A DNA stretch of 64,000 nt, from contig JAYRFK010000075.1 in the NCBI GenBank assembly GCA_041908445.1, positions 70,503 to 134,502 on the forward strand. The letters are read 5' to 3'. Each line of letters opens with the position of its first letter. Position 1 is the stretch's first letter. This document shows positions 1 through 64,000 of this stretch, piece by piece. Origin of the DNA: Acidimicrobiales bacterium (GTDB lineage: Bacteria; Actinomycetota; Acidimicrobiia; Acidimicrobiales; DATDAH01). The position numbers and the translations under genes are program-made. Under the pieces are notes generated by a model. The model had not been told where the DNA came from, did not search any database, and saw nothing but the letters and a program-made list of their open reading frames with translations.

Positions 1-324
1 CCGGACTGGCAGCGGGTGGCCACCTGGCGGTCGCTGGCGCCGGAGGTGCGGTTGGTGGACTCCACCCGCCTGCGCCGCATGAAGGAGGGCCCCGAGCGAC
101 GGGCGGCGGCGCTGGCCGACGCCGGCATCGACGCGGTGAACCTGCACCACAGCGACTGGACCGGTGGGCTCACGACCCTGTTCCACCGGTTCGAGCGCTA
201 CTGCCTGGGCTGGGACGCCCAGTACCCCCGGTCGCTCCAGCAGTTGCTCGACGTGGGCATCGACGGGGTCTTCTCCGACCATGTCGACCGCATGGTCGAC
301 GCGCTGCGCGCCGCGAGGGGGTGA
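1..324 (+). CDS. glycerophosphodiester phosphodiesterase-family protein, C-terminal fragment (5' end outside window)
   Basis: Frame 1 is open from base 1 to the TGA at 322-324. The tail GIDAVNLHH...GIDGVFSDHVDRM resembles the end of GDPD domains. Third codon positions are almost all G/C. Confidence 0.5.
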   Translation, partial: PDWQRVATWRSLAPEVRLVDSTRLRRMKEGPERRAAALADAGIDAVNLHHSDWTGGLTTLFHRFERYCLGWDAQYPRSLQQLLDVGIDGVFSDHVDRMVDALRAARG

Positions 325-364
325 CCGACCGCCACGGGGGCACGCCGCCGGGGCGCGCGCGTGC

Positions 365-949
365 CTACAGCGTCGAGATGTCGCCGAGCGGCCACACCCG
401 GAAGAAGGCGCGGCCGACGATCGTGTCCTCGGCGATGGGGCCGAAGAAGCGGCTGTCGCGGGAGTCCCCGCGGTTGTCGCCCATCATGAAGTAGTGCCCG
501 TCGGGCACGGTGACCGGGTCGAAGTCGCCCGTGGTCACGCCCTCGTCGAGGTAGGGCTCGTCGAGGGGCTCGCCGTCGATCAGGATCTGGCCGTTCTGGG
601 CCTCGACCGTCTCCCCCGGCAGGGCGATGACCCGCTTGATGAGGTCGGTGATCTGCGAGTCGGCCTCGCCCTCGGGGCGCTCGAACACCATGATGTCGCC
701 CCGGTGCACGTCGTGGACCTTGTAGCTCAGCTTGTTGACCAGGACCCGGTCGCCGATGTTGAGCGTCGACACCATCGACGAGGACGGGATGTAGAAGGCC
801 TGCAGCAGGAAGGTCTTGATGACCAGGGCGATGATCAGCGCCCCGCCGACGACCACCACCCACTCCACCAGGCTGCGCAGGCCCGAGCCGTGGGACTCCT
901 CGTCGGCGTCGTCGTCGAGGTCGAGGGTGCTGGGGTCGGAGGTGGTCAC
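365..949 (-). CDS. lepB: signal peptidase I
   Basis: An N-terminal TM segment is followed by the SPase I boxes IPSSSM (Ser nucleophile), KRVIALPGE (Lys) and GDNRGDSRDSR. Confidence 0.9.
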   Translation of the reverse strand: MTTSDPSTLDLDDDADEESHGSGLRSLVEWVVVVGGALIIALVIKTFLLQAFYIPSSSMVSTLNIGDRVLVNKLSYKVHDVHRGDIMVFERPEGEADSQITDLIKRVIALPGETVEAQNGQILIDGEPLDEPYLDEGVTTGDFDPVTVPDGHYFMMGDNRGDSRDSRFFGPIAEDTIVGRAFFRVWPLGDISTL

Positions 950-961
950 GGCAGGCGCAGG

Positions 962-1936
962 CTAACCCAGGTCCGCCGTGATCCCGTAGCGCCCGAGCAC
1001 CCGCGCCGCCGCCTCCGCACGGACCGACGGGCCGCCGAGGCGGGCGTCGACGGACACGAGGGTGGCGTCGGGCCCGAGGCCGAGCAGCAGGCGCTCGAGC
1101 CAGGGCCGGGCGGTCACCCCGAGGGTCGCTCGCACCCGGCCGTCGCCCAGGTCCTCGACCGCCTCGCAGGGGTGGTGCTCGACGACCCAGCGGGCCGCGG
1201 GCCCGAGGTCGAGGACCACCCGGGGGGCGTCCGGGCCGGGCTGGAAGTCGAGGGTCGTGCCCTCCTCCGCGCCGCTCGGCGGCTCGAACGTGACGTCGAG
1301 CACGTCGGCGGCGCCGATGCGGTCGATCCGGAACACCCGCTCGCCCCCGGCCGAGTGGCAGTGCGCGGCCACGTACCAGCGGCCCTGGTCGGCGAACACC
1401 CGGTGCGGGTCGATCTCTCGGCGGGTGTGCTCGTCGCGGCCGAACGAGTAGTAGTCGATGACCACGCGGCGACGTTCCCGCACGGCGCCGCGGAGCTGGT
1501 CGAGCAGCTCCGGCGCCACGTCGTCGCCGAGGCGGACGTCCACCGAGCCTTCGTCGCCGATGCCGAGCGAGGCCGCCAGCTTGGCCAGGCCGCGGGCGAG
1601 CGACCCGTCGGGGTCGAAGCCGGGGGTGCCCACCGCGCTGCGGCCCGCCGCGACCAGGGCCAGGCCCTCCTCGGGGGTGAGCCGCAGCGGCCGGCCGAAG
1701 GGCTCCGCCAGGTGGAGCCAGATGCGGCCGTCCTCGAGCACCACGTCGATCAGGGCGTCCGGGGTGAACGGGTGGACGCCGACGAACTGGAGGGTCTCCA
1801 GCGCCTTGAGCAGCTCGGCCTCAACGATCCCGAAGCGGCGGCAGACCTCGTCCACCGAGGCCCCCGGGTGGTCCACGAGCCAGGGCACGATGCTCAGGAG
1901 CTGCTGGAGCCGGTCGCTGGCCGCGTGGCGGCTCAT
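962..1936 (-). CDS. pafC: WYL-domain transcriptional regulator PafC
   Basis: N-terminal HTH-like region, and WYL region VVIDYYSFGRDEHTRREIDPHRVFADQGRWYVAAHC. It is the second of two paralogous regulators after pafA. I moved the start to ATG 1936, which forms an ATGA overlap with the pafB stop. Confidence 0.8.
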   Translation of the reverse strand: MSRHAASDRLQQLLSIVPWLVDHPGASVDEVCRRFGIVEAELLKALETLQFVGVHPFTPDALIDVVLEDGRIWLHLAEPFGRPLRLTPEEGLALVAAGRSAVGTPGFDPDGSLARGLAKLAASLGIGDEGSVDVRLGDDVAPELLDQLRGAVRERRRVVIDYYSFGRDEHTRREIDPHRVFADQGRWYVAAHCHSAGGERVFRIDRIGAADVLDVTFEPPSGAEEGTTLDFQPGPDAPRVVLDLGPAARWVVEHHPCEAVEDLGDGRVRATLGVTARPWLERLLLGLGPDATLVSVDARLGGPSVRAEAAARVLGRYGITADLG

Positions 1937-2862
1937 CCCGGCACCGCCAGCGCCCGGAGCCACGCCACCACGTCGTCGCGCAGCGCCGGCGGGCCGAGCA
2001 CCTCTGCGTGGTCGAGGAAGCCCAGCACGAAGGATCGGAAGCCCTCCCGGTTCGTCACCGCCACGGTGAAGACGACCGAACCGTCGGCCTGCTCCTCGGC
2101 GGCCACGTCGGCGCCCAGTGCGTGCTGGGCCAGGGCGGCGTGGTCGGCGTCCACCAGCAGCCGGGCCTCGACCGGCTCGCCCTCGCCGAGCTGCCAGGCC
2201 GCGACCTCGACGCCGGGCACGGTGCCGCCCGGCCGCTCGAAGGTACCCGGGGCGCCGGCGACGACAGCGCCCTCGATCCGGTCGAAGCGGAAGTTCCGGG
2301 CCTCGCCCCGCAGGTGGTCGAGGCCCGTGAGGTACCAGCGGCCGCGCTGGAAGTCGAGGCGGTGGGGGTCGACGGTGCGCTCCTCCCCCCGGTAGGTGAA
2401 GGTCAGTCGGCGCCGCTCGGCCACGGCCTGGAACGCGGTCGCCACGGCGGCGTCGGTGGGGAGCTCCCCGAGGGGCGCGCCCGCCTCCCCCTCCTCGGCG
2501 GCCACGACGCCGCCGAGCTTCCGGAGCCCGCCCACGCCCCCGTCACCGTCGAGGTGGACGGCGCCGGCGGCCAGGTTCAGGGCCGCGAGCTCGTCGGGGG
2601 CGAGGCCCGGGTCGCGCAGGTAGTACTCCCGGCGCAGGATCTGGTAGCCGGCGACAGGCGGGTCGGTGCCGGGCACGGTGTCCACCCGCAGCGGGATGCC
2701 CATCTCGCGCAGGTCGTCCTTGTCGCGCTCGAACGCCCGTCGGAAGCTGGCGTCCTTGTCCGGGTACCCGGGCACCCGCTCGCGGACCTCTTCCGCGGCG
2801 AGCGGCCGCCCCGTCTCCAAGAGCGCCGCGATCAGGTTCAGCAGCCGCTCCACCTTCTCCAT
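1933..2862 (-). CDS. pafB: WYL-domain transcriptional regulator PafB
   Basis: HTH N-terminus MEKVERLLNLIAALLETGRP, and WYL region TFTYRGEERTVDPHRLDFQRGRWYLTGLD. A GGAGGAGG Shine-Dalgarno lies upstream of the ATG at 2862. Confidence 0.85.
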   Translation of the reverse strand: MEKVERLLNLIAALLETGRPLAAEEVRERVPGYPDKDASFRRAFERDKDDLREMGIPLRVDTVPGTDPPVAGYQILRREYYLRDPGLAPDELAALNLAAGAVHLDGDGGVGGLRKLGGVVAAEEGEAGAPLGELPTDAAVATAFQAVAERRRLTFTYRGEERTVDPHRLDFQRGRWYLTGLDHLRGEARNFRFDRIEGAVVAGAPGTFERPGGTVPGVEVAAWQLGEGEPVEARLLVDADHAALAQHALGADVAAEEQADGSVVFTVAVTNREGFRSFVLGFLDHAEVLGPPALRDDVVAWLRALAVPG

Positions 2863-2872
2863 TCGCTATGCA

Positions 2873-2936
2873 CCTCCTCCGTCGGTGCCGCTCCGGGATC
2901 CGGTTCGCCCGCGGCGCTGCTCCGCTCCGCTCCGCA
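2873..2936. repeat. copy A of a roughly 60-nt dispersed repeat (second copy at 57150-57208)
   Basis: Hand alignment of cctcctccgtcggtgccgctccgggatccggttcgcc...gctgctccgctccg(ctccg)ca with 57150-57208. Copy A lies in the 89-nt spacer between the DUF3866-like gene and pafB and includes the pafB Shine-Dalgarno. Confidence 0.6.
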
Positions 2937-2951
2937 ACGTCACCACGTCCA

Positions 2952-4001
2952 TCACCCGATCAGCCGGGCGGCGAGGGCGCCGGCCGCGCCCGCGGCCTGG
3001 AAGAAGGCGCGGTCCTGCTCGGGGCCGCGGCCCATGGTGGTCACCCGCAGGCCCTGGGCCTCGAGCAGCGCGGGCGTGTCCGGCTCGTCCACCTCGACCG
3101 CGTCGACCCGGCCCCGCGCCCCGAGCAGCGGGTGGGCGGCCACGGTGACGGGGGCGTGCACGAGGTCGAGCACCGTGCGGCTGTGGTGGCTCACCCCGCG
3201 GTGGCGCTCGCGCTGGTCGCCCTCGGAGACCCGGAGGCACATGACCGGCTGCCCGTCGAGGGCAGCGGCGGTGTCGAGGATGGTGGCCACCTCGACCGCG
3301 GTCGTGCCGAGGGTGGTGTCGGTGCCCACCACACCGGGCCCCATCCCCACGACCACGGCGTCCGCGTGGAGCTGGTGGCGGGCCAGGGCGAGGGCGGACG
3401 CGACCGTGACCGCCTCCAGGTCGCCCCCGAAGGCGTGCCCCGCGGTGACGGTGGCGTCGAGCAGGCCCTTGTCCTTCATCGAGGCCACCAGGTCGGAGAA
3501 GACCAGCGGCAGCGAGGCGCCGTCGGTCATCACGTAGACCAGCCGCGCCGAGGGGTTCGCGGCCTTCAGCGCCACCGCCACGCACGGCACCTGGCTGTGC
3601 ACGCTGCAGACCACGACGGGCAGGCCGTCGAGCCCGGTGGGCAGGTCCTCGAGGTGCTCCTCGGCCGACCCGGTGTCGGCCTGCAGGCTCGTGTAGCGCA
3701 GCTTCATGATGTGGCCCGGGCCCTTGCGCCGCCAGGACCGCCGGCTGAGGTTCCAGTGCACGACGTGCCAGCCGCCCGTGCCGAGGCCCCACTCCACCGC
3801 GGTGGTGTTGCAGACCACGTCGTCGCCCACCGCGACATCGCCGATGAGGTCGGTCAGGACGTAGGCCCGGGCCGGGCCGCCGTCGGCGCCGGCCTCCTGC
3901 CCGTCGACCTCGGGGTCGGGCTCGAGCTCGACCGCCACCCGCTGCAGGCCCGGGCGCTCGCTGAGGATCTCGGCCACGCGGCCGCTGCGGAAGGCGGGCA
4001 C
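2952..4001 (-). CDS. DUF3866-like protein of unknown function
   Basis: 349 aa. The N-terminal barrel-like region has the motif NTTAVEWGLGTGGWHVV, which I recall as typical of DUF3866. A Rossmann-like central part follows. The GTG start lies 7 nt after the pafA stop. Confidence 0.7.
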   Translation of the reverse strand: MPAFRSGRVAEILSERPGLQRVAVELEPDPEVDGQEAGADGGPARAYVLTDLIGDVAVGDDVVCNTTAVEWGLGTGGWHVVHWNLSRRSWRRKGPGHIMKLRYTSLQADTGSAEEHLEDLPTGLDGLPVVVCSVHSQVPCVAVALKAANPSARLVYVMTDGASLPLVFSDLVASMKDKGLLDATVTAGHAFGGDLEAVTVASALALARHQLHADAVVVGMGPGVVGTDTTLGTTAVEVATILDTAAALDGQPVMCLRVSEGDQRERHRGVSHHSRTVLDLVHAPVTVAAHPLLGARGRVDAVEVDEPDTPALLEAQGLRVTTMGRGPEQDRAFFQAAGAAGALAARLIG

Positions 4002-4008
4002 AGCCGGG

Positions 4009-5367
4009 TCAGAGTGAGGCGATCAGCTTCTCGACGCGCTCGTCGCGCGACTTGAAGGGGTCCTTGCACAGCACGGTCCGCTGGGCCTGGTCGTTGAGCT
4101 TCAGGTGCACCCAGTCGACCGTGTAGTCCCGCTTGCGCTCCTTGGCCTTGCGGATGAACTCCCCGCGCAGCCGGGCCCGGGTGGTCTGGGGCGGCTGGTC
4201 GACGGCGAGGTCGATCTCCTCGTCGGTGCACATGCGGTCGACGAGGCCGCGACGCTGCATCCGGTAGAAGAGGCCGCGGTCCCGGTTCACGTCGTGGTAC
4301 TGCAGGTCGACCAGGGCGACCTTCGGATCGGTGAGGGCCAGGCCGTGGCGCTCGCGGTAGGCCTCGATGAGGTTGTGCTTGATGACCCAGTCGCACTCGC
4401 GGTCGAGCGAGAGCGGGTCCTTCTCGATGCCGGTGAGGCAGTGCTCCCACATGTCGAGGGCCTGCTGCTCGAGAGGGCTGAGGCCCTTGGTGTCGGCGTA
4501 GCGCAGCGCCCGGTTCAGGTACTCGGACTGGATCTCCAGGGCGCTGGCCTCGCGGCCGTTGGCCAGGCGCACCCGCCGGGTGCAGGTCATGTCGTGGCTG
4601 ATCTCGCGGATGGCCCGGATGGGGTTCTCCAGGGTCATGTCCCGGAAGGTGACCATGCGGTCCTCGAGCATCCGCAGCAGGATGCTGGTGGTGCCGATCT
4701 TCACGAAGTTGGCGTACTCGCTCATGTTCGAGTCGCCCACGATCACGTGGAGGCGCCGGTAGCGCTCGGCGTCGGCGTGGGGCTCGTCGCGGGTGTTGAT
4801 GATCGGCCGCGACCGGGTCGTGGCGCTGGAGACCCCCTCCCAGATGTGCTCGGCCCGCTGGCTGATGCAGAACATCGCCCCCCGGGCGGTCTGCAGCACC
4901 TTGCCGGCGCCGGCGAAGATCTGGCGGCTCACGAAGAACGGGATCAGCACCTCGACGTAGTGGCTGAAGTCATCCTGGCGGCTGGTGAGGTAGTTCTCGT
5001 GGCAGCCGTAGGAGTTGCCCGCTGAGTCGGTGTTGTTCTTGAACAGGTAGATGACGCCGCGGATGCCCTCCTCGCGGAGGCGCTGCTCGGCGCTGGCGAG
5101 GAGCTGCTCGAGGATGCGCTCCCCCGCCTTGTCGTGCACGACCAGGTCGTGGATGGAGTCGCACTCGGGCGTGGCGTACTCGGGGTGCGAGCCCACGTCG
5201 AGGTACAGGCGCGCGCCGTTGGCGAGGAAGACGTTGGAGGAGCGCCCCCACGAGACGACCCGGCGGAACAGGTACCGGGCGACCTCGTCCGGGCTCAGCC
5301 GGCGCTGGCCGCGGAGCGTGCAGGTGACCCCGTACTCGTTCTCCAGGCCGAAGATCCGGCGTTCCAT
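4009..5367 (-). CDS. pafA: Pup--protein ligase PafA
   Basis: The N-terminus [16 protein letters not shown]...[47 protein letters not shown] is near-identical in pattern to mycobacterial PafA. Confidence 0.95.
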
Positions 5368-5437
5368 CGCGCCAACCTACACAGCCCCCACCGGTTCGCC
5401 TTGGCTCCTCCGGCGGGGGATCTCGACGCCGTGGCCG

Positions 5438-6115
5438 TCAGGCCAGCAGGCCGGTGAGCTCCTCGCCCTCGATGCGGCGGAAGGCCCGGCGGCCGTTGCT
5501 GCGGGCCAGCACGGCCACCTCGAGGTCGTCGGCGACCAGGGTGCGGTCGGGGCCGCCGATGGCCGAGCAGGCCGCCTTGAGGGCGTCGCCGAGGGCCAGG
5601 CCCTCGCCCCACGCCTCGCCGAGGCGCTGCGCGATCGCCTCGGCCTCGCCGCCGAGCACGGTGAAGTCGGACTCGTCGACGACGGTGCCGTCGTAGAGGA
5701 TGTGGAACAGGCGGTCGCCCTCGGGGTCGTGGCCGACCTCGGCGACGAGGATCTCCACCTCCATGGGCTTCATCTCGTTCGTGAAGATCTGGCCGAGGAT
5801 CTGGGCGTACTGGTTGGCCAGGCTGCGGGCGTCCACGTCGGCCCGGCTGAACGAGTAGCCCTTCATGTCGGCGTGGCGGACGCCGGCGATGCGCAGCGAG
5901 TCGAACTCGTTGTACTTGCCGACCCCGGCGAAGCCGATGCGGTCGTAGATCTCGCTGGTCTTGCGCAGGGTGGCCGACGGGTTCTCGGCGCAGATGAGGA
6001 TGCCGTCGTCGTAGACCACGGCGGCCAGGCTGCGGCCCCGGGCGATGCCCTTGCGGGCGTAGTCGGCCCGGTCCTTCATCACCTGCTCGGGGGCGACGTA
6101 GAACGGCATGCTCAT
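5438..6115 (-). CDS. prcA: 20S proteasome alpha subunit
   Basis: MSMPFYVAPEQVMKDRADYARKGIARGRS... matches the bacterial PrcA N-terminus. ATGA overlap with the prcB stop. Confidence 0.93.
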   Translation of the reverse strand: MSMPFYVAPEQVMKDRADYARKGIARGRSLAAVVYDDGILICAENPSATLRKTSEIYDRIGFAGVGKYNEFDSLRIAGVRHADMKGYSFSRADVDARSLANQYAQILGQIFTNEMKPMEVEILVAEVGHDPEGDRLFHILYDGTVVDESDFTVLGGEAEAIAQRLGEAWGEGLALGDALKAACSAIGGPDRTLVADDLEVAVLARSNGRRAFRRIEGEELTGLLA

Positions 6116-6930
6116 GAGAGGGTCCCTCCGGCGAGCGGGCCTCGCGTCTCGTGCAGCAGGTCGACCAGCGTGCGGAACCGGTCGGCGATCTCGGCCTCCT
6201 CGACCGCCTGGAAGCCCTCGGCGGTGATGGTGGCCACGCTCGGGTAGATGGCCCGGACGAGGTCGGGGCCGCCGGTGGCGGAGTCCTCGTCGGCGGCCTC
6301 GAACAGGGCCGAGATGACGAGGTCGATGACGTCCTCGCGGGCCAGGCCCGCGCGGTAGCCGATCTTCACCACGGCGCCGGCGTGCAGGCTGCCCGAGCCG
6401 GTGGCGGCGTACTCGCTCTCCTCGTAGCGGCCGCCGGTGACGTCGTACTCGAAGAGGCGGCCCTCCTTGCGGGCGGTGTCGTAGCCGGCGAACAGCGGCA
6501 CGACCGCGAAGCCCTGCATTGCCGCGGGCAGGTGGCCCCGCACCATCTGCGAGAGCTGGTTCGCCTTGCCCTCCAGGCTGATGGTGGTGCCCTCGACCTT
6601 CTCGTAGTGCTCGAGCTGGAGCTGGAAGAGCTTCACCATCTCGATGGCCGGGCCGGCGGCGCCGGCGATGGCCACGCCCGAGTAGCGGTCGGCCGGGAAG
6701 ACCTTGTCCATGTGGCGGTGGCTGATGAGATTCCCCGAGGTGGCCCGCCGGTCGCCGGCCATGACCACGCCGTCGGCGTAGCGCACCGCCACGACCGTCG
6801 TGCCGTGGCTGAAGCGGAGCGACTCGGCCCCCTCGCCCAGGTCGAACCGGGGCGCGAGGCCCTGGGTCCGCAGGAGGTCGACGAAGCTCGGGCCGGGGTC
6901 GTCGCCGACCGGGAAGTACGGGAGCGTCAC
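6112..6930 (-). CDS. prcB: 20S proteasome beta subunit (with propeptide)
   Basis: The propeptide is followed by the HG/TTVVA processing site (catalytic Thr1), then GDRRATSGNLI and DSATGGPDLVR. I chose GTG 6930 as the start because VTLPYFPV... parallels the mycobacterial PrcB N-terminus. The ORF is open up to 7005. Confidence 0.88.
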   Translation of the reverse strand: MTLPYFPVGDDPGPSFVDLLRTQGLAPRFDLGEGAESLRFSHGTTVVAVRYADGVVMAGDRRATSGNLISHRHMDKVFPADRYSGVAIAGAAGPAIEMVKLFQLQLEHYEKVEGTTISLEGKANQLSQMVRGHLPAAMQGFAVVPLFAGYDTARKEGRLFEYDVTGGRYEESEYAATGSGSLHAGAVVKIGYRAGLAREDVIDLVISALFEAADEDSATGGPDLVRAIYPSVATITAEGFQAVEEAEIADRFRTLVDLLHETRGPLAGGTLS

Positions 6931-6940
6931 GGCTCGGAGG

Positions 6941-8401
6941 CTATCGGCTGTCCGTGGCGTCGCCGGAGTCGTCGGCGCCCTCCGCACCACCACCCGCACC
7001 ACCACCCGCGTCGCCGCCCGTGCCGCCGGCCACCGCGTCGTCGCCGCGGGTGCGGGCCCGCCAGATCAGGGCGCCGGCCGCCACCACGCCGACGGCCACC
7101 GCGCCGCCCACGAGCGGGACCGCGAGGCCGCTCCCCCCGTCGTCCCCGCCCGACCCGCCCCCGCCGTCACCACCGCCGGCGGTCGTCGCCGTCGCGGCCT
7201 GCAGCGTGGTCGTGGTGGAGGTCGCCGCCGTCGTGGCGGCCCGGAAGGGCCCGGTCACGGCGTAGCTGACCCCCCGGTTCGCGGGGCCCCCTCGCTGCGA
7301 GCCGAAGTAGAGGTGGCGGCCGTCGGGGCTGAACGCCGGCCCGGTCACCTCCGACGGGAGCCCGCCGGCGGGCACGCCCTCGTCGACGATCCGCAGGAAC
7401 GGGATCGCGTCGCCCTCGGGCGTCAGGAGGACGATCTCCATGTTCCCGCCGTCCTCGGCCACGTAGAGGTCGCCCGTCCCCGGCTCGAGGGTGAGGTTGT
7501 CCACGCCGGTCAACGCGCCGGAGCCGTCGTAGACGACCTCCACCGTCTCGGCCTCGGTGTCGTAGCGGCGGACGTGGTCGTCGCCCTTGGTCGAGAAGAA
7601 CACCGAGCCCTGGTCGAACCAGATGCCCTCGCCGCCGTCGAAGGCGGTGCTGTCGGGCACCTGCTCGCGGGTCGGCGTGTCGGCGGCGCTCGGATCGGGC
7701 ACCTCGAGCCAGGTGACCGAGCCGTCCCCCGCCACCTTCGCCACCTCCAGCGTCCCCGCGGTGAGGTCGGGGTACACCTCGGGCGTGAACCGGTAGAGCC
7801 GGCCGTCGGGGCGGTCCTCGGTGAGGTAGAGCGCCTCGCCGACGGGGTCGACGGCCACGGCCTCGTGCGGGAAGGCCCCCAGCGCGGGACGGGCCTCGGC
7901 GGTGATCTGACCGCTCGGGTCGCACTCCCACACGAGGCCACCCTCGACCTCCTCGCACGACAGCCACGCCTCCCACGGCGTCGGCCCACCGGCGCAGTTC
8001 ATGGTCGTGCCCTCGAGGATCCGCTCTGCGGCGACGATCTCGCCGTCGGCGTCGAAGGTGATGCCGCTGGCCCCGCCCTCGCCCTCCAAGGGGTTCTCGG
8101 TGTTGACCGCCAGGTGCCAGCCCCCGGCGGCGAGGGGGAAGGTGGCGGCGCCGTCGGGGAAGACGGGCCAGGTGTAGCCGGTGCCCTCGACCTCCTCGTC
8201 CGAGCGCGCGATCACCCGGGAGGTGAACCCCTCCGGGAGCACGATCCCGTTCTCGTCCGGCTCGCGACCCTCGATCGAGCCGTAGGGCCCGTCCGCGGTC
8301 GCCTGGGCGGGTGTGGCGCCGGCCGGACGCCACAGCGCCGGCGCGAGCACGGCCGCGCCGGTGGAGGCGGACACGGCCCGGAGGAAGTCCCGTCGTCGCA
8401 T
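6941..8401 (-). CDS. Tat-exported PhoX/DUF839-like beta-propeller protein with C-terminal membrane anchor
   Basis: Twin-arginine signal MRRRDFLRAVSASTGAAVLAP. PhoX-type motif NCAGGPTPWEAWLSCEE. A Thr/Gly-rich linker is followed by a hydrophobic segment (LAVPLVGGAVAVGVVAAGALIW) and a basic/acidic tail. Confidence 0.75.
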   Translation of the reverse strand: MRRRDFLRAVSASTGAAVLAPALWRPAGATPAQATADGPYGSIEGREPDENGIVLPEGFTSRVIARSDEEVEGTGYTWPVFPDGAATFPLAAGGWHLAVNTENPLEGEGGASGITFDADGEIVAAERILEGTTMNCAGGPTPWEAWLSCEEVEGGLVWECDPSGQITAEARPALGAFPHEAVAVDPVGEALYLTEDRPDGRLYRFTPEVYPDLTAGTLEVAKVAGDGSVTWLEVPDPSAADTPTREQVPDSTAFDGGEGIWFDQGSVFFSTKGDDHVRRYDTEAETVEVVYDGSGALTGVDNLTLEPGTGDLYVAEDGGNMEIVLLTPEGDAIPFLRIVDEGVPAGGLPSEVTGPAFSPDGRHLYFGSQRGGPANRGVSYAVTGPFRAATTAATSTTTTLQAATATTAGGGDGGGGSGGDDGGSGLAVPLVGGAVAVGVVAAGALIWRARTRGDDAVAGGTGGDAGGGAGGGAEGADDSGDATDSR

Positions 8402-8441
8402 GGCCGGCGACGCTAGCGGGGCGCGCCGGGCCGGGGTGGGC

Positions 8442-8636
8442 CTACTGGCCGCCCTTCTGCACGTAGCTCCGGACGAAGTCCTCGGCGTTGGTCTCGAGCA
8501 CGTCGTCGATCTCGTCGAGGAGGTCGTCGAGCTCGGCCTTGATCTTCTCGCCCTGCTCCGAGGTCGCCGGTGCGTCCTCGACGTCGGCTTCCTCGCGGGC
8601 GGGGGCGGGGCGGCGCTTCTGCTCCCGTTCGGCCAT
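8442..8636 (-). CDS. pup: prokaryotic ubiquitin-like protein Pup
   Basis: 64 aa, acidic and disordered. C-terminal helix region [29 protein letters not shown] ends in GGQ. Confidence 0.95.
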
Positions 8637-8688
8637 CAGGCGCTCCTCTCGTCCGGCTGTCTCGTTCGACTGGTGTCGTCCGTCTGGT

Positions 8689-10209
8689 TCACGACCCGAG
8701 CCGGTCCAGCAGCTCGGCGGCGGTGTCGCACTCGTCCACCAAGGTACCGACGTGGGCCTCGGTTCCGCGCGTCGGTTCCATCATGGGCACGCGGCGCAGG
8801 GTGTCGGCGCCGATGTCGAACACGAGCGAGTCCCAGTTGGCGGCCACGATGTCGTCGCCCCACTTGTCGAGGCAGCGGCCGCGGAAGAACGCCCGGGTGT
8901 CGGCCGGCGGCCGGCTCACGGCGGCCTCGACCTCGGCGTCGCTGGTGAGGCGCTCCACGTCGAGGCGGGAGAAGAGGGACTTCTCGGGGCGCAGGTCGTG
9001 GTACTGGAGGTCCATGGCCGCGAGGCGGGCGTCGTCCCACTCGAGGCCGTGGCGCTCGCGGTAGCCCTCGAGCAGGCGCAGCTTGGCCACCCAGTCGAGC
9101 TCGCCGGCCAGGCTCATCGGGTCGGACTCGAGGCGGGTCAGCACCGACTCCCAGCGGGCGAGCAGCGCCTCCCCCACGGCCGGGTCGGGGCCGAGGCAGT
9201 CGAGGCCGTTGGAGTCGACGTACTTCCGGGCCCGGTCGAACAGCTCCCACTGCACCTCGAGGGCGGTGACGGTGCTGCCGTCGGCGAGCTCGAGCGGCTG
9301 GCGCAGCGTGGTGTCGTAGGAGACCCGCCGGATCGTCGCCACCGGGGACAGGAAGCGGAACTCCCGGGGCAGGACGTCGTCCTCGATCATCGAGAGCACC
9401 AGGGCGGTGGTGCCCACCTTGAGGAACGTGGCCACCTCGGACAGGTTGGCGTCGCCCACGATGACGTGGAGGCGCCGGTACTTCTGGGCGTCCGCGTGGG
9501 GCTCGTCGCGGGTGTTGACGATGGGGCGCTTCAGGGTGGTCTCGAGGCCGACCTCCTCCTCGAAGAAGTCGGCGCGCGACGTCAGCTGGAAGCCGACGCT
9601 GTGGCGGCCGAGGCCGGAGGCCTCCGTGCCCACCTTGCCGGCGCCGGTGTAGAGCTGGCGGGTGATGAAGTGCGGGGTGACGTGGGTGACGATCCGCGAG
9701 AACGGCACCGAGCGGGCCATGAGGTAGTTCTCGTGGCAGCCGTAGGAGTTGCCCTTGCCGTCCGAGTTGTTCTTGTAGACCACGATCTCCTGGCCGTCGG
9801 GCAGGAGTCGCCCCGCCGCCGCCATCGAGCGCTGGAGGATCAGCTCGCCGGCCTTGTCGAACACCACGATCGACCGGGGGTCGGCGCACTCGGGCGTCGA
9901 GTACTCGGGGTGGGCGTGGTCGACGTAGTAGCGGGCGCCGTTGGTCAGCACCGCGTTGATCAGGTGGGTCTCGACCTCGGGGGCCAGCGACCCGCCGGGC
10001 GCGTCGTCGCGCGCGTCGTTGCCCGGCGACTCGTCCTCGAAGTCCCAGCCGACCTTGGCCACCGGGTGGTGGTCGGCGGCGGGCCGGGCCAGCTCCCCCA
10101 TGTAGGCGTTGATGAGCACCGACGAGGCGGCGATGGGGTTCGACTCCCCCGTGCCGCGCAGCACGATGCCGAACTCGGTCTCGAGGCCGATGATCTTCGG
10201 CAGCGCCAT
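8689..10209 (-). CDS. dop: Pup deamidase/depupylase Dop
   Basis: PafA paralogue ([10 protein letters not shown]..., [24 protein letters not shown]) located immediately upstream of pup. Confidence 0.93.
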
Positions 10210-10224
10210 GTGCGGGTCTCCGCC

Positions 10225-12009
10225 CTAGAGGTACTGGCCGGTGGCCATGCGCTCGATGGCACGGCCGCCGGTCGGGTCCTCGTCGTCCTTGGTGATGAGG
10301 GTGCGCACGTACACGATGCGCTCGCCCTTCTTGCCCGAGATCTTGGCCCAGTCGTCCGGGTTGGTCGTGTTGGGCAGGTCCTCGTGCTCCTTGTACTCCT
10401 GGTGGATGGAGGCGATGAGGTCCTCGGTGCGGATGCCACGGTCGCCGTCGTTGATGAGGCGCTTGATGGCCCGCTTCTTGGCCCGGCGGACGATGTTCTC
10501 GATCATGGCCCCGGACGAGAAGTCCTTGAAGTACATGATCTCCTTGTCACCGTTCTGGTAGGTGACCTCGAGGAATCGGTTCTGGTCGTCGGTGCGGTAC
10601 ATCTCCTCGACCGTGTCCTCGATCATGGCCCGCACGGCCTTCTCGGGGTCGCCGCCACCGAGGGTCTCCACCTCGCCGGCGTCGAGGGGCAGGTCGGCGA
10701 CGAGGTAGCGGCTGAAGATGGACGCCGCCGCGGTCTCGTCGGGGCGCTCGATCTTGATCTTCACGTCGAGCCGGCCCGGGCGCAGGATGGCCGGGTCGAT
10801 GAGGTCCTCGCGGTTGGAGGCGCCGATGACGATGACGTTCTTCAGGGTCTCGACGCCGTCGATCTCGGCGAGCAGCTGCGGGACGATGGTCGACTCCATG
10901 TCCGAGCTGATGCCGGTGCCGCGGGTGCGGAACAGCGAGTCCATCTCGTCGAAGAAGACGATGACGGGCCAGCCCTCCTCGGACTTCTCCCGGGCCCGCT
11001 GGAACACGAGGCGGATCTGGCGCTCGGTCTCGCCGACGTACTTGTTGAGCAGCTCGGGGCCCTTGATGTTGAGGAAGTAGCTGCGGGCCTCGGAGTCGCC
11101 GGACACCTCGGCCACCTTCTTGGCCAGCGAGTTGGCCACCGCCTTGGCGATGAGGGTCTTGCCGCAGCCCGGCGGGCCGTAGAGCAGGATGCCCTTGGGC
11201 GCCGGCAGCTGGAACTCGGCGAAGAGGGCCTGGTGGACGAACGGCAGCTCGACCGCGTCGGTGATCTGCTCGATCTGGTCGTCGAGGCCGCCGACGTCCT
11301 CGTAGGAGATGTCGGGCACCTCCTCGAGCACGAGCTCCTCGACCTCGGGCCGGGGCAGGCGCTCGAGCAGCAGGCCCGAGCGGGCGTCCATCAGGACCGC
11401 GTCGCCGGCGCGGAGCTTCTGGCCCTGGAGCGAGTCGGCCAGCTCGGCCACCCGCTCCTCGTCGGCCCGGCCCGCGATGAGGGCGCGCTTGCGGTCGGGC
11501 AGGAGCTCCTTCAGGGTGACGACCTCGCCGGTGACCTCACCGCTGCGGGCCAGCACGACGTTCAGCGACTCGTTGAGGACGACCTCGGCGCCGCGCTCGA
11601 TCTCGGTGTCGGCGATCTCCGGGTGCAGGGCGACGCGCATCTTGCGCCCGCCGGAGAACACGTCGACGGTGCCGTCGTCGTTGCGGCCGAGCAGGGTGCC
11701 GTAGGCCGACGGCGGCTGGGTCAGCTTGTCCACCTCTTCGCGCAGCGTGGCGATGTGCTCGCGCGCCTCGCGCAGCGTGTAGGTCAGCTTCTCGTTCTGG
11801 GAGACGGCCTGGGCGAGCTGGCCCTTGGTCTCGAGCAGGCGCTCCTCCAGCGTGCGGACGCGCTTGGGCGCCTCCTGGAGCCGGCGCCGCAGGGAGGTGA
11901 CCTCCTCCTCCAGCACCGCGGCCTGCCCCCGCAGCTCGTCGAGCTCGGCTTCGTATGAGGCCAGCCGCCGTTCGGTCTCGTCCTTGCTGACGGCAACCAC
12001 CTCCTCCAT
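10225..12009 (-). CDS. mpa: proteasome-associated AAA+ ATPase Mpa/ARC
   Basis: N-terminal coiled coil, OB domains, Walker A GPPGCGKT, Walker [10 protein letters not shown], and a C-terminal GQYL proteasome-docking motif. I chose ATG 12009 as the start; the ORF is open up to 12210. Confidence 0.93.
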
Positions 12010-12024
12010 CTCGCCTGACGCGGG

Positions 12025-12052
12025 ACGATACACGGGCGACCGGGCGATGCAA
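12025..12052 (-). promoter_or_regulatory. candidate sigma-70-type promoter for mpa
   Basis: On the minus strand: TTGCAT, a 16-nt spacer, then TATCGT, with the -10 ending 15 nt before ATG 12009. This implies a very short leader. It lies in a locally lower-GC stretch. Confidence 0.3.
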
Positions 12053-12209
12053 CGGAGCCAGCCGGCGTTCACGTTCCCGTCACGCGGGGCCTGCCCGGGC
12101 CGCGACAATTGCACGGGATTTCCGTGTTTATCGGTGCGAGCGGCTAGAGTGTGGGCAACCAGCAACCGTCCGGGGGCCCTGGCCCCACAGCGTGAGAGGA
12201 CAACCCCCA

Positions 12210-12443
12210 ATGAAGGTCTGGATCGATCAGGATCTCTGCACCGGTGACGGCCTCTGCGAGGAGATCGCGCCTGACGTCTTCACCCTCCTCGACGACGGCC
12301 TGGCCTACGTCAAGGAAGGCGACAAGGTCTTCAGCGACCCGGGTGGCCCCGAGGGCCTCGCCGCGGTGCCCGCGGGCCAGGAGGAGGCGGTCATCGAGTC
12401 CGCCGAGGAGTGCCCCGGGGAGTGCATCTTCATCGAGATGTGA
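12210..12443 (+). CDS. single-cluster ferredoxin (CxxDxxC...CP type)
   Basis: [21 protein letters not shown]...[19 protein letters not shown] Shine-Dalgarno lies 9 nt upstream of ATG 12210. Confidence 0.8.
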
Positions 12444-12477
12444 TCTCTGCTCGCGTCAGCGAGCTTCTGCCAGGAGC

Positions 12478-12511
12478 GCCGGTCCCCTCGGGGGCCGGCG
12501 TTCTTGGTTTT
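12478..12511 (+). terminator. intrinsic terminator after the ferredoxin gene
   Basis: The gccggtcccc / gggggccggc stem (one G-U pair) is followed by ttcttggtttt. Confidence 0.55.
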
Positions 12512-12542
12512 CCCGGCGGCGTTCACCTGAACGCCGGCGCCG

Positions 12543-13703
12543 TCAGGACAGGCAGGGTCCGGCGTCGACGGGGGTGGTGAGGTCGCCGGCGAGCACGGCG
12601 CGGAGCTCGGCGTCGGTGAGGGCGTAGCCCACGTTGTCGCGGTCGGGGGCGATCGCGAAGGCCACGCCGACGACCTCGCCGTCGGCGTCGACGAGGGCCG
12701 AGCCCGAGTCGCCGGGCGCGAGGTCGGTGGCGAGGAGGAACACCTCCCGCTCGGTGGCGTTGCGGTCGTAGATGTCCGAGCCCCGGGCCTGGACCTCCTG
12801 GGCGATCTCGTAGGGCGAGATCTCGAGGGGCCCGCCACCCGGGTGGCCGTAGACGCCGCCGACGTCACCCTCGTCGGCGTCACCGAGGGAGAGCGCGGGG
12901 CGGTCGAGGCCCGGTGCCGACAGGACGGCGAGGTCCCGCTCGGGGTCGAACGCCACCACGTCGGCGGAGACCCGGGTGCCGTCGCTGCGCTCGACCTCGG
13001 TCGAGTCCTCCCCCGCCACCACGTGGGCGTTGGTGACGACGAGGTCGTCGCCGACCACGAAGCCGCTCCCGTCCTGGAGGCGGTCGCAGGCCACCCCCTC
13101 GACCTTCACCGTGGACTCGACGACCCGAGCCGAGACCTCGGCGGAGATGCCGGTGGCCGCCGGCGGGGCGCCCACGTCGGGGGCGGGCTCGAGCGCGTCG
13201 AACACCTCGGGGAAGCGGTCCTCGCCCACGAGCTGGCGCAGGGCCAAGAACGCGTCCGGCGCCTCCGGCAACGAGTCGTGCAGCCAGCCGGCGAGCTCGG
13301 ACTGGCGGGCCTGGCGGGCGGGCCAGCCCGGGACGCTGGCCATGGTCGGCAGGATCAGCCACAGCAGCACGAGCACGCCGGCCATGCCCGCCAGCGCCCC
13401 GGCGACCTGGTCGAGGGCCTGGCCCCTGCCGGTCTCGATGCCGAGGCGGAGCTGGCCGCCGATGACGAGGCCCAGGGCCTGGCCGAGGAAGGCGCCGGCG
13501 AAGAGCACCGCCACCGCCAGGAAGAGCAGCGCCTGGTCGTCCCAGTCGACCTTCTCGAGGATGCGGGGCAGCAGCAGCGCCGCCACCAGCAGTCCCACGG
13601 CCATGCCCGCCCACGACGTCGACCGGGCGACGAAGCCCATGCGGAACCCGCCGACCGCTGCGGCCACCACGGCCACGAGCAGCAGCAGGTCGAGGGCGTT
13701 CAC
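12543..13703 (-). CDS. MarP-like membrane serine protease (CvpA-type TM domain + trypsin-like domain)
   Basis: Four N-terminal TM helices, then an S1 protease with TNAHVV (His) and GDSGSALVD (Ser). Confidence 0.8.
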   Translation of the reverse strand: MNALDLLLLVAVVAAAVGGFRMGFVARSTSWAGMAVGLLVAALLLPRILEKVDWDDQALLFLAVAVLFAGAFLGQALGLVIGGQLRLGIETGRGQALDQVAGALAGMAGVLVLLWLILPTMASVPGWPARQARQSELAGWLHDSLPEAPDAFLALRQLVGEDRFPEVFDALEPAPDVGAPPAATGISAEVSARVVESTVKVEGVACDRLQDGSGFVVGDDLVVTNAHVVAGEDSTEVERSDGTRVSADVVAFDPERDLAVLSAPGLDRPALSLGDADEGDVGGVYGHPGGGPLEISPYEIAQEVQARGSDIYDRNATEREVFLLATDLAPGDSGSALVDADGEVVGVAFAIAPDRDNVGYALTDAELRAVLAGDLTTPVDAGPCLS

Positions 13704-13708
13704 GGCCC

Positions 13709-14482
13709 TCAGGAAGAGAGCAGGCGGGCGTGGGTGAGGAAGCCCGTGTGCGCCACCATGCGGTGGTCGGGTCGCACCGACTGGCCTTCGATGTGCCAGC
13801 TCCGGTTCAGCACCTCGAGGGTCTCCTCCATGCCGAAGGCCGAGTCCGCCAGGGCCTCCCGCAGCTGGCGGGCCTGGAGGATGCTCGGCGTGTACGCCAC
13901 GAGGATGCCACCCGGGTGCAGCGCCTTGGCCGCGTGGGGCACCACCTGCCAGGGCTCGGGCAGGTCGAGGACGATGCGGTCGAGGTCCTCGAGGTCGATC
14001 CCCTCGTAGGTGTCGCGCACCTCGACCCGGTAGCGGTCGGCGGCCGAGTCGCCGAGGAAGGCCTCGACGTTGTGCTGGGCGCGCGCCGCGAAGTCCTCCC
14101 GGACCTCGTAGCCGGTGACGTCGGCGCCGGCGCGGAGCATGGTCATGGACAGCGCCCCGGAGCCCACGCCGGACTCGAGCACGCGCGCCCCGGGGAAGAT
14201 GTCGGCCAGGAGGAGGAGCGGCCCGAGGTCCTTCGGGTAGATCACCTGGGCGCCGCGCGGCATCTTGAACACGAAGTCCGAGAGCGTGGGCCGGATGGCG
14301 GTGTAGCGGGCCCCCATGGTGGAGCGCACCGTGACGCCCTCGCGCGCCCCGAGCAGCTCGGCGTGCGGGAGGATGCCGGCGTGGCTGTGGAACTCGCCGC
14401 CCTCGGCCAGGGTGACGAGGTAGCGGCGCTTCTTGGCGTCGATGAGCAGCACGCGGTCCCCCGCGGCGAACGGGGCGCTCAC
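13709..14482 (-). CDS. trmI: tRNA (adenine58-N1)-methyltransferase TrmI
   Basis: GCD14/TrmI pattern: PRGAQVIYPKD, VLESGVGSGALS, VLDLPEPW. The GTG start is embedded in the stop of the upstream thiolase gene (GTGA). Confidence 0.85.
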   Translation of the reverse strand: MSAPFAAGDRVLLIDAKKRRYLVTLAEGGEFHSHAGILPHAELLGAREGVTVRSTMGARYTAIRPTLSDFVFKMPRGAQVIYPKDLGPLLLLADIFPGARVLESGVGSGALSMTMLRAGADVTGYEVREDFAARAQHNVEAFLGDSAADRYRVEVRDTYEGIDLEDLDRIVLDLPEPWQVVPHAAKALHPGGILVAYTPSILQARQLREALADSAFGMEETLEVLNRSWHIEGQSVRPDHRMVAHTGFLTHARLLSS

Positions 14483-15444
14483 CCGGGCCGCCGCCCGATG
14501 GTCAGCGGCTGGGGGCCATCGCCGACGGGACGGGGGGTGCCGCCGGCCCGCTCGACGAGGCGGCAGAACGCGCACACCTCGGTCGGGGTCGGGGCGCCGC
14601 ACACCGCGCAGGCCACGAGCTCGGCGCGGTCCTCCTCGGCCTCCGGGGTGAAGTGGTCGGCCACCCGGCTGAGGAAGCCGAAGTAGAAGTCGTGCTTGGT
14701 GCCCGGCGAGGTGGCCTCGATGGCGTCGAGGGCCTCCTTGTAGCCGAGGTGGCGGTTGCCCGCCGCCATCGGGCACTCCTCGACGAGGTAGTCGATGCCC
14801 CGCACGACGCAGTAGGCGGCGGTCTCGCGCTCGCCGAGGCGCACCAGCGGCTTCACCTTCTTCGGGAAGCCCTGGCGGGCGGGCAGGACCGGCTGCTGGC
14901 GCCCCAGGTAGTCGGTCTGCCAGCGCAGCACGTTGCCGAACAGCACGGCGGCCTCGTCGTCGAGGTTGTGGCCGGTGGCGAGCACGTCGTAGCCGTGGTC
15001 GAGCGCGGCCTTGTCGAAGACGTGGCGCTTGGACATCCCGCAGGCGGAGCACGGCGCCCGCCGGGCGGCCCGCGAGCCGTCGGGGATGTCGTAGCCGTAC
15101 TCGGCCGGCAGGTCGACCTCGAGCAGCTCGACGCCCCGGCGGGCGGCGAAGGCGCGGGCGTGCTCGGCCGACGCGTCGCTGTAGTCGCCGATGCCGAGGC
15201 CCACGTAGAGCCCGCCCACCTCGATGTCGAGGCCGAGGTCGAGGAGCAGGTCCCACAGGGCGAGCGAGTCCTTGCCGCCGGAGACCGCCACCAGGACCCG
15301 GTCGCCCCGCTCGAACATGTCGTGGTCGTGGATGGCCTTGGCCACCTGGTCGCGGCACAGCTTCAGGAAGTGCTCGACGCAGAAGTTGGCGTTGTGGCGA
15401 CGGACGTCGATCACCGCCGGCTCGCGGCAGACGCGGCACTTCAC
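14479..15444 (-). CDS. ttuA: TtuA-type tRNA 2-thiolation PP-loop ATPase (N- and C-terminal zinc fingers, Fe-S cysteines)
   Basis: Motifs seen: CRVC...CVEH, PP-loop SGGKDS, CSAC plus EECP (cluster ligands), and CAVC...CAFC. GGGAGG Shine-Dalgarno before GTG 15444. Confidence 0.75.
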   Translation of the reverse strand: MKCRVCREPAVIDVRRHNANFCVEHFLKLCRDQVAKAIHDHDMFERGDRVLVAVSGGKDSLALWDLLLDLGLDIEVGGLYVGLGIGDYSDASAEHARAFAARRGVELLEVDLPAEYGYDIPDGSRAARRAPCSACGMSKRHVFDKAALDHGYDVLATGHNLDDEAAVLFGNVLRWQTDYLGRQQPVLPARQGFPKKVKPLVRLGERETAAYCVVRGIDYLVEECPMAAGNRHLGYKEALDAIEATSPGTKHDFYFGFLSRVADHFTPEAEEDRAELVACAVCGAPTPTEVCAFCRLVERAGGTPRPVGDGPQPLTIGRRPG

Positions 15445-15463
15445 GAGACGCGACCTCCCCGGC

Positions 15464-15664
15464 TCACGCGGCGCCGCCGGAGATGACGGGGCGGATCTCG
15501 ACGTCGGCGTCGTCGGGCAGGATGGCGTCGGCCGGCACCAGCGTGTCGCCGGCGATCACCAGCACCGACTCGCGGCGGACGTCGAGCCGCTGGAGCAGCG
15601 CCACCACGCTCATCGGGCCCGGCACCTCGAGCTCGCGGCGGGGGTTGCGGAGCAGGACCCTCAC
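15464..15664 (-). CDS. ThiS/MoaD/TtuB-like beta-grasp sulfur-carrier protein, C-terminus ...VISGGAA
   Basis: 66 aa. It ends EIRPVISGG followed by two extra Ala, and lies 19 nt upstream of the TtuA-like gene. The GTG start overlaps the upstream stop (GTGA). Confidence 0.65.
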   Translation of the reverse strand: MRVLLRNPRRELEVPGPMSVVALLQRLDVRRESVLVIAGDTLVPADAILPDDADVEIRPVISGGAA

Positions 15665-15894
15665 GACCGGCCGCCGCGGCGCGTGCGCCGCTCGGGGGTG
15701 GCTTCGCGGCGCAGGACCACGCTCTCGCCCGGGAGGAGCTCCTCGCGGTAGACGACGACCTCGCTGCGGCCGGCGGCCTTGTTGAGGAAGTGCAGGCCCC
15801 AGGCGAGCGCCCCGAGCATCAGCCAGGCCCGTCGGCCCTCGAAGAGGCCCCGCTCGATGCCCGCCCTGCGGATGAAACGGAGGACGGCGCCCAT
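15661..15894 (-). CDS. small membrane protein (1 TM), unknown function
   Basis: 77 aa with the hydrophobic segment AWLMLGALAWGLHFL. It is chained by 1-4 nt overlaps to both neighbours. Confidence 0.5.
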   Translation of the reverse strand: MGAVLRFIRRAGIERGLFEGRRAWLMLGALAWGLHFLNKAAGRSEVVVYREELLPGESVVLRREATPERRTRRGGRS

Positions 15895-16103
15895 CAGACC
15901 CGGCGGATCTCCACGATCGTCTTCTGGAGCTTGCCGCGGCGGCGCCCGAAGTAGAAGGCGGCCACGGCGACGACCGCGACGACCACGACGCCGGCCACCA
16001 GGGCCACGTTGCGGGCGGTCTCGCCGGCCTCGTCGACCTCGCCCTGGACCTCGCGGAAGCGGGCCTCGATGTCGTCGCGGGTGATGCGGGTGGCGGCGGT
16101 CAC
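15894..16103 (-). CDS. small membrane protein (N-terminal helix + 1 TM), unknown function
   Basis: 69 aa with the TM segment VALVAGVVVVAVVAVAAFYF. GTGA overlap with the upstream gene. Confidence 0.5.
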   Translation of the reverse strand: MTAATRITRDDIEARFREVQGEVDEAGETARNVALVAGVVVVAVVAVAAFYFGRRRGKLQKTIVEIRRV

Positions 16104-16441
16104 GACGTGGTCCCCTTGGGTTTGCGGTTGACGGCCTTGAGCGCCAGGTAGGTCACCCCCGACGCGACCAGCAGGGTGATCAGGTAGGGCACCCAGGACC
16201 AGTTGCCGGTCAGTGGGCTGCCGGTCTCGGTCTGGAGGAGGCGGAGCAGGGCGATGGTGAGCTCGATGGCGCCGATGCCGATCAGGAACATGGCGGCGGC
16301 GCCGTAGCCCACGAAGCGACCGAGGCCCTTGAGGGGGTCGACCGTCTCCTGCTTGGCGTACGCGACCAGCAGGTCCTTGATGTCGCCGAACTGCGCGACC
16401 GGGTCGTGCTTCGCGCCCGGTCGGTTCGTGCTCGTCGCCAC
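16100..16441 (-). CDS. small 2-TM membrane protein (actinobacterial Holin-X/DUF1469-like)
   Basis: 113 aa with two hydrophobic helices (GYGAAAMFLIGIGAIELTIALL and PYLITLLVASGVTYLAL). The family assignment is from memory only. Confidence 0.5.
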   Translation of the reverse strand: MATSTNRPGAKHDPVAQFGDIKDLLVAYAKQETVDPLKGLGRFVGYGAAAMFLIGIGAIELTIALLRLLQTETGSPLTGNWSWVPYLITLLVASGVTYLALKAVNRKPKGTTS

Positions 16442-16514
16442 TGCGCTCCTCAGTCGTCGTCGGCCGGGGTCGGACCGCCCGGTGGGCCCACCCTACCCGT
16501 GGGGCCGTGGCCGC

Positions 16515-17135
16515 TCACCCCGAGAGGCGGGCCTCGAGGACCTCGGCCTCCTCGGCGAAGAGGGTGCGCAGGAGCTCGAGTCGGGGCAGGGCGCCGTCGG
16601 TGGCCAGCACCCGCCGCTGGTCGAGCGGGCCGAGGGGCCCGACCGCCGCGGCTTGGAACGACGCGAGGCCCGGGTCCTCGTCCAGCTCGATGGTGGCGGG
16701 GACCGACGACTCCCCCAGCTCGGCCTTCAGGGCCACCGAGCGGCGGAACGGGCCGAGCATCGCCGCGAGGGCGGCGGACGCGGCGCCGGGGTCGGTCGCG
16801 TCGGCGTCGGGCCAGTCGTGCACGTCCGCCCGCGGGTAGGGGTCGTCGGGCAGCCACTCGTCGACGACGATGCGCCGGACGCCGACGGCCACGAGGCCGA
16901 ACCGGCCGTCGGGGTACTCCTCGGCCTCGACGATGCGGGCGACGGTGCCCACGTCGGTGCGCACGTCACCGCCGCCCACCTCGCTCCCCCGCTCGATCAG
17001 CACGACCCCGAACTCGCGGTCGCCGGCGAGGCAGTCCCGGGCCAGCGCCCGGTAGCGCTCCTCGAACACGTGCAGGGGCAGCACCATCGTGGGGAACAGC
17101 ACCGACCCCAGCGGGAACATCGCCAGCTTGGCCAT
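16515..17135 (-). CDS. stand-alone Lon N-terminal (LON substrate-binding) domain protein
   Basis: The opening LAMFPLGSVLFPTMVLPLHVFEERYRAL is typical of the Lon N-domain. There is no AAA+ or protease part. Confidence 0.75.
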   Translation of the reverse strand: MAKLAMFPLGSVLFPTMVLPLHVFEERYRALARDCLAGDREFGVVLIERGSEVGGGDVRTDVGTVARIVEAEEYPDGRFGLVAVGVRRIVVDEWLPDDPYPRADVHDWPDADATDPGAASAALAAMLGPFRRSVALKAELGESSVPATIELDEDPGLASFQAAAVGPLGPLDQRRVLATDGALPRLELLRTLFAEEAEVLEARLSG

Positions 17136-17272
17136 CAGCGGAGGCTAGAACTCGCCGGCGCCGAGCGACCGGCTCAGCACCCGTTCCCGGCTGAGGGCGA
17201 GCGTCGGACGGTGCGGGGAGCGAGGGACGAGCGAGCCATGACGATGTGATGAGGCGCCAGCCGAAGAACGGT

Positions 17273-18328
17273 TCAAAACGCGTCGAAGTCGAGCAGCTCG
17301 AAGGTGTCGAAGGTGGCGGGGGCCTGGGGGCCGGCGTCCTCGAGGTCCATGCCGAGGAACGCCGACGCCTCGTCGCGGGCGATGAACAGCAGGTTGAGCG
17401 GCGCCGGCTGCACCCCCTTGGGGATGGCGATGCCCTTCACCGGGACGTGGACGTTGAAGCCGGCGTAGATCGCCATCGGCACCCGGTGGTGGCGCATCGC
17501 CGCCGCGATCACCTTGCGGGCCGACCGGGGACCGGGCGCCGGGCCCCGCGGCAGGAGCTTCAGGACGACCGCCAGGGGCACGCCCTTGGCCGTGGCCCGG
17601 GTCGTCACCGCCACCACCGAGTCGTCGGCGTGCACGGCGTAGCCGGCGCCGGGCGCGGCCAGCCGCCAGGCGAGCTGCTCCGGGGTCCAGCGCTGGGTCC
17701 ACCCGTCGGCCGGCGCCTCGTCGAGGCCGGCGGTCAGCCGGGCGAAGTCGGCACTGGCCCGGAACCCGTCGGTGACCGCGTGGCTCTCGACCCGACGCCC
17801 ACCACCGAGGCGCGGGATGGCCACGACCGGCAGGCTGGTGATGAGGCGGGCGCCGATGCGGTGCAGGCCGGGCATGGTCGAGTTCTCGTTGGTGACGCCG
17901 ATGCCCCCGATGAGCCCGCCGAGCTCCTCCTTGCGCTCGATGGCCCGCTTGGTGGCCCGGGCGGTGAGGGCGACGAAGTGCATGCTGCCGAGGCCCGATC
18001 GGGTGACGGCGTTGACCGACAGCACGAAGGTGGCCTGCTCCTCGCGGTTGCGCCACGGCTGGGGCACCAGGGCGAAGTGGGCCACGCGGGCGCCCTTGCG
18101 GTCGACGTCCTCCTCGATGGCCGGGTGGTGCGGGTTCTCCCGGTACAGCCAGTGCAGGAAGGTGGTGTCCTCGAAGCGGTCGGCGTCGGGGTGCTCACGC
18201 CGGAGCAGCGCCGCGGTCGCGGCCAGGTCGTCCGGGGCGTCGGCGGCGGTCTCGGCGCGGCCGTTCCCGGCCTGAGCCGTCTCGTCGGCGTCGGCGTCGG
18301 CGTCGGCGTCGGTCGGTGGCGGGGTCAC
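17273..18328 (-). CDS. GNAT-family acyltransferase, paralogue 1
   Basis: R-x-G-x-G acyl-CoA loop (VTRSGLGSMHF). The C-terminus FELLDFDAF is shared with the neighbouring paralogue. The start is a GTG in a GTGA overlap. The N-terminus contains TDADADADADE. Confidence 0.65.
   Translation of the reverse strand: MTPPPTDADADADADETAQAGNGRAETAADAPDDLAATAALLRREHPDADRFEDTTFLHWLYRENPHHPAIEEDVDRKGARVAHFALVPQPWRNREEQATFVLSVNAVTRSGLGSMHFVALTARATKRAIERKEELGGLIGGIGVTNENSTMPGLHRIGARLITSLPVVAIPRLGGGRRVESHAVTDGFRASADFARLTAGLDEAPADGWTQRWTPEQLAWRLAAPGAGYAVHADDSVVAVTTRATAKGVPLAVVLKLLPRGPAPGPRSARKVIAAAMRHHRVPMAIYAGFNVHVPVKGIAIPKGVQPAPLNLLFIARDEASAFLGMDLEDAGPQAPATFDTFELLDFDAF
18284..18313. repeat. in-frame hexanucleotide microsatellite (GTCGGC)x4 plus one variant unit
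   Basis: Read directly from the sequence. It encodes the (Asp-Ala)n tract at the N-terminus of GNAT paralogue 1. Confidence 0.8.
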
Positions 18329-19269
18329 AGCGCGTCGAAGTCCAGCAGCTCGAAGCAGCGCAGCTGCACCTCGTCCTGGGGCAGCCCCTCGATGTCCTCG
18401 CCGACCGCGACCGACGCCCGGTCCGCGCCGAAGAGCACCAGGTTGAGCGGGGACGGCAGCAGTCGGCGGGGCACGGCCACGCCCGGCATCGGCACGCGGT
18501 GGTTGAAGCCGACGTAGACCGCGGCCGGCGAGCGGTCCCGGCGGCACGCCGCCGCCACCAGCCGGGCACCCGCCCGGCGGCTCGGCACGGCGGCGCGGGC
18601 CAGCAGCTTCAGCACCACCGTGACGGGGACGCCGCGGTAGCGGAGCCGGGTGGTGACCGCGGCCGCGTCCTCGCTCACGTGGACGCGGTACGCGGCCGCC
18701 GGGTTGGCCAGGCGCCAGCGCAGCACGTCACCGGACCAGTCCTGGGCCCAGCCGTCGTCGGGCGGCGGGGCCAGCGAGGCGGCCAGGGCGGCCACCTCGT
18801 CGCCCTCGAGCCAGGCCGGGGTCACGTCGTGGGTGACGACCGCACCGCCACCCGGGGACACCGGCCGCACCACCACCGGCAGCGGGCCGAGGTCGCCGAT
18901 CCCCGTGCGGGTCACGGTCATGGCCGTCGACGCCGCGTTCGTCACGCCGAAGCCGGCCACCACGCCGCGTCGGCCCATCTCGCGGATGCCCCGCCGGAGC
19001 AGAGCGAGGAAGTGGGCCTGGCCGACGCCCGCCCGGGTCACCCCGTTGACGCCGACGCAGAACTCGGCGCGCTCGTCGCCCCGCGCCCACCGCTGCGGCA
19101 GCAGCGCCACGTGCGACACCCGTTCGCCCTTGCGGTCGACGCTCTCCTGGATGGCGCTGCCGACCGGGTTCTCCTCGTACAGCCACTCGAGGTAGCCCGG
19201 CGTCCGGAAGCACTCCCGATCGGGGTGCTCCGCGGCGAGCAGCGCGGCCGTGGCGTCCAGGTCGCTCAC
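18325..19269 (-). CDS. GNAT-family acyltransferase, paralogue 2
   Basis: Collinear with 17273-18328 (WLYEENP..., VTRAGVGQAHF, ...FELLDFDAL). The GTG start is embedded in the stop of the GT-C gene (GTGA). Confidence 0.65.
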   Translation of the reverse strand: MSDLDATAALLAAEHPDRECFRTPGYLEWLYEENPVGSAIQESVDRKGERVSHVALLPQRWARGDERAEFCVGVNGVTRAGVGQAHFLALLRRGIREMGRRGVVAGFGVTNAASTAMTVTRTGIGDLGPLPVVVRPVSPGGGAVVTHDVTPAWLEGDEVAALAASLAPPPDDGWAQDWSGDVLRWRLANPAAAYRVHVSEDAAAVTTRLRYRGVPVTVVLKLLARAAVPSRRAGARLVAAACRRDRSPAAVYVGFNHRVPMPGVAVPRRLLPSPLNLVLFGADRASVAVGEDIEGLPQDEVQLRCFELLDFDAL

Positions 19270-20702
19270 CGGGTCGCCACCCGCTCGTCGGTCCGGGTCG
19301 CCGGGTCGGCGGCCCCACCCGGCGGCGCCGTCGCCCCGCGTTCCTTGGCCGCCGCCTTGGTGCGGGCCGGTCCCCGCAGCCACCGCCAGGCCGCGTCCAG
19401 GGCGATGCCGGACAGGATCACCAGGCCCAGGTCCACCGGGAAGCGGTAGCGGGTGATGCCGATGGCGACCGCCGCGGTCAGCGTCACGAGGAGCGCGAGC
19501 GAGAGGAAGGGCAGGATCGGCACCGCTCGCCGCCGCAGCACCACCAGACCGGCGATGCCGAGCGCGAGCAGTTCGTAGTAGAGGATCAGGCCGGTGGTGG
19601 CGACGGCCCGGCCGCGGCCCTCCACCACGGTGTCGAGGGTGATGCTCTGCCCGGGCCGGTAGACCCCCCAGATCCGGCCCACCCGGGCGGCGGACACGAC
19701 GGCGGCGCGTCCGGGCCGTGACTCGATGTAGTCGAGGCCCCGGTGCAGGCCGATGTCGGCGGCGTCGGACTCGTCGCCGTCACCCAGCCACTCGATGCCC
19801 TGCCGCGCGATGACCTCCATGTCGGGGTTCCGGGCGGCGACCTCGGGGATCTCCTCGGCGCTCGGGAAGGCGCACTTGCCGCTCCAGTAGCCGAGCAGGG
19901 GCCCGTCGTAGGTCTGGTCGCAGTTGGCCTGGGGCAGCACGCCCGCCGCGCCGTAGGACAGGAAGACCGGCTGGTCGAAGCGGGCCAGGTTGTGCAGGAT
20001 CCACGGGCTGATCACCAACCAGTAGGTGGCCCCGGCGACCACGACGAGCAGCACCCGCCGCTTCCAGGCCAGGCCCGGCACCAGCACCGCCAGGGGCAGG
20101 GCCAGCAGCAGGAGGAGGTTGGAGGCCTCGGCCCGGGTGAGGGCGGCCAGCGCGATGGCGCCGCCGAGCACCGCCATGCGCCGCCACCCGGGATCGTCGT
20201 AGACCCGGTAGGCGGCGAACAGGACGAGGCAGAGCGTGACGCCGTAGAGGGGCTCGGACAGGATCAGGCCGTCGTTCACCCACAGCAGCGGGTACAGCCC
20301 GGCGAGGACCGCGGCGATCAGCCCGGCGCGGTCGCCCGCTCCCGGACCGCCGGCGAGGCGCCGGGCCAGCAGGCCCACGAGGGCGACCGTGACCGCGCCC
20401 GCGAGGCACGAGATCACCCGGTGCGCGAGCGGGCTGTCGAAGCCGAGGACCGACGGGACCGCGAGGTACAGCGAGTACAGCGGCGGGTGGTGGGCGGCTT
20501 GGACGTTCACCCCGGCGTAGACCCAGGCGATGGGGCTCGTGAACCCGTCGCCCTGGCTCAGCGACAGCGCCTGGTTGTGGAAGTAGAAGCCGTCGCCCAC
20601 GGGCTCGTCGTTGCCGTGGACGCCGATGGCGTAGGCCAGCCGGAGCGCGAGCGCGCCGGCGGTGACCAGGCCCAGGCGGAGCCGGAAGGCCCGCTCAGGC
20701 AC
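19266..20702 (-). CDS. GT-C fold glycosyltransferase (PMT/ArnT-like), paralogue 1
   Basis: Polytopic membrane protein with the early loop DEPVGDGFYFHNQA, multiple TM helices and a periplasmic Cys-containing loop. Confidence 0.7.
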   Translation of the reverse strand: MPERAFRLRLGLVTAGALALRLAYAIGVHGNDEPVGDGFYFHNQALSLSQGDGFTSPIAWVYAGVNVQAAHHPPLYSLYLAVPSVLGFDSPLAHRVISCLAGAVTVALVGLLARRLAGGPGAGDRAGLIAAVLAGLYPLLWVNDGLILSEPLYGVTLCLVLFAAYRVYDDPGWRRMAVLGGAIALAALTRAEASNLLLLLALPLAVLVPGLAWKRRVLLVVVAGATYWLVISPWILHNLARFDQPVFLSYGAAGVLPQANCDQTYDGPLLGYWSGKCAFPSAEEIPEVAARNPDMEVIARQGIEWLGDGDESDAADIGLHRGLDYIESRPGRAAVVSAARVGRIWGVYRPGQSITLDTVVEGRGRAVATTGLILYYELLALGIAGLVVLRRRAVPILPFLSLALLVTLTAAVAIGITRYRFPVDLGLVILSGIALDAAWRWLRGPARTKAAAKERGATAPPGGAADPATRTDERVATR

Positions 20703-22101
20703 GCGCCGGCTCGACGGGATCGGCAGGATCGGTGGTCGCGCCCGCCCCGTCCCCGACGCCGGGGCGCGCCCCGGCGTGGCGGCGGGCCCGCCACCACGTC
20801 AGGCACTGGTCGCCCACCACGCCGGCGAGCACGGCGAGGGCGACCTCGACGGGCACGCGGTAGCGGGTCACCGGGATCGCGATCGCGGCGACCGCGGTGA
20901 CGAGCACCGCCATGGACACCAGCGGCAGGATCGGCACCTTGCGCTTGCGCAGCAACCAGAGGCCGACCGCCCCCACGGCGACGAGCTCGTAGAAGGTGAT
21001 GAGCGCCAAGCGGGAGACCCAGAGCGGGCGGCCCTCGCCCACCGCGTCGATGCGGACCTGCTGGCCGGGGCGGAACAGCCCCCAGATGCGCCCGACCCGG
21101 GCGGCGACGACGACCGGGACCCGTCCCCGGTGGGCCGAGATGTAGTCGAGGCCCTCCTGCTGGCCGAGCTTGGCCGCGTCGGACTCGTCGCCGAACCGGG
21201 CGCCGTAGATCTCGGCGCACCGCGCCGGGGTGCGCAGGCACTGCTGGGCCGACGGGCCGAGCGTCTCGTCGAGGAACGAGCAGTCCGGGTGCCAGTAGCC
21301 GAGGTACTCACCCTCGTAGGTCCGGTCGCAGTTCGCCTGGGTGAGCACGCCGGCGAGGCCGTAGGACAGCGTCACGGGCTGGTTGAACCGGTAGAGGTTG
21401 TGGCCCACCCAGGGCGCCATCACGAACGCACCGGTGGCGAAGACCACCGCCACCAGCACCGCCCGGGCGACCTTGTCGAGCTGGCGGCAGAGGAGCACGA
21501 GGGGCAGGGCCAGGATGACGAAGAGCAGCAGCGCCTCGGCCCGGGTCAGCGTCGCCAGGCCGAGCACGAGGCCGAGCACCGCGGCCTCACGTGGCCGGGG
21601 GTCGTCCCACAGGCGGTAGGCGCAGAGCAGCACCAGGGCGATCATCAGCCCGTAGAGCGGCTCGGAGAGCAGGAGCGGGTCGTTCGCCCACAGGTTGGGG
21701 TACAGCGCCGCGACCACCGCGGCGATGAGGCCGGCCCGCTCGCCGGCGATGCGCCGGCCGACGAGGCCGACGACGACGATCATGGCGAGGCCGGCGAGGC
21801 TCGTGGCCAGGCGCAGCAGCTCGGGGCTGTCGCCCACGACCTTCTGGGCCAGGGCGAGGTACACGACGTAGAGCGGCGGGTGGTGGGCCGCCTGCAGGCG
21901 CAGGTCGAACGCCTGGTTGAGGATCGGGTCGATGAACCCGAGCCCGTGGGCCAACGCGTCGGCCTGGCCCGAGAAGTAGACGCCGTCGCCAGTGGCGGGG
22001 TCGTCGCCCGTGGTCGCCAGGGTGAACACCGCCCGCAGCAGGAAGCCGCCGACGGCCACGAGGCCGAGGGCCACGCGGAACGACAGGCGCGGCCGGGGCA
22101 C
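20695..22101 (-). CDS. GT-C fold glycosyltransferase (PMT/ArnT-like), paralogue 2
   Basis: Collinear with 19266-20702 (DDPATGDGVYFSGQA, AAHHPPLY, LTRAEA...). I chose GTG 22101 because VPRPRLSFRVALGLV aligns with MPERAFRLRLGLV of the paralogue. There is an 8-nt overlap with the downstream gene. Confidence 0.65.
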   Translation of the reverse strand: MPRPRLSFRVALGLVAVGGFLLRAVFTLATTGDDPATGDGVYFSGQADALAHGLGFIDPILNQAFDLRLQAAHHPPLYVVYLALAQKVVGDSPELLRLATSLAGLAMIVVVGLVGRRIAGERAGLIAAVVAALYPNLWANDPLLLSEPLYGLMIALVLLCAYRLWDDPRPREAAVLGLVLGLATLTRAEALLLFVILALPLVLLCRQLDKVARAVLVAVVFATGAFVMAPWVGHNLYRFNQPVTLSYGLAGVLTQANCDRTYEGEYLGYWHPDCSFLDETLGPSAQQCLRTPARCAEIYGARFGDESDAAKLGQQEGLDYISAHRGRVPVVVAARVGRIWGLFRPGQQVRIDAVGEGRPLWVSRLALITFYELVAVGAVGLWLLRKRKVPILPLVSMAVLVTAVAAIAIPVTRYRVPVEVALAVLAGVVGDQCLTWWRARRHAGARPGVGDGAGATTDPADPVEPARA

Positions 22102-22169
22102 GGCGGGCGATGCTACCGCCGCACCCCGCTCGGCCCCATCCGGCACGGCTCGTTCCGGCAGGCCTCCGG

Positions 22170-23672
22170 TCACGGGCGGCTCGTCGTGCTCGTGCCCGTG
22201 GCGTCCGCCGCGGTGGTCGTGGTGGTGGTGGTGGCCGCACCACCGGCGCCGCCACCGCCCTGCTGGCCCGGGACGCGCACGGGCACCAGGTCGGCGAGGG
22301 CCGGCCGGTCGGGGTAGCTCGCCAACAGGGCGCCGAGCTGGCCCCGCAGCGCGTCCTGCTCGGGGGTGACGTAGGGCGGGTTGTTGAGGATGTAGGCGAA
22401 GGTGAGCTCGTCGCCGCCCTCGAGGAGGTCGACGACCCCGGCGAGGGCCCGCACGTGGTTGAGCGACCCCGTCTTGGCGTGCAGCCGCCCCTCCAGGGGG
22501 GTGCCCGCGAAGGTGGCCAGCGTGCCCGTCTCGCCGCCCGTGGCGAAGCCGTCCACCAGCGACGGGTTGGCCTCGATGGTCGCGACGAGGGTCCCGCAAC
22601 TCAGGCGGTTGGACTCGGCGAGGCCCGAGCCGTCGACCGCGTCCTCGGCGCCAACGGTGACGCCGTCGTCCGCGAGGAGCTGTTCGACCGCGGCGGCGCC
22701 GGCGGCCGTGGTGCCCTCGCCGCCGGTGGCCAGGCCCACCTCCCGCAGCACCAGCTCCGCGGTCTGGTTGTCGCTGAAGGTGAGCAGCTGGGCGAGGATC
22801 CGCTCGAGCGGCTTCGAGCGCACCTTCGCGACGGTCACCGCACCCTCGGGCGCCGCGCCCGAGGACGGCTCCCCCACCACCTCGACCCCGCGCTGGCGCA
22901 GGAGGACGGTGAAGACCGCCGCGGCCTGCCGGGCCGGGTCGGGCGAGGGCCGCAGCGGGGCACCGGGGTCGGACGCGCTCGGGAAGCTCTCGAAGCCGTC
23001 GTCGACCGACAGGGCCGAGAGGGGCCCGGTCTGGTTCTGGTCGATGTACCGGCTCGGCCAGTCGGCCACGTAGCGGGCCGTCGAGTAGCGGCTGTCGTCC
23101 CCGACCACGCCGCCCTCCACCCGGGTCACCCCCTGGGCGACGACCCGGTCGGCGAGGTCCTCGAGGCGGGTGTGGGCCCGCTCCTGCTGCGGGGTGCGCT
23201 CGGCATAGCCCTCGGTCGCCAGCACGGGGTCGCCGCCGCCGACGAGGTAGAGGTCGCCCGCCACGACCCCGCCGGCCGGCGCCGCCGCGGCCTGCACCTT
23301 GGTGCGGTAGCGGTGGTCGGGCCCCAGCGCCGACAGGGCCGCGGCGGCGGTCAGCACCTTCTCGGTCGAGGCCGGCGTGATCGCGGCGTCCGGGCGGTGC
23401 GCGACGATCGGGCGGCCGTCGGCCTCCACCACGAGGCAGGCGTCCGGCGGCAGCGCGGTGGTGAACGACTCGAGCCCGGCCCGGAGGCGGGCGTCGGCGC
23501 CCGCCTGCGAGGCGAGGTCCGGCACGCGACGGGCCGACAGTACCGGCGTGACCGCGGACGCCTGCTCGGCGGCCGCCGGCGTGTCGGCCGCACGGGCATC
23601 GAGGACCAGCGCCGCGACCCCCGCGCCCACTGCCACCAGCAGCAGCAGGACGGGGAGGATCAGTCGGCGCAC
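22170..23672 (-). CDS. dacB: D-alanyl-D-alanine carboxypeptidase/endopeptidase (PBP4, peptidase S13)
   Basis: Signal anchor, then PASTEKVLT (SxxK). The overall S13 length is followed by a Gly/Thr-rich tail. Confidence 0.8.
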   Translation of the reverse strand: MRRLILPVLLLLVAVGAGVAALVLDARAADTPAAAEQASAVTPVLSARRVPDLASQAGADARLRAGLESFTTALPPDACLVVEADGRPIVAHRPDAAITPASTEKVLTAAAALSALGPDHRYRTKVQAAAAPAGGVVAGDLYLVGGGDPVLATEGYAERTPQQERAHTRLEDLADRVVAQGVTRVEGGVVGDDSRYSTARYVADWPSRYIDQNQTGPLSALSVDDGFESFPSASDPGAPLRPSPDPARQAAAVFTVLLRQRGVEVVGEPSSGAAPEGAVTVAKVRSKPLERILAQLLTFSDNQTAELVLREVGLATGGEGTTAAGAAAVEQLLADDGVTVGAEDAVDGSGLAESNRLSCGTLVATIEANPSLVDGFATGGETGTLATFAGTPLEGRLHAKTGSLNHVRALAGVVDLLEGGDELTFAYILNNPPYVTPEQDALRGQLGALLASYPDRPALADLVPVRVPGQQGGGGAGGAATTTTTTTAADATGTSTTSRP

Positions 23673-23685
23673 GTGGTGGTTCGGC

Positions 23686-25158
23686 TCAGAGCAGCCCGCG
23701 GCGCTGGCGCCAGCGGGTGTCGTGCCAGAGGTGGGCCAGGGCGGTGACGGCCCGGTTGGACGAGCCGTAGCAGAGCCGCCCGCTGGCCCGCACCGCCGCG
23801 GGCCCGGCGTTGGTCGGGTCGGTGGTGGCCAGCTCGGTGGCCGTGAGGATGGGCTTGCCGGTGGCCGCGGAGATGTCGGCGGCGGCCTGGGCGAAGCGGG
23901 CGTCCTGGCGCTCGTGGTAGTCGACGATGCGCTCGAGGCCGTGGCCCGGGTAGAAGGGCCCCTCCCGCTCCATGCGGGCGGTGTTGGCCTGGATGCCGAG
24001 GCCGAGGAAGATCACCGCGTCGACGTCGGGGTGGCTGGCGACGATCTCCATGACCTCGGGGATGGTGTCGCGGGTCTCGCTGCCCGCGAGGTCGACCGGG
24101 TTGCTCTTGCTCCAGCGGGGCGGCAGCTTCGTGTCGATCGTGCGGCGCAGGTCGTCGGGCAGGTCGAGCAGCACGAGGTCGGTGCGGGCGATGGCGTCGG
24201 CGGTCACCACGCCCCAGCCGCCGGCCGTCGTGTAGATCACCGTGCGGGGCCCCTTGGGCCGGGGCTGGGTGGCGAAGGTCGCGGCCGCCTCGAAGGCCTC
24301 CTCGACCGTGGCCGCCCGCGTCACGCCCGCCTGGCGCATGGCCCCGTCGAACACCGCGTCGTCGGTGGCCAGCGAACCGGTGTGGCTGGCCGCCGCCCGC
24401 GCCCCGCCGGCCGTGGCGCCTCCCTTCACGATCACGAGGGGCTTGCGCTCGGCCACCGACCGCAGGCGGTCGTAGTAGGCCCGGCCGTCGGTGATGCCCT
24501 CCAGGTAGGCGAGGCCGACCTTGGTCGCTGGGTCGTCGGCGTAGAAGTCGAGGAAGTCGGGCACGGTCACGGCCGCCGAGTTGCCGGCGCTGACCGCCCG
24601 GCTGATGCCGATGCCGCTGTGCAGCGCGAAGTTCTCGAACGACGAGACGAAGTTGCCCGACTGGCTGGCCACGCCGATGTGGCCGAGCGGCGGGTTGGGG
24701 GCCACGATCTGGGCGCAGAGCTTGGCGGGCGGGGACACCACGCCCTGGCCGTTGGGGCCGGCGAGGAGGATGCCGAGCCCCTCGGCCACGCGGACGAGCT
24801 CGGCCTCGGCCGCCCGGCCCTCGTCGCCCGCCTCGCCGTAGCCGGCCGACGCCACGAAGGCGGCCCGCACGCCCTTGCGGGCGCAGGCCTGGAGCAGCTC
24901 GACGTTGGTGGACGCCGGCGTGCAGATGAACACCAGGTCGGCCTCACCCTCCGGCACGTCGTCGATCGAGGGCAGGCAGTCGACGCCCAGCACCTGGGCG
25001 CCGTCGCGGTTCGTGGCGAAGACCCGGCCCTCGTAGCCGCCGGTGAGGATGTTGTGGAGGCAGACGAACCCGAACTTGCCGGGGTGGGTCGACGCCCCGG
25101 CGACGATCACGCCGCGGGGCTCGAACAGGGCACGGAACTGCTCGGTGGTCGGGGCCAT
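23686..25158 (-). CDS. ADP-forming acetyl-CoA synthetase, CoA-binding/ligase subunit
   Basis: CoA-binding N-terminus (PRGVIVAGASTHPGKFG) followed by succinyl-CoA-ligase-like domains. There is a 1-nt start/stop overlap with the ATP-grasp subunit gene. Confidence 0.8.
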   Translation of the reverse strand: MAPTTEQFRALFEPRGVIVAGASTHPGKFGFVCLHNILTGGYEGRVFATNRDGAQVLGVDCLPSIDDVPEGEADLVFICTPASTNVELLQACARKGVRAAFVASAGYGEAGDEGRAAEAELVRVAEGLGILLAGPNGQGVVSPPAKLCAQIVAPNPPLGHIGVASQSGNFVSSFENFALHSGIGISRAVSAGNSAAVTVPDFLDFYADDPATKVGLAYLEGITDGRAYYDRLRSVAERKPLVIVKGGATAGGARAAASHTGSLATDDAVFDGAMRQAGVTRAATVEEAFEAAATFATQPRPKGPRTVIYTTAGGWGVVTADAIARTDLVLLDLPDDLRRTIDTKLPPRWSKSNPVDLAGSETRDTIPEVMEIVASHPDVDAVIFLGLGIQANTARMEREGPFYPGHGLERIVDYHERQDARFAQAAADISAATGKPILTATELATTDPTNAGPAAVRASGRLCYGSSNRAVTALAHLWHDTRWRQRRGLL

Positions 25159-25814
25159 CAGCCCGCCACCTCCTCGACCTCGACCAGCGCGTCCACGGCG
25201 ACGGGCCGACCCTCGTGCACGATCAGGGGGTTCAGGTCGGCCGAGACCAGCTCCGGGTGGGCTTCGGCGGCCGCGGAGAGCCCCACCAGGACGTCGGCGA
25301 CCGCTTCGCGGTCGACCTCGGGCTCGCCCCGGAACGCGCCCAGCAGTGCCTGGGTGCGCAGCTGCTCGACCATCTCCAGCGCGTCGACGCGGTCGATCGG
25401 CACGAGGCGGAAGGCCACGTCGGCGACCGCCTCGGCCAGGATCCCCCCGACGCCGAGCATGACGGTCATCCCGAACTGCGGGTCGCGCGACAGCCCGGCG
25501 ATCAGCTCCCGGTTGCCGGCGATCATGGGCGCCACCAGCACGCCCACCTCGCCGTCCTCGGGGCGGGCGGCGGCGAGGAGCTCGTCGGCGGCCCGTTGCA
25601 CCGCGGCGGCGTCGCCGAGGCCGAGGCGCACGAGGCCGCGCTCGGTCTTGTGGGCGATCGCGTCCCCGCAGAGCTTGGCCACCACCGGGAACCCGAGGTC
25701 CTCGGCCGCGGCCACCGCGGCGGCGGGGTCCCCGACGACGACCTCGGCGGCCACGGGCACGCCGTGCTCGGCCAGGAGGCGCTTGGACTCGGCTTCGGAG
25801 AGCGTCGGGGACAT
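25158..25814 (-). CDS. ADP-forming acetyl-CoA synthetase, ATP-grasp subunit
   Basis: LSEAESKRLLAEHGVPV...FPVVAKL... is typical of the ATP-grasp_5 domain partner. Confidence 0.75.
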   Translation of the reverse strand: MSPTLSEAESKRLLAEHGVPVAAEVVVGDPAAAVAAAEDLGFPVVAKLCGDAIAHKTERGLVRLGLGDAAAVQRAADELLAAARPEDGEVGVLVAPMIAGNRELIAGLSRDPQFGMTVMLGVGGILAEAVADVAFRLVPIDRVDALEMVEQLRTQALLGAFRGEPEVDREAVADVLVGLSAAAEAHPELVSADLNPLIVHEGRPVAVDALVEVEEVAG

Positions 25815-25899
25815 CCGGCGCAGGTTACGTGACGGCCGTCCCCGCCCCCAGGCAGCGCCGCCGGCTCAAGGGCCGTCCGACCTAGGCCGAAGTGCCTAC

Positions 25900-28398
25900 G
25901 TGGAGTTCGGGACGAGACGGGCGGGGGCGCGCCGACAGATCGAGCGCACGCTCGCACCCGCCGTGGCGCTGAGCGCCCTCGCGGTCAGCCAGCCCCTCCT
26001 CGAGCTGTTCGGGCAGAACCCGACCTTCTTCGTGGCCAGGGACGCGGGGACGACGGGGATCGTCCTGTTCGGCGCCGCCGTCGCCATCGGGCCGTCGCTG
26101 CTCGCGATCGGCGTCGTCGCGCTCGCGGCGGTGCTCTCCCCCCGCCTCGCCGCCGCGGCCCACCACGTCGTGGTGGTGGCGCTCGCCGGCCTGGCGGCCT
26201 CCACGTTGCTCGTGCACGCGGGCGGGTCGGGGCCGCTGGTGGTGATCGGGGCGCTGGCCGTGGGGGTCCTGGTGGCCATGGGCCTCGAGCACGTCGACGG
26301 GCTCCGAGGTGCCACGGAGTGCCTCACGCCCCTGCCGATGCTGATCCTCGCGCTGTTCCTGTTCGTCTCCCCCACCTCGCGCCTGCTGTGGTCGCCCGCC
26401 GCGTCCGCGCAGCCGGCGCAGCACGTGGACCGCCCTGCCGACGTGGCCCTGCTCGTGTTCGACGAGCTGCCGCTGGCGAGCCTGCTGCGGGCGGACGGCA
26501 CCATCGACGAGCAGCGCTTCCCCCACTTCGCCGAGCTCGCCCGCCACGGCACGTGGTACCGCAACGCCACGACCTCGTACCCGCGCACCGAGATGGCGGT
26601 GCCCAGCCTGCTCAGCGGCACCCGGCCGGCACCCGGGGCCATCCCGAGCGTCGTGGACTACCCCCAGAACCTCTTCACCCTGCTGTCGGCGACGTACCGG
26701 ATGAACGTGGTCGAGGAGGTCACCGACCTCTGCCCCGACGAGGTCTGCGGCGGGACGGCGGCACCGGCGGGCGGCGACACGATGGCGGCGCTGCGCGACG
26801 CCGCCGTCGTCTACGGCCACCAGGCGGTCCCCGACCCGTGGGCGTCCCGCCTGCCGGTCGTCACCCGGTCCTGGGGCGGGTTCGCCGGCGCCGAGCAGGT
26901 GGAGGACCCCTTCGACCGTCGCCGCGACGACCCCCCGGGCACCCAGACCCAGGTGGGCAAGGTCGCCTTCGCCGACCGCATGATCGACGCGATCCACCGG
27001 GGCGCCGCCCCCAGCCTGAACGTGGCCCACGTGGTGTTCCCGCACTCGCCGTGGACCCTCACGCCGGACGGCCAGGAGTACAACGCGACGCTCGAGGGCC
27101 TGCACTGGGACCCGAAGAGCCGCTGGGAGCCCGGGTCCACCTACGTCCGCCGAGGCCAGGCCATGCACCTGCTCCAGCTCGGGTACGCCGACGCGGTGCT
27201 CGGCCGCCTCATCGACCGCCTCCGCGCCGAGGGGATGTGGCACGACGCCCTCGTCGCCGTCGTGGCCGACCACGGTGCCGCGTTCCGCGCCGGTGACTTC
27301 CTGCGCGAGCCGTCGGGGCACAACGAGCAGGAGCTGTTCCGCGTGCCGTTCCTCCTCAAGGCGCCGGGCCAGACCCGCGGGGTGGTCGACGATCGTCCGG
27401 CGCAGCTGGTCGATCTCGTGCCCACCATCGCCGAGCGGCTGGGCGTCGAGACGTCCTGGCGGTTCGACGGCGTGGCGCTGCACCCGGACGGGAACCGCCC
27501 GGACCCGCTCGTGGTGTTGCCGACCGCCGCAGGCCCACAGCCGTTCACCCGCAGCGTCGACCCGCTCCTCGCCCTCGCCCGCCGCAACGCGCGCCGCTTC
27601 CCGCACGGCGACGGGTGGTCGGCGCTCTTCGCCGTGGGCGCCGACGGGGGGCGGGTCGGTCGACCGACCGCGGCGCTCCCCCGGGCCCCCGACGGCGCCC
27701 CCACCTGGCGATGGTCCTCCGAGGCGGCCGCCGCCTACGACGAGATCGACCCGGACGGCGCGTTCCTGCCGATCCAGCTCGTCGGCACGCTCGAGGGACC
27801 GCCGGGAGCCGGCCCGCCCGACCACGTCCTCGTGGCCCTGGACGGGGTGGTCGCCGGCGTGGGCGACGGGCTCACCGAACGTTCGCCGGGCCGCTGGCGC
27901 TTCGTGGCGCTGCTCGACCCGTCCCGCTTCACGAGCGGCGCCGCCCGGCTGGAGGTCTTCGTGCCCGTGGGCGACGACCACCGGGGCTTCGCCGAGGCCG
28001 GCCGGGCCGACCAGGGGGACGCGCGCCTGGCGTCCGACGACCACGGGACCCCCACGATGCTCGATCGGGGCGATCGACACCTGCCCGTCGAGGCCCCCAC
28101 CGAACGACGGCGGCTCGAGATCGACCGGGCGTTCAGCGACGGCGTGTCGGTCGTCATCGACGGCCTCTCGGTCGAGGACGGGACCGAACGGCCGAGCGAG
28201 GTCCTCGCCTTCGTCGACGGCCGAGCCGCCAGCCTCGGGGCGAACCCGTACCCGACGCTCAACCAGGGCGGCGAGGAGCTCGACCGCTGGGGCTTCGAGA
28301 TCGTGATCCCCCACGAGGCGCTCGGCGGCGAGGACCGGGGCTGGGTGGTGGCCGTGTACCCCGACCACGCGCTCGCGGTGGCGGTGGACTGGCGCTGA
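25900..28398 (+). CDS. membrane-anchored alkaline-phosphatase-superfamily (sulfatase/LtaS-like) protein with long uncharacterised C-terminal region
   Basis: About 5 TM helices, then a sulfatase-fold start (VALLVFDELPLASLL...TSYPRTEMAVPSLLSG). The last roughly 330 aa have no motif I recognise. The GTG 25900 start is provisional. Confidence 0.6.
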   Translation: MEFGTRRAGARRQIERTLAPAVALSALAVSQPLLELFGQNPTFFVARDAGTTGIVLFGAAVAIGPSLLAIGVVALAAVLSPRLAAAAHHVVVVALAGLAASTLLVHAGGSGPLVVIGALAVGVLVAMGLEHVDGLRGATECLTPLPMLILALFLFVSPTSRLLWSPAASAQPAQHVDRPADVALLVFDELPLASLLRADGTIDEQRFPHFAELARHGTWYRNATTSYPRTEMAVPSLLSGTRPAPGAIPSVVDYPQNLFTLLSATYRMNVVEEVTDLCPDEVCGGTAAPAGGDTMAALRDAAVVYGHQAVPDPWASRLPVVTRSWGGFAGAEQVEDPFDRRRDDPPGTQTQVGKVAFADRMIDAIHRGAAPSLNVAHVVFPHSPWTLTPDGQEYNATLEGLHWDPKSRWEPGSTYVRRGQAMHLLQLGYADAVLGRLIDRLRAEGMWHDALVAVVADHGAAFRAGDFLREPSGHNEQELFRVPFLLKAPGQTRGVVDDRPAQLVDLVPTIAERLGVETSWRFDGVALHPDGNRPDPLVVLPTAAGPQPFTRSVDPLLALARRNARRFPHGDGWSALFAVGADGGRVGRPTAALPRAPDGAPTWRWSSEAAAAYDEIDPDGAFLPIQLVGTLEGPPGAGPPDHVLVALDGVVAGVGDGLTERSPGRWRFVALLDPSRFTSGAARLEVFVPVGDDHRGFAEAGRADQGDARLASDDHGTPTMLDRGDRHLPVEAPTERRRLEIDRAFSDGVSVVIDGLSVEDGTERPSEVLAFVDGRAASLGANPYPTLNQGGEELDRWGFEIVIPHEALGGEDRGWVVAVYPDHALAVAVDWR

Positions 28399-28425
28399 GG
28401 TCCACCGGCCCGCCGGCGGGTCGGA

Positions 28426-29040
28426 TCAGACCTCGAGGGCGGCGCGGAAGAACTCGCGGATGTGGTCGAGGCGGGTCTCGAGCGCCTCGGGCGACGTGGG
28501 GTCGCGGCCGAGCATGGACTCGATCACCGGGAGGTCGCTGAAGTAGCTGAGCATCGCCCCATAGCCCGTCAGCAGCAGCTGCTCGGGGTCGTGGCGGCGG
28601 AAGTGGCCGGCGTCCATCTCGCGCTGCAGGAACGCCGCCGCCCGTTCGAACTGGGGCCGCATGGCGGCGCCGAGGTCGAGGCCCAGGTGGCCCTCGCTCT
28701 CCAGGAACTCGCGCCGCAGGAGGCGCACGAACTCGGGGCTGTCCATGAAGAACCGGAAGCCGGCGGTGAGGCCCCGCTCGAGGAGGATCCACCCCTGGCG
28801 GTCGGTGTCGGTGACCGCCTCCTCGATCAGCACGTACCACTCGGCCAGCGCGGTCTCGAAGACCTCGAGGTAGAGCGCCTGCTTCGACTCGAAGTGGTAG
28901 AGCAGGCTGGGACGACGGATCCCGACCGCATCGGCGATGTCGTTCAGCGAGGTGCCCTCGAAGCCGTGCTCGGCGAAGCAGCGCCGGGCCTCGAGCAGGA
29001 TCGCCTCGCGCGTCGAGAGCGCGACGAGGGGTTCGGCCAC
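28426..29040 (-). CDS. TetR-family transcriptional regulator
   Basis: [51 protein letters not shown] chose GTG 29040 as the start. The gene is divergent from the sulfatase gene. Confidence 0.85.
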
Positions 29041-29108
29041 GACCGGAATGCTACCGACCGAGGCCCGGCGCGCCCCGGGAGGATCGGTGCGGACGGTAGA
29101 CAGGGGCG

Positions 29109-30620
29109 GTGGATCGGCGGAGGTGGCTCGCGCTCGTGGCAGTGGCGCTCGTGGCCGTCTCGGCGGCCTGCTCGGGCGGCGGCGGGCCCGAGGACGGCGG
29201 CGGCGGCCCGGCACAGGACGGGGATCGACCGAACGTGGTGATGGTCATGACCGACGACCAGACCGCCGACAGCCTCGCGGTGATGGGCCGGACGCGGGCG
29301 CTCATCGGCGAGGAGGGCACCACGTACACCCAGGGCGTCGCCAGCTTCCCGCTGTGCTGCCCGGCCCGGGCCCAGGTCCTCACCGGCCAGTACGCCCACA
29401 ACAACGGCGTGCGGGACAACGCGCCGCCGGACGGCGGCTATCCCGCCCTCGACGCCGACGAGACCCTCGCGGTGTGGCTCCAGCGGGCCGGGTACGCCAC
29501 CGCCCACGTCGGCAAGTACCTGAACGCCTACACCGCCGCGGCGCAGCCCTCGGTCCCACCAGGCTGGGACCACTGGTTCGCCCTGGTCGACCCGAGCGCC
29601 ACGAACTACTTCGAGTACGACGTCAACGTCGACGGTGAGATCCGCTCCTTCGGCCCGGACGAGGCCGACTACCAGACCGACGTGCTCGCCGACGAGGCCG
29701 TCCGCCAGGTGCACGAGCTCGCCGGCGGCGACGAGCCCTTCCTCCTCGACTTCTGGCCGACCGCGCCCCACACCGGCCTCGGCGAGGGCGCGCTCCCGTT
29801 CTCCCCCGCCCCGGCCCCCCGTCACTACGGCGACTTCGCCGACGAGCCGCTCCCCGACACGCCCGCCATCGCCGAGGCGGACGTGAGCGACAAGCCGGCC
29901 TTCGTGGACGGCATCGAGGAGGCGTTCGCCCTCGGCGTCGTCGAGTACAACCTCGAGAACGGCACCGACCTCACCCTGACCGAGCTCGAGACCGAGGCCC
30001 ACCGGCGCTACCTGGAGTCGCTCCTGGCGGTGGACGAGGCGGTCGGCCGCCTCGTCGACGCGCTCGAGGAGGAGGGGGTGCTCGACGACACGATCATCGT
30101 GTTCGTGTCCGACAACGGCTGGAGCTTCGGCGAGCACCGGATCCCCTTCGCCAAGGTCCTGCCCTACGAGAACGTCCTGCGGGTGCCGTTCCTCGTGCGG
30201 GGGCCGGGCTTCGCCGCCGGCGCCACCGTCGACACCCAGGTCGCGCTCGTCGACCTGCCCGCCACGGTGCTCGCCGCCACCGGGGCCGCCCCGGGCCTGG
30301 CCCTCGCCGGCCGGCCGCTGCCCGGCGGGCCGGGGGCGGCCGACGACGCGCCGCCCCGGGCGCTGCTGCTCGAGAGCCCGCCGCGGGGCTCGGGCCGGAT
30401 CCCCCACTACGAGGGCGTCCGCACCGACCGGTACACCTACGTGGCCTGGGACACCGGCGAGGTGGAGCTGTACGACCGGTCGACCGACCCGGACGAGCTC
30501 GAGAACACCGCCGGCGACCCGGCGACCGCGGGCACCCGGGCCGCGCTCGCCATCCTGCTCGACCAGCTCCGGGGCTGCGTGGGCACCGGCTGCCAGGTGC
30601 CCGTGCCGGCGGGGCTCTGA
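29109..30620 (+). CDS. Cys-type sulfatase lipoprotein, N-acetylglucosamine-6-sulfatase-like
   Basis: Lipobox AVSAAC, MTDDQ, the formylglycine motif [20 protein letters not shown] (resembling the eukaryotic GNS CCPSRASILTGKY), and SDNGW. Confidence 0.8.
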
Positions 30621-30625
30621 CACCG

Positions 30626-31720
30626 GTGGCCACGATCCGCGGCGCCCGCGCCCTGACCCCCGACGGGTGGACGGGCGCCGTCGAGGTCGTCACGGCCGCC
30701 GACGGCACGATCGCCGAGCTGCGGCCCGCCGGCGGCCCCGTGCCCGACGTGGCCCTCGTGCCCGGGTTCGTCGACCTGCAGGTCAACGGCCACGACGACG
30801 TCGACGTGGCCACCGCCGAGGGCGAGGACTGGGAGCGCATGGACGGGCTGCTCGCCGCCCAGGGCGTGACGACCTGGTGCCCCACGCTGGTCACCGCCCC
30901 CCTGGAGGCCTACGCCGCCCCGCTCGCCCGGATCACCGCCGCCGCGGCCCGGTCCGGCGCCCGCCCCGCCGTCGCCGGCGCCCACCTCGAGGGCCCGTTC
31001 CTCGGGGGCCGGGCCGGCGCCCACCCCACCGAGCACCTCCGCGCCGCCGATCCCGGTTGGCTGGCGGCGCTGCCCGGGATCGTCCGCGTCGTGACCCTCG
31101 GCCCGGAGGTCGACGGCGCCCACGAAGCCATCCGCACCCTCGCGGACCGGGGCGCCCTCGTCGCGCTCGGCCACTCGGCCGCGACGTACGAGCAGGCCGA
31201 GGCCGCGGTGGATGCCGGCGCCCGGCTCGTCACCCACTGCTTCAACGCGTCCGGCGAGCTCCACCAGCGGGCGCCGGGCTTCCTCGGTGCGGCGCTGAGC
31301 GACGACCGCGTCGCCGTCTCGCTCATCGCCGACCTGGCCCACGTGCACCCCGCGCTGCTCCGCCTGGCCTTCCGGGCCAAGGGCCGGGGCCGGGTCGTCC
31401 TGGTCACCGACGCCGTGGCCTGGCGGTCCGGTCGCATCGGCGCCATCGAGATGGCACCGGGCGACGACGGCGTGCCCCGCCTGCCCGACGGCACCCTCGC
31501 CGGGAGCGCGCTCACCATGGACCGGGCGGTGCGCAACGTGGTCGGTGCCGCCGGGGTCGACCTCGCCGACGCGGTGGCCGCGGCCTCGACCACCCCGGCG
31601 TCGCTGCTCGGCCTGGAGGACCGAGGTGCCCTCGCCCCGGGCCGTCGCGCCGACGTGGTGGCCCTGTCGGGCACCCTCGAGGTCGCCGCCACCTGGGTGG
31701 CCGGCGAGCAGGTCCACTGA
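30626..31720 (+). CDS. nagA: N-acetylglucosamine-6-phosphate deacetylase
   Basis: PGFVDLQVNGH, the HLEGPF motif, GHSAATYE and THCFNA. Confidence 0.85.
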   Translation: MATIRGARALTPDGWTGAVEVVTAADGTIAELRPAGGPVPDVALVPGFVDLQVNGHDDVDVATAEGEDWERMDGLLAAQGVTTWCPTLVTAPLEAYAAPLARITAAAARSGARPAVAGAHLEGPFLGGRAGAHPTEHLRAADPGWLAALPGIVRVVTLGPEVDGAHEAIRTLADRGALVALGHSAATYEQAEAAVDAGARLVTHCFNASGELHQRAPGFLGAALSDDRVAVSLIADLAHVHPALLRLAFRAKGRGRVVLVTDAVAWRSGRIGAIEMAPGDDGVPRLPDGTLAGSALTMDRAVRNVVGAAGVDLADAVAAASTTPASLLGLEDRGALAPGRRADVVALSGTLEVAATWVAGEQVH

Positions 31721-31771
31721 CCCGCCGCCGGGGCCTGCTGCCGGCGGGGGCCCGGCGATAGGGTCGCCGGC

Positions 31772-32158
31772 GTGGAGATCGTCTCGGCCCTGTTCATCGA
31801 GGACGTGCAGATGCGGCCCGCCCCCGGGCCGTCGACCCGCATCGACATCACCGGCGTCCACTTCTCCGCCGCGGCGCCGGCGCCGGTCCCGATCACGGTC
31901 CAGCCCCACCTCTGCGTGATCGTGCGCTGCGCCCCCGACGAGGAGGGCACCGGTGCCCTCGAGGTCGTCTACCGGCGCGACGGCGAGCAGGTCGCCCGGC
32001 ACGCCTCACCACTGCAGGTGGAGCCCGGCAAGTTCAGCCAGCGCCTCGTCCGCGGCGACCTCACCTTCGACGACTACGGCACCATCGAGGCCCACTGCCG
32101 CATCGATCTCGGGCCCGTCGTGGTCGTCCCGTACACCCTGCTGCCGCCGGTCGGCTGA
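31772..32158 (+). CDS. hypothetical protein
   Basis: 128-aa ORF with coding-like GC3 and no motif I recognise. Confidence 0.4.
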   Translation: MEIVSALFIEDVQMRPAPGPSTRIDITGVHFSAAAPAPVPITVQPHLCVIVRCAPDEEGTGALEVVYRRDGEQVARHASPLQVEPGKFSQRLVRGDLTFDDYGTIEAHCRIDLGPVVVVPYTLLPPVG

Positions 32159-32195
32159 GGCCGGCCGCCGGACCCGCCCCCACGAGCCCCGCGCC

Positions 32196-33371
32196 GTGCC
32201 GTACGCCGCCGCCCTCTCCGAGCACCCCCTCGCCACCCACGCCACCGGCGAGGTCGTCGGCCAGGTGCTCGAGCGCCTCGGGGGCCAGGCGCCCGACGTG
32301 GCCGTGGTGTTCGTGACCGACGCCCACGGCGGCGCCCTCGAGGACATCGGGGCGACCATCCGGGCGTCGCTCGGCCCGGGCGTCCTGCTCGGCGTCACCG
32401 CCGTGTCGGTCACCGGCGGGTCCCGTGAGGTCGAGGAGCGCCCCGCCGTGTCGCTCTGGGCGGCCCGGTTCGACGGGGCCCCCGGCACGGCCCGTGCGGT
32501 GCGACTGCCCGGCGTCGCCGGCGGCGATCCCGAGGAGGCCGCCGACGCCCTCGTGGCCGCCCTGCCGGGTGGGATCGACCCCGCCCGCGACCTCGTCGTG
32601 CTGCTCGCCGACCCGTTCTCGTTCCCGGCCGACGCCTTCGCCCGGGCCGTCGACGAGGGTCGACCGGGCCTGCTCGTCGCCGGCGGCCTGGCCTCGGCCG
32701 CCCGCGGGCCCGGGGGCAACCGCCTCCTGCTCGACGACCGGGTCCACGACGACGGCGCGGTCGGCGTCGTCCTGCCCGTCGCGGACCGGGCCGTCCCCGT
32801 CGTGTCGCAGGGGTGCCGCCCCATCGGCGACCCCTACGTGGTCACCCGGGCCGAGGGGAACGTGGTCTACGAGCTCGGCGGGCAGTCGGCCCTCACCCGC
32901 CTCGAGGACCTGGTCGCGTCCATGGGGCCCGACGAGCGGGCGCTGGCCGCCCGCGGCCTGCACATCGGCCGCGTCATCGACGAGCGGCGGGCCCACTTCG
33001 AGCGGGGCGACTTCCTGATCCGGGGCGTGCTCGGCGCGGACCGCGAGAGCGGCGCCATCGCCATCGGTGACCGGGCCGAGGTGGGCGCGACCCTGCAGTT
33101 CCAGGTCCGCGACGCCGACGCCGCCGACGAGGACCTCCGGGAGCTGCTGGCCGGCCACGACGCCGACGGGGCCCTGCTGTTCACCTGCAACGGCCGGGGC
33201 CGGCGGCTGTTCGGGGTGGACGACCACGACGCGTCGCTCCTCGACGGCGTGGTCGCCGGAGGCGCCAGCGCGGGCATGTTCTGCGCCGGCGAGCTGGGGC
33301 CCGTCGGGGGCCGGAATTTCGTGCACGGCTTCACCGCCTCCATGGTCCTGTTCACGGACCGGCTCGGGTAG
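32196..33371 (+). CDS. FIST-domain (FIST_N/FIST_C) sensor-like protein
   Basis: The length and layout are typical of FIST proteins (VAVVFVTDAHGG..., C-terminal GALLFTCNGRG...FCAGELGP). I chose GTG 32196 as the start. Confidence 0.65.
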   Translation: MPYAAALSEHPLATHATGEVVGQVLERLGGQAPDVAVVFVTDAHGGALEDIGATIRASLGPGVLLGVTAVSVTGGSREVEERPAVSLWAARFDGAPGTARAVRLPGVAGGDPEEAADALVAALPGGIDPARDLVVLLADPFSFPADAFARAVDEGRPGLLVAGGLASAARGPGGNRLLLDDRVHDDGAVGVVLPVADRAVPVVSQGCRPIGDPYVVTRAEGNVVYELGGQSALTRLEDLVASMGPDERALAARGLHIGRVIDERRAHFERGDFLIRGVLGADRESGAIAIGDRAEVGATLQFQVRDADAADEDLRELLAGHDADGALLFTCNGRGRRLFGVDDHDASLLDGVVAGGASAGMFCAGELGPVGGRNFVHGFTASMVLFTDRLG

Positions 33372-33413
33372 GGTCGGGCCGACCTCGTCGCTGTCCGTCC
33401 CGCTGGAGGAAAC

Positions 33414-35369
33414 GTGTCCGATCCCGACCTCGAGCAGCGGGCCATCAACGTCATCCGGGGCCTGTCCATGGACATGCCCCAGGCCGCCAACTCGGGCCAC
33501 CCGGGCACCGCCATGGCGCTGGCGCCCGTGGCCCACGTGCTCTGGGACCGGATCATGACCTACGACGCGGCGGCGCCCGACTGGCCCGACCGCGACCGCT
33601 TCGTCCTCTCCTGCGGCCACGCCTCGGTGCTGCTCTACTCGATGCTGCACCTGACCGGCTTCGGGCTCACCCTCGACGACCTCCGCGACTTCCGCCAGCT
33701 GGGCAGCGCCACGCCCGGCCACCCCGAGGTGCACCACACCGCGGGCGTCGAGGTCACCACCGGGCCCCTCGGCCAGGGCGTGGCCAACGGCGTCGGCATG
33801 GGCATCGCCGAGCAGTGGCTCCGGGCCCGCTTCGGCGCCGACCTCTGCAACCACCACACGTTCGTGCTCTGCAGCGACGGCGACCTCGAGGAGGGCATCA
33901 GCCACGAGGCCGCCTCGCTCGCCGGCCACCTCGGCCTCGGTCGCCTCGTCTACATCTACGACGACAACCACATCACCATCGACGGCCCGACCGAGCTGGC
34001 CCTCACCGACGACGCCGCCAAGCGCTTCGAGGCCTACGGCTGGCACGTCGACGACGTCGGCGAGATCGCCAACGACACCGACGCCCTCGAGGCCGCCATC
34101 CGCCGGGCCATGGCGGTCGAGGACCAGCCCTCGCTCATCGTGCTGCGCAGCCACATCGGCTACCCCTCGCCGAAGTTCACCGACGACGCCAAGGCCCACG
34201 GCTCGCCGCTCGGCGAGGACGAGGTGCGGGTGACGAAGGAGCTCATGGGCCTGCCGCCCGACGAGACCTTCCACGTCCCCGACGACGTGCTCGAGCTCTA
34301 CCGCGCCGCCGGCCGGCGCGGCGCCGGCGCCCGCGCCGAGTGGGAGGCCCGCCTCGCCGCCTGGGACGGCGACCGGGCCGAGTACGACGCCTGCCTGGCC
34401 GGCCGGGGCCTCACCGGCTGGGAGGCCAAGCTGCCGACCTGGCCGGTCGGCGAGAAGGTCGCCACCCGCGTCGCCAGCGGCGACTGCCTGACCGCCGCCG
34501 CCGAGGTGGTGCCGGGGCTCGTCTCGGGCAGCGCCGACCTCACCGGCAACACGGGCACCCAGATCAAGGGCGCCACCTCGCTCAGCGCCGAGGAGCCCGC
34601 CGGTCGGGTCATCCACTACGGCATCCGCGAGCACGCCATGGGCGGCATCATGAACGGCCTCGCCGCCCACGGCGGCGTGCTCCCGGTGGGTGGCACCTTC
34701 CTCAACTTCGCCGACTACATGCGGGGCGCCGTGCGCATCGCCGCCATCACCCAGTCGAAGGTCATCTACTCCTGGACCCACGACTCGGTCGGCCTCGGCG
34801 AGGACGGCCCCACCCACCAGCCCATCGAGCACCTCGCCTCGCTGCGGGCCATGCCGGGGCTGATGGTGATCCGCCCCGCCGACGCCAACGAGACCGCCCA
34901 CGCCTGGAAGGTCGCCGTCGACCACGACGGTCCCACCGCCCTGATCCTCAGCCGTCAGAACCTGCCCGTGCTCGACGGGGTCGATCCCGAGGGCGTGGCG
35001 CGGGGCGCCTACACCCTCCGCGCCGCCGAGGCCCCGGCGGTCGTGCTCATCGGCACCGGCAGCGAGGTCGCCGTCTGCGTGGAGGCGGCCGAGCGCCTCG
35101 CCGGCGACGGCATCGCCGCCTCCGTGGTGTCGATGCCCAGCTGGGAGCTCTTCGAGGTCCAGGACCAGGCCTACCGCGACGCGGTGCTGCCCGCCGGGGT
35201 GCCCCGCCTCTCGGTCGAGGCCGCCGCCACCTTCGGCTGGTCGGCCTGGGCCGACGACTCGGTCGGCATCGACCGCTTCGGCCTGTCCGCCCCCGGCGCC
35301 CAGGCCCTCGCCGAGCTCGGCATCGAGCCGGGGCACGTGGCCGAGCGGGCCCGCGCCCTCCTCGGCTGA
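33414..35369 (+). CDS. tkt: transketolase
   Basis: [20 protein letters not shown] and [14 protein letters not shown] motifs. Confidence 0.95.
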
Positions 35370-35438
35370 GCCCGGCCCGTCCGTTCCCCTCCCACCGTCC
35401 GTCCCACCCGTCCGACGACCCGCCCCGGAGCGAACCCC

Positions 35439-36539
35439 ATGAGCACCCGACTGCAGCGGCTGTACTCCGAGCAGGACCAGAGCCCCTGGCTCGACAACCT
35501 CAAGCGGGGCTGGATCACCAGCGGTGAGCTGGAGCGCTGGGTGGAGCGGGGCGTACGGGGCATCACGTCGAACCCGACCATCTTCCAGAAGGCCATGGCC
35601 ACCGGCGACGCCTACGACGCGCAGCTCGCCGAGCTGACGTCCGCAGGGGCGAGCACCGTCGACGCCTACTGGGCCGCGGTCACCAAGGACATCACCGACG
35701 CCCTCGACATCTTGGCCCCGGTGCACGAGGCCAGCGACGGCCTCGACGGCTACGTCTCGCTCGAGCTCGCCCCCGAGCTGGCCCGCGAGACCGACGCCAG
35801 CACCGAGGCGGCCCGCCAGCTGCACACGACCATCGCCCGGCCCAACCTCTACGTGAAGATCCCCGGCACCGCCGAGGGCCTGCCCGCCGTCCAGCAGATG
35901 ATCGCCGAGGGTCACTCCATCAACGTGACCCTGATCTTCGGCCTGGACCGCTACGCCGAGGTCATCGAGGCGTACCTGGCCGGCCTCGAGGCGGCCGAGG
36001 GCGACCTCTCTGGCGTCAGCAGCGTGGCGTCGTTCTTCGTGAGCCGCCTCGACACCGAGGTGGACCGGCGCCTCGATGCGATCGGCACCGACGAGGCGCT
36101 CGCCCTACGGGGCACGGCGGCCGTCGCCCAGGCCCAGTGCGCCTACCAGCTCTTCCTCGACCGCTTCAGCGGGTCCCGCTGGGAGGCGCTCGAGGCTCGT
36201 GGCGCCCGGGTCCAGCGGCCGCTGTGGGCGTCGACGTCCACGAAGAACCCCGCGTACCGCGACACCCTCTACGTGGACGAGCTGATCGGGCCCCGCTCGG
36301 TCAACACCATGCCCGACGCCACCCTCGAGGCCTTCGAGGAGCACGGCAGCCTCGAGCGGCGGGTCGACGCCGACCCCGACGCCGCCCAGGCCACCCTCGA
36401 CCGGCTCGCCGACGTCGGGGTCGACATGGCCGACGTGACGCGGGTGCTCGAGGACGAGGGCGTGGCCTCGTTCTCGAAGTCCTTCGACGAGCTCCTCGGC
36501 GTGCTCGGGGACAAGGCCGAGCAGTTGCGTCAGGGTTGA
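35439..36539 (+). CDS. tal: transaldolase (long actinobacterial type)
   Basis: QSPWLDNL.R, GITSNPTIF and the YVKIPGT active-site Lys region. Confidence 0.92.
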   Translation: MSTRLQRLYSEQDQSPWLDNLKRGWITSGELERWVERGVRGITSNPTIFQKAMATGDAYDAQLAELTSAGASTVDAYWAAVTKDITDALDILAPVHEASDGLDGYVSLELAPELARETDASTEAARQLHTTIARPNLYVKIPGTAEGLPAVQQMIAEGHSINVTLIFGLDRYAEVIEAYLAGLEAAEGDLSGVSSVASFFVSRLDTEVDRRLDAIGTDEALALRGTAAVAQAQCAYQLFLDRFSGSRWEALEARGARVQRPLWASTSTKNPAYRDTLYVDELIGPRSVNTMPDATLEAFEEHGSLERRVDADPDAAQATLDRLADVGVDMADVTRVLEDEGVASFSKSFDELLGVLGDKAEQLRQG

Positions 36540-36597
36540 TCCCGCCTCCGACCGTCTACTGTCGGCCCATGGACGGCCGACACCCGCGGCGACGCCG

Positions 36598-37269
36598 ATG
36601 AACGGCGAGCTCGTCGTCGTCGACGACGTGCCCGGCGAGTTCGCCGAGCGGGTCATCGAGGCCTTCCACACCCGACCCAGCGACCACTTCTCCCTCGCCC
36701 TCTCCGGCGGGGCCACCGCCCGGCGGTGCTACGAGCGCCTGGCCGACGTCGGCGGCACCCAGATCGACTGGTGGAAGGTGAGCGTCTACTGGGGCGACGA
36801 GCGCTGCGTCCCCCTCGACCACGAGGACTCGAACTACCGGCTCGGCCGCGAGGCGCTCCTCGAGCGGGTAGGGGCGGTGGATGCCAACTTCCCCATGCGC
36901 TGCGAGGAGGGCGCCGACCCGTACCAGCTGCGGCTCGGCGAGCTCGGGCGCTTCGACCTCGTCCACCTCGGCCTCGGCAGGGACGGCCACACCGCGTCGC
37001 TGTTCCCCGGCTCGGCCGCGCTCGACGCCGACCCCGGGCGCCTCGTGGCCATGAACGAGGACCCCCTCGGCAACAACCCGCACCCCCGCATGACCCTCAC
37101 CTTCGCGGGGATCGCCCGGGCCCGGACCGCGGTGGTCACCGTGGTCGGCGAGGAGAAGGCGGAGGCGCTCGCCGCCATCGCCAGGGGCGAGGACCTCCCC
37201 GCCACGCACCTGCGGGCCGACCGCCTCGTCTGGCTGGTCGACCCGGCCGCCGCGGCCCTGCTGCCTTGA
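36598..37269 (+). CDS. pgl: 6-phosphogluconolactonase
   Basis: LALSGG.T, VYWGDERCVP and LGLGRDGHTASLFP. Confidence 0.88.
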   Translation: MNGELVVVDDVPGEFAERVIEAFHTRPSDHFSLALSGGATARRCYERLADVGGTQIDWWKVSVYWGDERCVPLDHEDSNYRLGREALLERVGAVDANFPMRCEEGADPYQLRLGELGRFDLVHLGLGRDGHTASLFPGSAALDADPGRLVAMNEDPLGNNPHPRMTLTFAGIARARTAVVTVVGEEKAEALAAIARGEDLPATHLRADRLVWLVDPAAAALLP

Positions 37270-37282
37270 CGGCCGTGGACCG

Positions 37283-38395
37283 GTGACGCCGCCGGCGCTC
37301 CTGGGCGCCCTGGTGCCCACCGCCTCGCGCCTGTCCGGCGGGACGGGCCACGAGAACTACGTCTCGTTCGACGTGCCCCTGTGGGCGTGGGCGGCCCTGC
37401 TGGCGCTGATCACCGCGCTGCTGCTCGTCGACGTGCTCATCGTGCACCGCGTCCCGCACGAGATCTCCTTCAAGGAGGCGGCGATCGAGTCGGCGATCTG
37501 GATCGCCATCGGGCTGTCGTTCACCTTCGTGATCTTCGCGTGGCACGGCGGGGGCGCCGCCGGCGAGTACCTGTCGGGCTACCTGATCGAGAAGAGCCTC
37601 TCGATCGACAACGTCTTCGTGTGGGCCGTGATCTTCAGCTACTTCGCGGTGCCGAAGATGTACCAGTTCCGGGTCCTCTTCTGGGGCATCTTCGGGGCGC
37701 TGGTGCTGCGGGCCGTCTTCATCTTCGCCGGCGTCTCGCTGCTCAACCGCTTCGACTGGATCCTCTACGTCTTCGGCGCCTTCCTCCTCTACACCGCGTG
37801 GAAGATCTCGACCCACGACGACGAGCAGGTCCACCCGGAGAAGAACCCGGCGCTGAAGATCATCAACCGCGTCGTGCCGACCACGCCCGAGTACGACGGC
37901 CAGAAGCTGTTCACGCGGCGCACGGGTACCCTGCTGGCCACCCCGCTGTTCGCGGTCCTCGTGCTCATCGAGACGACCGACGTCATCTTCGCCTTCGACT
38001 CGATCCCGGCGATCCTCGCCGTGTCCCGCGAGCCGTTCATCATCTTCTCGTCGAACGCCTTCGCCATCCTCGGCCTGCGGGCGCTCTACTTCTGCCTCTC
38101 GGGCATCTCGGACAAGTTCCGCTACCTGAACCAGGGGCTGGGCGTCATCCTGGCCTTCGTGGGGCTCAAGATGCTCGCCGCCGACCTGTTCCACGTGCCG
38201 ACGTGGGCCAGCCTGCTCTTCATCGCCCTGGTGCTCACCGTGACGATCCTGCTCAGCGTGGAGGCGGATCGTCGGGACGACGCCCGGGACGCGGCGGCGC
38301 CGACGCCGGGCCCGGAGGCGGGCCGGGAAGCGGAGCCGGAGCCGGAGCCGGAGCCGGACCCGGCCGGGGACCCGCGGGACGAGCCAACGCCCTGA
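37283..38395 (+). CDS. TerC-family integral membrane protein
   Basis: EKSLSIDNVFV and the repeated DSIPAILAV motif. It has an acidic Glu-Pro repeat tail. Confidence 0.85.
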   Translation: MTPPALLGALVPTASRLSGGTGHENYVSFDVPLWAWAALLALITALLLVDVLIVHRVPHEISFKEAAIESAIWIAIGLSFTFVIFAWHGGGAAGEYLSGYLIEKSLSIDNVFVWAVIFSYFAVPKMYQFRVLFWGIFGALVLRAVFIFAGVSLLNRFDWILYVFGAFLLYTAWKISTHDDEQVHPEKNPALKIINRVVPTTPEYDGQKLFTRRTGTLLATPLFAVLVLIETTDVIFAFDSIPAILAVSREPFIIFSSNAFAILGLRALYFCLSGISDKFRYLNQGLGVILAFVGLKMLAADLFHVPTWASLLFIALVLTVTILLSVEADRRDDARDAAAPTPGPEAGREAEPEPEPEPDPAGDPRDEPTP

Positions 38396-39116
38396 GCAGC
38401 TCGGCCTTGCGGGCCACGAACGCCGGGTCGGTGACGAGCTCGGGGTCGCGCGGGCGGGGGAACGGGCTGTCGACCTCGGCCACGACCCGCGCCGGCCGGG
38501 GCGAGAGCACCACGACCCGGTCCGAGAGCAGCAGCGCCTCCTCGACGTCGTGGGTGACGAGCAGGACCGTGCGACGGTCCTGCATCCAGACCCCCTCCAG
38601 CCACTGCTGGAACGACCGGCGGGTGATGGCGTCGAGGGCGCCGAAGGGCTCGTCGAGCAGGAGCGCCTCGGCGGGGGTCAGGAAGGTGCGCAACAGGGCG
38701 AGGCGCTGGCGCATGCCGCCGCTCAGCTGCGCCGGCCAGGCCCGCTCGAAGCCGGCCAGGCCGAACCGGTCGAACAGGGCGGCCGCCGAGGCCCGTGCAT
38801 CGGCCGGCGCCACGCCCCGGACCTCGGCGCCCAGGGAGGCGTTGGCGAGGGCCCGCCGCCAGGGCAGCAGGGCGTCGCGCTGGGGCTGGTAGGCGGCCCG
38901 GCCGTCGACCACGGCGGTGCCCTGCTCGGGGGCGGCCAGGCCGGCCAACAGGTGCAGCAGCGTGCTCTTGCCGCAGCCGCTCGGCCCCACCAGCGACACG
39001 AAGGCGCCCGGCTCGACGGCCAGGTCGAGGCCGTCGAGCACCTCGACCCGCCCCGCACCCCGGCCGGCGCCCCGCTCGAAGCCGTGGGTGAGGCCCGTGA
39101 CCTCGATGGCGCTCAC
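38253..39116 (-). CDS. thiZ: ABC transporter ATPase (NitT/TauT family; ThiZ-like)
   Basis: Walker A GPSGCGKST, signature LSGGMRQR, Walker B LLLDEP. The GTG start is in a GTGA overlap with the binding-protein gene. The Pro-rich tail overlaps the terC-family 3' end. Confidence 0.8.
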   Translation of the reverse strand: MSAIEVTGLTHGFERGAGRGAGRVEVLDGLDLAVEPGAFVSLVGPSGCGKSTLLHLLAGLAAPEQGTAVVDGRAAYQPQRDALLPWRRALANASLGAEVRGVAPADARASAAALFDRFGLAGFERAWPAQLSGGMRQRLALLRTFLTPAEALLLDEPFGALDAITRRSFQQWLEGVWMQDRRTVLLVTHDVEEALLLSDRVVVLSPRPARVVAEVDSPFPRPRDPELVTDPAFVARKAELLRALARPAGPRPGPAPAPAPAPLPGPPPGPASAPPRPGRRPDDPPPR

Positions 39117-40288
39117 GCGCCCCCGGCGGTCGTCGTCGTGGCGCCACCTGCCCCCGCCCCGCCCCCGGCACCGGCGGCGGCACCGGCGGGGAGGAGGTCG
39201 TCGGTGAAGGCGGCGTCGGTGTCGACGGGCTCGTCGAGGAGGCCCGCCTCGACCAGGAAGTCCCCGAAGGCCGACCACACCGGGGCCTCCTGGTGGCCCC
39301 AGCCCTGGCCGGGCTCGATGAACCGGGAGGCGTGGTAGGCGGTGCTGGCCTCGACGAGGTCGCGGTCGAGCTCGGGCACGGCGTCGAGCAGCAGGTCGGC
39401 CGCCTGCTGGGGGTCCGCCACCGCCAGCTCGTAGCCCCGCGCCGTGGCGGCGAGGAAGTCCCGCACCAGCTCGGGGTCGTCCTCGATCATCGACTCGCTC
39501 GTGAGCAGCAGCGGCGTGTACCAGTCCGGGATGCAGTCGAGGTGGTCGATGAAGGGGATGGTCGTGACCGCCACCCCCTGCACCTCCTCGGCCGCGAGGG
39601 CGTCCCAACCGTTGAAGACCCAGGCGAAGTCGAAGCGACCCCGCTGCATGCCGGTCAGGTAGTCGACGTTGCCGACCTCGACGAACTCGACCCGGTCGGG
39701 GTCGCCGCCGTCGCACTCGACGAGGCGCTTCACCAGCTCGGTCTCGAGGGCGCCCCCGTAGCCGCCGTAGGTCCGGCCCTCGAGGTCGCGGGGCCGGGTG
39801 ATGCCCGAGTCGGCCAGGGCCATCAGCGACGAGTCGTTGTGCGGCAGCAGGGTGGCGATCGACACGACCGGCACGCCCGCGGCGCGCGCCGGGAGCAGGG
39901 ACTCCGCCTGGGCGATGCCGAAGTCGGCGTCGCCCTGGGCCACCACCGGTTCCACGCCGGTGTCGGCGGGCTCGACGATGGTGAGGTCGATCCCGGCGTC
40001 CTCGTAGTAGCCGAGCGCGTCCGCGGCGTAGATGCCGGCGTGCTGAGCGTTCGGCGTCCAGTTCAGCATCAGGGTCACGTCCCGGGCGCCGCCGTCGGCG
40101 GTGCCGTCCCCACCGTCGCCTCCCGCCCCGCCGCCGCTCGACGAGCAGGCGGCCACGGCGAGGAGGCCGAGGGCGAGGGCGACGGCGAGCAGGCGTCGGG
40201 CCGAGCGGGCGGCGCGGGCGGGGTGGGGGCGACGGGAGCGGGGCACGCGGCGATCCGTTCTGGGAGGAGGGGGCGGGTGGGTGGTCAC
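39113..40288 (-). CDS. thiY: NMT1/THI5-like substrate-binding lipoprotein (ThiY-like)
   Basis: Lipobox LLAVAACSS, then LMLNWTPNAQHAGIY, which is typical of NMT1/THI5-like binding proteins. It lies in the riboswitch-controlled operon. The start is provisional. Confidence 0.7.
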   Translation of the reverse strand: MTTHPPPPPRTDRRVPRSRRPHPARAARSARRLLAVALALGLLAVAACSSSGGGAGGDGGDGTADGGARDVTLMLNWTPNAQHAGIYAADALGYYEDAGIDLTIVEPADTGVEPVVAQGDADFGIAQAESLLPARAAGVPVVSIATLLPHNDSSLMALADSGITRPRDLEGRTYGGYGGALETELVKRLVECDGGDPDRVEFVEVGNVDYLTGMQRGRFDFAWVFNGWDALAAEEVQGVAVTTIPFIDHLDCIPDWYTPLLLTSESMIEDDPELVRDFLAATARGYELAVADPQQAADLLLDAVPELDRDLVEASTAYHASRFIEPGQGWGHQEAPVWSAFGDFLVEAGLLDEPVDTDAAFTDDLLPAGAAAGAGGGAGAGGATTTTAGGA

Positions 40289-41106
40289 GGCCGCAGCCAG
40301 GGCGTGGCGAGTCGGGACAGGAGGCGGACGGCGAGGAAGAGCAGCACGCTCACGAGGGCGATCAGCGCGATGCCCACGAAGACCTGGTCGAGGCGGAACG
40401 AGACCCGCGACCGGCTGATGAACAGGCCCAGGCCCTGGGCGGTCCCCATGGACTCGGCGATGACCGCGCCGAGCATGGCGTACGCCGCGGCGACCTGGAG
40501 GCCGGCGAAGAACGAGGGCAGCGCCGACGGGACCTGCACGGTCCGCAGCACCTGGGTGCGGCCCGCCCCCATGCTGCGGACCAGGTCGAGCAGGTCCCGG
40601 TCGGTGGCGTCGATGCCCTCGACCGTCGAGACGACGACCGGGAAGAACACGACCAGGGCGACCACCGCGACCTTGGGGGCGAGGCCGAAGCCCAGCCACA
40701 CGATGACGAGCGGCGCCACCACGACCATGGGGATGGACTGGGAGACGACCAGCAGCGGCAGGAGAACCCGCCGCACGAGGCGGACCGAGGTGATCAGCAC
40801 GGCGAGGACGACGGCGACGGCGGCGCCGAGGAGCAGACCGAGCACCGCCGCGGTCACCGTGGCGACCACGTGGGCGGGCAGCACGTCGCGGAGGTCGAGG
40901 AAGGCCTGGCCCACGTCCGACGGTGCGGGCAGCAGGTAGGGCGCCACGTCGAAGGCGCGGACGTAGACCTGCCACGCCACGACGAGCAGCACCAGGAGCC
41001 CGGCGGTCAGGCCGGCGTCGAGGAGGCGGCGGGCGCCGCGCCCGCTCCCGGCGGCGGCGCCCACGGCCGGCGCGGTGGCGGGGGCCGCCGGGCGGGCCTC
41101 GCTCAC
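40285..41106 (-). CDS. thiX: ABC transporter permease (ThiX-like)
   Basis: BPD-type permease with about 6 TM helices and an EAA-like loop (VEGIDATDRDLLDLVRSMGA). GTGA overlaps on both sides. Confidence 0.75.
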   Translation of the reverse strand: MSEARPAAPATAPAVGAAAGSGRGARRLLDAGLTAGLLVLLVVAWQVYVRAFDVAPYLLPAPSDVGQAFLDLRDVLPAHVVATVTAAVLGLLLGAAVAVVLAVLITSVRLVRRVLLPLLVVSQSIPMVVVAPLVIVWLGFGLAPKVAVVALVVFFPVVVSTVEGIDATDRDLLDLVRSMGAGRTQVLRTVQVPSALPSFFAGLQVAAAYAMLGAVIAESMGTAQGLGLFISRSRVSFRLDQVFVGIALIALVSVLLFLAVRLLSRLATPWLRP

Positions 41107-41405
41107 GCCGGCGCCCGGAAGCCGCCGGTGAGCCCGGCGATGGTGGGGTCGTCGTCCGCCGCCCCCGCCTCGGCCACCTTGACCACCGTCACGCAGCCGT
41201 CGGCGCCGGCGGCGAGGGTCGCCTCGTGCACCGCCCGGAGCAGCGGCCACACGGCGTCGGGCGGGCCCTCGACGGTCGTGCCGAGCGCGCCCACCTCGTA
41301 GGTGAGGCCGGCGGCCTCGATGACCGCGATGGCCGCGTCGACGTGGGCGTAGCGGTCGGCGGCGGTGCCCAGCGGCTGGGGCAGGACCTGGATCTCGGCG
41401 AGCAC
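41103..41405 (-). CDS. MTH1187/YkoF-family thiamine-(precursor)-binding protein
   Basis: 100-aa single ferredoxin-like domain (LAEIQVLPQPLG...YEVGALGTTVEG). It is the first gene after the TPP riboswitch, with a GAGAGGAG Shine-Dalgarno. Confidence 0.7.
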   Translation of the reverse strand: MLAEIQVLPQPLGTAADRYAHVDAAIAVIEAAGLTYEVGALGTTVEGPPDAVWPLLRAVHEATLAAGADGCVTVVKVAEAGAADDDPTIAGLTGGFRAPA

Positions 41406-41451
41406 GGCGGCTCCTCTCGACGGGCGGGGCGGGGGCCCGGAAGGTGGAGGT

Positions 41452-41572
41452 GCCGAGAGGGTGGATCGGTGCGATCGAACATCCCTGCGCCGGCATGACC
41501 CGGATCAGGTTCGTACGGTCGGGGGCCGGTCAGCCCACCCTCTCAGCCCGGTCCACCGGGCTCCCGTGTTCT
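41452..41572 (-). promoter_or_regulatory. TPP (thiamine pyrophosphate) riboswitch
   Basis: The minus strand reads ...cacgggagcccggtggaccgggCTGAGAgggtgggctgaccggcccccgaccgtacgAACCTGATCCGGgtcATGCCGGCGcAGGGAtgt... This matches the universally conserved THI-box cores (CUGAGA and ACCUGAUCnGGnuaAUnCCnGCGnAGGGA). Confidence 0.85.
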
Positions 41573-41614
41573 GGGGCGACCGTACCACCGCGTCGGCGCC
41601 GCTCCGCCGGTCCG

Positions 41615-41633
41615 CCTGTATAGATTCCGCCCA
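41615..41633 (+). promoter_or_regulatory. candidate -10 element for a leaderless fbiC transcript
   Basis: TAGATT (TANNNT) at 41621-41626 sits in an AT-rich patch (ctgtatagatt), exactly 6 nt before the A of ATG 41633. Confidence 0.35.
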
Positions 41634-43909
41634 TGGCCCTCACCGACCGCCCCCTCGCCGACCTGCTGGCCGAGGCCCGGGCGGTGCGAGACGCCGCCCA
41701 CGGCAACCGGGTGACGTACTCCCCCAAGGTCTTCATCCCGCTGACCATGCTGTGCCGGGACAAGTGCGGGTACTGCACCTTCGCCCAGCCCCCGGCCCGG
41801 CTCGACCACCCGTACCTGGCGCCCGACCAGGTGCTGGCCATCGCCGCCGCGGGCGCCGAGGCCGGGTGCCACGAGGCCCTCTTCACCCTGGGTGAGCGCC
41901 CCGAGGAGCGCTACCCCGTCGCGCGGGAGTGGCTGGCCGAGCACGACCACGCCTCCACGGTCGACTACCTCCTGGCGATGTGCCGCCTCGTGCTCGACGA
42001 GACGGGCCTGCTCCCCCACGCCAACGCCGGCGCCCTGTTCCCCGACGAGTTGGCGGCGCTGCGGGCGGTGTCGCCGTCGCAGGGGATGATGCTCGAGTCG
42101 CTCAACCCCGACCTCGAGGCCCACCGGGGCTCACCCGACAAGACCCCCGAGCGCCGCCTGGCCACCCTCGAGGCCGCCGGCGAGCTGGCCATCCCCTTCA
42201 CCACCGGGATCCTCGTGGGCATCGGCGAGTCCCGCCAGGACCGCGTCGATGCCCTGGAGGCCATCGCCGCCTCCCACCGGCGCTGGGGCCACGTGCAGGA
42301 GGTCATCGTCCAGAACTTCCTGCCCAAGCCCGGCACCGGGATGCACGCCCACCCGCCGTGCCCGGCCGACGAGTACCTCGAGGCCATCGCCCTGGCCCGG
42401 CTGATCCTGCCACCCGAGGTCCACGTGCAGGCGCCGCCCAACCTGTCCGACGACTTCGGCCCGCTGCTCGACGCCGGCATCGACGACTGGGGCGGCGTCT
42501 CCCCCGTCACGGCCGACCACGTGAACCCCGAGCGGCCCTGGCCGGCACTCGACCGCCTCCGCGAGGTCACCGAGGCGCGGGGACACACCCTCGCCCCCCG
42601 CCTCACGATCTACCCCGAGCACGCCCTCGACCCCGGGCGCTGGCTCGACGAGGGGCTGCGCTTCCCGGTGCTCGACCACAGCGACGCCGAGGGCCTCGCC
42701 CGCGACGACCGGTGGTACTCCGGCGACGAGGAGCCCCCGCCGGTGCTGATCCCACCGGCACCGGCTCCCGGAAACTGGCCCGGCATCGGGGCGGGCAGCG
42801 CCGTCGGCGAGGTGCTGGCGGGCGTCCGCGCCGGCGAGCAGGTCGGCGAGGACGAGATCGTCACGCTCTTCTCCGCCCGGGGCCCCGAGGTGGGCGCCGT
42901 GGCCGCGCTGGCCGACGAGCTGCGGGCCGAGGCGGTGGGCGACGTCGTGACCTGGGTCGCCAACCGCAACATCAACTACACGAACGTCTGCACGTTCAAG
43001 TGCCGGTTCTGCGGCTTCTCGAAGGGCCCGCTCTCGCTCAACCTCCGGGGCACGCCCTACCTGCTCAGCCTCGACGACATCGCCGACCGGGTCCGCGAGG
43101 CCTGGGACCTCGGCGCCACCGAGGTGTGCCTCCAGGGCGGCATCCACCCCGACTTCGACGGCGACTACTACCTGGACGTCACCCGGGCGGTGAAGGCCGC
43201 CGCCCCCGACATCCACGTGCACGGCTTCACCGCCCTCGAGGTCACCGAGGGGGCCAAGCGCAACGGCGAGCCCCTCGCCGACTACCTGCGCCGCCTCATG
43301 GACGCCGGCCTGCGCACCCTGCCCGGCACCGCCGCCGAGATCCTCGACGACGAGGTCCGCGCCGTGCTGTGCAGCGACAAGATCGACACCGACGAGTGGC
43401 TCGACGCCCACCGCACCGCCCACTCGGTCGGCCTCCGCTCGAACATCACCATCATGTTCGGCTCGATCGAGCACCCCCGCTCGTGGGCCCGCCACCTGGT
43501 GCGCACCCGGTCCCTCCAGGAGGAGACCGGCGGCTTCACCGAGTTCGTCCCGCTGCCGTTCGTGCACATGGCGGCGCCGATCTACCTCCAGAAGAAGGCC
43601 CGCCGCGGCCCCACCTTCCGCGAGGCCGTGCTGATGCACAGCGTCGGCCGCATCGCCTACCGGGGCACCATCGACAACATCCAGGCGTCGTGGGTGAAGC
43701 TCGGCTTCGGCGGGGCCCGCCAGCTCCTGCAGGCCGGCGTCAACGACCTGGGCGGCACCCTGATGGACGAGAACATCTCACGGGCCGCCGGCGCCAGCCA
43801 CGGCCAGATGGCCGAGGAGGCCGACTTCCGGGCCCTCGTCGAGCCCCTCGGCCGCCGCCTCGAGCAGCGCACCACGCTCTACGGCCGGGTCGCCGCCACC
43901 ACCGGATGA
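41633..43909 (+). CDS. fbiC: FO synthase, fused CofG/CofH (F420 chromophore biosynthesis)
   Basis: Two radical-SAM cores, CRDKCGYCTF and CTFKCRFCGF, in one 758-aa protein. Confidence 0.93.
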   Translation: MALTDRPLADLLAEARAVRDAAHGNRVTYSPKVFIPLTMLCRDKCGYCTFAQPPARLDHPYLAPDQVLAIAAAGAEAGCHEALFTLGERPEERYPVAREWLAEHDHASTVDYLLAMCRLVLDETGLLPHANAGALFPDELAALRAVSPSQGMMLESLNPDLEAHRGSPDKTPERRLATLEAAGELAIPFTTGILVGIGESRQDRVDALEAIAASHRRWGHVQEVIVQNFLPKPGTGMHAHPPCPADEYLEAIALARLILPPEVHVQAPPNLSDDFGPLLDAGIDDWGGVSPVTADHVNPERPWPALDRLREVTEARGHTLAPRLTIYPEHALDPGRWLDEGLRFPVLDHSDAEGLARDDRWYSGDEEPPPVLIPPAPAPGNWPGIGAGSAVGEVLAGVRAGEQVGEDEIVTLFSARGPEVGAVAALADELRAEAVGDVVTWVANRNINYTNVCTFKCRFCGFSKGPLSLNLRGTPYLLSLDDIADRVREAWDLGATEVCLQGGIHPDFDGDYYLDVTRAVKAAAPDIHVHGFTALEVTEGAKRNGEPLADYLRRLMDAGLRTLPGTAAEILDDEVRAVLCSDKIDTDEWLDAHRTAHSVGLRSNITIMFGSIEHPRSWARHLVRTRSLQEETGGFTEFVPLPFVHMAAPIYLQKKARRGPTFREAVLMHSVGRIAYRGTIDNIQASWVKLGFGGARQLLQAGVNDLGGTLMDENISRAAGASHGQMAEEADFRALVEPLGRRLEQRTTLYGRVAATTG

Positions 43910-45042
43910 GCGGTCCCACCGCGGCGGACGGTGCCGGCACGGTCCCCGGCGCCGCGCCGCGACGGCAGCGGGGCCGCAGCACGGGCGATGCCGAGGTCGA
44001 CGCCGCCATCGAGCACCTGCTCGACCTCGCCGGCGCCCACGCGGACCGCGATCTGCTCTTCGACCTGTTCGCCACGGCGGTCGACCTGGCCGGTGACGAC
44101 GCCGACCGCCTCGACCTGAAGATCGCCACCGCGGCGCTGCGAGAGATGGCGACGGCGTTCGGCATGTTCGCCCCGTACCGGTCGTACCCGAAGATCACGA
44201 TCTTCGGCTCGGCCCGCACCAAGCCGGACGACCCGCTCTACCTGCAGACCCGGGACCTCGCCGCGGCCATGGCCGCCGAGGGCTGGATGGTCATCACCGG
44301 CGCCGGCCCCGGGATCATGGCCGCCGGCATCGAGGGCGCCGGCCGCGAGCACTCGTTCGGGGTGAACATCCGCCTCCCCCACGAGCAGGAGCCCAACCCC
44401 TTCATCAAGGGCGATCCCAAGCTCGTGGCGATGAAGTACTTCTTCACCCGCAAGCTCGAGCTCATCAAGGAGTCCGACGGCTTCGTGGTGCTGCCCGGGG
44501 GCTTCGGCACCCTCGACGAGTCCTTCGAGCTGCTGACCCTCCTGCAGAACGGCAAGACCCTGCCCACGCCGGTCGTGTTCCTCGAGACGCCGGGCGGCAC
44601 CTACTGGGACGAGTGGCAGGCGTTCCTCGCCGCCGAGGTGGCCACCCGGGGCTACATCCACGACCACGACCTCGACCTGTTCCTCGTCACCGAGGACGTG
44701 GACGAGGCGGTGGCCGAGATCCGCGGCTTCTACCGGAACTACCACTCGATCCGCTGGACGGGCTCGACGCTGGTCATCCGCCTCAACGTCGCGCCCACCA
44801 ACGACGAGCTCGACGCCATCAACGACCGCTTCGGCGACCTCGCCGTCACCGGCCGCATCGAGCGCACCGGCCCGACCGGCCCCGAGGCCGCCGACGACGA
44901 CCACCCCGACCTCCCCCGCCTGGCCATCCGCTTCGACTTCAACCGCTACGGACGGCTCCGAACGCTCATCGACGCCCTCAACGCCCTCCCGTCGGCGCCG
45001 AAGCACCTCGCCCTCCCGCCCGGCCACCACGCCCCCGCCTGA
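43906..45042 (+). CDS. LOG-family (TIGR00730-type) nucleotide N-glycosidase with N- and C-terminal extensions
   Basis: ITIFGSAR, GAGPGIMAA and the PGGFGTLDE motif. ATGA overlap with the fbiC stop. Confidence 0.8.
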   Translation: MSGPTAADGAGTVPGAAPRRQRGRSTGDAEVDAAIEHLLDLAGAHADRDLLFDLFATAVDLAGDDADRLDLKIATAALREMATAFGMFAPYRSYPKITIFGSARTKPDDPLYLQTRDLAAAMAAEGWMVITGAGPGIMAAGIEGAGREHSFGVNIRLPHEQEPNPFIKGDPKLVAMKYFFTRKLELIKESDGFVVLPGGFGTLDESFELLTLLQNGKTLPTPVVFLETPGGTYWDEWQAFLAAEVATRGYIHDHDLDLFLVTEDVDEAVAEIRGFYRNYHSIRWTGSTLVIRLNVAPTNDELDAINDRFGDLAVTGRIERTGPTGPEAADDDHPDLPRLAIRFDFNRYGRLRTLIDALNALPSAPKHLALPPGHHAPA

Positions 45043-45072
45043 CCCACCGCGCGGGCGGTACCGTCCCAGGGC

Positions 45073-45270
45073 ATGTGGCTGCTCGACCTGCTCGACGCCG
45101 CCGAGTTGGGCCGGAGCCTGCGGGATCTGGCGCGGGGCCTCACCCACGGTGGACGCAACCCCGGGCGCGCCGGCTCGCCCGCTCCCGGCCCGAGCCCCCG
45201 GGTGCCCCCGCCCACTCCAGCGCCCGACCCCGGCTGGGAGGCGTTCACCCCCGAGGCAACGGACTTCTGA
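45073..45270 (+). CDS. possible small Pro-rich protein (doubtful)
   Basis: 65-codon ORF with fairly high GC3 in a convergent spacer. It has no clear Shine-Dalgarno and no recognisable motif. Confidence 0.2.
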   Translation: MWLLDLLDAAELGRSLRDLARGLTHGGRNPGRAGSPAPGPSPRVPPPTPAPDPGWEAFTPEATDF

Positions 45271-45274
45271 ACCG

Positions 45275-46174
45275 CTATTGCACCTGGACGGTCTGGGTGA
45301 CCTGCGCCCGGTAGGCGCCGCCGCCGTAGTCGACCACCTGGGGGCCCGTCATCCGGCGGCCGAGCCGCCCGTAGCGTCGGGCGATGTCGACGGGATGGTC
45401 ACCGAAGGCCGGATCGAAGGCAACGAAGACCTCGACCTCACCCGGGTCGAGGCCGTCGACCCGGAAGGCGAAGCGCTGGTCGATGACCGTGGTCCGCCCG
45501 TAGGGCGCGTTGCAGGGATCGTCGTCGGGCGCCACGTCCACGGGGCACATCGCCGGCCGGTCGGCCCGCTCCAGCGTCCAATTCACATTGGCGCCGTCGG
45601 GCACCGTCGCCGTCCCCTCCACCTCGACCACTCCGACGCTCGGGCTGCGGGCGTCGGCGGTGAGCACCACCCGGGTCGATGCGTCGGCGCCCTCGTCACC
45701 ACCCACGAAGCTGGTCACCTCGTAGCCCCGCTCGTCGTCGACCGTGTCGCTGCGGCCGGCGGCGTCGAAGCGCCGCACCCGGCCGGTCGTCGGGTCGTAC
45801 TCCGCCGTGACCTCCTCGGACGCCTCGATCTCCCCCTCGATCAGGTCGAAGAGCTGCTCCATGGTCGTGAACTCGAGCTCGTCACCGTCGCCCGCCCAGC
45901 GCGGGTCCGTGATCCGCGACACGTCTACCGCAACCCCGTCCGCCACCCGCACCTCGCCGGACAGCGGCGGGCAGAAGCAGCTCCGGGTGAAGCGCCACGT
46001 GTAGTCCTCGATCCCCGCGTCGGCCCAGCGAGCCCGCGCCGCCTCGAGCCGCGCCGCCTCGCCACCGTCATCGCCGTGCCCGAGACCGCATCCTCCGAGC
46101 ACCGCGGCGACGACCAGGAGCGGCACGAGAACGTGTCCGCTGCGGCCTCTGCGTGCTCTGCGGGCGATCGTCAC
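45275..46174 (-). CDS. lipoprotein with CFCPP motif, paralogue A
   Basis: Lipobox AAVLGGC. The N-terminal half (RWADAGIEDYTWRFTRSCFCPPLSGEVRV...DPTTGRVRRF) is collinear with 48134-49120. The GTG start is in a GTGA overlap. Confidence 0.65.
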   Translation of the reverse strand: MTIARRARRGRSGHVLVPLLVVAAVLGGCGLGHGDDGGEAARLEAARARWADAGIEDYTWRFTRSCFCPPLSGEVRVADGVAVDVSRITDPRWAGDGDELEFTTMEQLFDLIEGEIEASEEVTAEYDPTTGRVRRFDAAGRSDTVDDERGYEVTSFVGGDEGADASTRVVLTADARSPSVGVVEVEGTATVPDGANVNWTLERADRPAMCPVDVAPDDDPCNAPYGRTTVIDQRFAFRVDGLDPGEVEVFVAFDPAFGDHPVDIARRYGRLGRRMTGPQVVDYGGGAYRAQVTQTVQVQ

Positions 46175-46479
46175 CAGTCGTCCAGCCGGGTGCCGTGTGG
46201 TCTGTAGACCGACGCGACGTCGCCGAGGAGCACCGACTGCCGGGACCCACCGCCCACCTCGAGCACCAGCCGGTTGGCCGCCTCGTCGACGTCGACCACC
46301 CGTCCCGTCTCGGAGCGCATGCTCTTGGGGCCGAGGTACACGGTGACCGTCCGGCCCCGGTGGTGGCGCAGGAGTTCGGCCCGCGCCCGGCGCGCCCGGG
46401 GCAGCGACCATCGCCCCCGCACGATCGCCGCCACCAACACGGCGACCGCGGCGATCCCGATCACGACGCGAACGGTCAC
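46171..46479 (-). CDS. small membrane-anchored protein
   Basis: 102 aa with an N-terminal TM segment (VVIGIAAVAVLVAAIV) followed by a soluble beta-rich part. It is translationally coupled to lipoprotein A. Confidence 0.5.
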   Translation of the reverse strand: MTVRVVIGIAAVAVLVAAIVRGRWSLPRARRARAELLRHHRGRTVTVYLGPKSMRSETGRVVDVDEAANRLVLEVGGGSRQSVLLGDVASVYRPHGTRLDDW

Positions 46480-46617
46480 CCCGAGATGCTCCCACGTCCC
46501 GCAACGGTCGAGGGGTCCTCCGACCGCGAGCCCGGGCGCGCCGGTGGGGCCGCGCGGGGCGGCCTCACCTGGGCTGGTGTCGGGTCGGGGGTCTCGGGTG
46601 AGCGGTGGGGGCCCGGG

Positions 46618-47901
46618 TCAGGGCTTGGTTCGTCGGCGGCGGACGCGGCCGGTGATGCCGCCGAACTTGGCCCGTTGGTGCTCTTTCCAGAGGTTGTGGC
46701 CGTCGCAGCGGGGTTTGCCGTTGGTGGCGTCGGTGGGGCCGCCGTCGATCCAGGCGAGGATGTGGTCGATCTGGCAGTGGACGGAGCGGATGGGGCAGGT
46801 GGGGTCGTCGCAGGTGGGGAAGGCGATCATCTCGGCGTCGCGTTGCGCTCCGGTGAAGAACCGTCGGTGGCGGCTGTAGTTGAGGGGGTGGCCGTTCTCG
46901 TCGACGGCGAGCACGGCGATCCAGCCGGCGATGGACGCCCAGACGGCTTGTTCGGGGGTGACGGGGGTGCCGTCCGCGAACTCGCAGCGTCGTTCGAACG
47001 GGTAGCGGTGCTGGTCGGGGTCGTCGCCGCGGATCGCGGCGAGGATGCGGGCGAGGGCGACGAGGTAGGTGGCGTGGTCGCACACGATGGTGGTGCCCAG
47101 CGACCGCTGCGCGGGGACGCCGTCGTGGTCGCGGGACGCTTCGGCCATGACGCCGAGTGCGTCGTGGCGGCGCTGGGCGGGGGTGCGCCACAGGTCGTTG
47201 ACGGTGGCGGCGTCGCCGAGGCGTTGCCTCGCTTCAGCCCAGTCGGCGTCGAGGAGTTGTCGGTAGCGGCGGCCGAGCTCGGTGTTGAACACGTGGTACG
47301 TGAGCGGTTCGAGCCACCCGTCGACCTGGCCCATCCCCTCGAAGGTCTGCGAGGCGTGGAGGCGGCGTTCCTCGTAGTTCGACAGGGCCCGCTTCTCGGT
47401 GCCCTCGGGGTCGACGACCTCGCGCCAGCGGCGGACCTCGACGGCGAACTCGTCGAACCGCAGCGTGCGGGCCTTGTCGACCAGCAGCTCCTCGTCGCGG
47501 GCGAACTCGGGGGCAAACGCCTTGAGGTTCACCCGGCACAGGTACTGCACGTGGTCGATCGAGATCTCGCCGAGCTCGAACGCCGCCATCGTGTGGGGCA
47601 TCGTGCGGAGCTTGCGGCCCAGCCCGACCCGCCACCGCACGTCCTCCAACGGCCGGTTGGTCAGGTAGGCGATGCGCAGCGCGGCGGACTGGGCGCTGGT
47701 GGCCTTCCACTCCTTGGCCGCGTCGTAGGCGGCGAGCGCCTCGACCTCGGCGGCATCCAGCATCGAGCGGACCTCGCTGATCGTCACCAACGAGGCCTCG
47801 AGGGTGGCGGCGGGCTCGTTGGCCCACACCACACCCCGGACCTTCTCGGTCGTTTCTCGCAGATGGTCCAGCTCGACACGCACCACGGCCTCTCCCAACA
47901 C
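46618..47901 (-). mobile_element. HNH endonuclease of the DUF222 / REP13E12-like family
   Basis: DUF222-type N-terminal region followed by an HNH/zinc region (FPTCDDPTCPIRSVHCQIDHILAWIDGGPTDATNGKPRCDGHNLWKE). Its GC3 is visibly lower than that of its neighbours. Confidence 0.8.
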
Positions 47902-48056
47902 CGATCAGACAGGAAAAGGCAGCCAGCACTCCAGGCCCCGCTCGTGGCGGCCGGCCCGATACTTCGCCCGTGCTGTGGACTGCGGCGCCGTCTCAGCGCC
48001 GATCAGGGCTGCGAACTGATGTTCGATACCGTAGCCGACAACACCCACCCCCGCAA

Positions 48057-48082
48057 GCGAAAACCCCGGAATCTCGGGGTTT
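48057..48082 (-). terminator. candidate intrinsic terminator downstream of lipoprotein B
   Basis: The minus strand reads aaaccccg-agattc-cggggtttt in a locally low-GC spacer. Confidence 0.45.
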
Positions 48083-48133
48083 CCGCCCCTTCCTCGAGGG
48101 GGAGCGGGCCGAGCCGTCGCCGCTCCACGCCGG

Positions 48134-49120
48134 TCAGCCGGCGGCGCCGCCCCAGGCCTCGTTGACCAGGGTGGCGTCGGGCAGGGTCACCCGGGTGCCG
48201 TCCGGCTTCTCGACCACGAGGCCGGTGAGGTGGACGGTGACGCGGTCGGTGTGGGCGTCGGGGCCAGGCACGGGGCCGTCGAAGGTGATCGTGCCGGCCA
48301 CGACGGGCAGCGACGCCGTCACCCGGCGCTCCGGCGTCCCGGGCGGCACCAGGTCGTTGCACCAGTTGGCGAAGAGGTGCTCGCCGCGGAGCACCGCGAC
48401 CTCCCAGGCCGGGTCGGGCAGCGTGACGGTGGCGGCCGGGTCGCCGGCAGGGGCCACGAAGTCCGCCGTGAGCCCGAGGGTCTGCGCCGCGTTCGACCCC
48501 TGGAAGCCGTGGCCGCAGGGGAAGGACTCGGTCAGGTCGAGCCGGGCGAGCGACGGGCGGTGCTGGGCATCCGGCACGAAGCTGAGCACGTCGTAGCCAA
48601 GCTCGTCGTCGACCCCGGTGGTGATCCGGTCGGCCGTGAAGCTCCGCACCTGGCCGGTCACCGGGTCGTAGTCGACCGTCACCTCGTCCGACCGCTCGAT
48701 CTCGTCGGCGATGACGCCGTACAGCTCCTCCATGGTCGCGAAGTCGAGGTCCTCGGCGTGGCCGTACTCGATCGCGATCGACGACCGGTCCGCCTCGCCG
48801 CCCTCCACCCGCACCTCGGTCGTCATCGGCGGGCAGAAGCAGACCCGCCGGAACGTCCAGCGGTAGTCGTCGATCCCTGCCGCAGCCCACCGCTCCTCCG
48901 CCGCGGCGAGCCGGGCCGACTCGTCGCCCTTCGGGTCGATCTCGGGCAGCGTGGTCGAGCCGCCGGACGCTCCCGTGCTCCCGCCAGACGAGCACGCGCC
49001 CGCCACCAACGCGGCGGCGACGACGAGCCCGGCGAGGAGGCGCACACCGGTCCGACGTTCACCGGAGTGTCGTCGGTTCCGGACGTGTCCCGAGGTGGTC
49101 GTGCCCACCGGCTCAGGCAC
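48134..49120 (-). CDS. lipoprotein with CFCPP motif, paralogue B
   Basis: Lipobox LVAGAC. ERWAAAGIDDYRWTFRRVCFCPPMTTEVRV...DPVTGQVRSF matches paralogue A. The C-terminal half is different. Confidence 0.65.
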   Translation of the reverse strand: MPEPVGTTTSGHVRNRRHSGERRTGVRLLAGLVVAAALVAGACSSGGSTGASGGSTTLPEIDPKGDESARLAAAEERWAAAGIDDYRWTFRRVCFCPPMTTEVRVEGGEADRSSIAIEYGHAEDLDFATMEELYGVIADEIERSDEVTVDYDPVTGQVRSFTADRITTGVDDELGYDVLSFVPDAQHRPSLARLDLTESFPCGHGFQGSNAAQTLGLTADFVAPAGDPAATVTLPDPAWEVAVLRGEHLFANWCNDLVPPGTPERRVTASLPVVAGTITFDGPVPGPDAHTDRVTVHLTGLVVEKPDGTRVTLPDATLVNEAWGGAAG

Positions 49121-49562
49121 CGGGCGCCGGCACGGGCCAAACGCCCCGGCGGCGGAGCTCGGCGTAGTAGCCGTCAGGGTGGAACACGGCCTCGCGCACC
49201 TTGCGGCGCTTGGCCAGCTCGGGACTGGCGGGGTCGGTGATCAGCTGCACCGTGCGGTACGTGACCAGCACGCACCACGAACCCTCCTCCGGGAGGTTCT
49301 CGACGAGCCGGGCCGCGAGGCCCGGCGCCTCGCGGCGGTTGAGCTCCTCGAGCCAGCGGCCGACCGCCACGGCGATGATCTCGTCGGCGCGGTACTCGTC
49401 ATCCGCCTGCCCCGAGCGCCGGCGAGGGCCGGTCGGCAGCACGAGACGTCGCCACCGCTCGAGCTCCTCGACCGTGCAGCCGAGCACCTCGGCGTCCTCG
49501 TCGGTCGAGAGCCGGCGGCGTGCTTCGGTCGCCCCCGACGCTCGTCCGTCCGATGTCCCCAT
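49113..49562 (-). CDS. hypothetical protein with Xis/MerR-like helix-turn-helix
   Basis: LSTDEDAEVLGCTVEELERWRR resembles the excisionase-type HTH. I chose the ATG at 49562. There is an 8-nt overlap with the next gene. Confidence 0.45.
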   Translation of the reverse strand: MGTSDGRASGATEARRRLSTDEDAEVLGCTVEELERWRRLVLPTGPRRRSGQADDEYRADEIIAVAVGRWLEELNRREAPGLAARLVENLPEEGSWCVLVTYRTVQLITDPASPELAKRRKVREAVFHPDGYYAELRRRGVWPVPAPGA

Positions 49563-49634
49563 TTCGGCAACCGTACGGGTGCGGGACGCGACGGGCAGCG
49601 CCGCATCTGCCGCACGGACGGCACCCTGGGAGGC

Positions 49635-50129
49635 ATGACCGTCGCCAGGGAGGCTCGCCCCGTCGTCTACCTCGACGTCGACGGGGCGGTCAGCGCGCTC
49701 TCCGGCTCGCCCGGGTTCGGGGACGGGACGCCGCTGGAGCTCTACGGCGACGTGTTGACCGTCTCGCCGCGGCTGGGCGCCCGGCTGCGGGCGCTCGACG
49801 CGGAGCTGCGCTGGCTGACCACCTGGGGCGTCGATGCGGACGAGATCGGCGCCGCGATGGGCCTGCCCGCCCTGACGGTGGCCGCCGAGCCGCCGATGGA
49901 CGCCACCGCCGGCGGCCCCTGGAAGTTCGCCGCCGTCCGGGCCCAGGTCGGGCACGAGCGCCGGCCGTTCGTCTGGGTCGACGACGAGGCCATCCCCGAC
50001 GCGGCGGACGAGTGGCTCCGCTCGATCGACGTCCCCGGCCTGCTGGTCCGCCCTGACCCCGACCTGGGCCTCACCCCCGCCGACCTGGACGCCGTCGAGG
50101 CGTTCGTCGCCGCTCTGCCGTGGCGCTGA
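49635..50129 (+). CDS. HAD-like hydrolase family protein
   Basis: Motif I VYLDVDGAV and a later WVDDE acidic motif. 164 aa. Confidence 0.5.
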   Translation: MTVAREARPVVYLDVDGAVSALSGSPGFGDGTPLELYGDVLTVSPRLGARLRALDAELRWLTTWGVDADEIGAAMGLPALTVAAEPPMDATAGGPWKFAAVRAQVGHERRPFVWVDDEAIPDAADEWLRSIDVPGLLVRPDPDLGLTPADLDAVEAFVAALPWR

Positions 50130-50134
50130 CCCCG

Positions 50135-50296
50135 ACCCGGCGCATCCGACCGCACCTCGTGCGGCGCGATGCGCCGAGATCAACCCAGCGCAGGGCCGCC
50201 TCCTCGCCACCCGCCACTGCGCCAACCTCAACCCGGCGCAACCAACCGCACCACGTGCGGCACGATGCGCCAGATTCAGCCTGGCGCAGCGAGGGC
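50135..50296. repeat. tandem pair of 62-66-nt structured repeats with a 96-bp period
   Basis: 50135-50196 and 50231-50296 align with roughly 85 percent identity by eye. Each unit contains nested inverted repeats ggcgca(t)c...ccgcac-NNN-gtgcgg...gatgcgcc. Confidence 0.7.
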
Positions 50297-50315
50297 ACGG
50301 GCCGGCGGGGCGCCC

Positions 50316-50528
50316 TCAGTCGTCGTAGGGGTCGGTGTCGTCGGGCTCGTCGAGGAGGTGGATGGCCTTCTCGACCGCGCGGCGGGCGCGGGTGAGGCGC
50401 TTCTCGTCGACGGGCAGCTCGTGGCCGCCGGCATCGATCGACTCCCGCAGGCGGACGATGGCCAGGTCGGCCAACTCCTCGGCGATGGCCTCCAGTCGGC
50501 CCTTGATCTCGTCGAACTCCCCCGCCAT
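50316..50528 (-). CDS. small acidic helical protein, unknown function
   Basis: 70 aa (MAGEFDEIKGRLEAIAEELADL...DEPDDTDPYDD). Its ATG shares one base with the glcF stop. Confidence 0.5.
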   Translation of the reverse strand: MAGEFDEIKGRLEAIAEELADLAIVRLRESIDAGGHELPVDEKRLTRARRAVEKAIHLLDEPDDTDPYDD

Positions 50529-51871
50529 CAGCGTGCTCCGTTCCCCTGCCCGCCGGGCAGGTGCTCGTCCAGGATCTCCATCGGGTGGCGCACGGTGACG
50601 CCGGCGGCGGCGAGGTGCAGCGCGCACCCGGGGTTGGCGCTGGCCACCACGGGGGCGCCGGCGCGAGCGATGGCCCCCAGCTTGCGCTGCCGGATGGCCG
50701 AGGACAAGGCCGGCTGCGTGGCCGAGTAGGCGCCGCCGGCGCCGCAGCACAGCCCCTCGTCGTCGAGCTCGGCCACCTCGACGTACGGCGCGAGGACGGC
50801 CCGCACCGCCGGGTGCACCTTCTGGACGTGGCGCAGGTGGCACGGGTCCTGCACGGCGACGACGGGGCGCCCGCCCGATGATGCCGGCGCCGGCAGGGCG
50901 TCGAGGTGGTCGGCCAACCACTCGTGCACGTCGAGCACGCGGGCGCTGAACGCCGACGCCTCGGGAGTGCCGAGCAGGTGGCCGTAGTCCTTGAGCTGGG
51001 CGCCGCAGCCCGCCGAGTTCACGAGGATCGGGGCGTCGCCCGGCACGGCCGCCATCACCTGCTCGGCCTGGCGCCGGGCGGTGTCCACGAGGCCGGCGTG
51101 GGTGGCCAGCGCCCCGCAGCACCCGGCGGCGCCGCCGGTGGGCCGTACCCCGGCGCCCGCGGCGGTCAGCACCCGGATCGTGGCCTCGTGCACCGGCCGC
51201 TGCCAGGCGTCCATGACGCAGCCGGTGAACAGCCACACGTCGTCGCCCGTAGCCCGCAGCGGCGCCCGGCGGACGGACAGTCGCGGCAGCGCCGGCAGCC
51301 GGGACCGGAGCGACCGGCCCGACCGCTCGTCTGACGAACTGGCTCCCGATTCGATCGCCCTGGCGATCGAATCGGGAGCCAGAACGGAGGTGGTGGATGC
51401 CGACCCGGCGGAGGCGGGCGCCGACCAGGTGGGCGCCGGCGGGACAGGAAGGAGGCGGAGGCGCTGGAGGACGGCCAGGGCGGACGAGCCCGCGAGCAGG
51501 AGGCGGTGGTGGCCGAGCAGGCGGTAGCCGACACGCCGCCACCAGGGCTGGTACCGGGTCTCGGCGGCCAGTGCCGCGCGGGTGCCCTCCATGAGCGCCC
51601 CGAAGGGCACCGCCGACGGGCAGGCGGTCTCGCAGCCCCGGCACTGCACGCACGTGTCCATGGCCTCGGTGAAGGCGGCGTCCATCGGCACGCCCTGGCG
51701 CTCGACGAGGCGCATCGCCGCGATCCGCCCGCGCGGCGACAGGGCCTCGTCGCCGGTCACCCGGAAGGTCGGGCAGTGCGGCAGGCACAGCCCGCAGGCC
51801 ACGCACGACGACAGGGCATCGTCGTCGAGGCGGAGCGGCCCAGTCACCGGCGGACCGGTGGCGTCGCTCAC
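50528..51871 (-). CDS. glcF: glycolate oxidase Fe-S subunit
   Basis: Two ferredoxin-type motifs (CVACGLCLPHCP and CVQCRGCETACP) plus two CCG domains (CCGA...). The start (GTG 51871) is uncertain. Confidence 0.8.
   Translation of the reverse strand: MSDATGPPVTGPLRLDDDALSSCVACGLCLPHCPTFRVTGDEALSPRGRIAAMRLVERQGVPMDAAFTEAMDTCVQCRGCETACPSAVPFGALMEGTRAALAAETRYQPWWRRVGYRLLGHHRLLLAGSSALAVLQRLRLLPVPPAPTWSAPASAGSASTTSVLAPDSIARAIESGASSSDERSGRSLRSRLPALPRLSVRRAPLRATGDDVWLFTGCVMDAWQRPVHEATIRVLTAAGAGVRPTGGAAGCCGALATHAGLVDTARRQAEQVMAAVPGDAPILVNSAGCGAQLKDYGHLLGTPEASAFSARVLDVHEWLADHLDALPAPASSGGRPVVAVQDPCHLRHVQKVHPAVRAVLAPYVEVAELDDEGLCCGAGGAYSATQPALSSAIRQRKLGAIARAGAPVVASANPGCALHLAAAGVTVRHPMEILDEHLPGGQGNGAR
51339..51382. 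repeat. 44-nt near-perfect palindrome inside glcF
   Basis: ctggctcccgattcgatcgcc-ct-ggcgatcgaatcgggagccag. I checked the 21-bp arms base by base. It encodes LAPDSIARAIESGAS in the inter-domain linker. Confidence 0.9.
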
Positions 51872-51965
51872 CGGACAACCACCGGCGGCTCGCCGCCCCG
51901 GTGCAACGGCCGGACGGGGTCGAACGCCGTCGAGGTCCGCCCGGCCTGGGCCACCACCGGCGCGC

Positions 51966-52886
51966 TCACCGGACCACCGCCAGCGGGTCACGGCCCGGGT
52001 TCAGCCGCCCGGTCGGGTCGAGCGCCTCCTTGATGCGCCGGGCGAGGTCGACCACGGGCGCCGGCAGCTCGGGCGCCGGTGCCGGCTCGGCCCGGTGCAC
52101 GACGCCGACGCCGACCTCGGCGAGGAACGTGCCGCCGAGGTCGTCCGTGCCCTCCCCGACGGCGTGCCGGTGGGGGGGCACCGCTGGCGGCCCGTCGACC
52201 GGCGCCAAGCCGAGGCCCGCCAGCACGACGCCCTCGGCGCCCACGTCGGCGTCGTGGCCCTCGAGCCACACCCAGGTCGTGGCCCCGTCCCACAGGATCG
52301 CGGCAGGGCGGTAGAGCGCCGCCCGCACGGCTGCGAGGTCGGCGCCGTCGCCGGCGAACCAGCGGGCGCACGACGGCACCGGCCGCGTGCGCAGCACCAC
52401 CTCGCCGAGCAGTCCGAGCGTGCCGAGCGAGCCCACGAGCAGGCGGCACAGGTCGTAGCCGCTGACGTTCTTCACCGTGGGCCCGCCCACCTTCACGACC
52501 CGACCCTCGGCGGAGACGTAGCGCGCCTCCAGCACGGCGTCGCGCAGGCGCCCCCGCCCCAGTCGGCCGAGACCGTCCCGCCCCACGGCCAGCACCCCGC
52601 CGACGGTGGCCCCCGGTGCGTCGGGCAGCACCGTCGTCTGCCCGGCGCCGGCCAGGGTCGCGTGCAGGTCGGCGACGGTCGTGCCCGCCCCCACCCGCAC
52701 GGTCATCTCCGCCGGTACGTGCTCGACCACGCCGACCGGGGCGCGCACGAGGCGCATCTCGTCGCCGGGCGGCGGTCCACCCACGTTCCACGTGGTGCGC
52801 CCACCCACCACGGCGACCGGTCCGTCGGCGCCAGCGGCGGCCGCCATCTCCTCGAGGCCGACGCCGGCCACCGTCGCCGTCGTCAC
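51966..52886 (-). CDS. glcE: glycolate oxidase FAD-binding subunit
   Basis: FAD_binding_4-like domain (VVGGRTTW..., GGPTVKNVSGYDL). The GTG start is in a GTGA overlap with glcD. Confidence 0.75.
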   Translation of the reverse strand: MTTATVAGVGLEEMAAAAGADGPVAVVGGRTTWNVGGPPPGDEMRLVRAPVGVVEHVPAEMTVRVGAGTTVADLHATLAGAGQTTVLPDAPGATVGGVLAVGRDGLGRLGRGRLRDAVLEARYVSAEGRVVKVGGPTVKNVSGYDLCRLLVGSLGTLGLLGEVVLRTRPVPSCARWFAGDGADLAAVRAALYRPAAILWDGATTWVWLEGHDADVGAEGVVLAGLGLAPVDGPPAVPPHRHAVGEGTDDLGGTFLAEVGVGVVHRAEPAPAPELPAPVVDLARRIKEALDPTGRLNPGRDPLAVVR

Positions 52887-54349
52887 ACCCAGACCCCGTC
52901 GGGGACGTGCTGGAGGTCGGCACAGCGCGAGCCCGCCGGCAGGACCTTGGTGGGGTTGGCCAGGCCGTCGGGGTCGACCGCGTCGCGGAGCCGGGCCTGG
53001 GCGTCGAGGTCGTCCGGCCCGAACAGCAGCGGCATGAAGTCCCGCTTCTCGAGACCGATGCCGTGCTCCCCCGACAACACGCCCCCGGCGGCGAGCGAGG
53101 CGGCCACGATCTCCTCGCCGGCGGCGTGGACCCGCTCCATGGTCCCCGGGACCCGGGCGTCGAAGACGAGCAGGGGGTGCAGGTTCCCGTCGCCGGCGTG
53201 GAAGACGTTCATGACGAGCAGGTCGTGGCGGTCGGCGATGGCGTAGACCTCGGCCAGCACCTCGACCAGCCGGGACCGGGGCACGACCGTGTCGTGCAGG
53301 TAGTAGTTGGGCTTGATGCGGGCCACGGCCCCGAAGGCGGTCTTGCGGCCCTTCCAGAGCAGCGCCCGCTCGGCCTCGTCGGCGGCCACCCGCACCGTCC
53401 GGGCCCCGTGGTCCTCGAGCACCGCCACCACCGTGGCCGCGTCGGCGGCCACGCCGGCGGGCAGGCCGTCGACCTCGACGAGCAGCACCGCCGCGGCGTC
53501 GGTGGGGAACCCGGCGTGGACGAAGTCCTCCACCGCCTGGGTGATGCGCTGGTCCATCATCTCGAGCGCCGCCGGCACCACCCCCGCGGCGATGATCGCG
53601 CCCACGGCGGCGGCGGCGTCCTCGACCCGGGCGAAGTCGGCCAGCAGCGTCTGGACCGCCGGCGGGTTCGGCGTCAGGCGCACGGCGACCGCCGTGGCGA
53701 TGCCGAACGTGCCCTCCGAGCCCACGAACACGCCCCGCAGGTCGAGGCCCACGTCGGCCCCCGTGCCCCCGAGCACCGTGACCGTGCCGTCCGGCAGCAC
53801 GACCTCCACCGCCAGCACGTGGGCGCTGGTGACCCCGTAGGCGAGGCAGTGCGGGCCGCCGGCGTTGTTGGCCACGTTGCCGCCAATCGAGCAGGCCTGC
53901 TGGCTCGACGGATCCGGGGCGAAGTGCAGGCCGAGCGCGGCGAGCGCCCGGGAGAGGTCGAGGTTGACCACCCCCGGCTCGACCCAGGCCACCCGCTCGA
54001 CCGGGTCGACCGAGCGGATGCCCGCCAGGCGGGTCGTCGAGACCACCACCGCCCCGTCGAGTGGGACCGCCCCGCCCGCGAGGCCGGTCCCCGAGCCCCG
54101 GGCGACGAAGGCCCGGCCGTGGGCACGGGCCACCCGCACGCAGGCGGCGACCTCCTCGGTCGTGGTCGGGAAGCAGACCGCGGCGGCCACGCCGACGTCG
54201 ATGGTCGAGGCGTCGCGGGCGTAGAGCGCCCGGTCGAGGGCGCCGGCGTGGACGCCGCCCTCCCCCAGCGCCTCGACGAGGTCGGCGACGAGGCGCGCCT
54301 CGGCGCTCGCGTCCCCCGCTGGGGCGTCGGCGGAGGTCGCGGCACGCAC
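52883..54349 (-). CDS. glcD: glycolate oxidase subunit GlcD (FAD-linked oxidase)
   Basis: ARGSGTGLAGGAVP, the FAD-oxidase C-terminal domain, and GEHGIGLEK. Confidence 0.88.
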   Translation of the reverse strand: MRAATSADAPAGDASAEARLVADLVEALGEGGVHAGALDRALYARDASTIDVGVAAAVCFPTTTEEVAACVRVARAHGRAFVARGSGTGLAGGAVPLDGAVVVSTTRLAGIRSVDPVERVAWVEPGVVNLDLSRALAALGLHFAPDPSSQQACSIGGNVANNAGGPHCLAYGVTSAHVLAVEVVLPDGTVTVLGGTGADVGLDLRGVFVGSEGTFGIATAVAVRLTPNPPAVQTLLADFARVEDAAAAVGAIIAAGVVPAALEMMDQRITQAVEDFVHAGFPTDAAAVLLVEVDGLPAGVAADAATVVAVLEDHGARTVRVAADEAERALLWKGRKTAFGAVARIKPNYYLHDTVVPRSRLVEVLAEVYAIADRHDLLVMNVFHAGDGNLHPLLVFDARVPGTMERVHAAGEEIVAASLAAGGVLSGEHGIGLEKRDFMPLLFGPDDLDAQARLRDAVDPDGLANPTKVLPAGSRCADLQHVPDGVWV

Positions 54350-54396
54350 GCTCGCCAGTGTGCCCGACCGCCGGCACCGCCCGGTACGGTCGCACG

Positions 54397-55155
54397 GTGA
54401 CCTCGCCGGAGGACCTCCACGAGTGGCTGTCGTTCGAAGCGGACGACGAGCACCGCACCTGGCTGTTCGACCTGACCTTCCTCACGAGCAACTGGGACTG
54501 CATCTACGGCCGGGGCTGCCCGGGCGTGCTCACCGGCCCGGCCGCGGACCTCGACCAGGGCTGCTGCTCGTACGGCGCCCACTTCACCGGGGAGGCCGAC
54601 CGGGCCCACGTCGAGGCCCAGATCGCCCGCCTGGGCCCCGACGAGTGGCAGTTCCACGACGAGGCCGCCGCCCTCGGCGGCGCCATCCACGTGGACGAGG
54701 CGGGCGACACCGTCACCCGCCAGGCCGAGGACGCCTGCATCATGCTCAACCGCCCCGGCCACCCCGCCGGCGCCGGCTGTGCGCTCCACCAGGGCGCCCT
54801 CGCCCGTGGCGAGCGCCCGCTCGACTGGAAGCCCGAGGTGTGCTGGCAGCTCCCCCTGCGCCTGGTCGACCACGTCGACGAGAGCGGCCACGTGACCTCC
54901 ACCCTCCGGGAGTGGAAGCGCCGCGACTGGGGCGACGGCGGCCAGGAGTTCCACTGGTGGTGCACCGAGGACCCCCTCGCCTTCGTCGGCGTCCGGCCCG
55001 TCTACGAGGCGCTCCGGGACGAGATCGTCGAGCTCGTGGGCGCCCCCGCCTACGACCACCTCGTGCGGGCGTTGGCCGATCGGCGGGCGGGTGTCCCGGT
55101 CCCCCACCCCGCCCGGCGGGCACGGTCGCTCGAGGTCGGCGGCCCACAACCTTAA
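54397..55155 (+). CDS. conserved Cys-rich hypothetical protein
   Basis: 252 aa with CIYGRGCPG, QGCCSYGAH, ACIML and GCALH cysteine clusters. I chose GTG 54397 as the start. It is on the same strand as the McrB-like gene and ends 32 nt before it. Confidence 0.55.
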   Translation: MTSPEDLHEWLSFEADDEHRTWLFDLTFLTSNWDCIYGRGCPGVLTGPAADLDQGCCSYGAHFTGEADRAHVEAQIARLGPDEWQFHDEAAALGGAIHVDEAGDTVTRQAEDACIMLNRPGHPAGAGCALHQGALARGERPLDWKPEVCWQLPLRLVDHVDESGHVTSTLREWKRRDWGDGGQEFHWWCTEDPLAFVGVRPVYEALRDEIVELVGAPAYDHLVRALADRRAGVPVPHPARRARSLEVGGPQP

Positions 55156-55187
55156 GGACCGGGGGCGCACCGGCCGACGAGGAGACC

Positions 55188-56123
55188 GTGCGCTCCTTCA
55201 CCGCCGCCGAGCTGCAGTCCGCCGCCGACCAGACGGGCATGTACTTCCCGACCCATGTCCTCGACCAACTGGTCGCGGCCATCGACGCCGGCAAGCACGT
55301 GATCCTCACGGGGCCCCCGGGGACAGGCAAGACCACACTCGCCTACATGGCGGCCGAGGTCGCCCAACAGGCGATGCTGTGCACGGGCTACCTGCCGACC
55401 ACCGCGACCACCGAGTGGACGACGTTCGAGACCATCGGCGGCCTCCAGCCCACGGCGGAGGGCCTGATCTACCGGCCCGGGCTCTTCGTCGAGGCCATCG
55501 AGTCCGGCCGCTGGCTCGTGATCGACGAGCTCAACCGCTCGAACTTCGACCGGGCCTTCGGGCAGCTCTTCACCGTGCTCTCGGGCCAGCCCGTGGTGCT
55601 GCCGTTCAAGCGCAAGGGCCAGCCGAACCCGCTCTCGCTCGTGCCCACGGGCGCCGAGGCCCCCCGGGACACCGACATCATCCGCCTTCCGAGCCGCTGG
55701 CGGATCATCGCCACCATGAACGTGTTCGACAAGAACCTGCTGTTCGAGATGTCGTACGCCCTCATGCGCCGCTTCGCCTTCATCGAGGTGGGCACCCCCG
55801 ACGAGGCGTCCTACCAGGCCCTGCTCCAGGGCCCCGGCCAGATCGTCACCCAGCTCCTCCCGCTCCGGAACTTCAGCGACCTGGGCCCCGCCGTGTACCT
55901 CGACGCCGCCCGCTACGCCGCCCGCCGCCGCCAGGACGGGGCCACCGACTCCCGCCTGCTCTACGAGGTCTTCTACGCCTACTTCCTGCCCCAGTTCGAG
56001 GGCTTCGACGACCTGCGGGCCACGAAGCTCTACCGGACCATCGAGGGGCTGCTCGACCCCGAGGAGCAGGCCGAGGCCCAGCGCACCATCACCGGCGTGC
56101 TGGGCGTCGAGCTGACCCTCTGA
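55188..56123 (+). CDS. McrB-like AAA+ GTPase, core domain only
   Basis: Walker A GPPGTGKT, Walker B WLVIDELNR, the McrB-type NxxD signature in ATMNVFDKN, and YALMRRFAFIEV. A GAGGAG Shine-Dalgarno precedes GTG 55188. There is no N-terminal extension. Confidence 0.8.
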   Translation: MRSFTAAELQSAADQTGMYFPTHVLDQLVAAIDAGKHVILTGPPGTGKTTLAYMAAEVAQQAMLCTGYLPTTATTEWTTFETIGGLQPTAEGLIYRPGLFVEAIESGRWLVIDELNRSNFDRAFGQLFTVLSGQPVVLPFKRKGQPNPLSLVPTGAEAPRDTDIIRLPSRWRIIATMNVFDKNLLFEMSYALMRRFAFIEVGTPDEASYQALLQGPGQIVTQLLPLRNFSDLGPAVYLDAARYAARRRQDGATDSRLLYEVFYAYFLPQFEGFDDLRATKLYRTIEGLLDPEEQAEAQRTITGVLGVELTL

Positions 56124-56124
56124 C

Positions 56125-57141
56125 GTGTCCGCCGCGGCGGCGTTCCAGGGCGCGGGCCAGTCAAACGCCACCCGGGCCCTCTGGGGGCGGCTGCGGCGAC
56201 CGATGGACGTGGTGGTCATGGTCGACGCCGTCCTCGGCCTGTCGCCGAACGTGGTGCGCCAGCTCGCCGGCACCATGATCGCCACCAGCACCGAGGCCGA
56301 GATCCTGCTGGGCGAGATGCCCCACACGCTGCGCTCGCTGGCCATGTCCACCACCAGCTCGCCCGAGCAGTGCCGCGGGGAGCTGCGCGGCCCGGTCCTC
56401 TGGAGCGAGACCATGTCGGCCCGCTCGTCCAGCGCCGGCAGCCAGGACGTCTACGTCTGCTCGTCGCCCCAGCGGGCCTACGACATCCCCGAGAACCAGG
56501 TGCTCGCCGCGGCGCTGGTGAGCATCCGAGACGCCGGCCGCGGCGTGGACTCGATGTCGGCCCAGGCCTACGACGACGACACCCTGCGCCGCGCCCGCCA
56601 CAACGGCATGCGGGCCATCCGCTTCCTCGAGCACCGGACGATGGCGGCGGTCAGCCGGGAGCGCCCCACACCCCGCGCGCTGCGGCGCACCCGCTCGGGC
56701 AGCCGCCGCAAGACCTACGAGCCCGCGATGCGCATGCTCGACCGGGCCGCCGACCCGCTCACCGCCGACGACATCCTCCCGTTCTGCGACCGCCGCACCC
56801 GGGCGCAGCACACGCTGATCATGGGTCTCGTCGAGCGGCTCGAGGCCCGGGGCGTGGCGCTGCCGCCGTTCCGGGCCTTCGAGGGCATCCTCTACTCCGG
56901 CCCCATCCGCTACAACCACCCCCGTCGCCTCGGCGACCGCAGCCGCCCGCACGGGGTGATGCTCGGCGGCGTCCTGGTCGACGTGCCCGAGCGGGTGCGC
57001 GAGGACAACCGCGAGCGGGCCGAGTACGCCCTGCGCGAGCGATCCGGTGGGCTGCCCACCGTGGTCGTGCTCGAGCCCGAGGACATCGACCGCGCCATCC
57101 AGGCCGCGGTCGAGGTGGCCCGGGCCCAGCAGCAGGCCTGA
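56125..57141 (+). CDS. McrC-like partner protein (divergent; nuclease motif not evident)
   Basis: It starts 1 nt after the McrB-like stop. RAYDIPENQVLAAAL resembles the conserved N-terminal McrC/DUF2357 motif. GC3 is near-saturated on this strand, unlike the antisense ORF. Confidence 0.6.
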   Translation: MSAAAAFQGAGQSNATRALWGRLRRPMDVVVMVDAVLGLSPNVVRQLAGTMIATSTEAEILLGEMPHTLRSLAMSTTSSPEQCRGELRGPVLWSETMSARSSSAGSQDVYVCSSPQRAYDIPENQVLAAALVSIRDAGRGVDSMSAQAYDDDTLRRARHNGMRAIRFLEHRTMAAVSRERPTPRALRRTRSGSRRKTYEPAMRMLDRAADPLTADDILPFCDRRTRAQHTLIMGLVERLEARGVALPPFRAFEGILYSGPIRYNHPRRLGDRSRPHGVMLGGVLVDVPERVREDNRERAEYALRERSGGLPTVVVLEPEDIDRAIQAAVEVARAQQQA

Positions 57142-57149
57142 CACCGGGC

Positions 57150-57208
57150 CCTCCTTCGTCGGGCCGCCTTCGGCATCCGGTTCGCCGGTGCCGCTGCTCC
57201 GCTCCGCA
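57150..57208. repeat. copy B of the roughly 60-nt dispersed repeat (copy A at 2873-2936)
   Basis: cctccttcgtcgggccgccttcggcatccggttcgccggtgccgctgctccgctccgca. By hand alignment about 49 of 59 positions are identical to copy A. Confidence 0.6.
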
Positions 57209-57243
57209 TGGCGGCCTCGGGCGGCGTCGACCCGGGGGCCGCG

Positions 57244-59067
57244 TCAGCTGGCGCGCGAGGCGCGCCGGCGGTCGGCCTCGGCGAGGAGGCGCTTGCGCAG
57301 GCGGATGCTGTTCGGGGTGACCTCGACCAGCTCGTCGTCCTTGATGAGCTCGATGCCCACCTCGAGGGTGATCTCCCGCGGCGGCGGCAGCTTCACGGCC
57401 TCGTCGGCGGCGTGGGTGCGGATGTTGGTCTTCTGCTTGGCCCGGGTGACGTCCGCGGACATGTCGTCCGGCCGGGAGTTCTCCCCGACCACCATGCCCT
57501 CGTACACGTCGTCGCCCGGCTTGATGAAGAGCTCGCCCCGGGACTGGAGCTTGTCGAGGGCGTAGGCGGTGGCGACCCCGGCGCGGTCGGCCAGGATGGC
57601 GCCGCCGCGGCGACCCGGCAGGTCGCCCACCCAGCGCACCCAGCCGTGGTTGTGCTGGTGCAGCAGCGCGGTGCCCCGGGTGGCGGTGAGCAGCATGGAG
57701 CGGAACCCGAGCAGGCCCCTCGTGGGTGCCTCGAACGTGAGGATGGTGCGACCGGAGTCGCCAGGGCGCAGGTCCGACACGATGCCGCGGCGGGGGGCCA
57801 GCGCCTGGGTGACGGTGCCGACGTACTCCTCGGGGACGTCGACCACGCCGCGCTCGAGCGGCTCGTGGAGCTGGCCGTCGATCTGCTTGGTGACCACGAC
57901 CGGGCGGCTCACCTGGAGCTCGTAGCCCTCGCGGCGCATGGCCTCGATGAGCACGGCGAGCTGCAGCTCGCCACGGCCGGCGACCTCGATCTGGTCGGGC
58001 GACTCGGTCGGCGCCAGCTTGATGGAGACGTTGCCGAGCACCTCCCGCTCGAGGCGGTCGATCAGGTGTCGGGAGGTCAGGTACTTGCCGCCGTCCTTGC
58101 CCGCCAGCGGCGAGGTGTTGACCCCGAAGGTCATGCGCAGGACGGGCTCGTCGACCAAGAGGCGGGGCAGCGCCACCGGGTGCTCGGGGCTGGCGATGGT
58201 GTCGCCGATCTCGACCTCGGGGAAGCCCGCCATGACGAACAGGTCGCCCGCGACCCGCTGGTCCACGTCGACCCGGCTCAGGCCGGCGAAGCCCTGCAGC
58301 TGCGAGAGCTTGCGGGTCACGGGGGCGTCGTCGACGTCGCCGAGCAGCGTGACCGGCTTGGACGCGTCGAGGGTGCCCTCGATGACCCGGCCGATGGCCA
58401 GGCGCCCCATGTACTCCGAGGCGTCGAGGGTGGTGATGATGGCCTGCAGCGGGGCATCGGGGTCCCCGGTGGCGGGCGGGACCGTCGAGACGATGGCCTC
58501 GAACAGCGCGGTCAGGTCGTCGTCGGGGCCGGGCTGGCCCACCCCCTCCATGGAGCGGCCGTCGCGGGCGATGGTCGAGATGATCGGGAACTCGATGTGG
58601 TGGTCGGCGGCCTCGAGGTCGAAGAACAGCTGGTAGATCTCGTCGAGCACCTCGGCGGTGCGCGCGTCCGAGCGGTCGACCTTGTTCAGCACCACCACCG
58701 CGGGGAGGTGGGCGGCGAGGGCCTTCGAGAGCACGTAGCGGGTCTGGGGCAGCGGGCCCTCGGCAGCGTCGACGAGCAGCACGACGCCGTCCACGAGGGT
58801 CAGGGCCCGCTCGACCTCACCACCGAAGTCGGCGTGGCCAGGGGTGTCGACCAGGTTGATCCGGACCCCGTTCCACTCGACCGAGGCGGCCTTGGCGAGG
58901 ATGGTGATGCCCCGCTCGCGCTCCTGGTCGCCGGAGTCCATGACCCGCTCGGTGACCTTCTCGTGGTCGGAGAAGACCCCGGTCGCCCGCAGCATGGCGT
59001 CGACGAGGGTGGTCTTGCCGTGGTCGACGTGGGCGACGAGCGCGACGTTGCGAAAGGTGGCAGTCAT
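57244..59067 (-). CDS. typA: translational GTPase TypA/BipA
   Basis: [34 protein letters not shown] and NKVD. I chose the ATG at 59067. Confidence 0.95.
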
Positions 59068-59132
59068 TGGTTGTACGGGCGCGGCAAGGTGCAACGGAGG
59101 GCCCGGCCAGGATTGGCCGGGCACCGGTCAGC

Positions 59133-59330
59133 TCACTGGACCCAGAGCTCTCCGTCGTCGTCTTCGCGGTTCTCTTCGGCCAGGCACCACGAGGCGTGGT
59201 CGCGTCCGGGTTCGGCGCCGCACTCCGCGCACGGCTGCTCGTCCTTGAGATCGAGCAGGCGATCGAAGTCCAGTTCAGTCCGCTTCAGTGCTCGCGCTTC
59301 TTCGAAGCGCCGGTGTCGACCCTTTTTCAC
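59133..59330 (-). CDS. small basic/acidic protein with CxxC...HxxxC motif
   Basis: 65 aa ([17 protein letters not shown]...[17 protein letters not shown]...). A GAGGAG Shine-Dalgarno precedes GTG 59330. Confidence 0.5.
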
Positions 59331-59433
59331 GGGCCAGCTCCTCAGTCGAGGCCGCAGTTCGGAGTTCAACTCTAGCGCCTGTCCACCCCGCGACCACGCA
59401 TCCGGGAAGGTCCTCCCTCTAGGCTCCGGCGCC

Positions 59434-60963
59434 GTGCCCGACAACGTGCCCTGGTGGCGATCGGCCGTCGTCTACCAGATCTACCCCCGCTCCTTCGCCG
59501 ACACCGACGGTGACGGCGTGGGCGATCTGCCTGGGGTGACCGCCCACCTCGACCACCTGGCGTGGCTGGGCGTCGACGCCCTCTGGCTGTCGCCGTTCTA
59601 CCGGTCGCCCATGGCCGACTTCGGCTACGACGTGTCGGACTACTGCGACGTGGACCCGCTGTTCGGCACCTTGGAGGACTTCGACGCCCTCGTCGCCGCC
59701 GCCCACGAGCGCGGCCTCAAGGTGGTCGTCGACTGGGTGCCGAACCACACCTCGGACCAGCACCCCTGGTTCGTCGAGTCCCGCGCCGGCCGCGACAGCG
59801 CCAAGCGGGACTGGTACCTCTGGCGCGACCCCGCCCCCGACGGCGGCCCCCCGAACAACTGGGTCGAGAGCTGGGGCGGCGGGCCAGCCTGGACCTGGGA
59901 CGAGGCCACCGGCCAGTACTACCTGCGCCTCTTCCTGCCCGAGCAGCCGGACCTGAACTGGGAGAACCCCGAGGTCCGTGCCGCCATGTACGACGTCGTG
60001 CGCTTCTGGCTCGACCGGGGCGTCGACGGCTTCCGCATCGACGTCGTGCACGCCCTGGGCAAGGACCCGGCGCTGCCCGATGACGATCCCGAGCTCATCC
60101 CCATCCCCCACTCGGCGCTGCACCACGATCCCCGCACCCACGGGATCCTGCGCGAGCTGCGCACGCTGCTCGACGGCTACCCGGGCGACCGGATGATGGT
60201 GGGCGAGGTGTTCCTGCTCGACACCGCGCTCGTGGCCGAGCACTACGGCGACGGCGACGAGCTCCACCTGGCCTTCAACTTCCCGCCGCTGTTCTGCCCG
60301 TGGGACCGCGACGCCTGGCGGTCCCAGCTCACCCGCACCGCCGACGCCCTCGACCCCATCGGCGCCTGGCCCAGCTGGGTGCTGTCGAACCACGACAACC
60401 CGCGCCACCGCACCCGGTACGGGAGCGAGGCGCGGGCCCGGGCCGCCGCGGTCCTGCTGCTGACCCTGCGGGGCACCCCCTTCCTCTACGCCGGCGAGGA
60501 GCTCGGTTTGGAGGACGCCATGGTGCCGCCCGAGCGCGAGGTCGACCCGGGGGGCCGTGACGGTTGTCGGGCGCCGGTCCCGTGGACGGCCGAGGCCCCC
60601 CACGGCTGGGCGGGCGCCGAGCCGTGGCTCCCCTGGCCGCCGGATCCCGGTGTCCACAGCGTCGCCGCCGAGCGCGAGGACCCGTCCTCGGTGCTGCACC
60701 TCTACCGGCGGCTCCTCGCCGAGCGCCACGGCTCGCCCGCCCTCACCCTCGGTGGCTGTGCCCTCCTCGACGCGGCGGACGGCGTCCTCGCCTACGAGCG
60801 GGTCGAGGGCGAGGACCGGCGAGTCGTGGTGGTGAACTTCACCGGCGAGACCCGCCCCTTGGACGTCCCCGGCACGGTCCGGGTCGCGTCCGACGGCGTC
60901 GGCGAGGGCGGCTCGACACCCGCCGAGCTCGGCCCGGACCGCGCCCTCGTCATCGAGCCCTGA
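59434..60963 (+). CDS. GH13 alpha-glucosidase (oligo-1,6-glucosidase/trehalose-6-P hydrolase-like)
   Basis: WWRSAVVYQIYPRSFADTDGDGVGDL, DWVPNHTSDQH, GFRIDV, GEV and SNHDN. Confidence 0.88.
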   Translation: MPDNVPWWRSAVVYQIYPRSFADTDGDGVGDLPGVTAHLDHLAWLGVDALWLSPFYRSPMADFGYDVSDYCDVDPLFGTLEDFDALVAAAHERGLKVVVDWVPNHTSDQHPWFVESRAGRDSAKRDWYLWRDPAPDGGPPNNWVESWGGGPAWTWDEATGQYYLRLFLPEQPDLNWENPEVRAAMYDVVRFWLDRGVDGFRIDVVHALGKDPALPDDDPELIPIPHSALHHDPRTHGILRELRTLLDGYPGDRMMVGEVFLLDTALVAEHYGDGDELHLAFNFPPLFCPWDRDAWRSQLTRTADALDPIGAWPSWVLSNHDNPRHRTRYGSEARARAAAVLLLTLRGTPFLYAGEELGLEDAMVPPEREVDPGGRDGCRAPVPWTAEAPHGWAGAEPWLPWPPDPGVHSVAAEREDPSSVLHLYRRLLAERHGSPALTLGGCALLDAADGVLAYERVEGEDRRVVVVNFTGETRPLDVPGTVRVASDGVGEGGSTPAELGPDRALVIEP

Positions 60964-61066
60964 GCCACCGGTGCCCGGCACCCCCGGCCTCGTCCTCCTC
61001 GGCGTCGCCGTCATCACCCTGGCGGGCCGCGTGGTGGGCCGCTGACCGACCCGGTCGGCGTGGGGC

Positions 61067-62233
61067 TCAGAGCCCTTCGTGGGAGCGGCGCTCCAGGAGC
61101 AGCCCGCCGTTGCCGTCGAAGGCCAGCGCGGCCTGGCCCTCGACCAGCTGGCGGATGGGCCCACCGGCGACCTCGGCGCGCCAGCCGTGGGCCAGGCGGG
61201 CCCCGGGGTCGCCCCGCAGCAGGGCTTCGAGGTCGGCCCGGGTCGCGAGCAGCGCGGTGTCGATGCGCAGGTCGCGGGCGAGCTGGCTGACCCACGCCGA
61301 CACCAGGCCCACGGCCGGCCGCAGCTCACGGGCGAGCTCGGCCGGGGCGTCGTCACGCGGCGCCGGCGGCGGCTGCTCGAGGCCCTCGGCGACCGCGGCG
61401 AGGATGCCCTCGACCGCAGCACCACGGGTGTGGCGATCGTCGATGCCGCGGACCTTGCGCAGCTCGTCGACCGTGCGGGGCGCCCGCTGGGCGATGCCGA
61501 CCACGCCGAGGTCGGGCAGGACGAAGCGCACGGGCTGGTCGATGGCGGCGGCTCGGCGCTCCCGCCACGCAGCCACGGCGCGGGCCACGCCCAGCGTGCG
61601 GCCCCGCAACTGGCGGACCTCCTTGATCCGCCGCCACGCCTCCTCGGGCTCGCGCACCCAGGGGTCGGAGGTGCGCAGGCGCTCGCACTCCCCCTCGGCC
61701 CAGGCCAGGCGGCCGTCGGCCTCGAGCTGGGCGGTCAGGCGGTCGGTGATCTCGAGCAGGTGGGCCACGTCGAGCGCGGCGTAGCGCCGCTGGTCGGCCG
61801 TGAGGGGCCGGCGCAGCCAGTCGGTGAGGCGGTCGCCCTTCTCCAGCTTCAGGCCGAGCTCGCGCTCGACCAGCGACGCCAGCGAGGGCGACGACATGCC
61901 CTCGAACCCCGCGGCGAGCTGGGTGTCGAACAGCCGGGCCGGGACGGCGCCGCACGCGTGGTGCAGGACCTCGAGGTCCTGGCCGGCGGCGTGCATGACC
62001 GCCACGCCGGGTCCTTCGAGCACGGCGCGCAGCGGCCCGAGGTCGATGGCCAGCGGGTCGACGAGCACGAGGCCACCCGGCCAGGCGATCTGCACCAGGG
62101 CAAGCTTGGGGTAGTAGGTGCGCTCCCGGTGGAACTCGGTGTCGACCGCGTACCGGGGCTCCCCGGCGATCTCGTCGAGGATCTCACGCCACGCCGCCTC
62201 GTCGTCGACGAGCTCGGGGGCGGGCTCGGCCAC
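61067..62233 (-). CDS. rnd: ribonuclease D
   Basis: DEDDy exonuclease motifs (AVDTEF, HAAGQDLEVL, YAALDV) plus an HRDC-like C-terminus. I chose GTG 62233 as the start. Confidence 0.82.
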   Translation of the reverse strand: MAEPAPELVDDEAAWREILDEIAGEPRYAVDTEFHRERTYYPKLALVQIAWPGGLVLVDPLAIDLGPLRAVLEGPGVAVMHAAGQDLEVLHHACGAVPARLFDTQLAAGFEGMSSPSLASLVERELGLKLEKGDRLTDWLRRPLTADQRRYAALDVAHLLEITDRLTAQLEADGRLAWAEGECERLRTSDPWVREPEEAWRRIKEVRQLRGRTLGVARAVAAWRERRAAAIDQPVRFVLPDLGVVGIAQRAPRTVDELRKVRGIDDRHTRGAAVEGILAAVAEGLEQPPPAPRDDAPAELARELRPAVGLVSAWVSQLARDLRIDTALLATRADLEALLRGDPGARLAHGWRAEVAGGPIRQLVEGQAALAFDGNGGLLLERRSHEGL

Positions 62234-62244
62234 GGCGTGCCCGC

Positions 62245-62568
62245 TCAGCCCGGCTCGAGGCCCGTGGCCGTCGGGTGGCCCGCCTCGACCCACGCCATCG
62301 TGCCGCCCGCCACGTTGACCGCCTCGATGCCCTGGGCCCGGAGGTGCTCGGCGACCCGCATGCTGCGCGCCCCCGTCCGGCAGATGAGGAACACCTCGCC
62401 GCCGGCGGGGAGCTCGTCGACCCGGTCGGCGATCTCGCTCATCGGGAGGAGCAGGGCGCCGGGGACGTGGGCCTCCTCGTACTCGTGCGCCTCGCGCACG
62501 TCGATCAGCGGCACCTCGCGGCGCTGGGCGAGGGTCGCGACGTCGATCTCGGGCACCTGCGGGTCCAC
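62245..62568 (-). CDS. single-domain rhodanese sulfurtransferase
   Basis: LIDVREAHEYEEAHVPGA and the active-site loop CRTGARS. An AGGAGGA Shine-Dalgarno precedes GTG 62568. Confidence 0.85.
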   Translation of the reverse strand: MDPQVPEIDVATLAQRREVPLIDVREAHEYEEAHVPGALLLPMSEIADRVDELPAGGEVFLICRTGARSMRVAEHLRAQGIEAVNVAGGTMAWVEAGHPTATGLEPG

Positions 62569-62614
62569 GTTGCTCCTCCTGCCGGGGGTCGTCGGGCTGT
62601 CGGGAGCGTACCGG

Positions 62615-63181
62615 TCACCCGTCGGTGGGGGGCAGATCCTCCGGCGTGTCCGCGTCGGCGAGGGCGGCGGGGTCGAGACCGGCCACCAGCACGCCCGGCA
62701 CCTGGTCCGCCGGCCGCTGCAGCGAGCGCTCGCCCGCCGTGAAGGCCGCCGCCCAGTGGTGGGCCCCGGTGCGCCGGTAGGCGGCGTGGAGCAACTGGCG
62801 CCACCCGCCGCTCTCCGGTGCGGCCCACAGCGCCTCCGGGGCACCGTCGAGGGCGGCGGCGACCGCCCGCACCGCCCCCGGCGAGGGGGCGAGCAGGTCG
62901 CAGGGCAGGAGCACGACCACCTCGTGGCGAGCCGCGTGCAGGGCGGTGACGAGCGCGCCCAGCGGGCCGGCGCCCGGGTGCTCGTCGGCGACCACGGCCA
63001 GGCCCAGGTCGGCCAGCGCCGGGGCGTCGCCCCCCACGACGAGCACCTCGCCGGCGCCGGCCGCGTCGAGGGCCTCCACCGCCCGCAGGACGAGCGGGCG
63101 CCCGCCGACCTCGAGCAGCGCCTTGTCCCTCCCCATGCGGCGGCTGGCGCCACCGGCGAGGATGACACCGGTGAAGGTCAG
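62615..63181 (-). CDS. mobA: MobA-like NTP transferase (molybdenum cofactor guanylyltransferase family)
   Basis: The conserved LAGGASRRMGRDKALL motif begins upstream of the first ATG (63136). The only in-frame start-like codon before it is CTG 63181, which overlaps the upstream TGA. See findings. Confidence 0.65.
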   Translation of the reverse strand: MTFTGVILAGGASRRMGRDKALLEVGGRPLVLRAVEALDAAGAGEVLVVGGDAPALADLGLAVVADEHPGAGPLGALVTALHAARHEVVVLLPCDLLAPSPGAVRAVAAALDGAPEALWAAPESGGWRQLLHAAYRRTGAHHWAAAFTAGERSLQRPADQVPGVLVAGLDPAALADADTPEDLPPTDG

Positions 63182-64000
63182 GCGATGCCCCCGTAGACCG
63201 CGTCGGTCCCCCGGGACTCACCGTGGCCGGCGACGGCGTCGGCGAGGTCGGCCAGGAACCGGTCGGCGACGGCCGCGTGACCCGGCGAGACCATCACGTG
63301 CAGGCCCCCCTGCTGCCGGTCGAGCTTCCACCCCCGGTCGTCCATGACGTCACCGATGGCGCCGATGTCGTCGGTCGACGACGAGAACTCGAACACGGAC
63401 AGGTCGGGGTCCCCGGTGACGGCGAGCCCGGGCAGTGCCTCGATGCCGGCCTGGAAGCGGCGGGTCGTGTCGCGGACGACCTCGGCCAGGCGCAGGTAGC
63501 CCGCCTCGCCGAGGTACCGGATCGCCGCCCACGCGCCGGCGATCGGCGCGGCCGGGCGGGTGCCGGCGGTCGTCGCCGAGCCGTAGAGCCCGCCGGGCCA
63601 GTCGTCGAAGAGGAAGAACTGGTGTTGGAGCAGCTCGCGGGAGCGGTGCAGCAGCACGGAGGCGCCCTTGAACGTGTAGCCGTACTTGTGCACGTCGGCC
63701 GACAGCGACGTCACGCCGGGCACCCGGAGGTCCCAGGCCGGCACCGGCTCGCCGAGGCGCTCCCAGAACGGCAGCAGCCACCCACCGAGGCACGCGTCGA
63801 CGTGGCAGAGCAGGCCCCGCTCCTCGGCCAGGGCGGCCAGCTCGGTGATCGGGTCGATGACCCCGTAGGGGTAGCAGGGGGCGGAGCCGACGACGAGCGC
63901 CGTCCGGTCGTCGACGGCGTCGGCCACCGCGGCGACGTCGAGGCGCAGGTCGTCGCCCACCGGGACGACCACGCGCTCGACGTCGAGGTACTTGCACGCC
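63178..64000 (-). CDS. PLP-dependent group II decarboxylase / sphingosine-1-phosphate-lyase-like protein, N-terminus outside window
   Basis: It contains the PLP-lysine motif SADVHKYG. The ORF is still open at the window edge. Confidence 0.7.
   Translation of the reverse strand, partial: ACKYLDVERVVVPVGDDLRLDVAAVADAVDDRTALVVGSAPCYPYGVIDPITELAALAEERGLLCHVDACLGGWLLPFWERLGEPVPAWDLRVPGVTSLSADVHKYGYTFKGASVLLHRSRELLQHQFFLFDDWPGGLYGSATTAGTRPAAPIAGAWAAIRYLGEAGYLRLAEVVRDTTRRFQAGIEALPGLAVTGDPDLSVFEFSSSTDDIGAIGDVMDDRGWKLDRQQGGLHVMVSPGHAAVADRFLADLADAVAGHGESRGTDAVYGGIA

Follow-up and report, generated by a model that had tools for sequence, protein, structure and literature searches.

The sulfur modification of U54 in the tRNA T-loop is known from Thermus thermophilus, where TtuA and TtuB, with TtuC and TtuD, produce 2-thioribothymidine-54 (s2T54). 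TtuB-COSH is the sulfur donor and TtuC is its E1 (PMC6225789, PMC5372739), and 2-thiolation of U54 needs m1A58 to be efficient (PMC7912444). In the archaeal SAMP2/UbaA/NcsA and eukaryotic Urm1/Uba4/Ncs6 systems the enzymes act on U34, and the carriers double as protein modifiers linked to the proteasome. Precursor carriers trimmed by JAMM peptidases are represented by QbsE/QbsD of thioquinolobactin synthesis in Pseudomonas and by actinobacterial CysO/Mec+, in which extra residues after Gly-Gly are removed before adenylation and the peptidase gene is clustered with that of the carrier. A literature search found no paper on T-loop modification in Acidimicrobiia.

The locus described here lies in a 64-kb stretch of DNA from a bacterium of the Acidimicrobiales (the window). 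A first-pass annotation had proposed a chain of seven minus-strand genes, and every coordinate and junction of this chain holds: it runs from 16441 to 12543, and its genes overlap by 1-4 nt or stand no more than 19 nt apart. The features of the locus are as follows.

16515..17135 (-): LON N-terminal (substrate-binding) domain-only protein (LonN), immediately upstream of the chain; Pfam PF02190, E 4e-31
16100..16441 (-): sm113, small membrane protein, 113 aa, PF07332 'Holin-X'-like; 4-nt overlap with sm69
15894..16103 (-): sm69, single-pass membrane protein, 69 aa, of an unnamed family (ITRDDIEAK...TM...GRRxGRKRxTVVEIRRV); 1-nt overlap with sm77
15661..15894 (-): sm77, small, fast-evolving single-pass membrane protein, 77 aa (RRGLxGGSRxW, TM, EVVYRE.L.PGE); 4-nt GTGA overlap with ttuB
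15464..15664 (-): ttuB-like ubiquitin-fold sulfur carrier, 66 aa, ending VISGG-AA (Pfam, PDB, AF2/Foldseek, synteny); 19-nt spacer before ttuA
15467..15472 (-): GCC GCG (Ala-Ala), the two codons after Gly-Gly; a C-terminal extension that is not conserved
15454..15460 (-): GGGGAGG in the spacer between ttuB and ttuA, resembling a Shine-Dalgarno site and lying 9 nt ahead of the GTG of ttuA (direct sequence reading)
14479..15444 (-): ttuA, orthologue of the [4Fe-4S]/PP-loop tRNA 2-thiouridine(54) synthetase, 321 aa (PDB, NCBIfam, residues); 4-nt GTGA overlap with trmI
13709..14482 (-): trmI, tRNA m1A58 methyltransferase, 257 aa (Pfam GCD14 plus TrmI-like_N); 5-nt gap to marP
12543..13703 (-): marP, membrane-anchored MarP-family serine protease, 386 aa (NCBIfam NF033740)
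12192..12443 (+): single-cluster ferredoxin (fdx), 83 aa, divergent from mpa and convergent with marP (Pfam Fer4_15, E 1.7e-17)
10225..12210 (-): mpa/arc proteasomal ATPase, C-terminus GQYL (ORF translation); the true start is probably near 12009

All frames of the chain have a GC3 of 0.95-0.99, which supports coding, and an independent gene call on a related 3.1-Mb contig (L081) gives the identical chain.

In a phmmer search of the PDB, the ttuA product matches T. thermophilus TtuA (5GHA/5B4E) over residues 1-298 with E 1e-85 and 292 bits; beyond TtuA, it matches PH0300 (E 8e-69) and NcsA (E 9e-28, about 1e-27; 101 bits). Profile comparison of 14479-15444 likewise ranks TtuA first, with 258 bits against 118 for NcsA in NCBIfam, and the TtuA score lies below the equivalog cutoff of 450 bits of a model built on Pyrococcus-type sequences. 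TtcA, which scores 64 bits against the 258 of TtuA, was rejected as an identity. The hallmarks claimed for this protein were all found: the first zinc finger (C3, C6, C22, H25), the PP-loop SGGKDS at 55-60, the Fe-S ligands C132-S-A-C135 plus C224, and the second zinc finger (C279, C282, C291, C294). These positions are invariant in 81 sequences, as is K139, the counterpart of T. thermophilus K137.

The 66-aa protein does end VISGGAA and scores 24.2 bits against Pfam ThiS, exceeding the gathering cutoff of 22.5. Its best PDB sequence match is T. thermophilus TtuB, and the top five PDB matches of its AF2 model (pLDDT 91.5, with residues 64-66 below 50) in Foldseek are all TtuB chains (TM 0.85-0.86, rmsd 1.1-2.0 Å). 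Judged by this modeled fold together with the sequence matches, 15464-15664 is a TtuB orthologue. The assignment of TrmI, made previously with its GTGA overlap, agrees with both Pfam and PDB matches (Rv2118c, E 7e-60; T. thermophilus TrmI, E 7.5e-45). The existing automatic annotation already carries the names 'tRNA-5-methyluridine54 2-sulfurtransferase' and 'sulfur carrier protein' at this locus.

In 80 independent Acidimicrobiia genomes, whose TtuA proteins are 61-75% identical, the genes recur in one order (LonN, three small membrane proteins, ttuB, ttuA, trmI, marP, fdx, mpa), which is far beyond a chance arrangement. The ttuB gene lies upstream of ttuA in 80/80 loci, trmI is present in 79/80, and ttuB/ttuA and ttuA/trmI both have a median junction of -4 nt. 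The T-loop modification unit proposed earlier, a TtuA-type enzyme, a TtuB-type β-grasp carrier and TrmI, is a conserved one, and ttuB-ttuA-trmI is essentially an ordinary operon predicted to serve T-loop sulfur and methyl modification. In the literature s2T54 is described only in thermophiles, yet the genomes carrying this locus come from sludge, soil, sea water and cold sites.

The link of the three small membrane proteins and MarP to the tRNA unit is also conserved across the class. LonN lies upstream in 52 of the 80 loci. The window's sm113 scores 24.0 bits against PF07332, short of the gathering score of 28.4; 39 of 42 orthologues match this family at E ≤ 0.01 (best E 8e-9), and the gene is found in 78 loci. 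No Pfam family matched sm69 in a Pfam search, and those of its 1552 homologues with a named source are hypothetical proteins of Acidimicrobiales; it is present in 68 loci. By tblastn sm77 is detected in 21/80 loci only, and, of the 68 loci with sm69, most have an ORF of sm77-like design between sm69 and ttuB; in L081 the counterpart is called as a 63-aa gene. MarP (64/80 loci) scores 317.8 bits against NF033740 (cutoff 250) and has Pfam Colicin_V and Trypsin_2 domains. Contigs of four metatranscriptome runs (Logan) cover the whole of 11.9-17.4 kb and span the marP/trmI, trmI/ttuA, ttuB/sm77/sm69 and sm113/LonN junctions, the last by a contig at 16229-16730; these RNA contigs carry no strand information and could contain contaminating DNA. 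The tRNA unit is co-located and apparently co-transcribed with LonN, the three small membrane proteins and MarP. A stress-responsive promoter shared by the tRNA unit and the surrounding membrane and protease genes is our guess.

We lean slightly towards reading the arrangement as a positional juxtaposition, in which an Acidimicrobiia-specific envelope module (LonN, sm113, sm69, sm77, MarP) shares a transcript with ttuB-ttuA-trmI, the membrane proteins and MarP having no mechanistic part in tRNA thiolation; this concerns the coupling at the operon level and not the identity of the tRNA genes. Overlaps are tight inside the modules (sm113/sm69, -4; sm69/sm77, -1; ttuB/ttuA and ttuA/trmI, -4), and the median gap is 53 nt both from sm77 to ttuB and from LonN to sm113. 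MarP is missing from 16/80 loci, where trmI abuts fdx-mpa, and sm69 belongs to no named family. The protease domain of MarP follows an N-terminal membrane (Colicin_V) domain, and MarP of M. tuberculosis is periplasmic; MarP therefore cannot reach the cytoplasmic TtuB. Against juxtaposition stand the retention of the order in nearly all 80 genomes despite the divergence of TtuA noted above, the junctions of the window and L081, which are all overlaps or very short, and the RNA contigs that cross the module boundaries.

The mpa gene lies about 1.7 kb from trmI, with only marP and the divergent ferredoxin gene between them, and a complete dop-pup-prcBA-pafA-pafBC cluster follows downstream. The ferredoxin gene recurs in 60/80 loci (75-96% identity) and mpa in 59/80 (69-85%). 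Because trmI directly adjoins fdx-mpa in several marP-less relatives, the unit's nearness to mpa is best attributed to where trmI lies, not to the carrier. In M. tuberculosis, too, trmI (Rv2118c) presumably adjoins mpa (Rv2115c). As claimed earlier, there is no gene for an E1 or a JAMM peptidase in the window, as judged by Pfam scans of about 58 ORFs (practically every predicted gene as far as about 56 kb) and six-frame motif scans of all 64 kb, nor is there one within 10 kb in 80 relatives. A rhodanese partner was likewise not found in the window or the flanks of relatives, and the pathway as seen at the locus is incomplete.

These observations bear on the idea that the carrier serves, chiefly or in addition, as a ubiquitin-like modifier, as do SAMP2 and T. 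thermophilus TtuB, acting alongside or feeding the Pup-Mpa-proteasome system, with tail removal as the activation switch. The carrier matches SAMP2 profiles weakly (Pfam, E 9.5e-4; NCBIfam, E 1.2e-3), the SAMP2 structure fits its model at TM 0.73, the TtuA lysine to which TtuB is conjugated in T. thermophilus (K137; PMC3980101) has an invariant counterpart here, K139, and one report associates archaeal NcsA with proteasome components (PMC4048286). The adjoining Pup-proteasome cluster would fit such a role, but it is already complete and canonical, with a Pup ending GGQ, and its adjacency is accounted for by trmI. Since E1 and JAMM genes are absent from the searched regions, and K137 is also conserved in lineages for which only self-regulation of TtuA has been proposed, we consider a modifier role unlikely.

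The GG-AA tail had been presented as a defined feature of the carrier, and this did not stand: across 80 loci and 120 homologues the residues after Gly-Gly vary (AA, AT, AR, AE, none), so that Ala-Ala is one of the forms taken by an unconstrained extension, which is 0 to about 32 residues long and mostly two. The stop of ttuB overlaps the start of ttuA in 56 loci, and exactly two tail codons, which place the Gly-Gly codons 5 nt before the ttuA start, occur in 44/56 of these against 8/23 non-overlapping loci (Fisher p 5e-4); tail-less carriers number 1/56 against 7/23 (p 5e-4), and GGG or GGA encodes the penultimate Gly (GGRGG) in 32/44 (73%) of the overlapping loci with two extra codons against 7/23 non-overlapping loci and a baseline of 31.6% in neighboring genes (binomial p 2.5e-8), although these p-values, drawn from related genomes, overstate independence. 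The enrichment of GGRGG (73% vs 32%) therefore predicts that the Gly-Gly codons of overlapping loci act as the ribosome-binding (Shine-Dalgarno) site of ttuA, and the two-residue tail most likely reflects gene overlap and not a special signal.

That the tail is instead a selected pro-peptide, or is tolerated and never removed (with TtuA using free sulfide and TtuB having another role), seems quite improbable. A tail is carried by 71/79 scorable loci and 119/120 close homologues, Ala is the commonest first residue (36/52), and TtuA can use sulfide in vitro (PMC6225789). The Ala bias, however, is expected from GCN codons at 74% GC, the length and sequence are unconstrained, and the tail is tied to the overlap geometry and the Shine-Dalgarno-forming Gly codons. 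The carrier body and SGG are invariant (21 columns), which indicates that the Gly-Gly end is the part used; as encoded, the carrier cannot expose a Gly-Gly carboxylate, and C-terminal trimming is therefore needed, in agreement with the earlier claim. Thiolation of wobble U34 instead of U54 is highly unlikely: NcsA/Ncs6 share the architecture and Ubl dependence of TtuA, and s2T54 is regarded as a thermophile trait whereas s2U34 is universal, but the enzyme is far nearer to TtuA than to NcsA (PDB, 292 vs 101 bits; NCBIfam, 258 vs 118) and its translation is coupled to that of trmI, the source of m1A58, which helps to determine thiolation at position 54.

With a probability of roughly three in four, then, ttuB-ttuA-trmI would be a translationally coupled tRNA T-loop modification unit whose carrier is made as a precursor with an overlap-derived tail. 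For the tRNA position, the use of the thiocarboxylate, the removal of the tail and the kind of peptidase and E1 involved, we infer the following course. TrmI would methylate N1 of A58. TtuA, a PP-loop ATPase that has two zinc fingers and binds a [4Fe-4S] cluster through three Cys residues, would adenylate C2 of U54 (or m5U54) and exchange its oxygen for sulfur from a thiocarboxylate on the Gly at the C-terminus of TtuB, which would be charged by an E1-like adenylyltransferase and a sulfur source, both encoded elsewhere in the genome. The precursor's residues after Gly-Gly, free of sequence constraint, would owe their existence to the overlap or abutment of ttuB with ttuA: the Shine-Dalgarno sequence of ttuA would, in most relatives, be formed by the Gly-Gly codons (GGR GGN), two further codons would supply a spacer of 5-6 nt, and the TGA stop of ttuB would lie inside the (A/G)TGA start of ttuA. 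The window genome may later have gained the 19-nt spacer with its own GGGGAGG site while keeping the two Ala codons. Before activation, a peptidase encoded at an unlinked site would trim the tail, and the JAMM/MPN+ type is the most plausible for it.

Compared with T. thermophilus, the two zinc fingers, the PP-loop, the three Cys [4Fe-4S] ligands and the conserved Lys after CxxC of TtuA are shared, as are the 64-residue β-grasp core of TtuB ending ISGG, the position of ttuB immediately upstream of ttuA and the functional link to m1A58. The differences are that the host here belongs to an actinobacterial class of mostly mesophilic members, that a variable extension follows GG in the encoded carrier but not in T. 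thermophilus TtuB, that trmI is in the same operon as ttuBA, and that the E1, rhodanese and JAMM partners were not located within the searched flanks. QbsE/QbsD and CysO/Mec+ likewise have a β-grasp carrier with extra residues after Gly-Gly, but here no peptidase gene lies within 10 kb in 80 genomes, and the extension, absent from about 10% of orthologues, is traceable to the geometry of translational coupling. A Ubl carrier and an Fe-S PP-loop thiolase are also combined in the SAMP2 and Urm1 systems, although NcsA and SAMP2 resemble the proteins of this locus much less than TtuA and TtuB do. The best PDB match of TrmI is Rv2118c of M. tuberculosis, which we take to adjoin the proteasomal ATPase gene as it does here, and MarP lies above the cutoff of the family to which Rv3671c belongs. 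M. tuberculosis presumably has no ttuBA at its trmI-mpa locus and has marP elsewhere in the genome, whereas Acidimicrobiia pack ttuBA, the small membrane proteins and marP beside trmI.

The chain of seven minus-strand genes described in the first-pass annotation is borne out by the ORF list and by a GC3 coding check, in which its frames score 0.95-0.99. The genes, together with their immediate neighbours, are as follows.

16515-17135, LonN, LON N-terminal-domain protein gene upstream of the chain
16100-16441, minus strand, sm113, small membrane protein of 113 aa
15894-16103, minus strand, sm69, small membrane protein of 69 aa
15661-15894, minus strand, sm77, small membrane protein of 77 aa
15464-15664, minus strand, ttuB, carrier of 66 aa
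14479-15444, minus strand, ttuA, thiolase of 321 aa
13709-14482, minus strand, trmI, TrmI of 257 aa
12543-13703, minus strand, marP, MarP of 386 aa
12192-12443, plus strand, single-cluster ferredoxin of 83 aa, divergent from mpa, downstream of the chain

Adjacent genes overlap by 4, 1, 4, and 4 nt, except that 19 nt separate carrier from thiolase and 5 nt separate trmI from marP. The carrier starts at a GTG within GTGA and begins MRVLLR, in agreement with the MRVVLR at the start of T. thermophilus TtuB, and residue 3 from the TrmI start aligns to residue 5 of Rv2118c. Further downstream follow mpa (ending GQYL), dop, pup (ending GGQ), a PhoX-like ORF, prcB, and prcA, and after prcA come pafA, a DUF3866 gene, pafB/pafC, and a signal peptidase. 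GC content is 69-78% throughout the window, whose closest relatives are metagenome-assembled genomes of Acidimicrobiia (labeled Microthrixaceae, Iamiaceae, Ilumatobacteraceae, and Acidimicrobiales); the best match to the window proteins in the protein collection searched is 93% identical. The exact sequence of 13709-16441 is present in ~20 activated-sludge and wastewater metagenomes, and the host is therefore a mesophilic wastewater actinobacterium.

Several features of the wider window may be recorded here. The PhoX-like ORF (PD40 beta-propeller, ~486 aa, 6941-8401, minus strand) is inserted between pup and prcB, and the gene for the DUF3866 protein (2952-4001, minus strand, E 2e-99) separates pafA from the pafB/pafC WYL regulators. 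On the other side of the chain, 17273-18547 and 18325-19383 (minus strand) encode tandem paralogues with 45% identity over 307 aa, both ending ELLDFDA(F/L) and neither with a Pfam match; next in line come two PMT_2 glycosyltransferase-like membrane proteins and an S13 D-Ala-D-Ala carboxypeptidase. A DUF222 protein stands between two DUF6174 paralogues at 45275-49120 (minus strand), a segment that may be mobile or recently duplicated.

All the residues that the first-pass annotation had named for a TtuA-type thiolase were found. The ligands of the first zinc finger (C3, C6, C22, H25) and of the second (C279, C282, C291, C294) are invariant in 81 sequences, save that the fourth N-terminal ligand, residue 25 (window 15370-15372), is His in 63 and Cys in 18 of the 81 Acidimicrobiia TtuAs. 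Pfam TtuA_LIM_N also matches the protein (E 6e-10). SGGKDS at residues 55-60 and the [4Fe-4S] ligands C132, C135, and C224, which align with C130, C133, and C222 of T. thermophilus TtuA, occur in 81/81, and Lys139, the equivalent of T. thermophilus K137, is likewise invariant in the 81 sequences. A search of the PDB returned a full-length match to T. thermophilus TtuA (292 bits, E 1e-85), followed by P. horikoshii TtuA (PH0300; 236 bits, E 8e-69), and a weak match to NcsA (101 bits, E 9e-28). Against the NCBIfam profiles the thiolase ranks TtuA first (TtuA 258, NcsA 118, TtcA 64 bits) and does not group with TtcA, the outcome singled out beforehand as the main argument against the assignment. 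At 258.5 bits it falls below the 450-bit cutoff of the TtuA equivalog model (NF049949), mainly because of its distance from the archaeal sequences, the model name being of the Pyrococcus type. By these sequence comparisons the thiolase is a predicted TtuA (TtcA/TtuA group II), with NcsA/Ncs6 and TtcA more distant than characterised TtuA.

The carrier scores 24.2 bits against a Pfam ThiS threshold of 22.5, and its best sequence match in the PDB is TtuB. An AlphaFold (AF2) model built with 42 homologues has a pLDDT of 91.5, with only residues 64-66 disordered, and the five best PDB structures found with it by Foldseek are all TtuB chains (TM 0.85-0.86, rmsd 1.1-2.0 Å), ThiS, MoaD, and SAMP2 coming next at TM 0.69-0.75. 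The comparison with ThiS, MoaD, and TtuB proposed in the first-pass annotation thus yields a beta-grasp fold with TtuB as its nearest relative, in sequence and in structure. TrmI contains PF08704 (GCD14, E 2e-26) and PF14801 (TrmI-like N-terminal, E 1e-19) and is closest to M. tuberculosis Rv2118c (E 7e-60) and T. thermophilus TrmI (7.5e-45) in the PDB. MarP reaches 317.8 bits with NF033740 (cutoff 250) and combines PF02674 (Colicin_V) with a chymotrypsin-like domain, PF13365.

The gene order is conserved far beyond this genome. A scan with one genome per species gave 459 relatives, of which the best 80 loci were kept (TtuA identity 61-75%); these come from Acidimicrobiia-type genomes, a few carrying other or generic taxon labels. 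Gene presence was scored by tblastn with the window proteins in loci with 10-kb flanks. Among these best 80 of 459, ttuB lies directly upstream of ttuA in 80/80 and trmI directly downstream in 79/80, and sm113 is present in 78, sm69 in 68, marP in 64, the divergent ferredoxin in 60, mpa in 59, and LonN in 52, the lower counts being due in part to contig ends. The sm77-type ORF is too divergent for detection by tblastn; of the 68 loci with sm69, most have a small ORF of this design filling the gap between sm69 and ttuB. Median junctions are -4 for sm113/sm69, -1 for sm69/sm77, and +53 for LonN/sm113 on the left, and -4 for ttuB/ttuA, -4 for ttuA/trmI, and +9.5 for trmI/marP on the right, with +53 between sm77 and ttuB. 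There are therefore two tightly coupled blocks, almost always adjacent, which overlap each other in the window and in one related locus (L081). No protein of the neighbourhood is more conserved than the ferredoxin (75-96% identity in the loci that have it), which nearly always stands between marP or trmI and mpa; in locus L059 it is on the opposite strand.

The Gly-Gly of the encoded carrier is not at its very C-terminus: SGG is invariant, and in the window two alanines follow. The first-pass annotation took this "GG-AA" as a defined tail, a view that did not hold, as the residues after the invariant ISGG vary freely from 0 to ~32 and are tied to the ttuB/ttuA overlap. In the best 80 of 459 loci they are AA in 12, AT in 10, none in 9, A in 4, AR in 4, and AE in 3, with many singletons including CC, HR, FE, and AW, and the longest tails have 8 to ~32 residues; two extra residues of varied identity occur in 103 of 120 closer homologues. 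The usual junction reads ...ATC TCS GGR GGN NNN NN(A/G) TGA, in which the (A/G)TG start of ttuA overlaps the ttuB stop. Exactly two extra codons, a length that leaves 5 nt between the Gly-Gly codons and the ttuA start, are found in 44/56 overlapping versus 8/23 non-overlapping loci (Fisher p 5e-4), and tail-less carriers in 1/56 versus 7/23 (p 5e-4). Of the 44 overlapping two-codon loci, 32 use GGG or GGA for the penultimate Gly (giving GGRGG); the baseline from neighbouring genes is 31.6% (binomial p 2.5e-8), and the non-overlapping loci have these codons in 7/23. These p-values are optimistic because the counts come from related genomes; the pattern is consistent. The Gly-Gly codons may thus double as the Shine-Dalgarno sequence of ttuA, with the two extra codons as a spacer and the tail as a side effect of translational coupling. 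The window itself has GGC GGC GCC GCG TGA followed by the 19-nt spacer, with GGGGAGG 9 nt before the GTG: here, as in a minority of the genomes, the spacer is separate, and the two Ala codons are simply kept. A few loci carry long extensions after Gly-Gly (~15-32 aa; listed with L024:1017-1310, L063, and L078), L016 has duplicated ISGG segments, and in L035 (9802-9936) ttuB seems frameshifted or degenerate, without an SGG end.

In ThiS, MoaD, and TtuB the thiocarboxylate forms on the terminal Gly only (PMC6225789), so the TtuB tail must still be trimmed. On the strength of this chemistry the proposal that the carrier needs C-terminal processing stands, and it is the fold and Gly-Gly, not the tail, that the trimming enzyme must recognise. 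No ThiF/MoeB, JAMM, or rhodanese was found in Pfam scans of ~58 window ORFs, which cover the predicted genes up to ~56 kb, the remainder being covered by motif scan only. Six-frame searches with patterns for E1 (D.D.V..[ST]NL.RQ) and JAMM (HxHx7-10SxxD) gave no real matches in the full 64-kb window or in the 80 loci with 10-kb flanks, a weak negative that agrees with the absence of an E1-like or JAMM gene from the window noted at first reading. T. thermophilus TtuC and actinobacterial MoeZ and Mec+ are analogues for unlinked partners, and by this analogy shared, unlinked enzymes are likely to act on TtuB. Two linked candidates for the tail peptidase were rejected. By Pfam, the LonN protein lacks any protease domain. 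MarP carries its protease domain behind a membrane domain; in M. tuberculosis that protease domain is periplasmic, and if the same holds here, MarP cannot trim TtuB.

In relatives without marP (e.g., loci L016, L037, L048, and L057), trmI directly abuts the ferredoxin gene and mpa. In M. tuberculosis, trmI (Rv2118c) lies three genes from mpa (Rv2115c); a literature search found no open paper tying Rv2118c to mpa. The simplest history is one in which an ancestral trmI would have stood beside the Pup-proteasome cluster and ttuBA would have joined trmI later, in Acidimicrobiia; given such an ancestry, the juxtaposition of a Ubl with Pup would be incidental. A role of TtuB as a protein modifier is possible by analogy, because K139 is conserved and TtuB conjugates TtuA in T. 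thermophilus (PMC3980101).

Of the small membrane proteins, sm113 scores 24.0 bits against the gathering threshold of 28.4 for PF07332 'Actinobacterial Holin-X', a family matched by 39 of 42 sm113 orthologues (best E 8e-9). sm69 belongs to an unnamed family of ~1,550 sequences, whose source-named members are Acidimicrobiales hypothetical proteins, and sm77 is a fast-evolving single-pass protein. The conserved end of sm69, TVVEIRRV-stop, looks like the last TtuB strand (VVEIRPV-ISGG), probably by coincidence. The linkage of these proteins and MarP to ttuBA is conserved and its reason unexplained; a purely positional or co-regulatory link is more probable than a mechanistic one.

Four activated-sludge RNA runs gave contigs that together span 11.9-17.4 kb at low, fairly even depth and cross the marP/trmI, trmI/ttuA, ttuB/sm77/sm69, sm77/sm69/sm113, and sm113/LonN boundaries, so that the small ORFs of the chain are present in RNA libraries. 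This coverage fits one long transcript, the Logan contigs being unstranded and DNA carry-over possible. Just upstream of LonN, at 17052-17400 (intergenic 17136-17272), contig word depth is ~10x that of the operon in two runs of one study (X28 and X36); this stretch may be the 5' leader or start site of the operon, or a small RNA. Folding of the 140-nt stretch upstream of LonN gave no structure signal (z-score +0.6). Scans of 12000-17400 gave no promoter; the single terminator-like site lies within sm69 and is at chance level. At 74% GC these scans are uninformative. Rfam and tRNA scans gave nothing in the region. The sole Rfam match in the window, at 41.5 kb, is a TPP riboswitch (41464-41577, minus strand, 64.8 bits) upstream of an operon for an ABC permease, an NMT1/THI5-like binding protein, and an ATPase that runs from 41496 down to 38253.

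We give a probability of about one in four to the following overall reading: 2-thiolation of U54/T54 would be constitutive across a largely mesophilic-to-cold bacterial class, an inactive TtuB precursor matured by an unlinked peptidase would gate thiolation and possibly conjugation, and transcription would be tied to an envelope and proteostasis supercluster of LonN, the small membrane proteins, MarP, and the Mpa-Pup-proteasome genes. Judged from the sequences, three points appear modestly novel: the class-wide occurrence of the system in non-thermophiles, its physical fusion with trmI, and a precursor carrier whose tail is explained by gene overlap. The rest is routine annotation, public pipelines already labeling ttuA 'tRNA-5-methyluridine54 2-sulfurtransferase' and the carrier 'sulfur carrier protein'. 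For annotation more generally, short variable residues after Gly-Gly in Ubl and sulfur-carrier genes can stem from translational coupling; they should not be taken as specific pro-peptides, yet they imply a trimming activity.

Reviews describe TtuA/TtuB and s2T54 only from thermophilic bacteria and archaea (PMC7912444, PMC3980101), and a literature search found no paper linking Acidimicrobiia to tRNA thiolation. The 2-thiolation of U54/T54 has so far been treated as an adaptation of thermophiles; if the tRNA of Acidimicrobiia carries s2U54/s2T54, the modification cannot be a heat adaptation alone, and what it does in mesophiles would call for an explanation. In Thermus, m1A58 has been shown to promote U54 thiolation (PMC7912444), a dependence for which the fusion of trmI to ttuBA provides clean genomic support.
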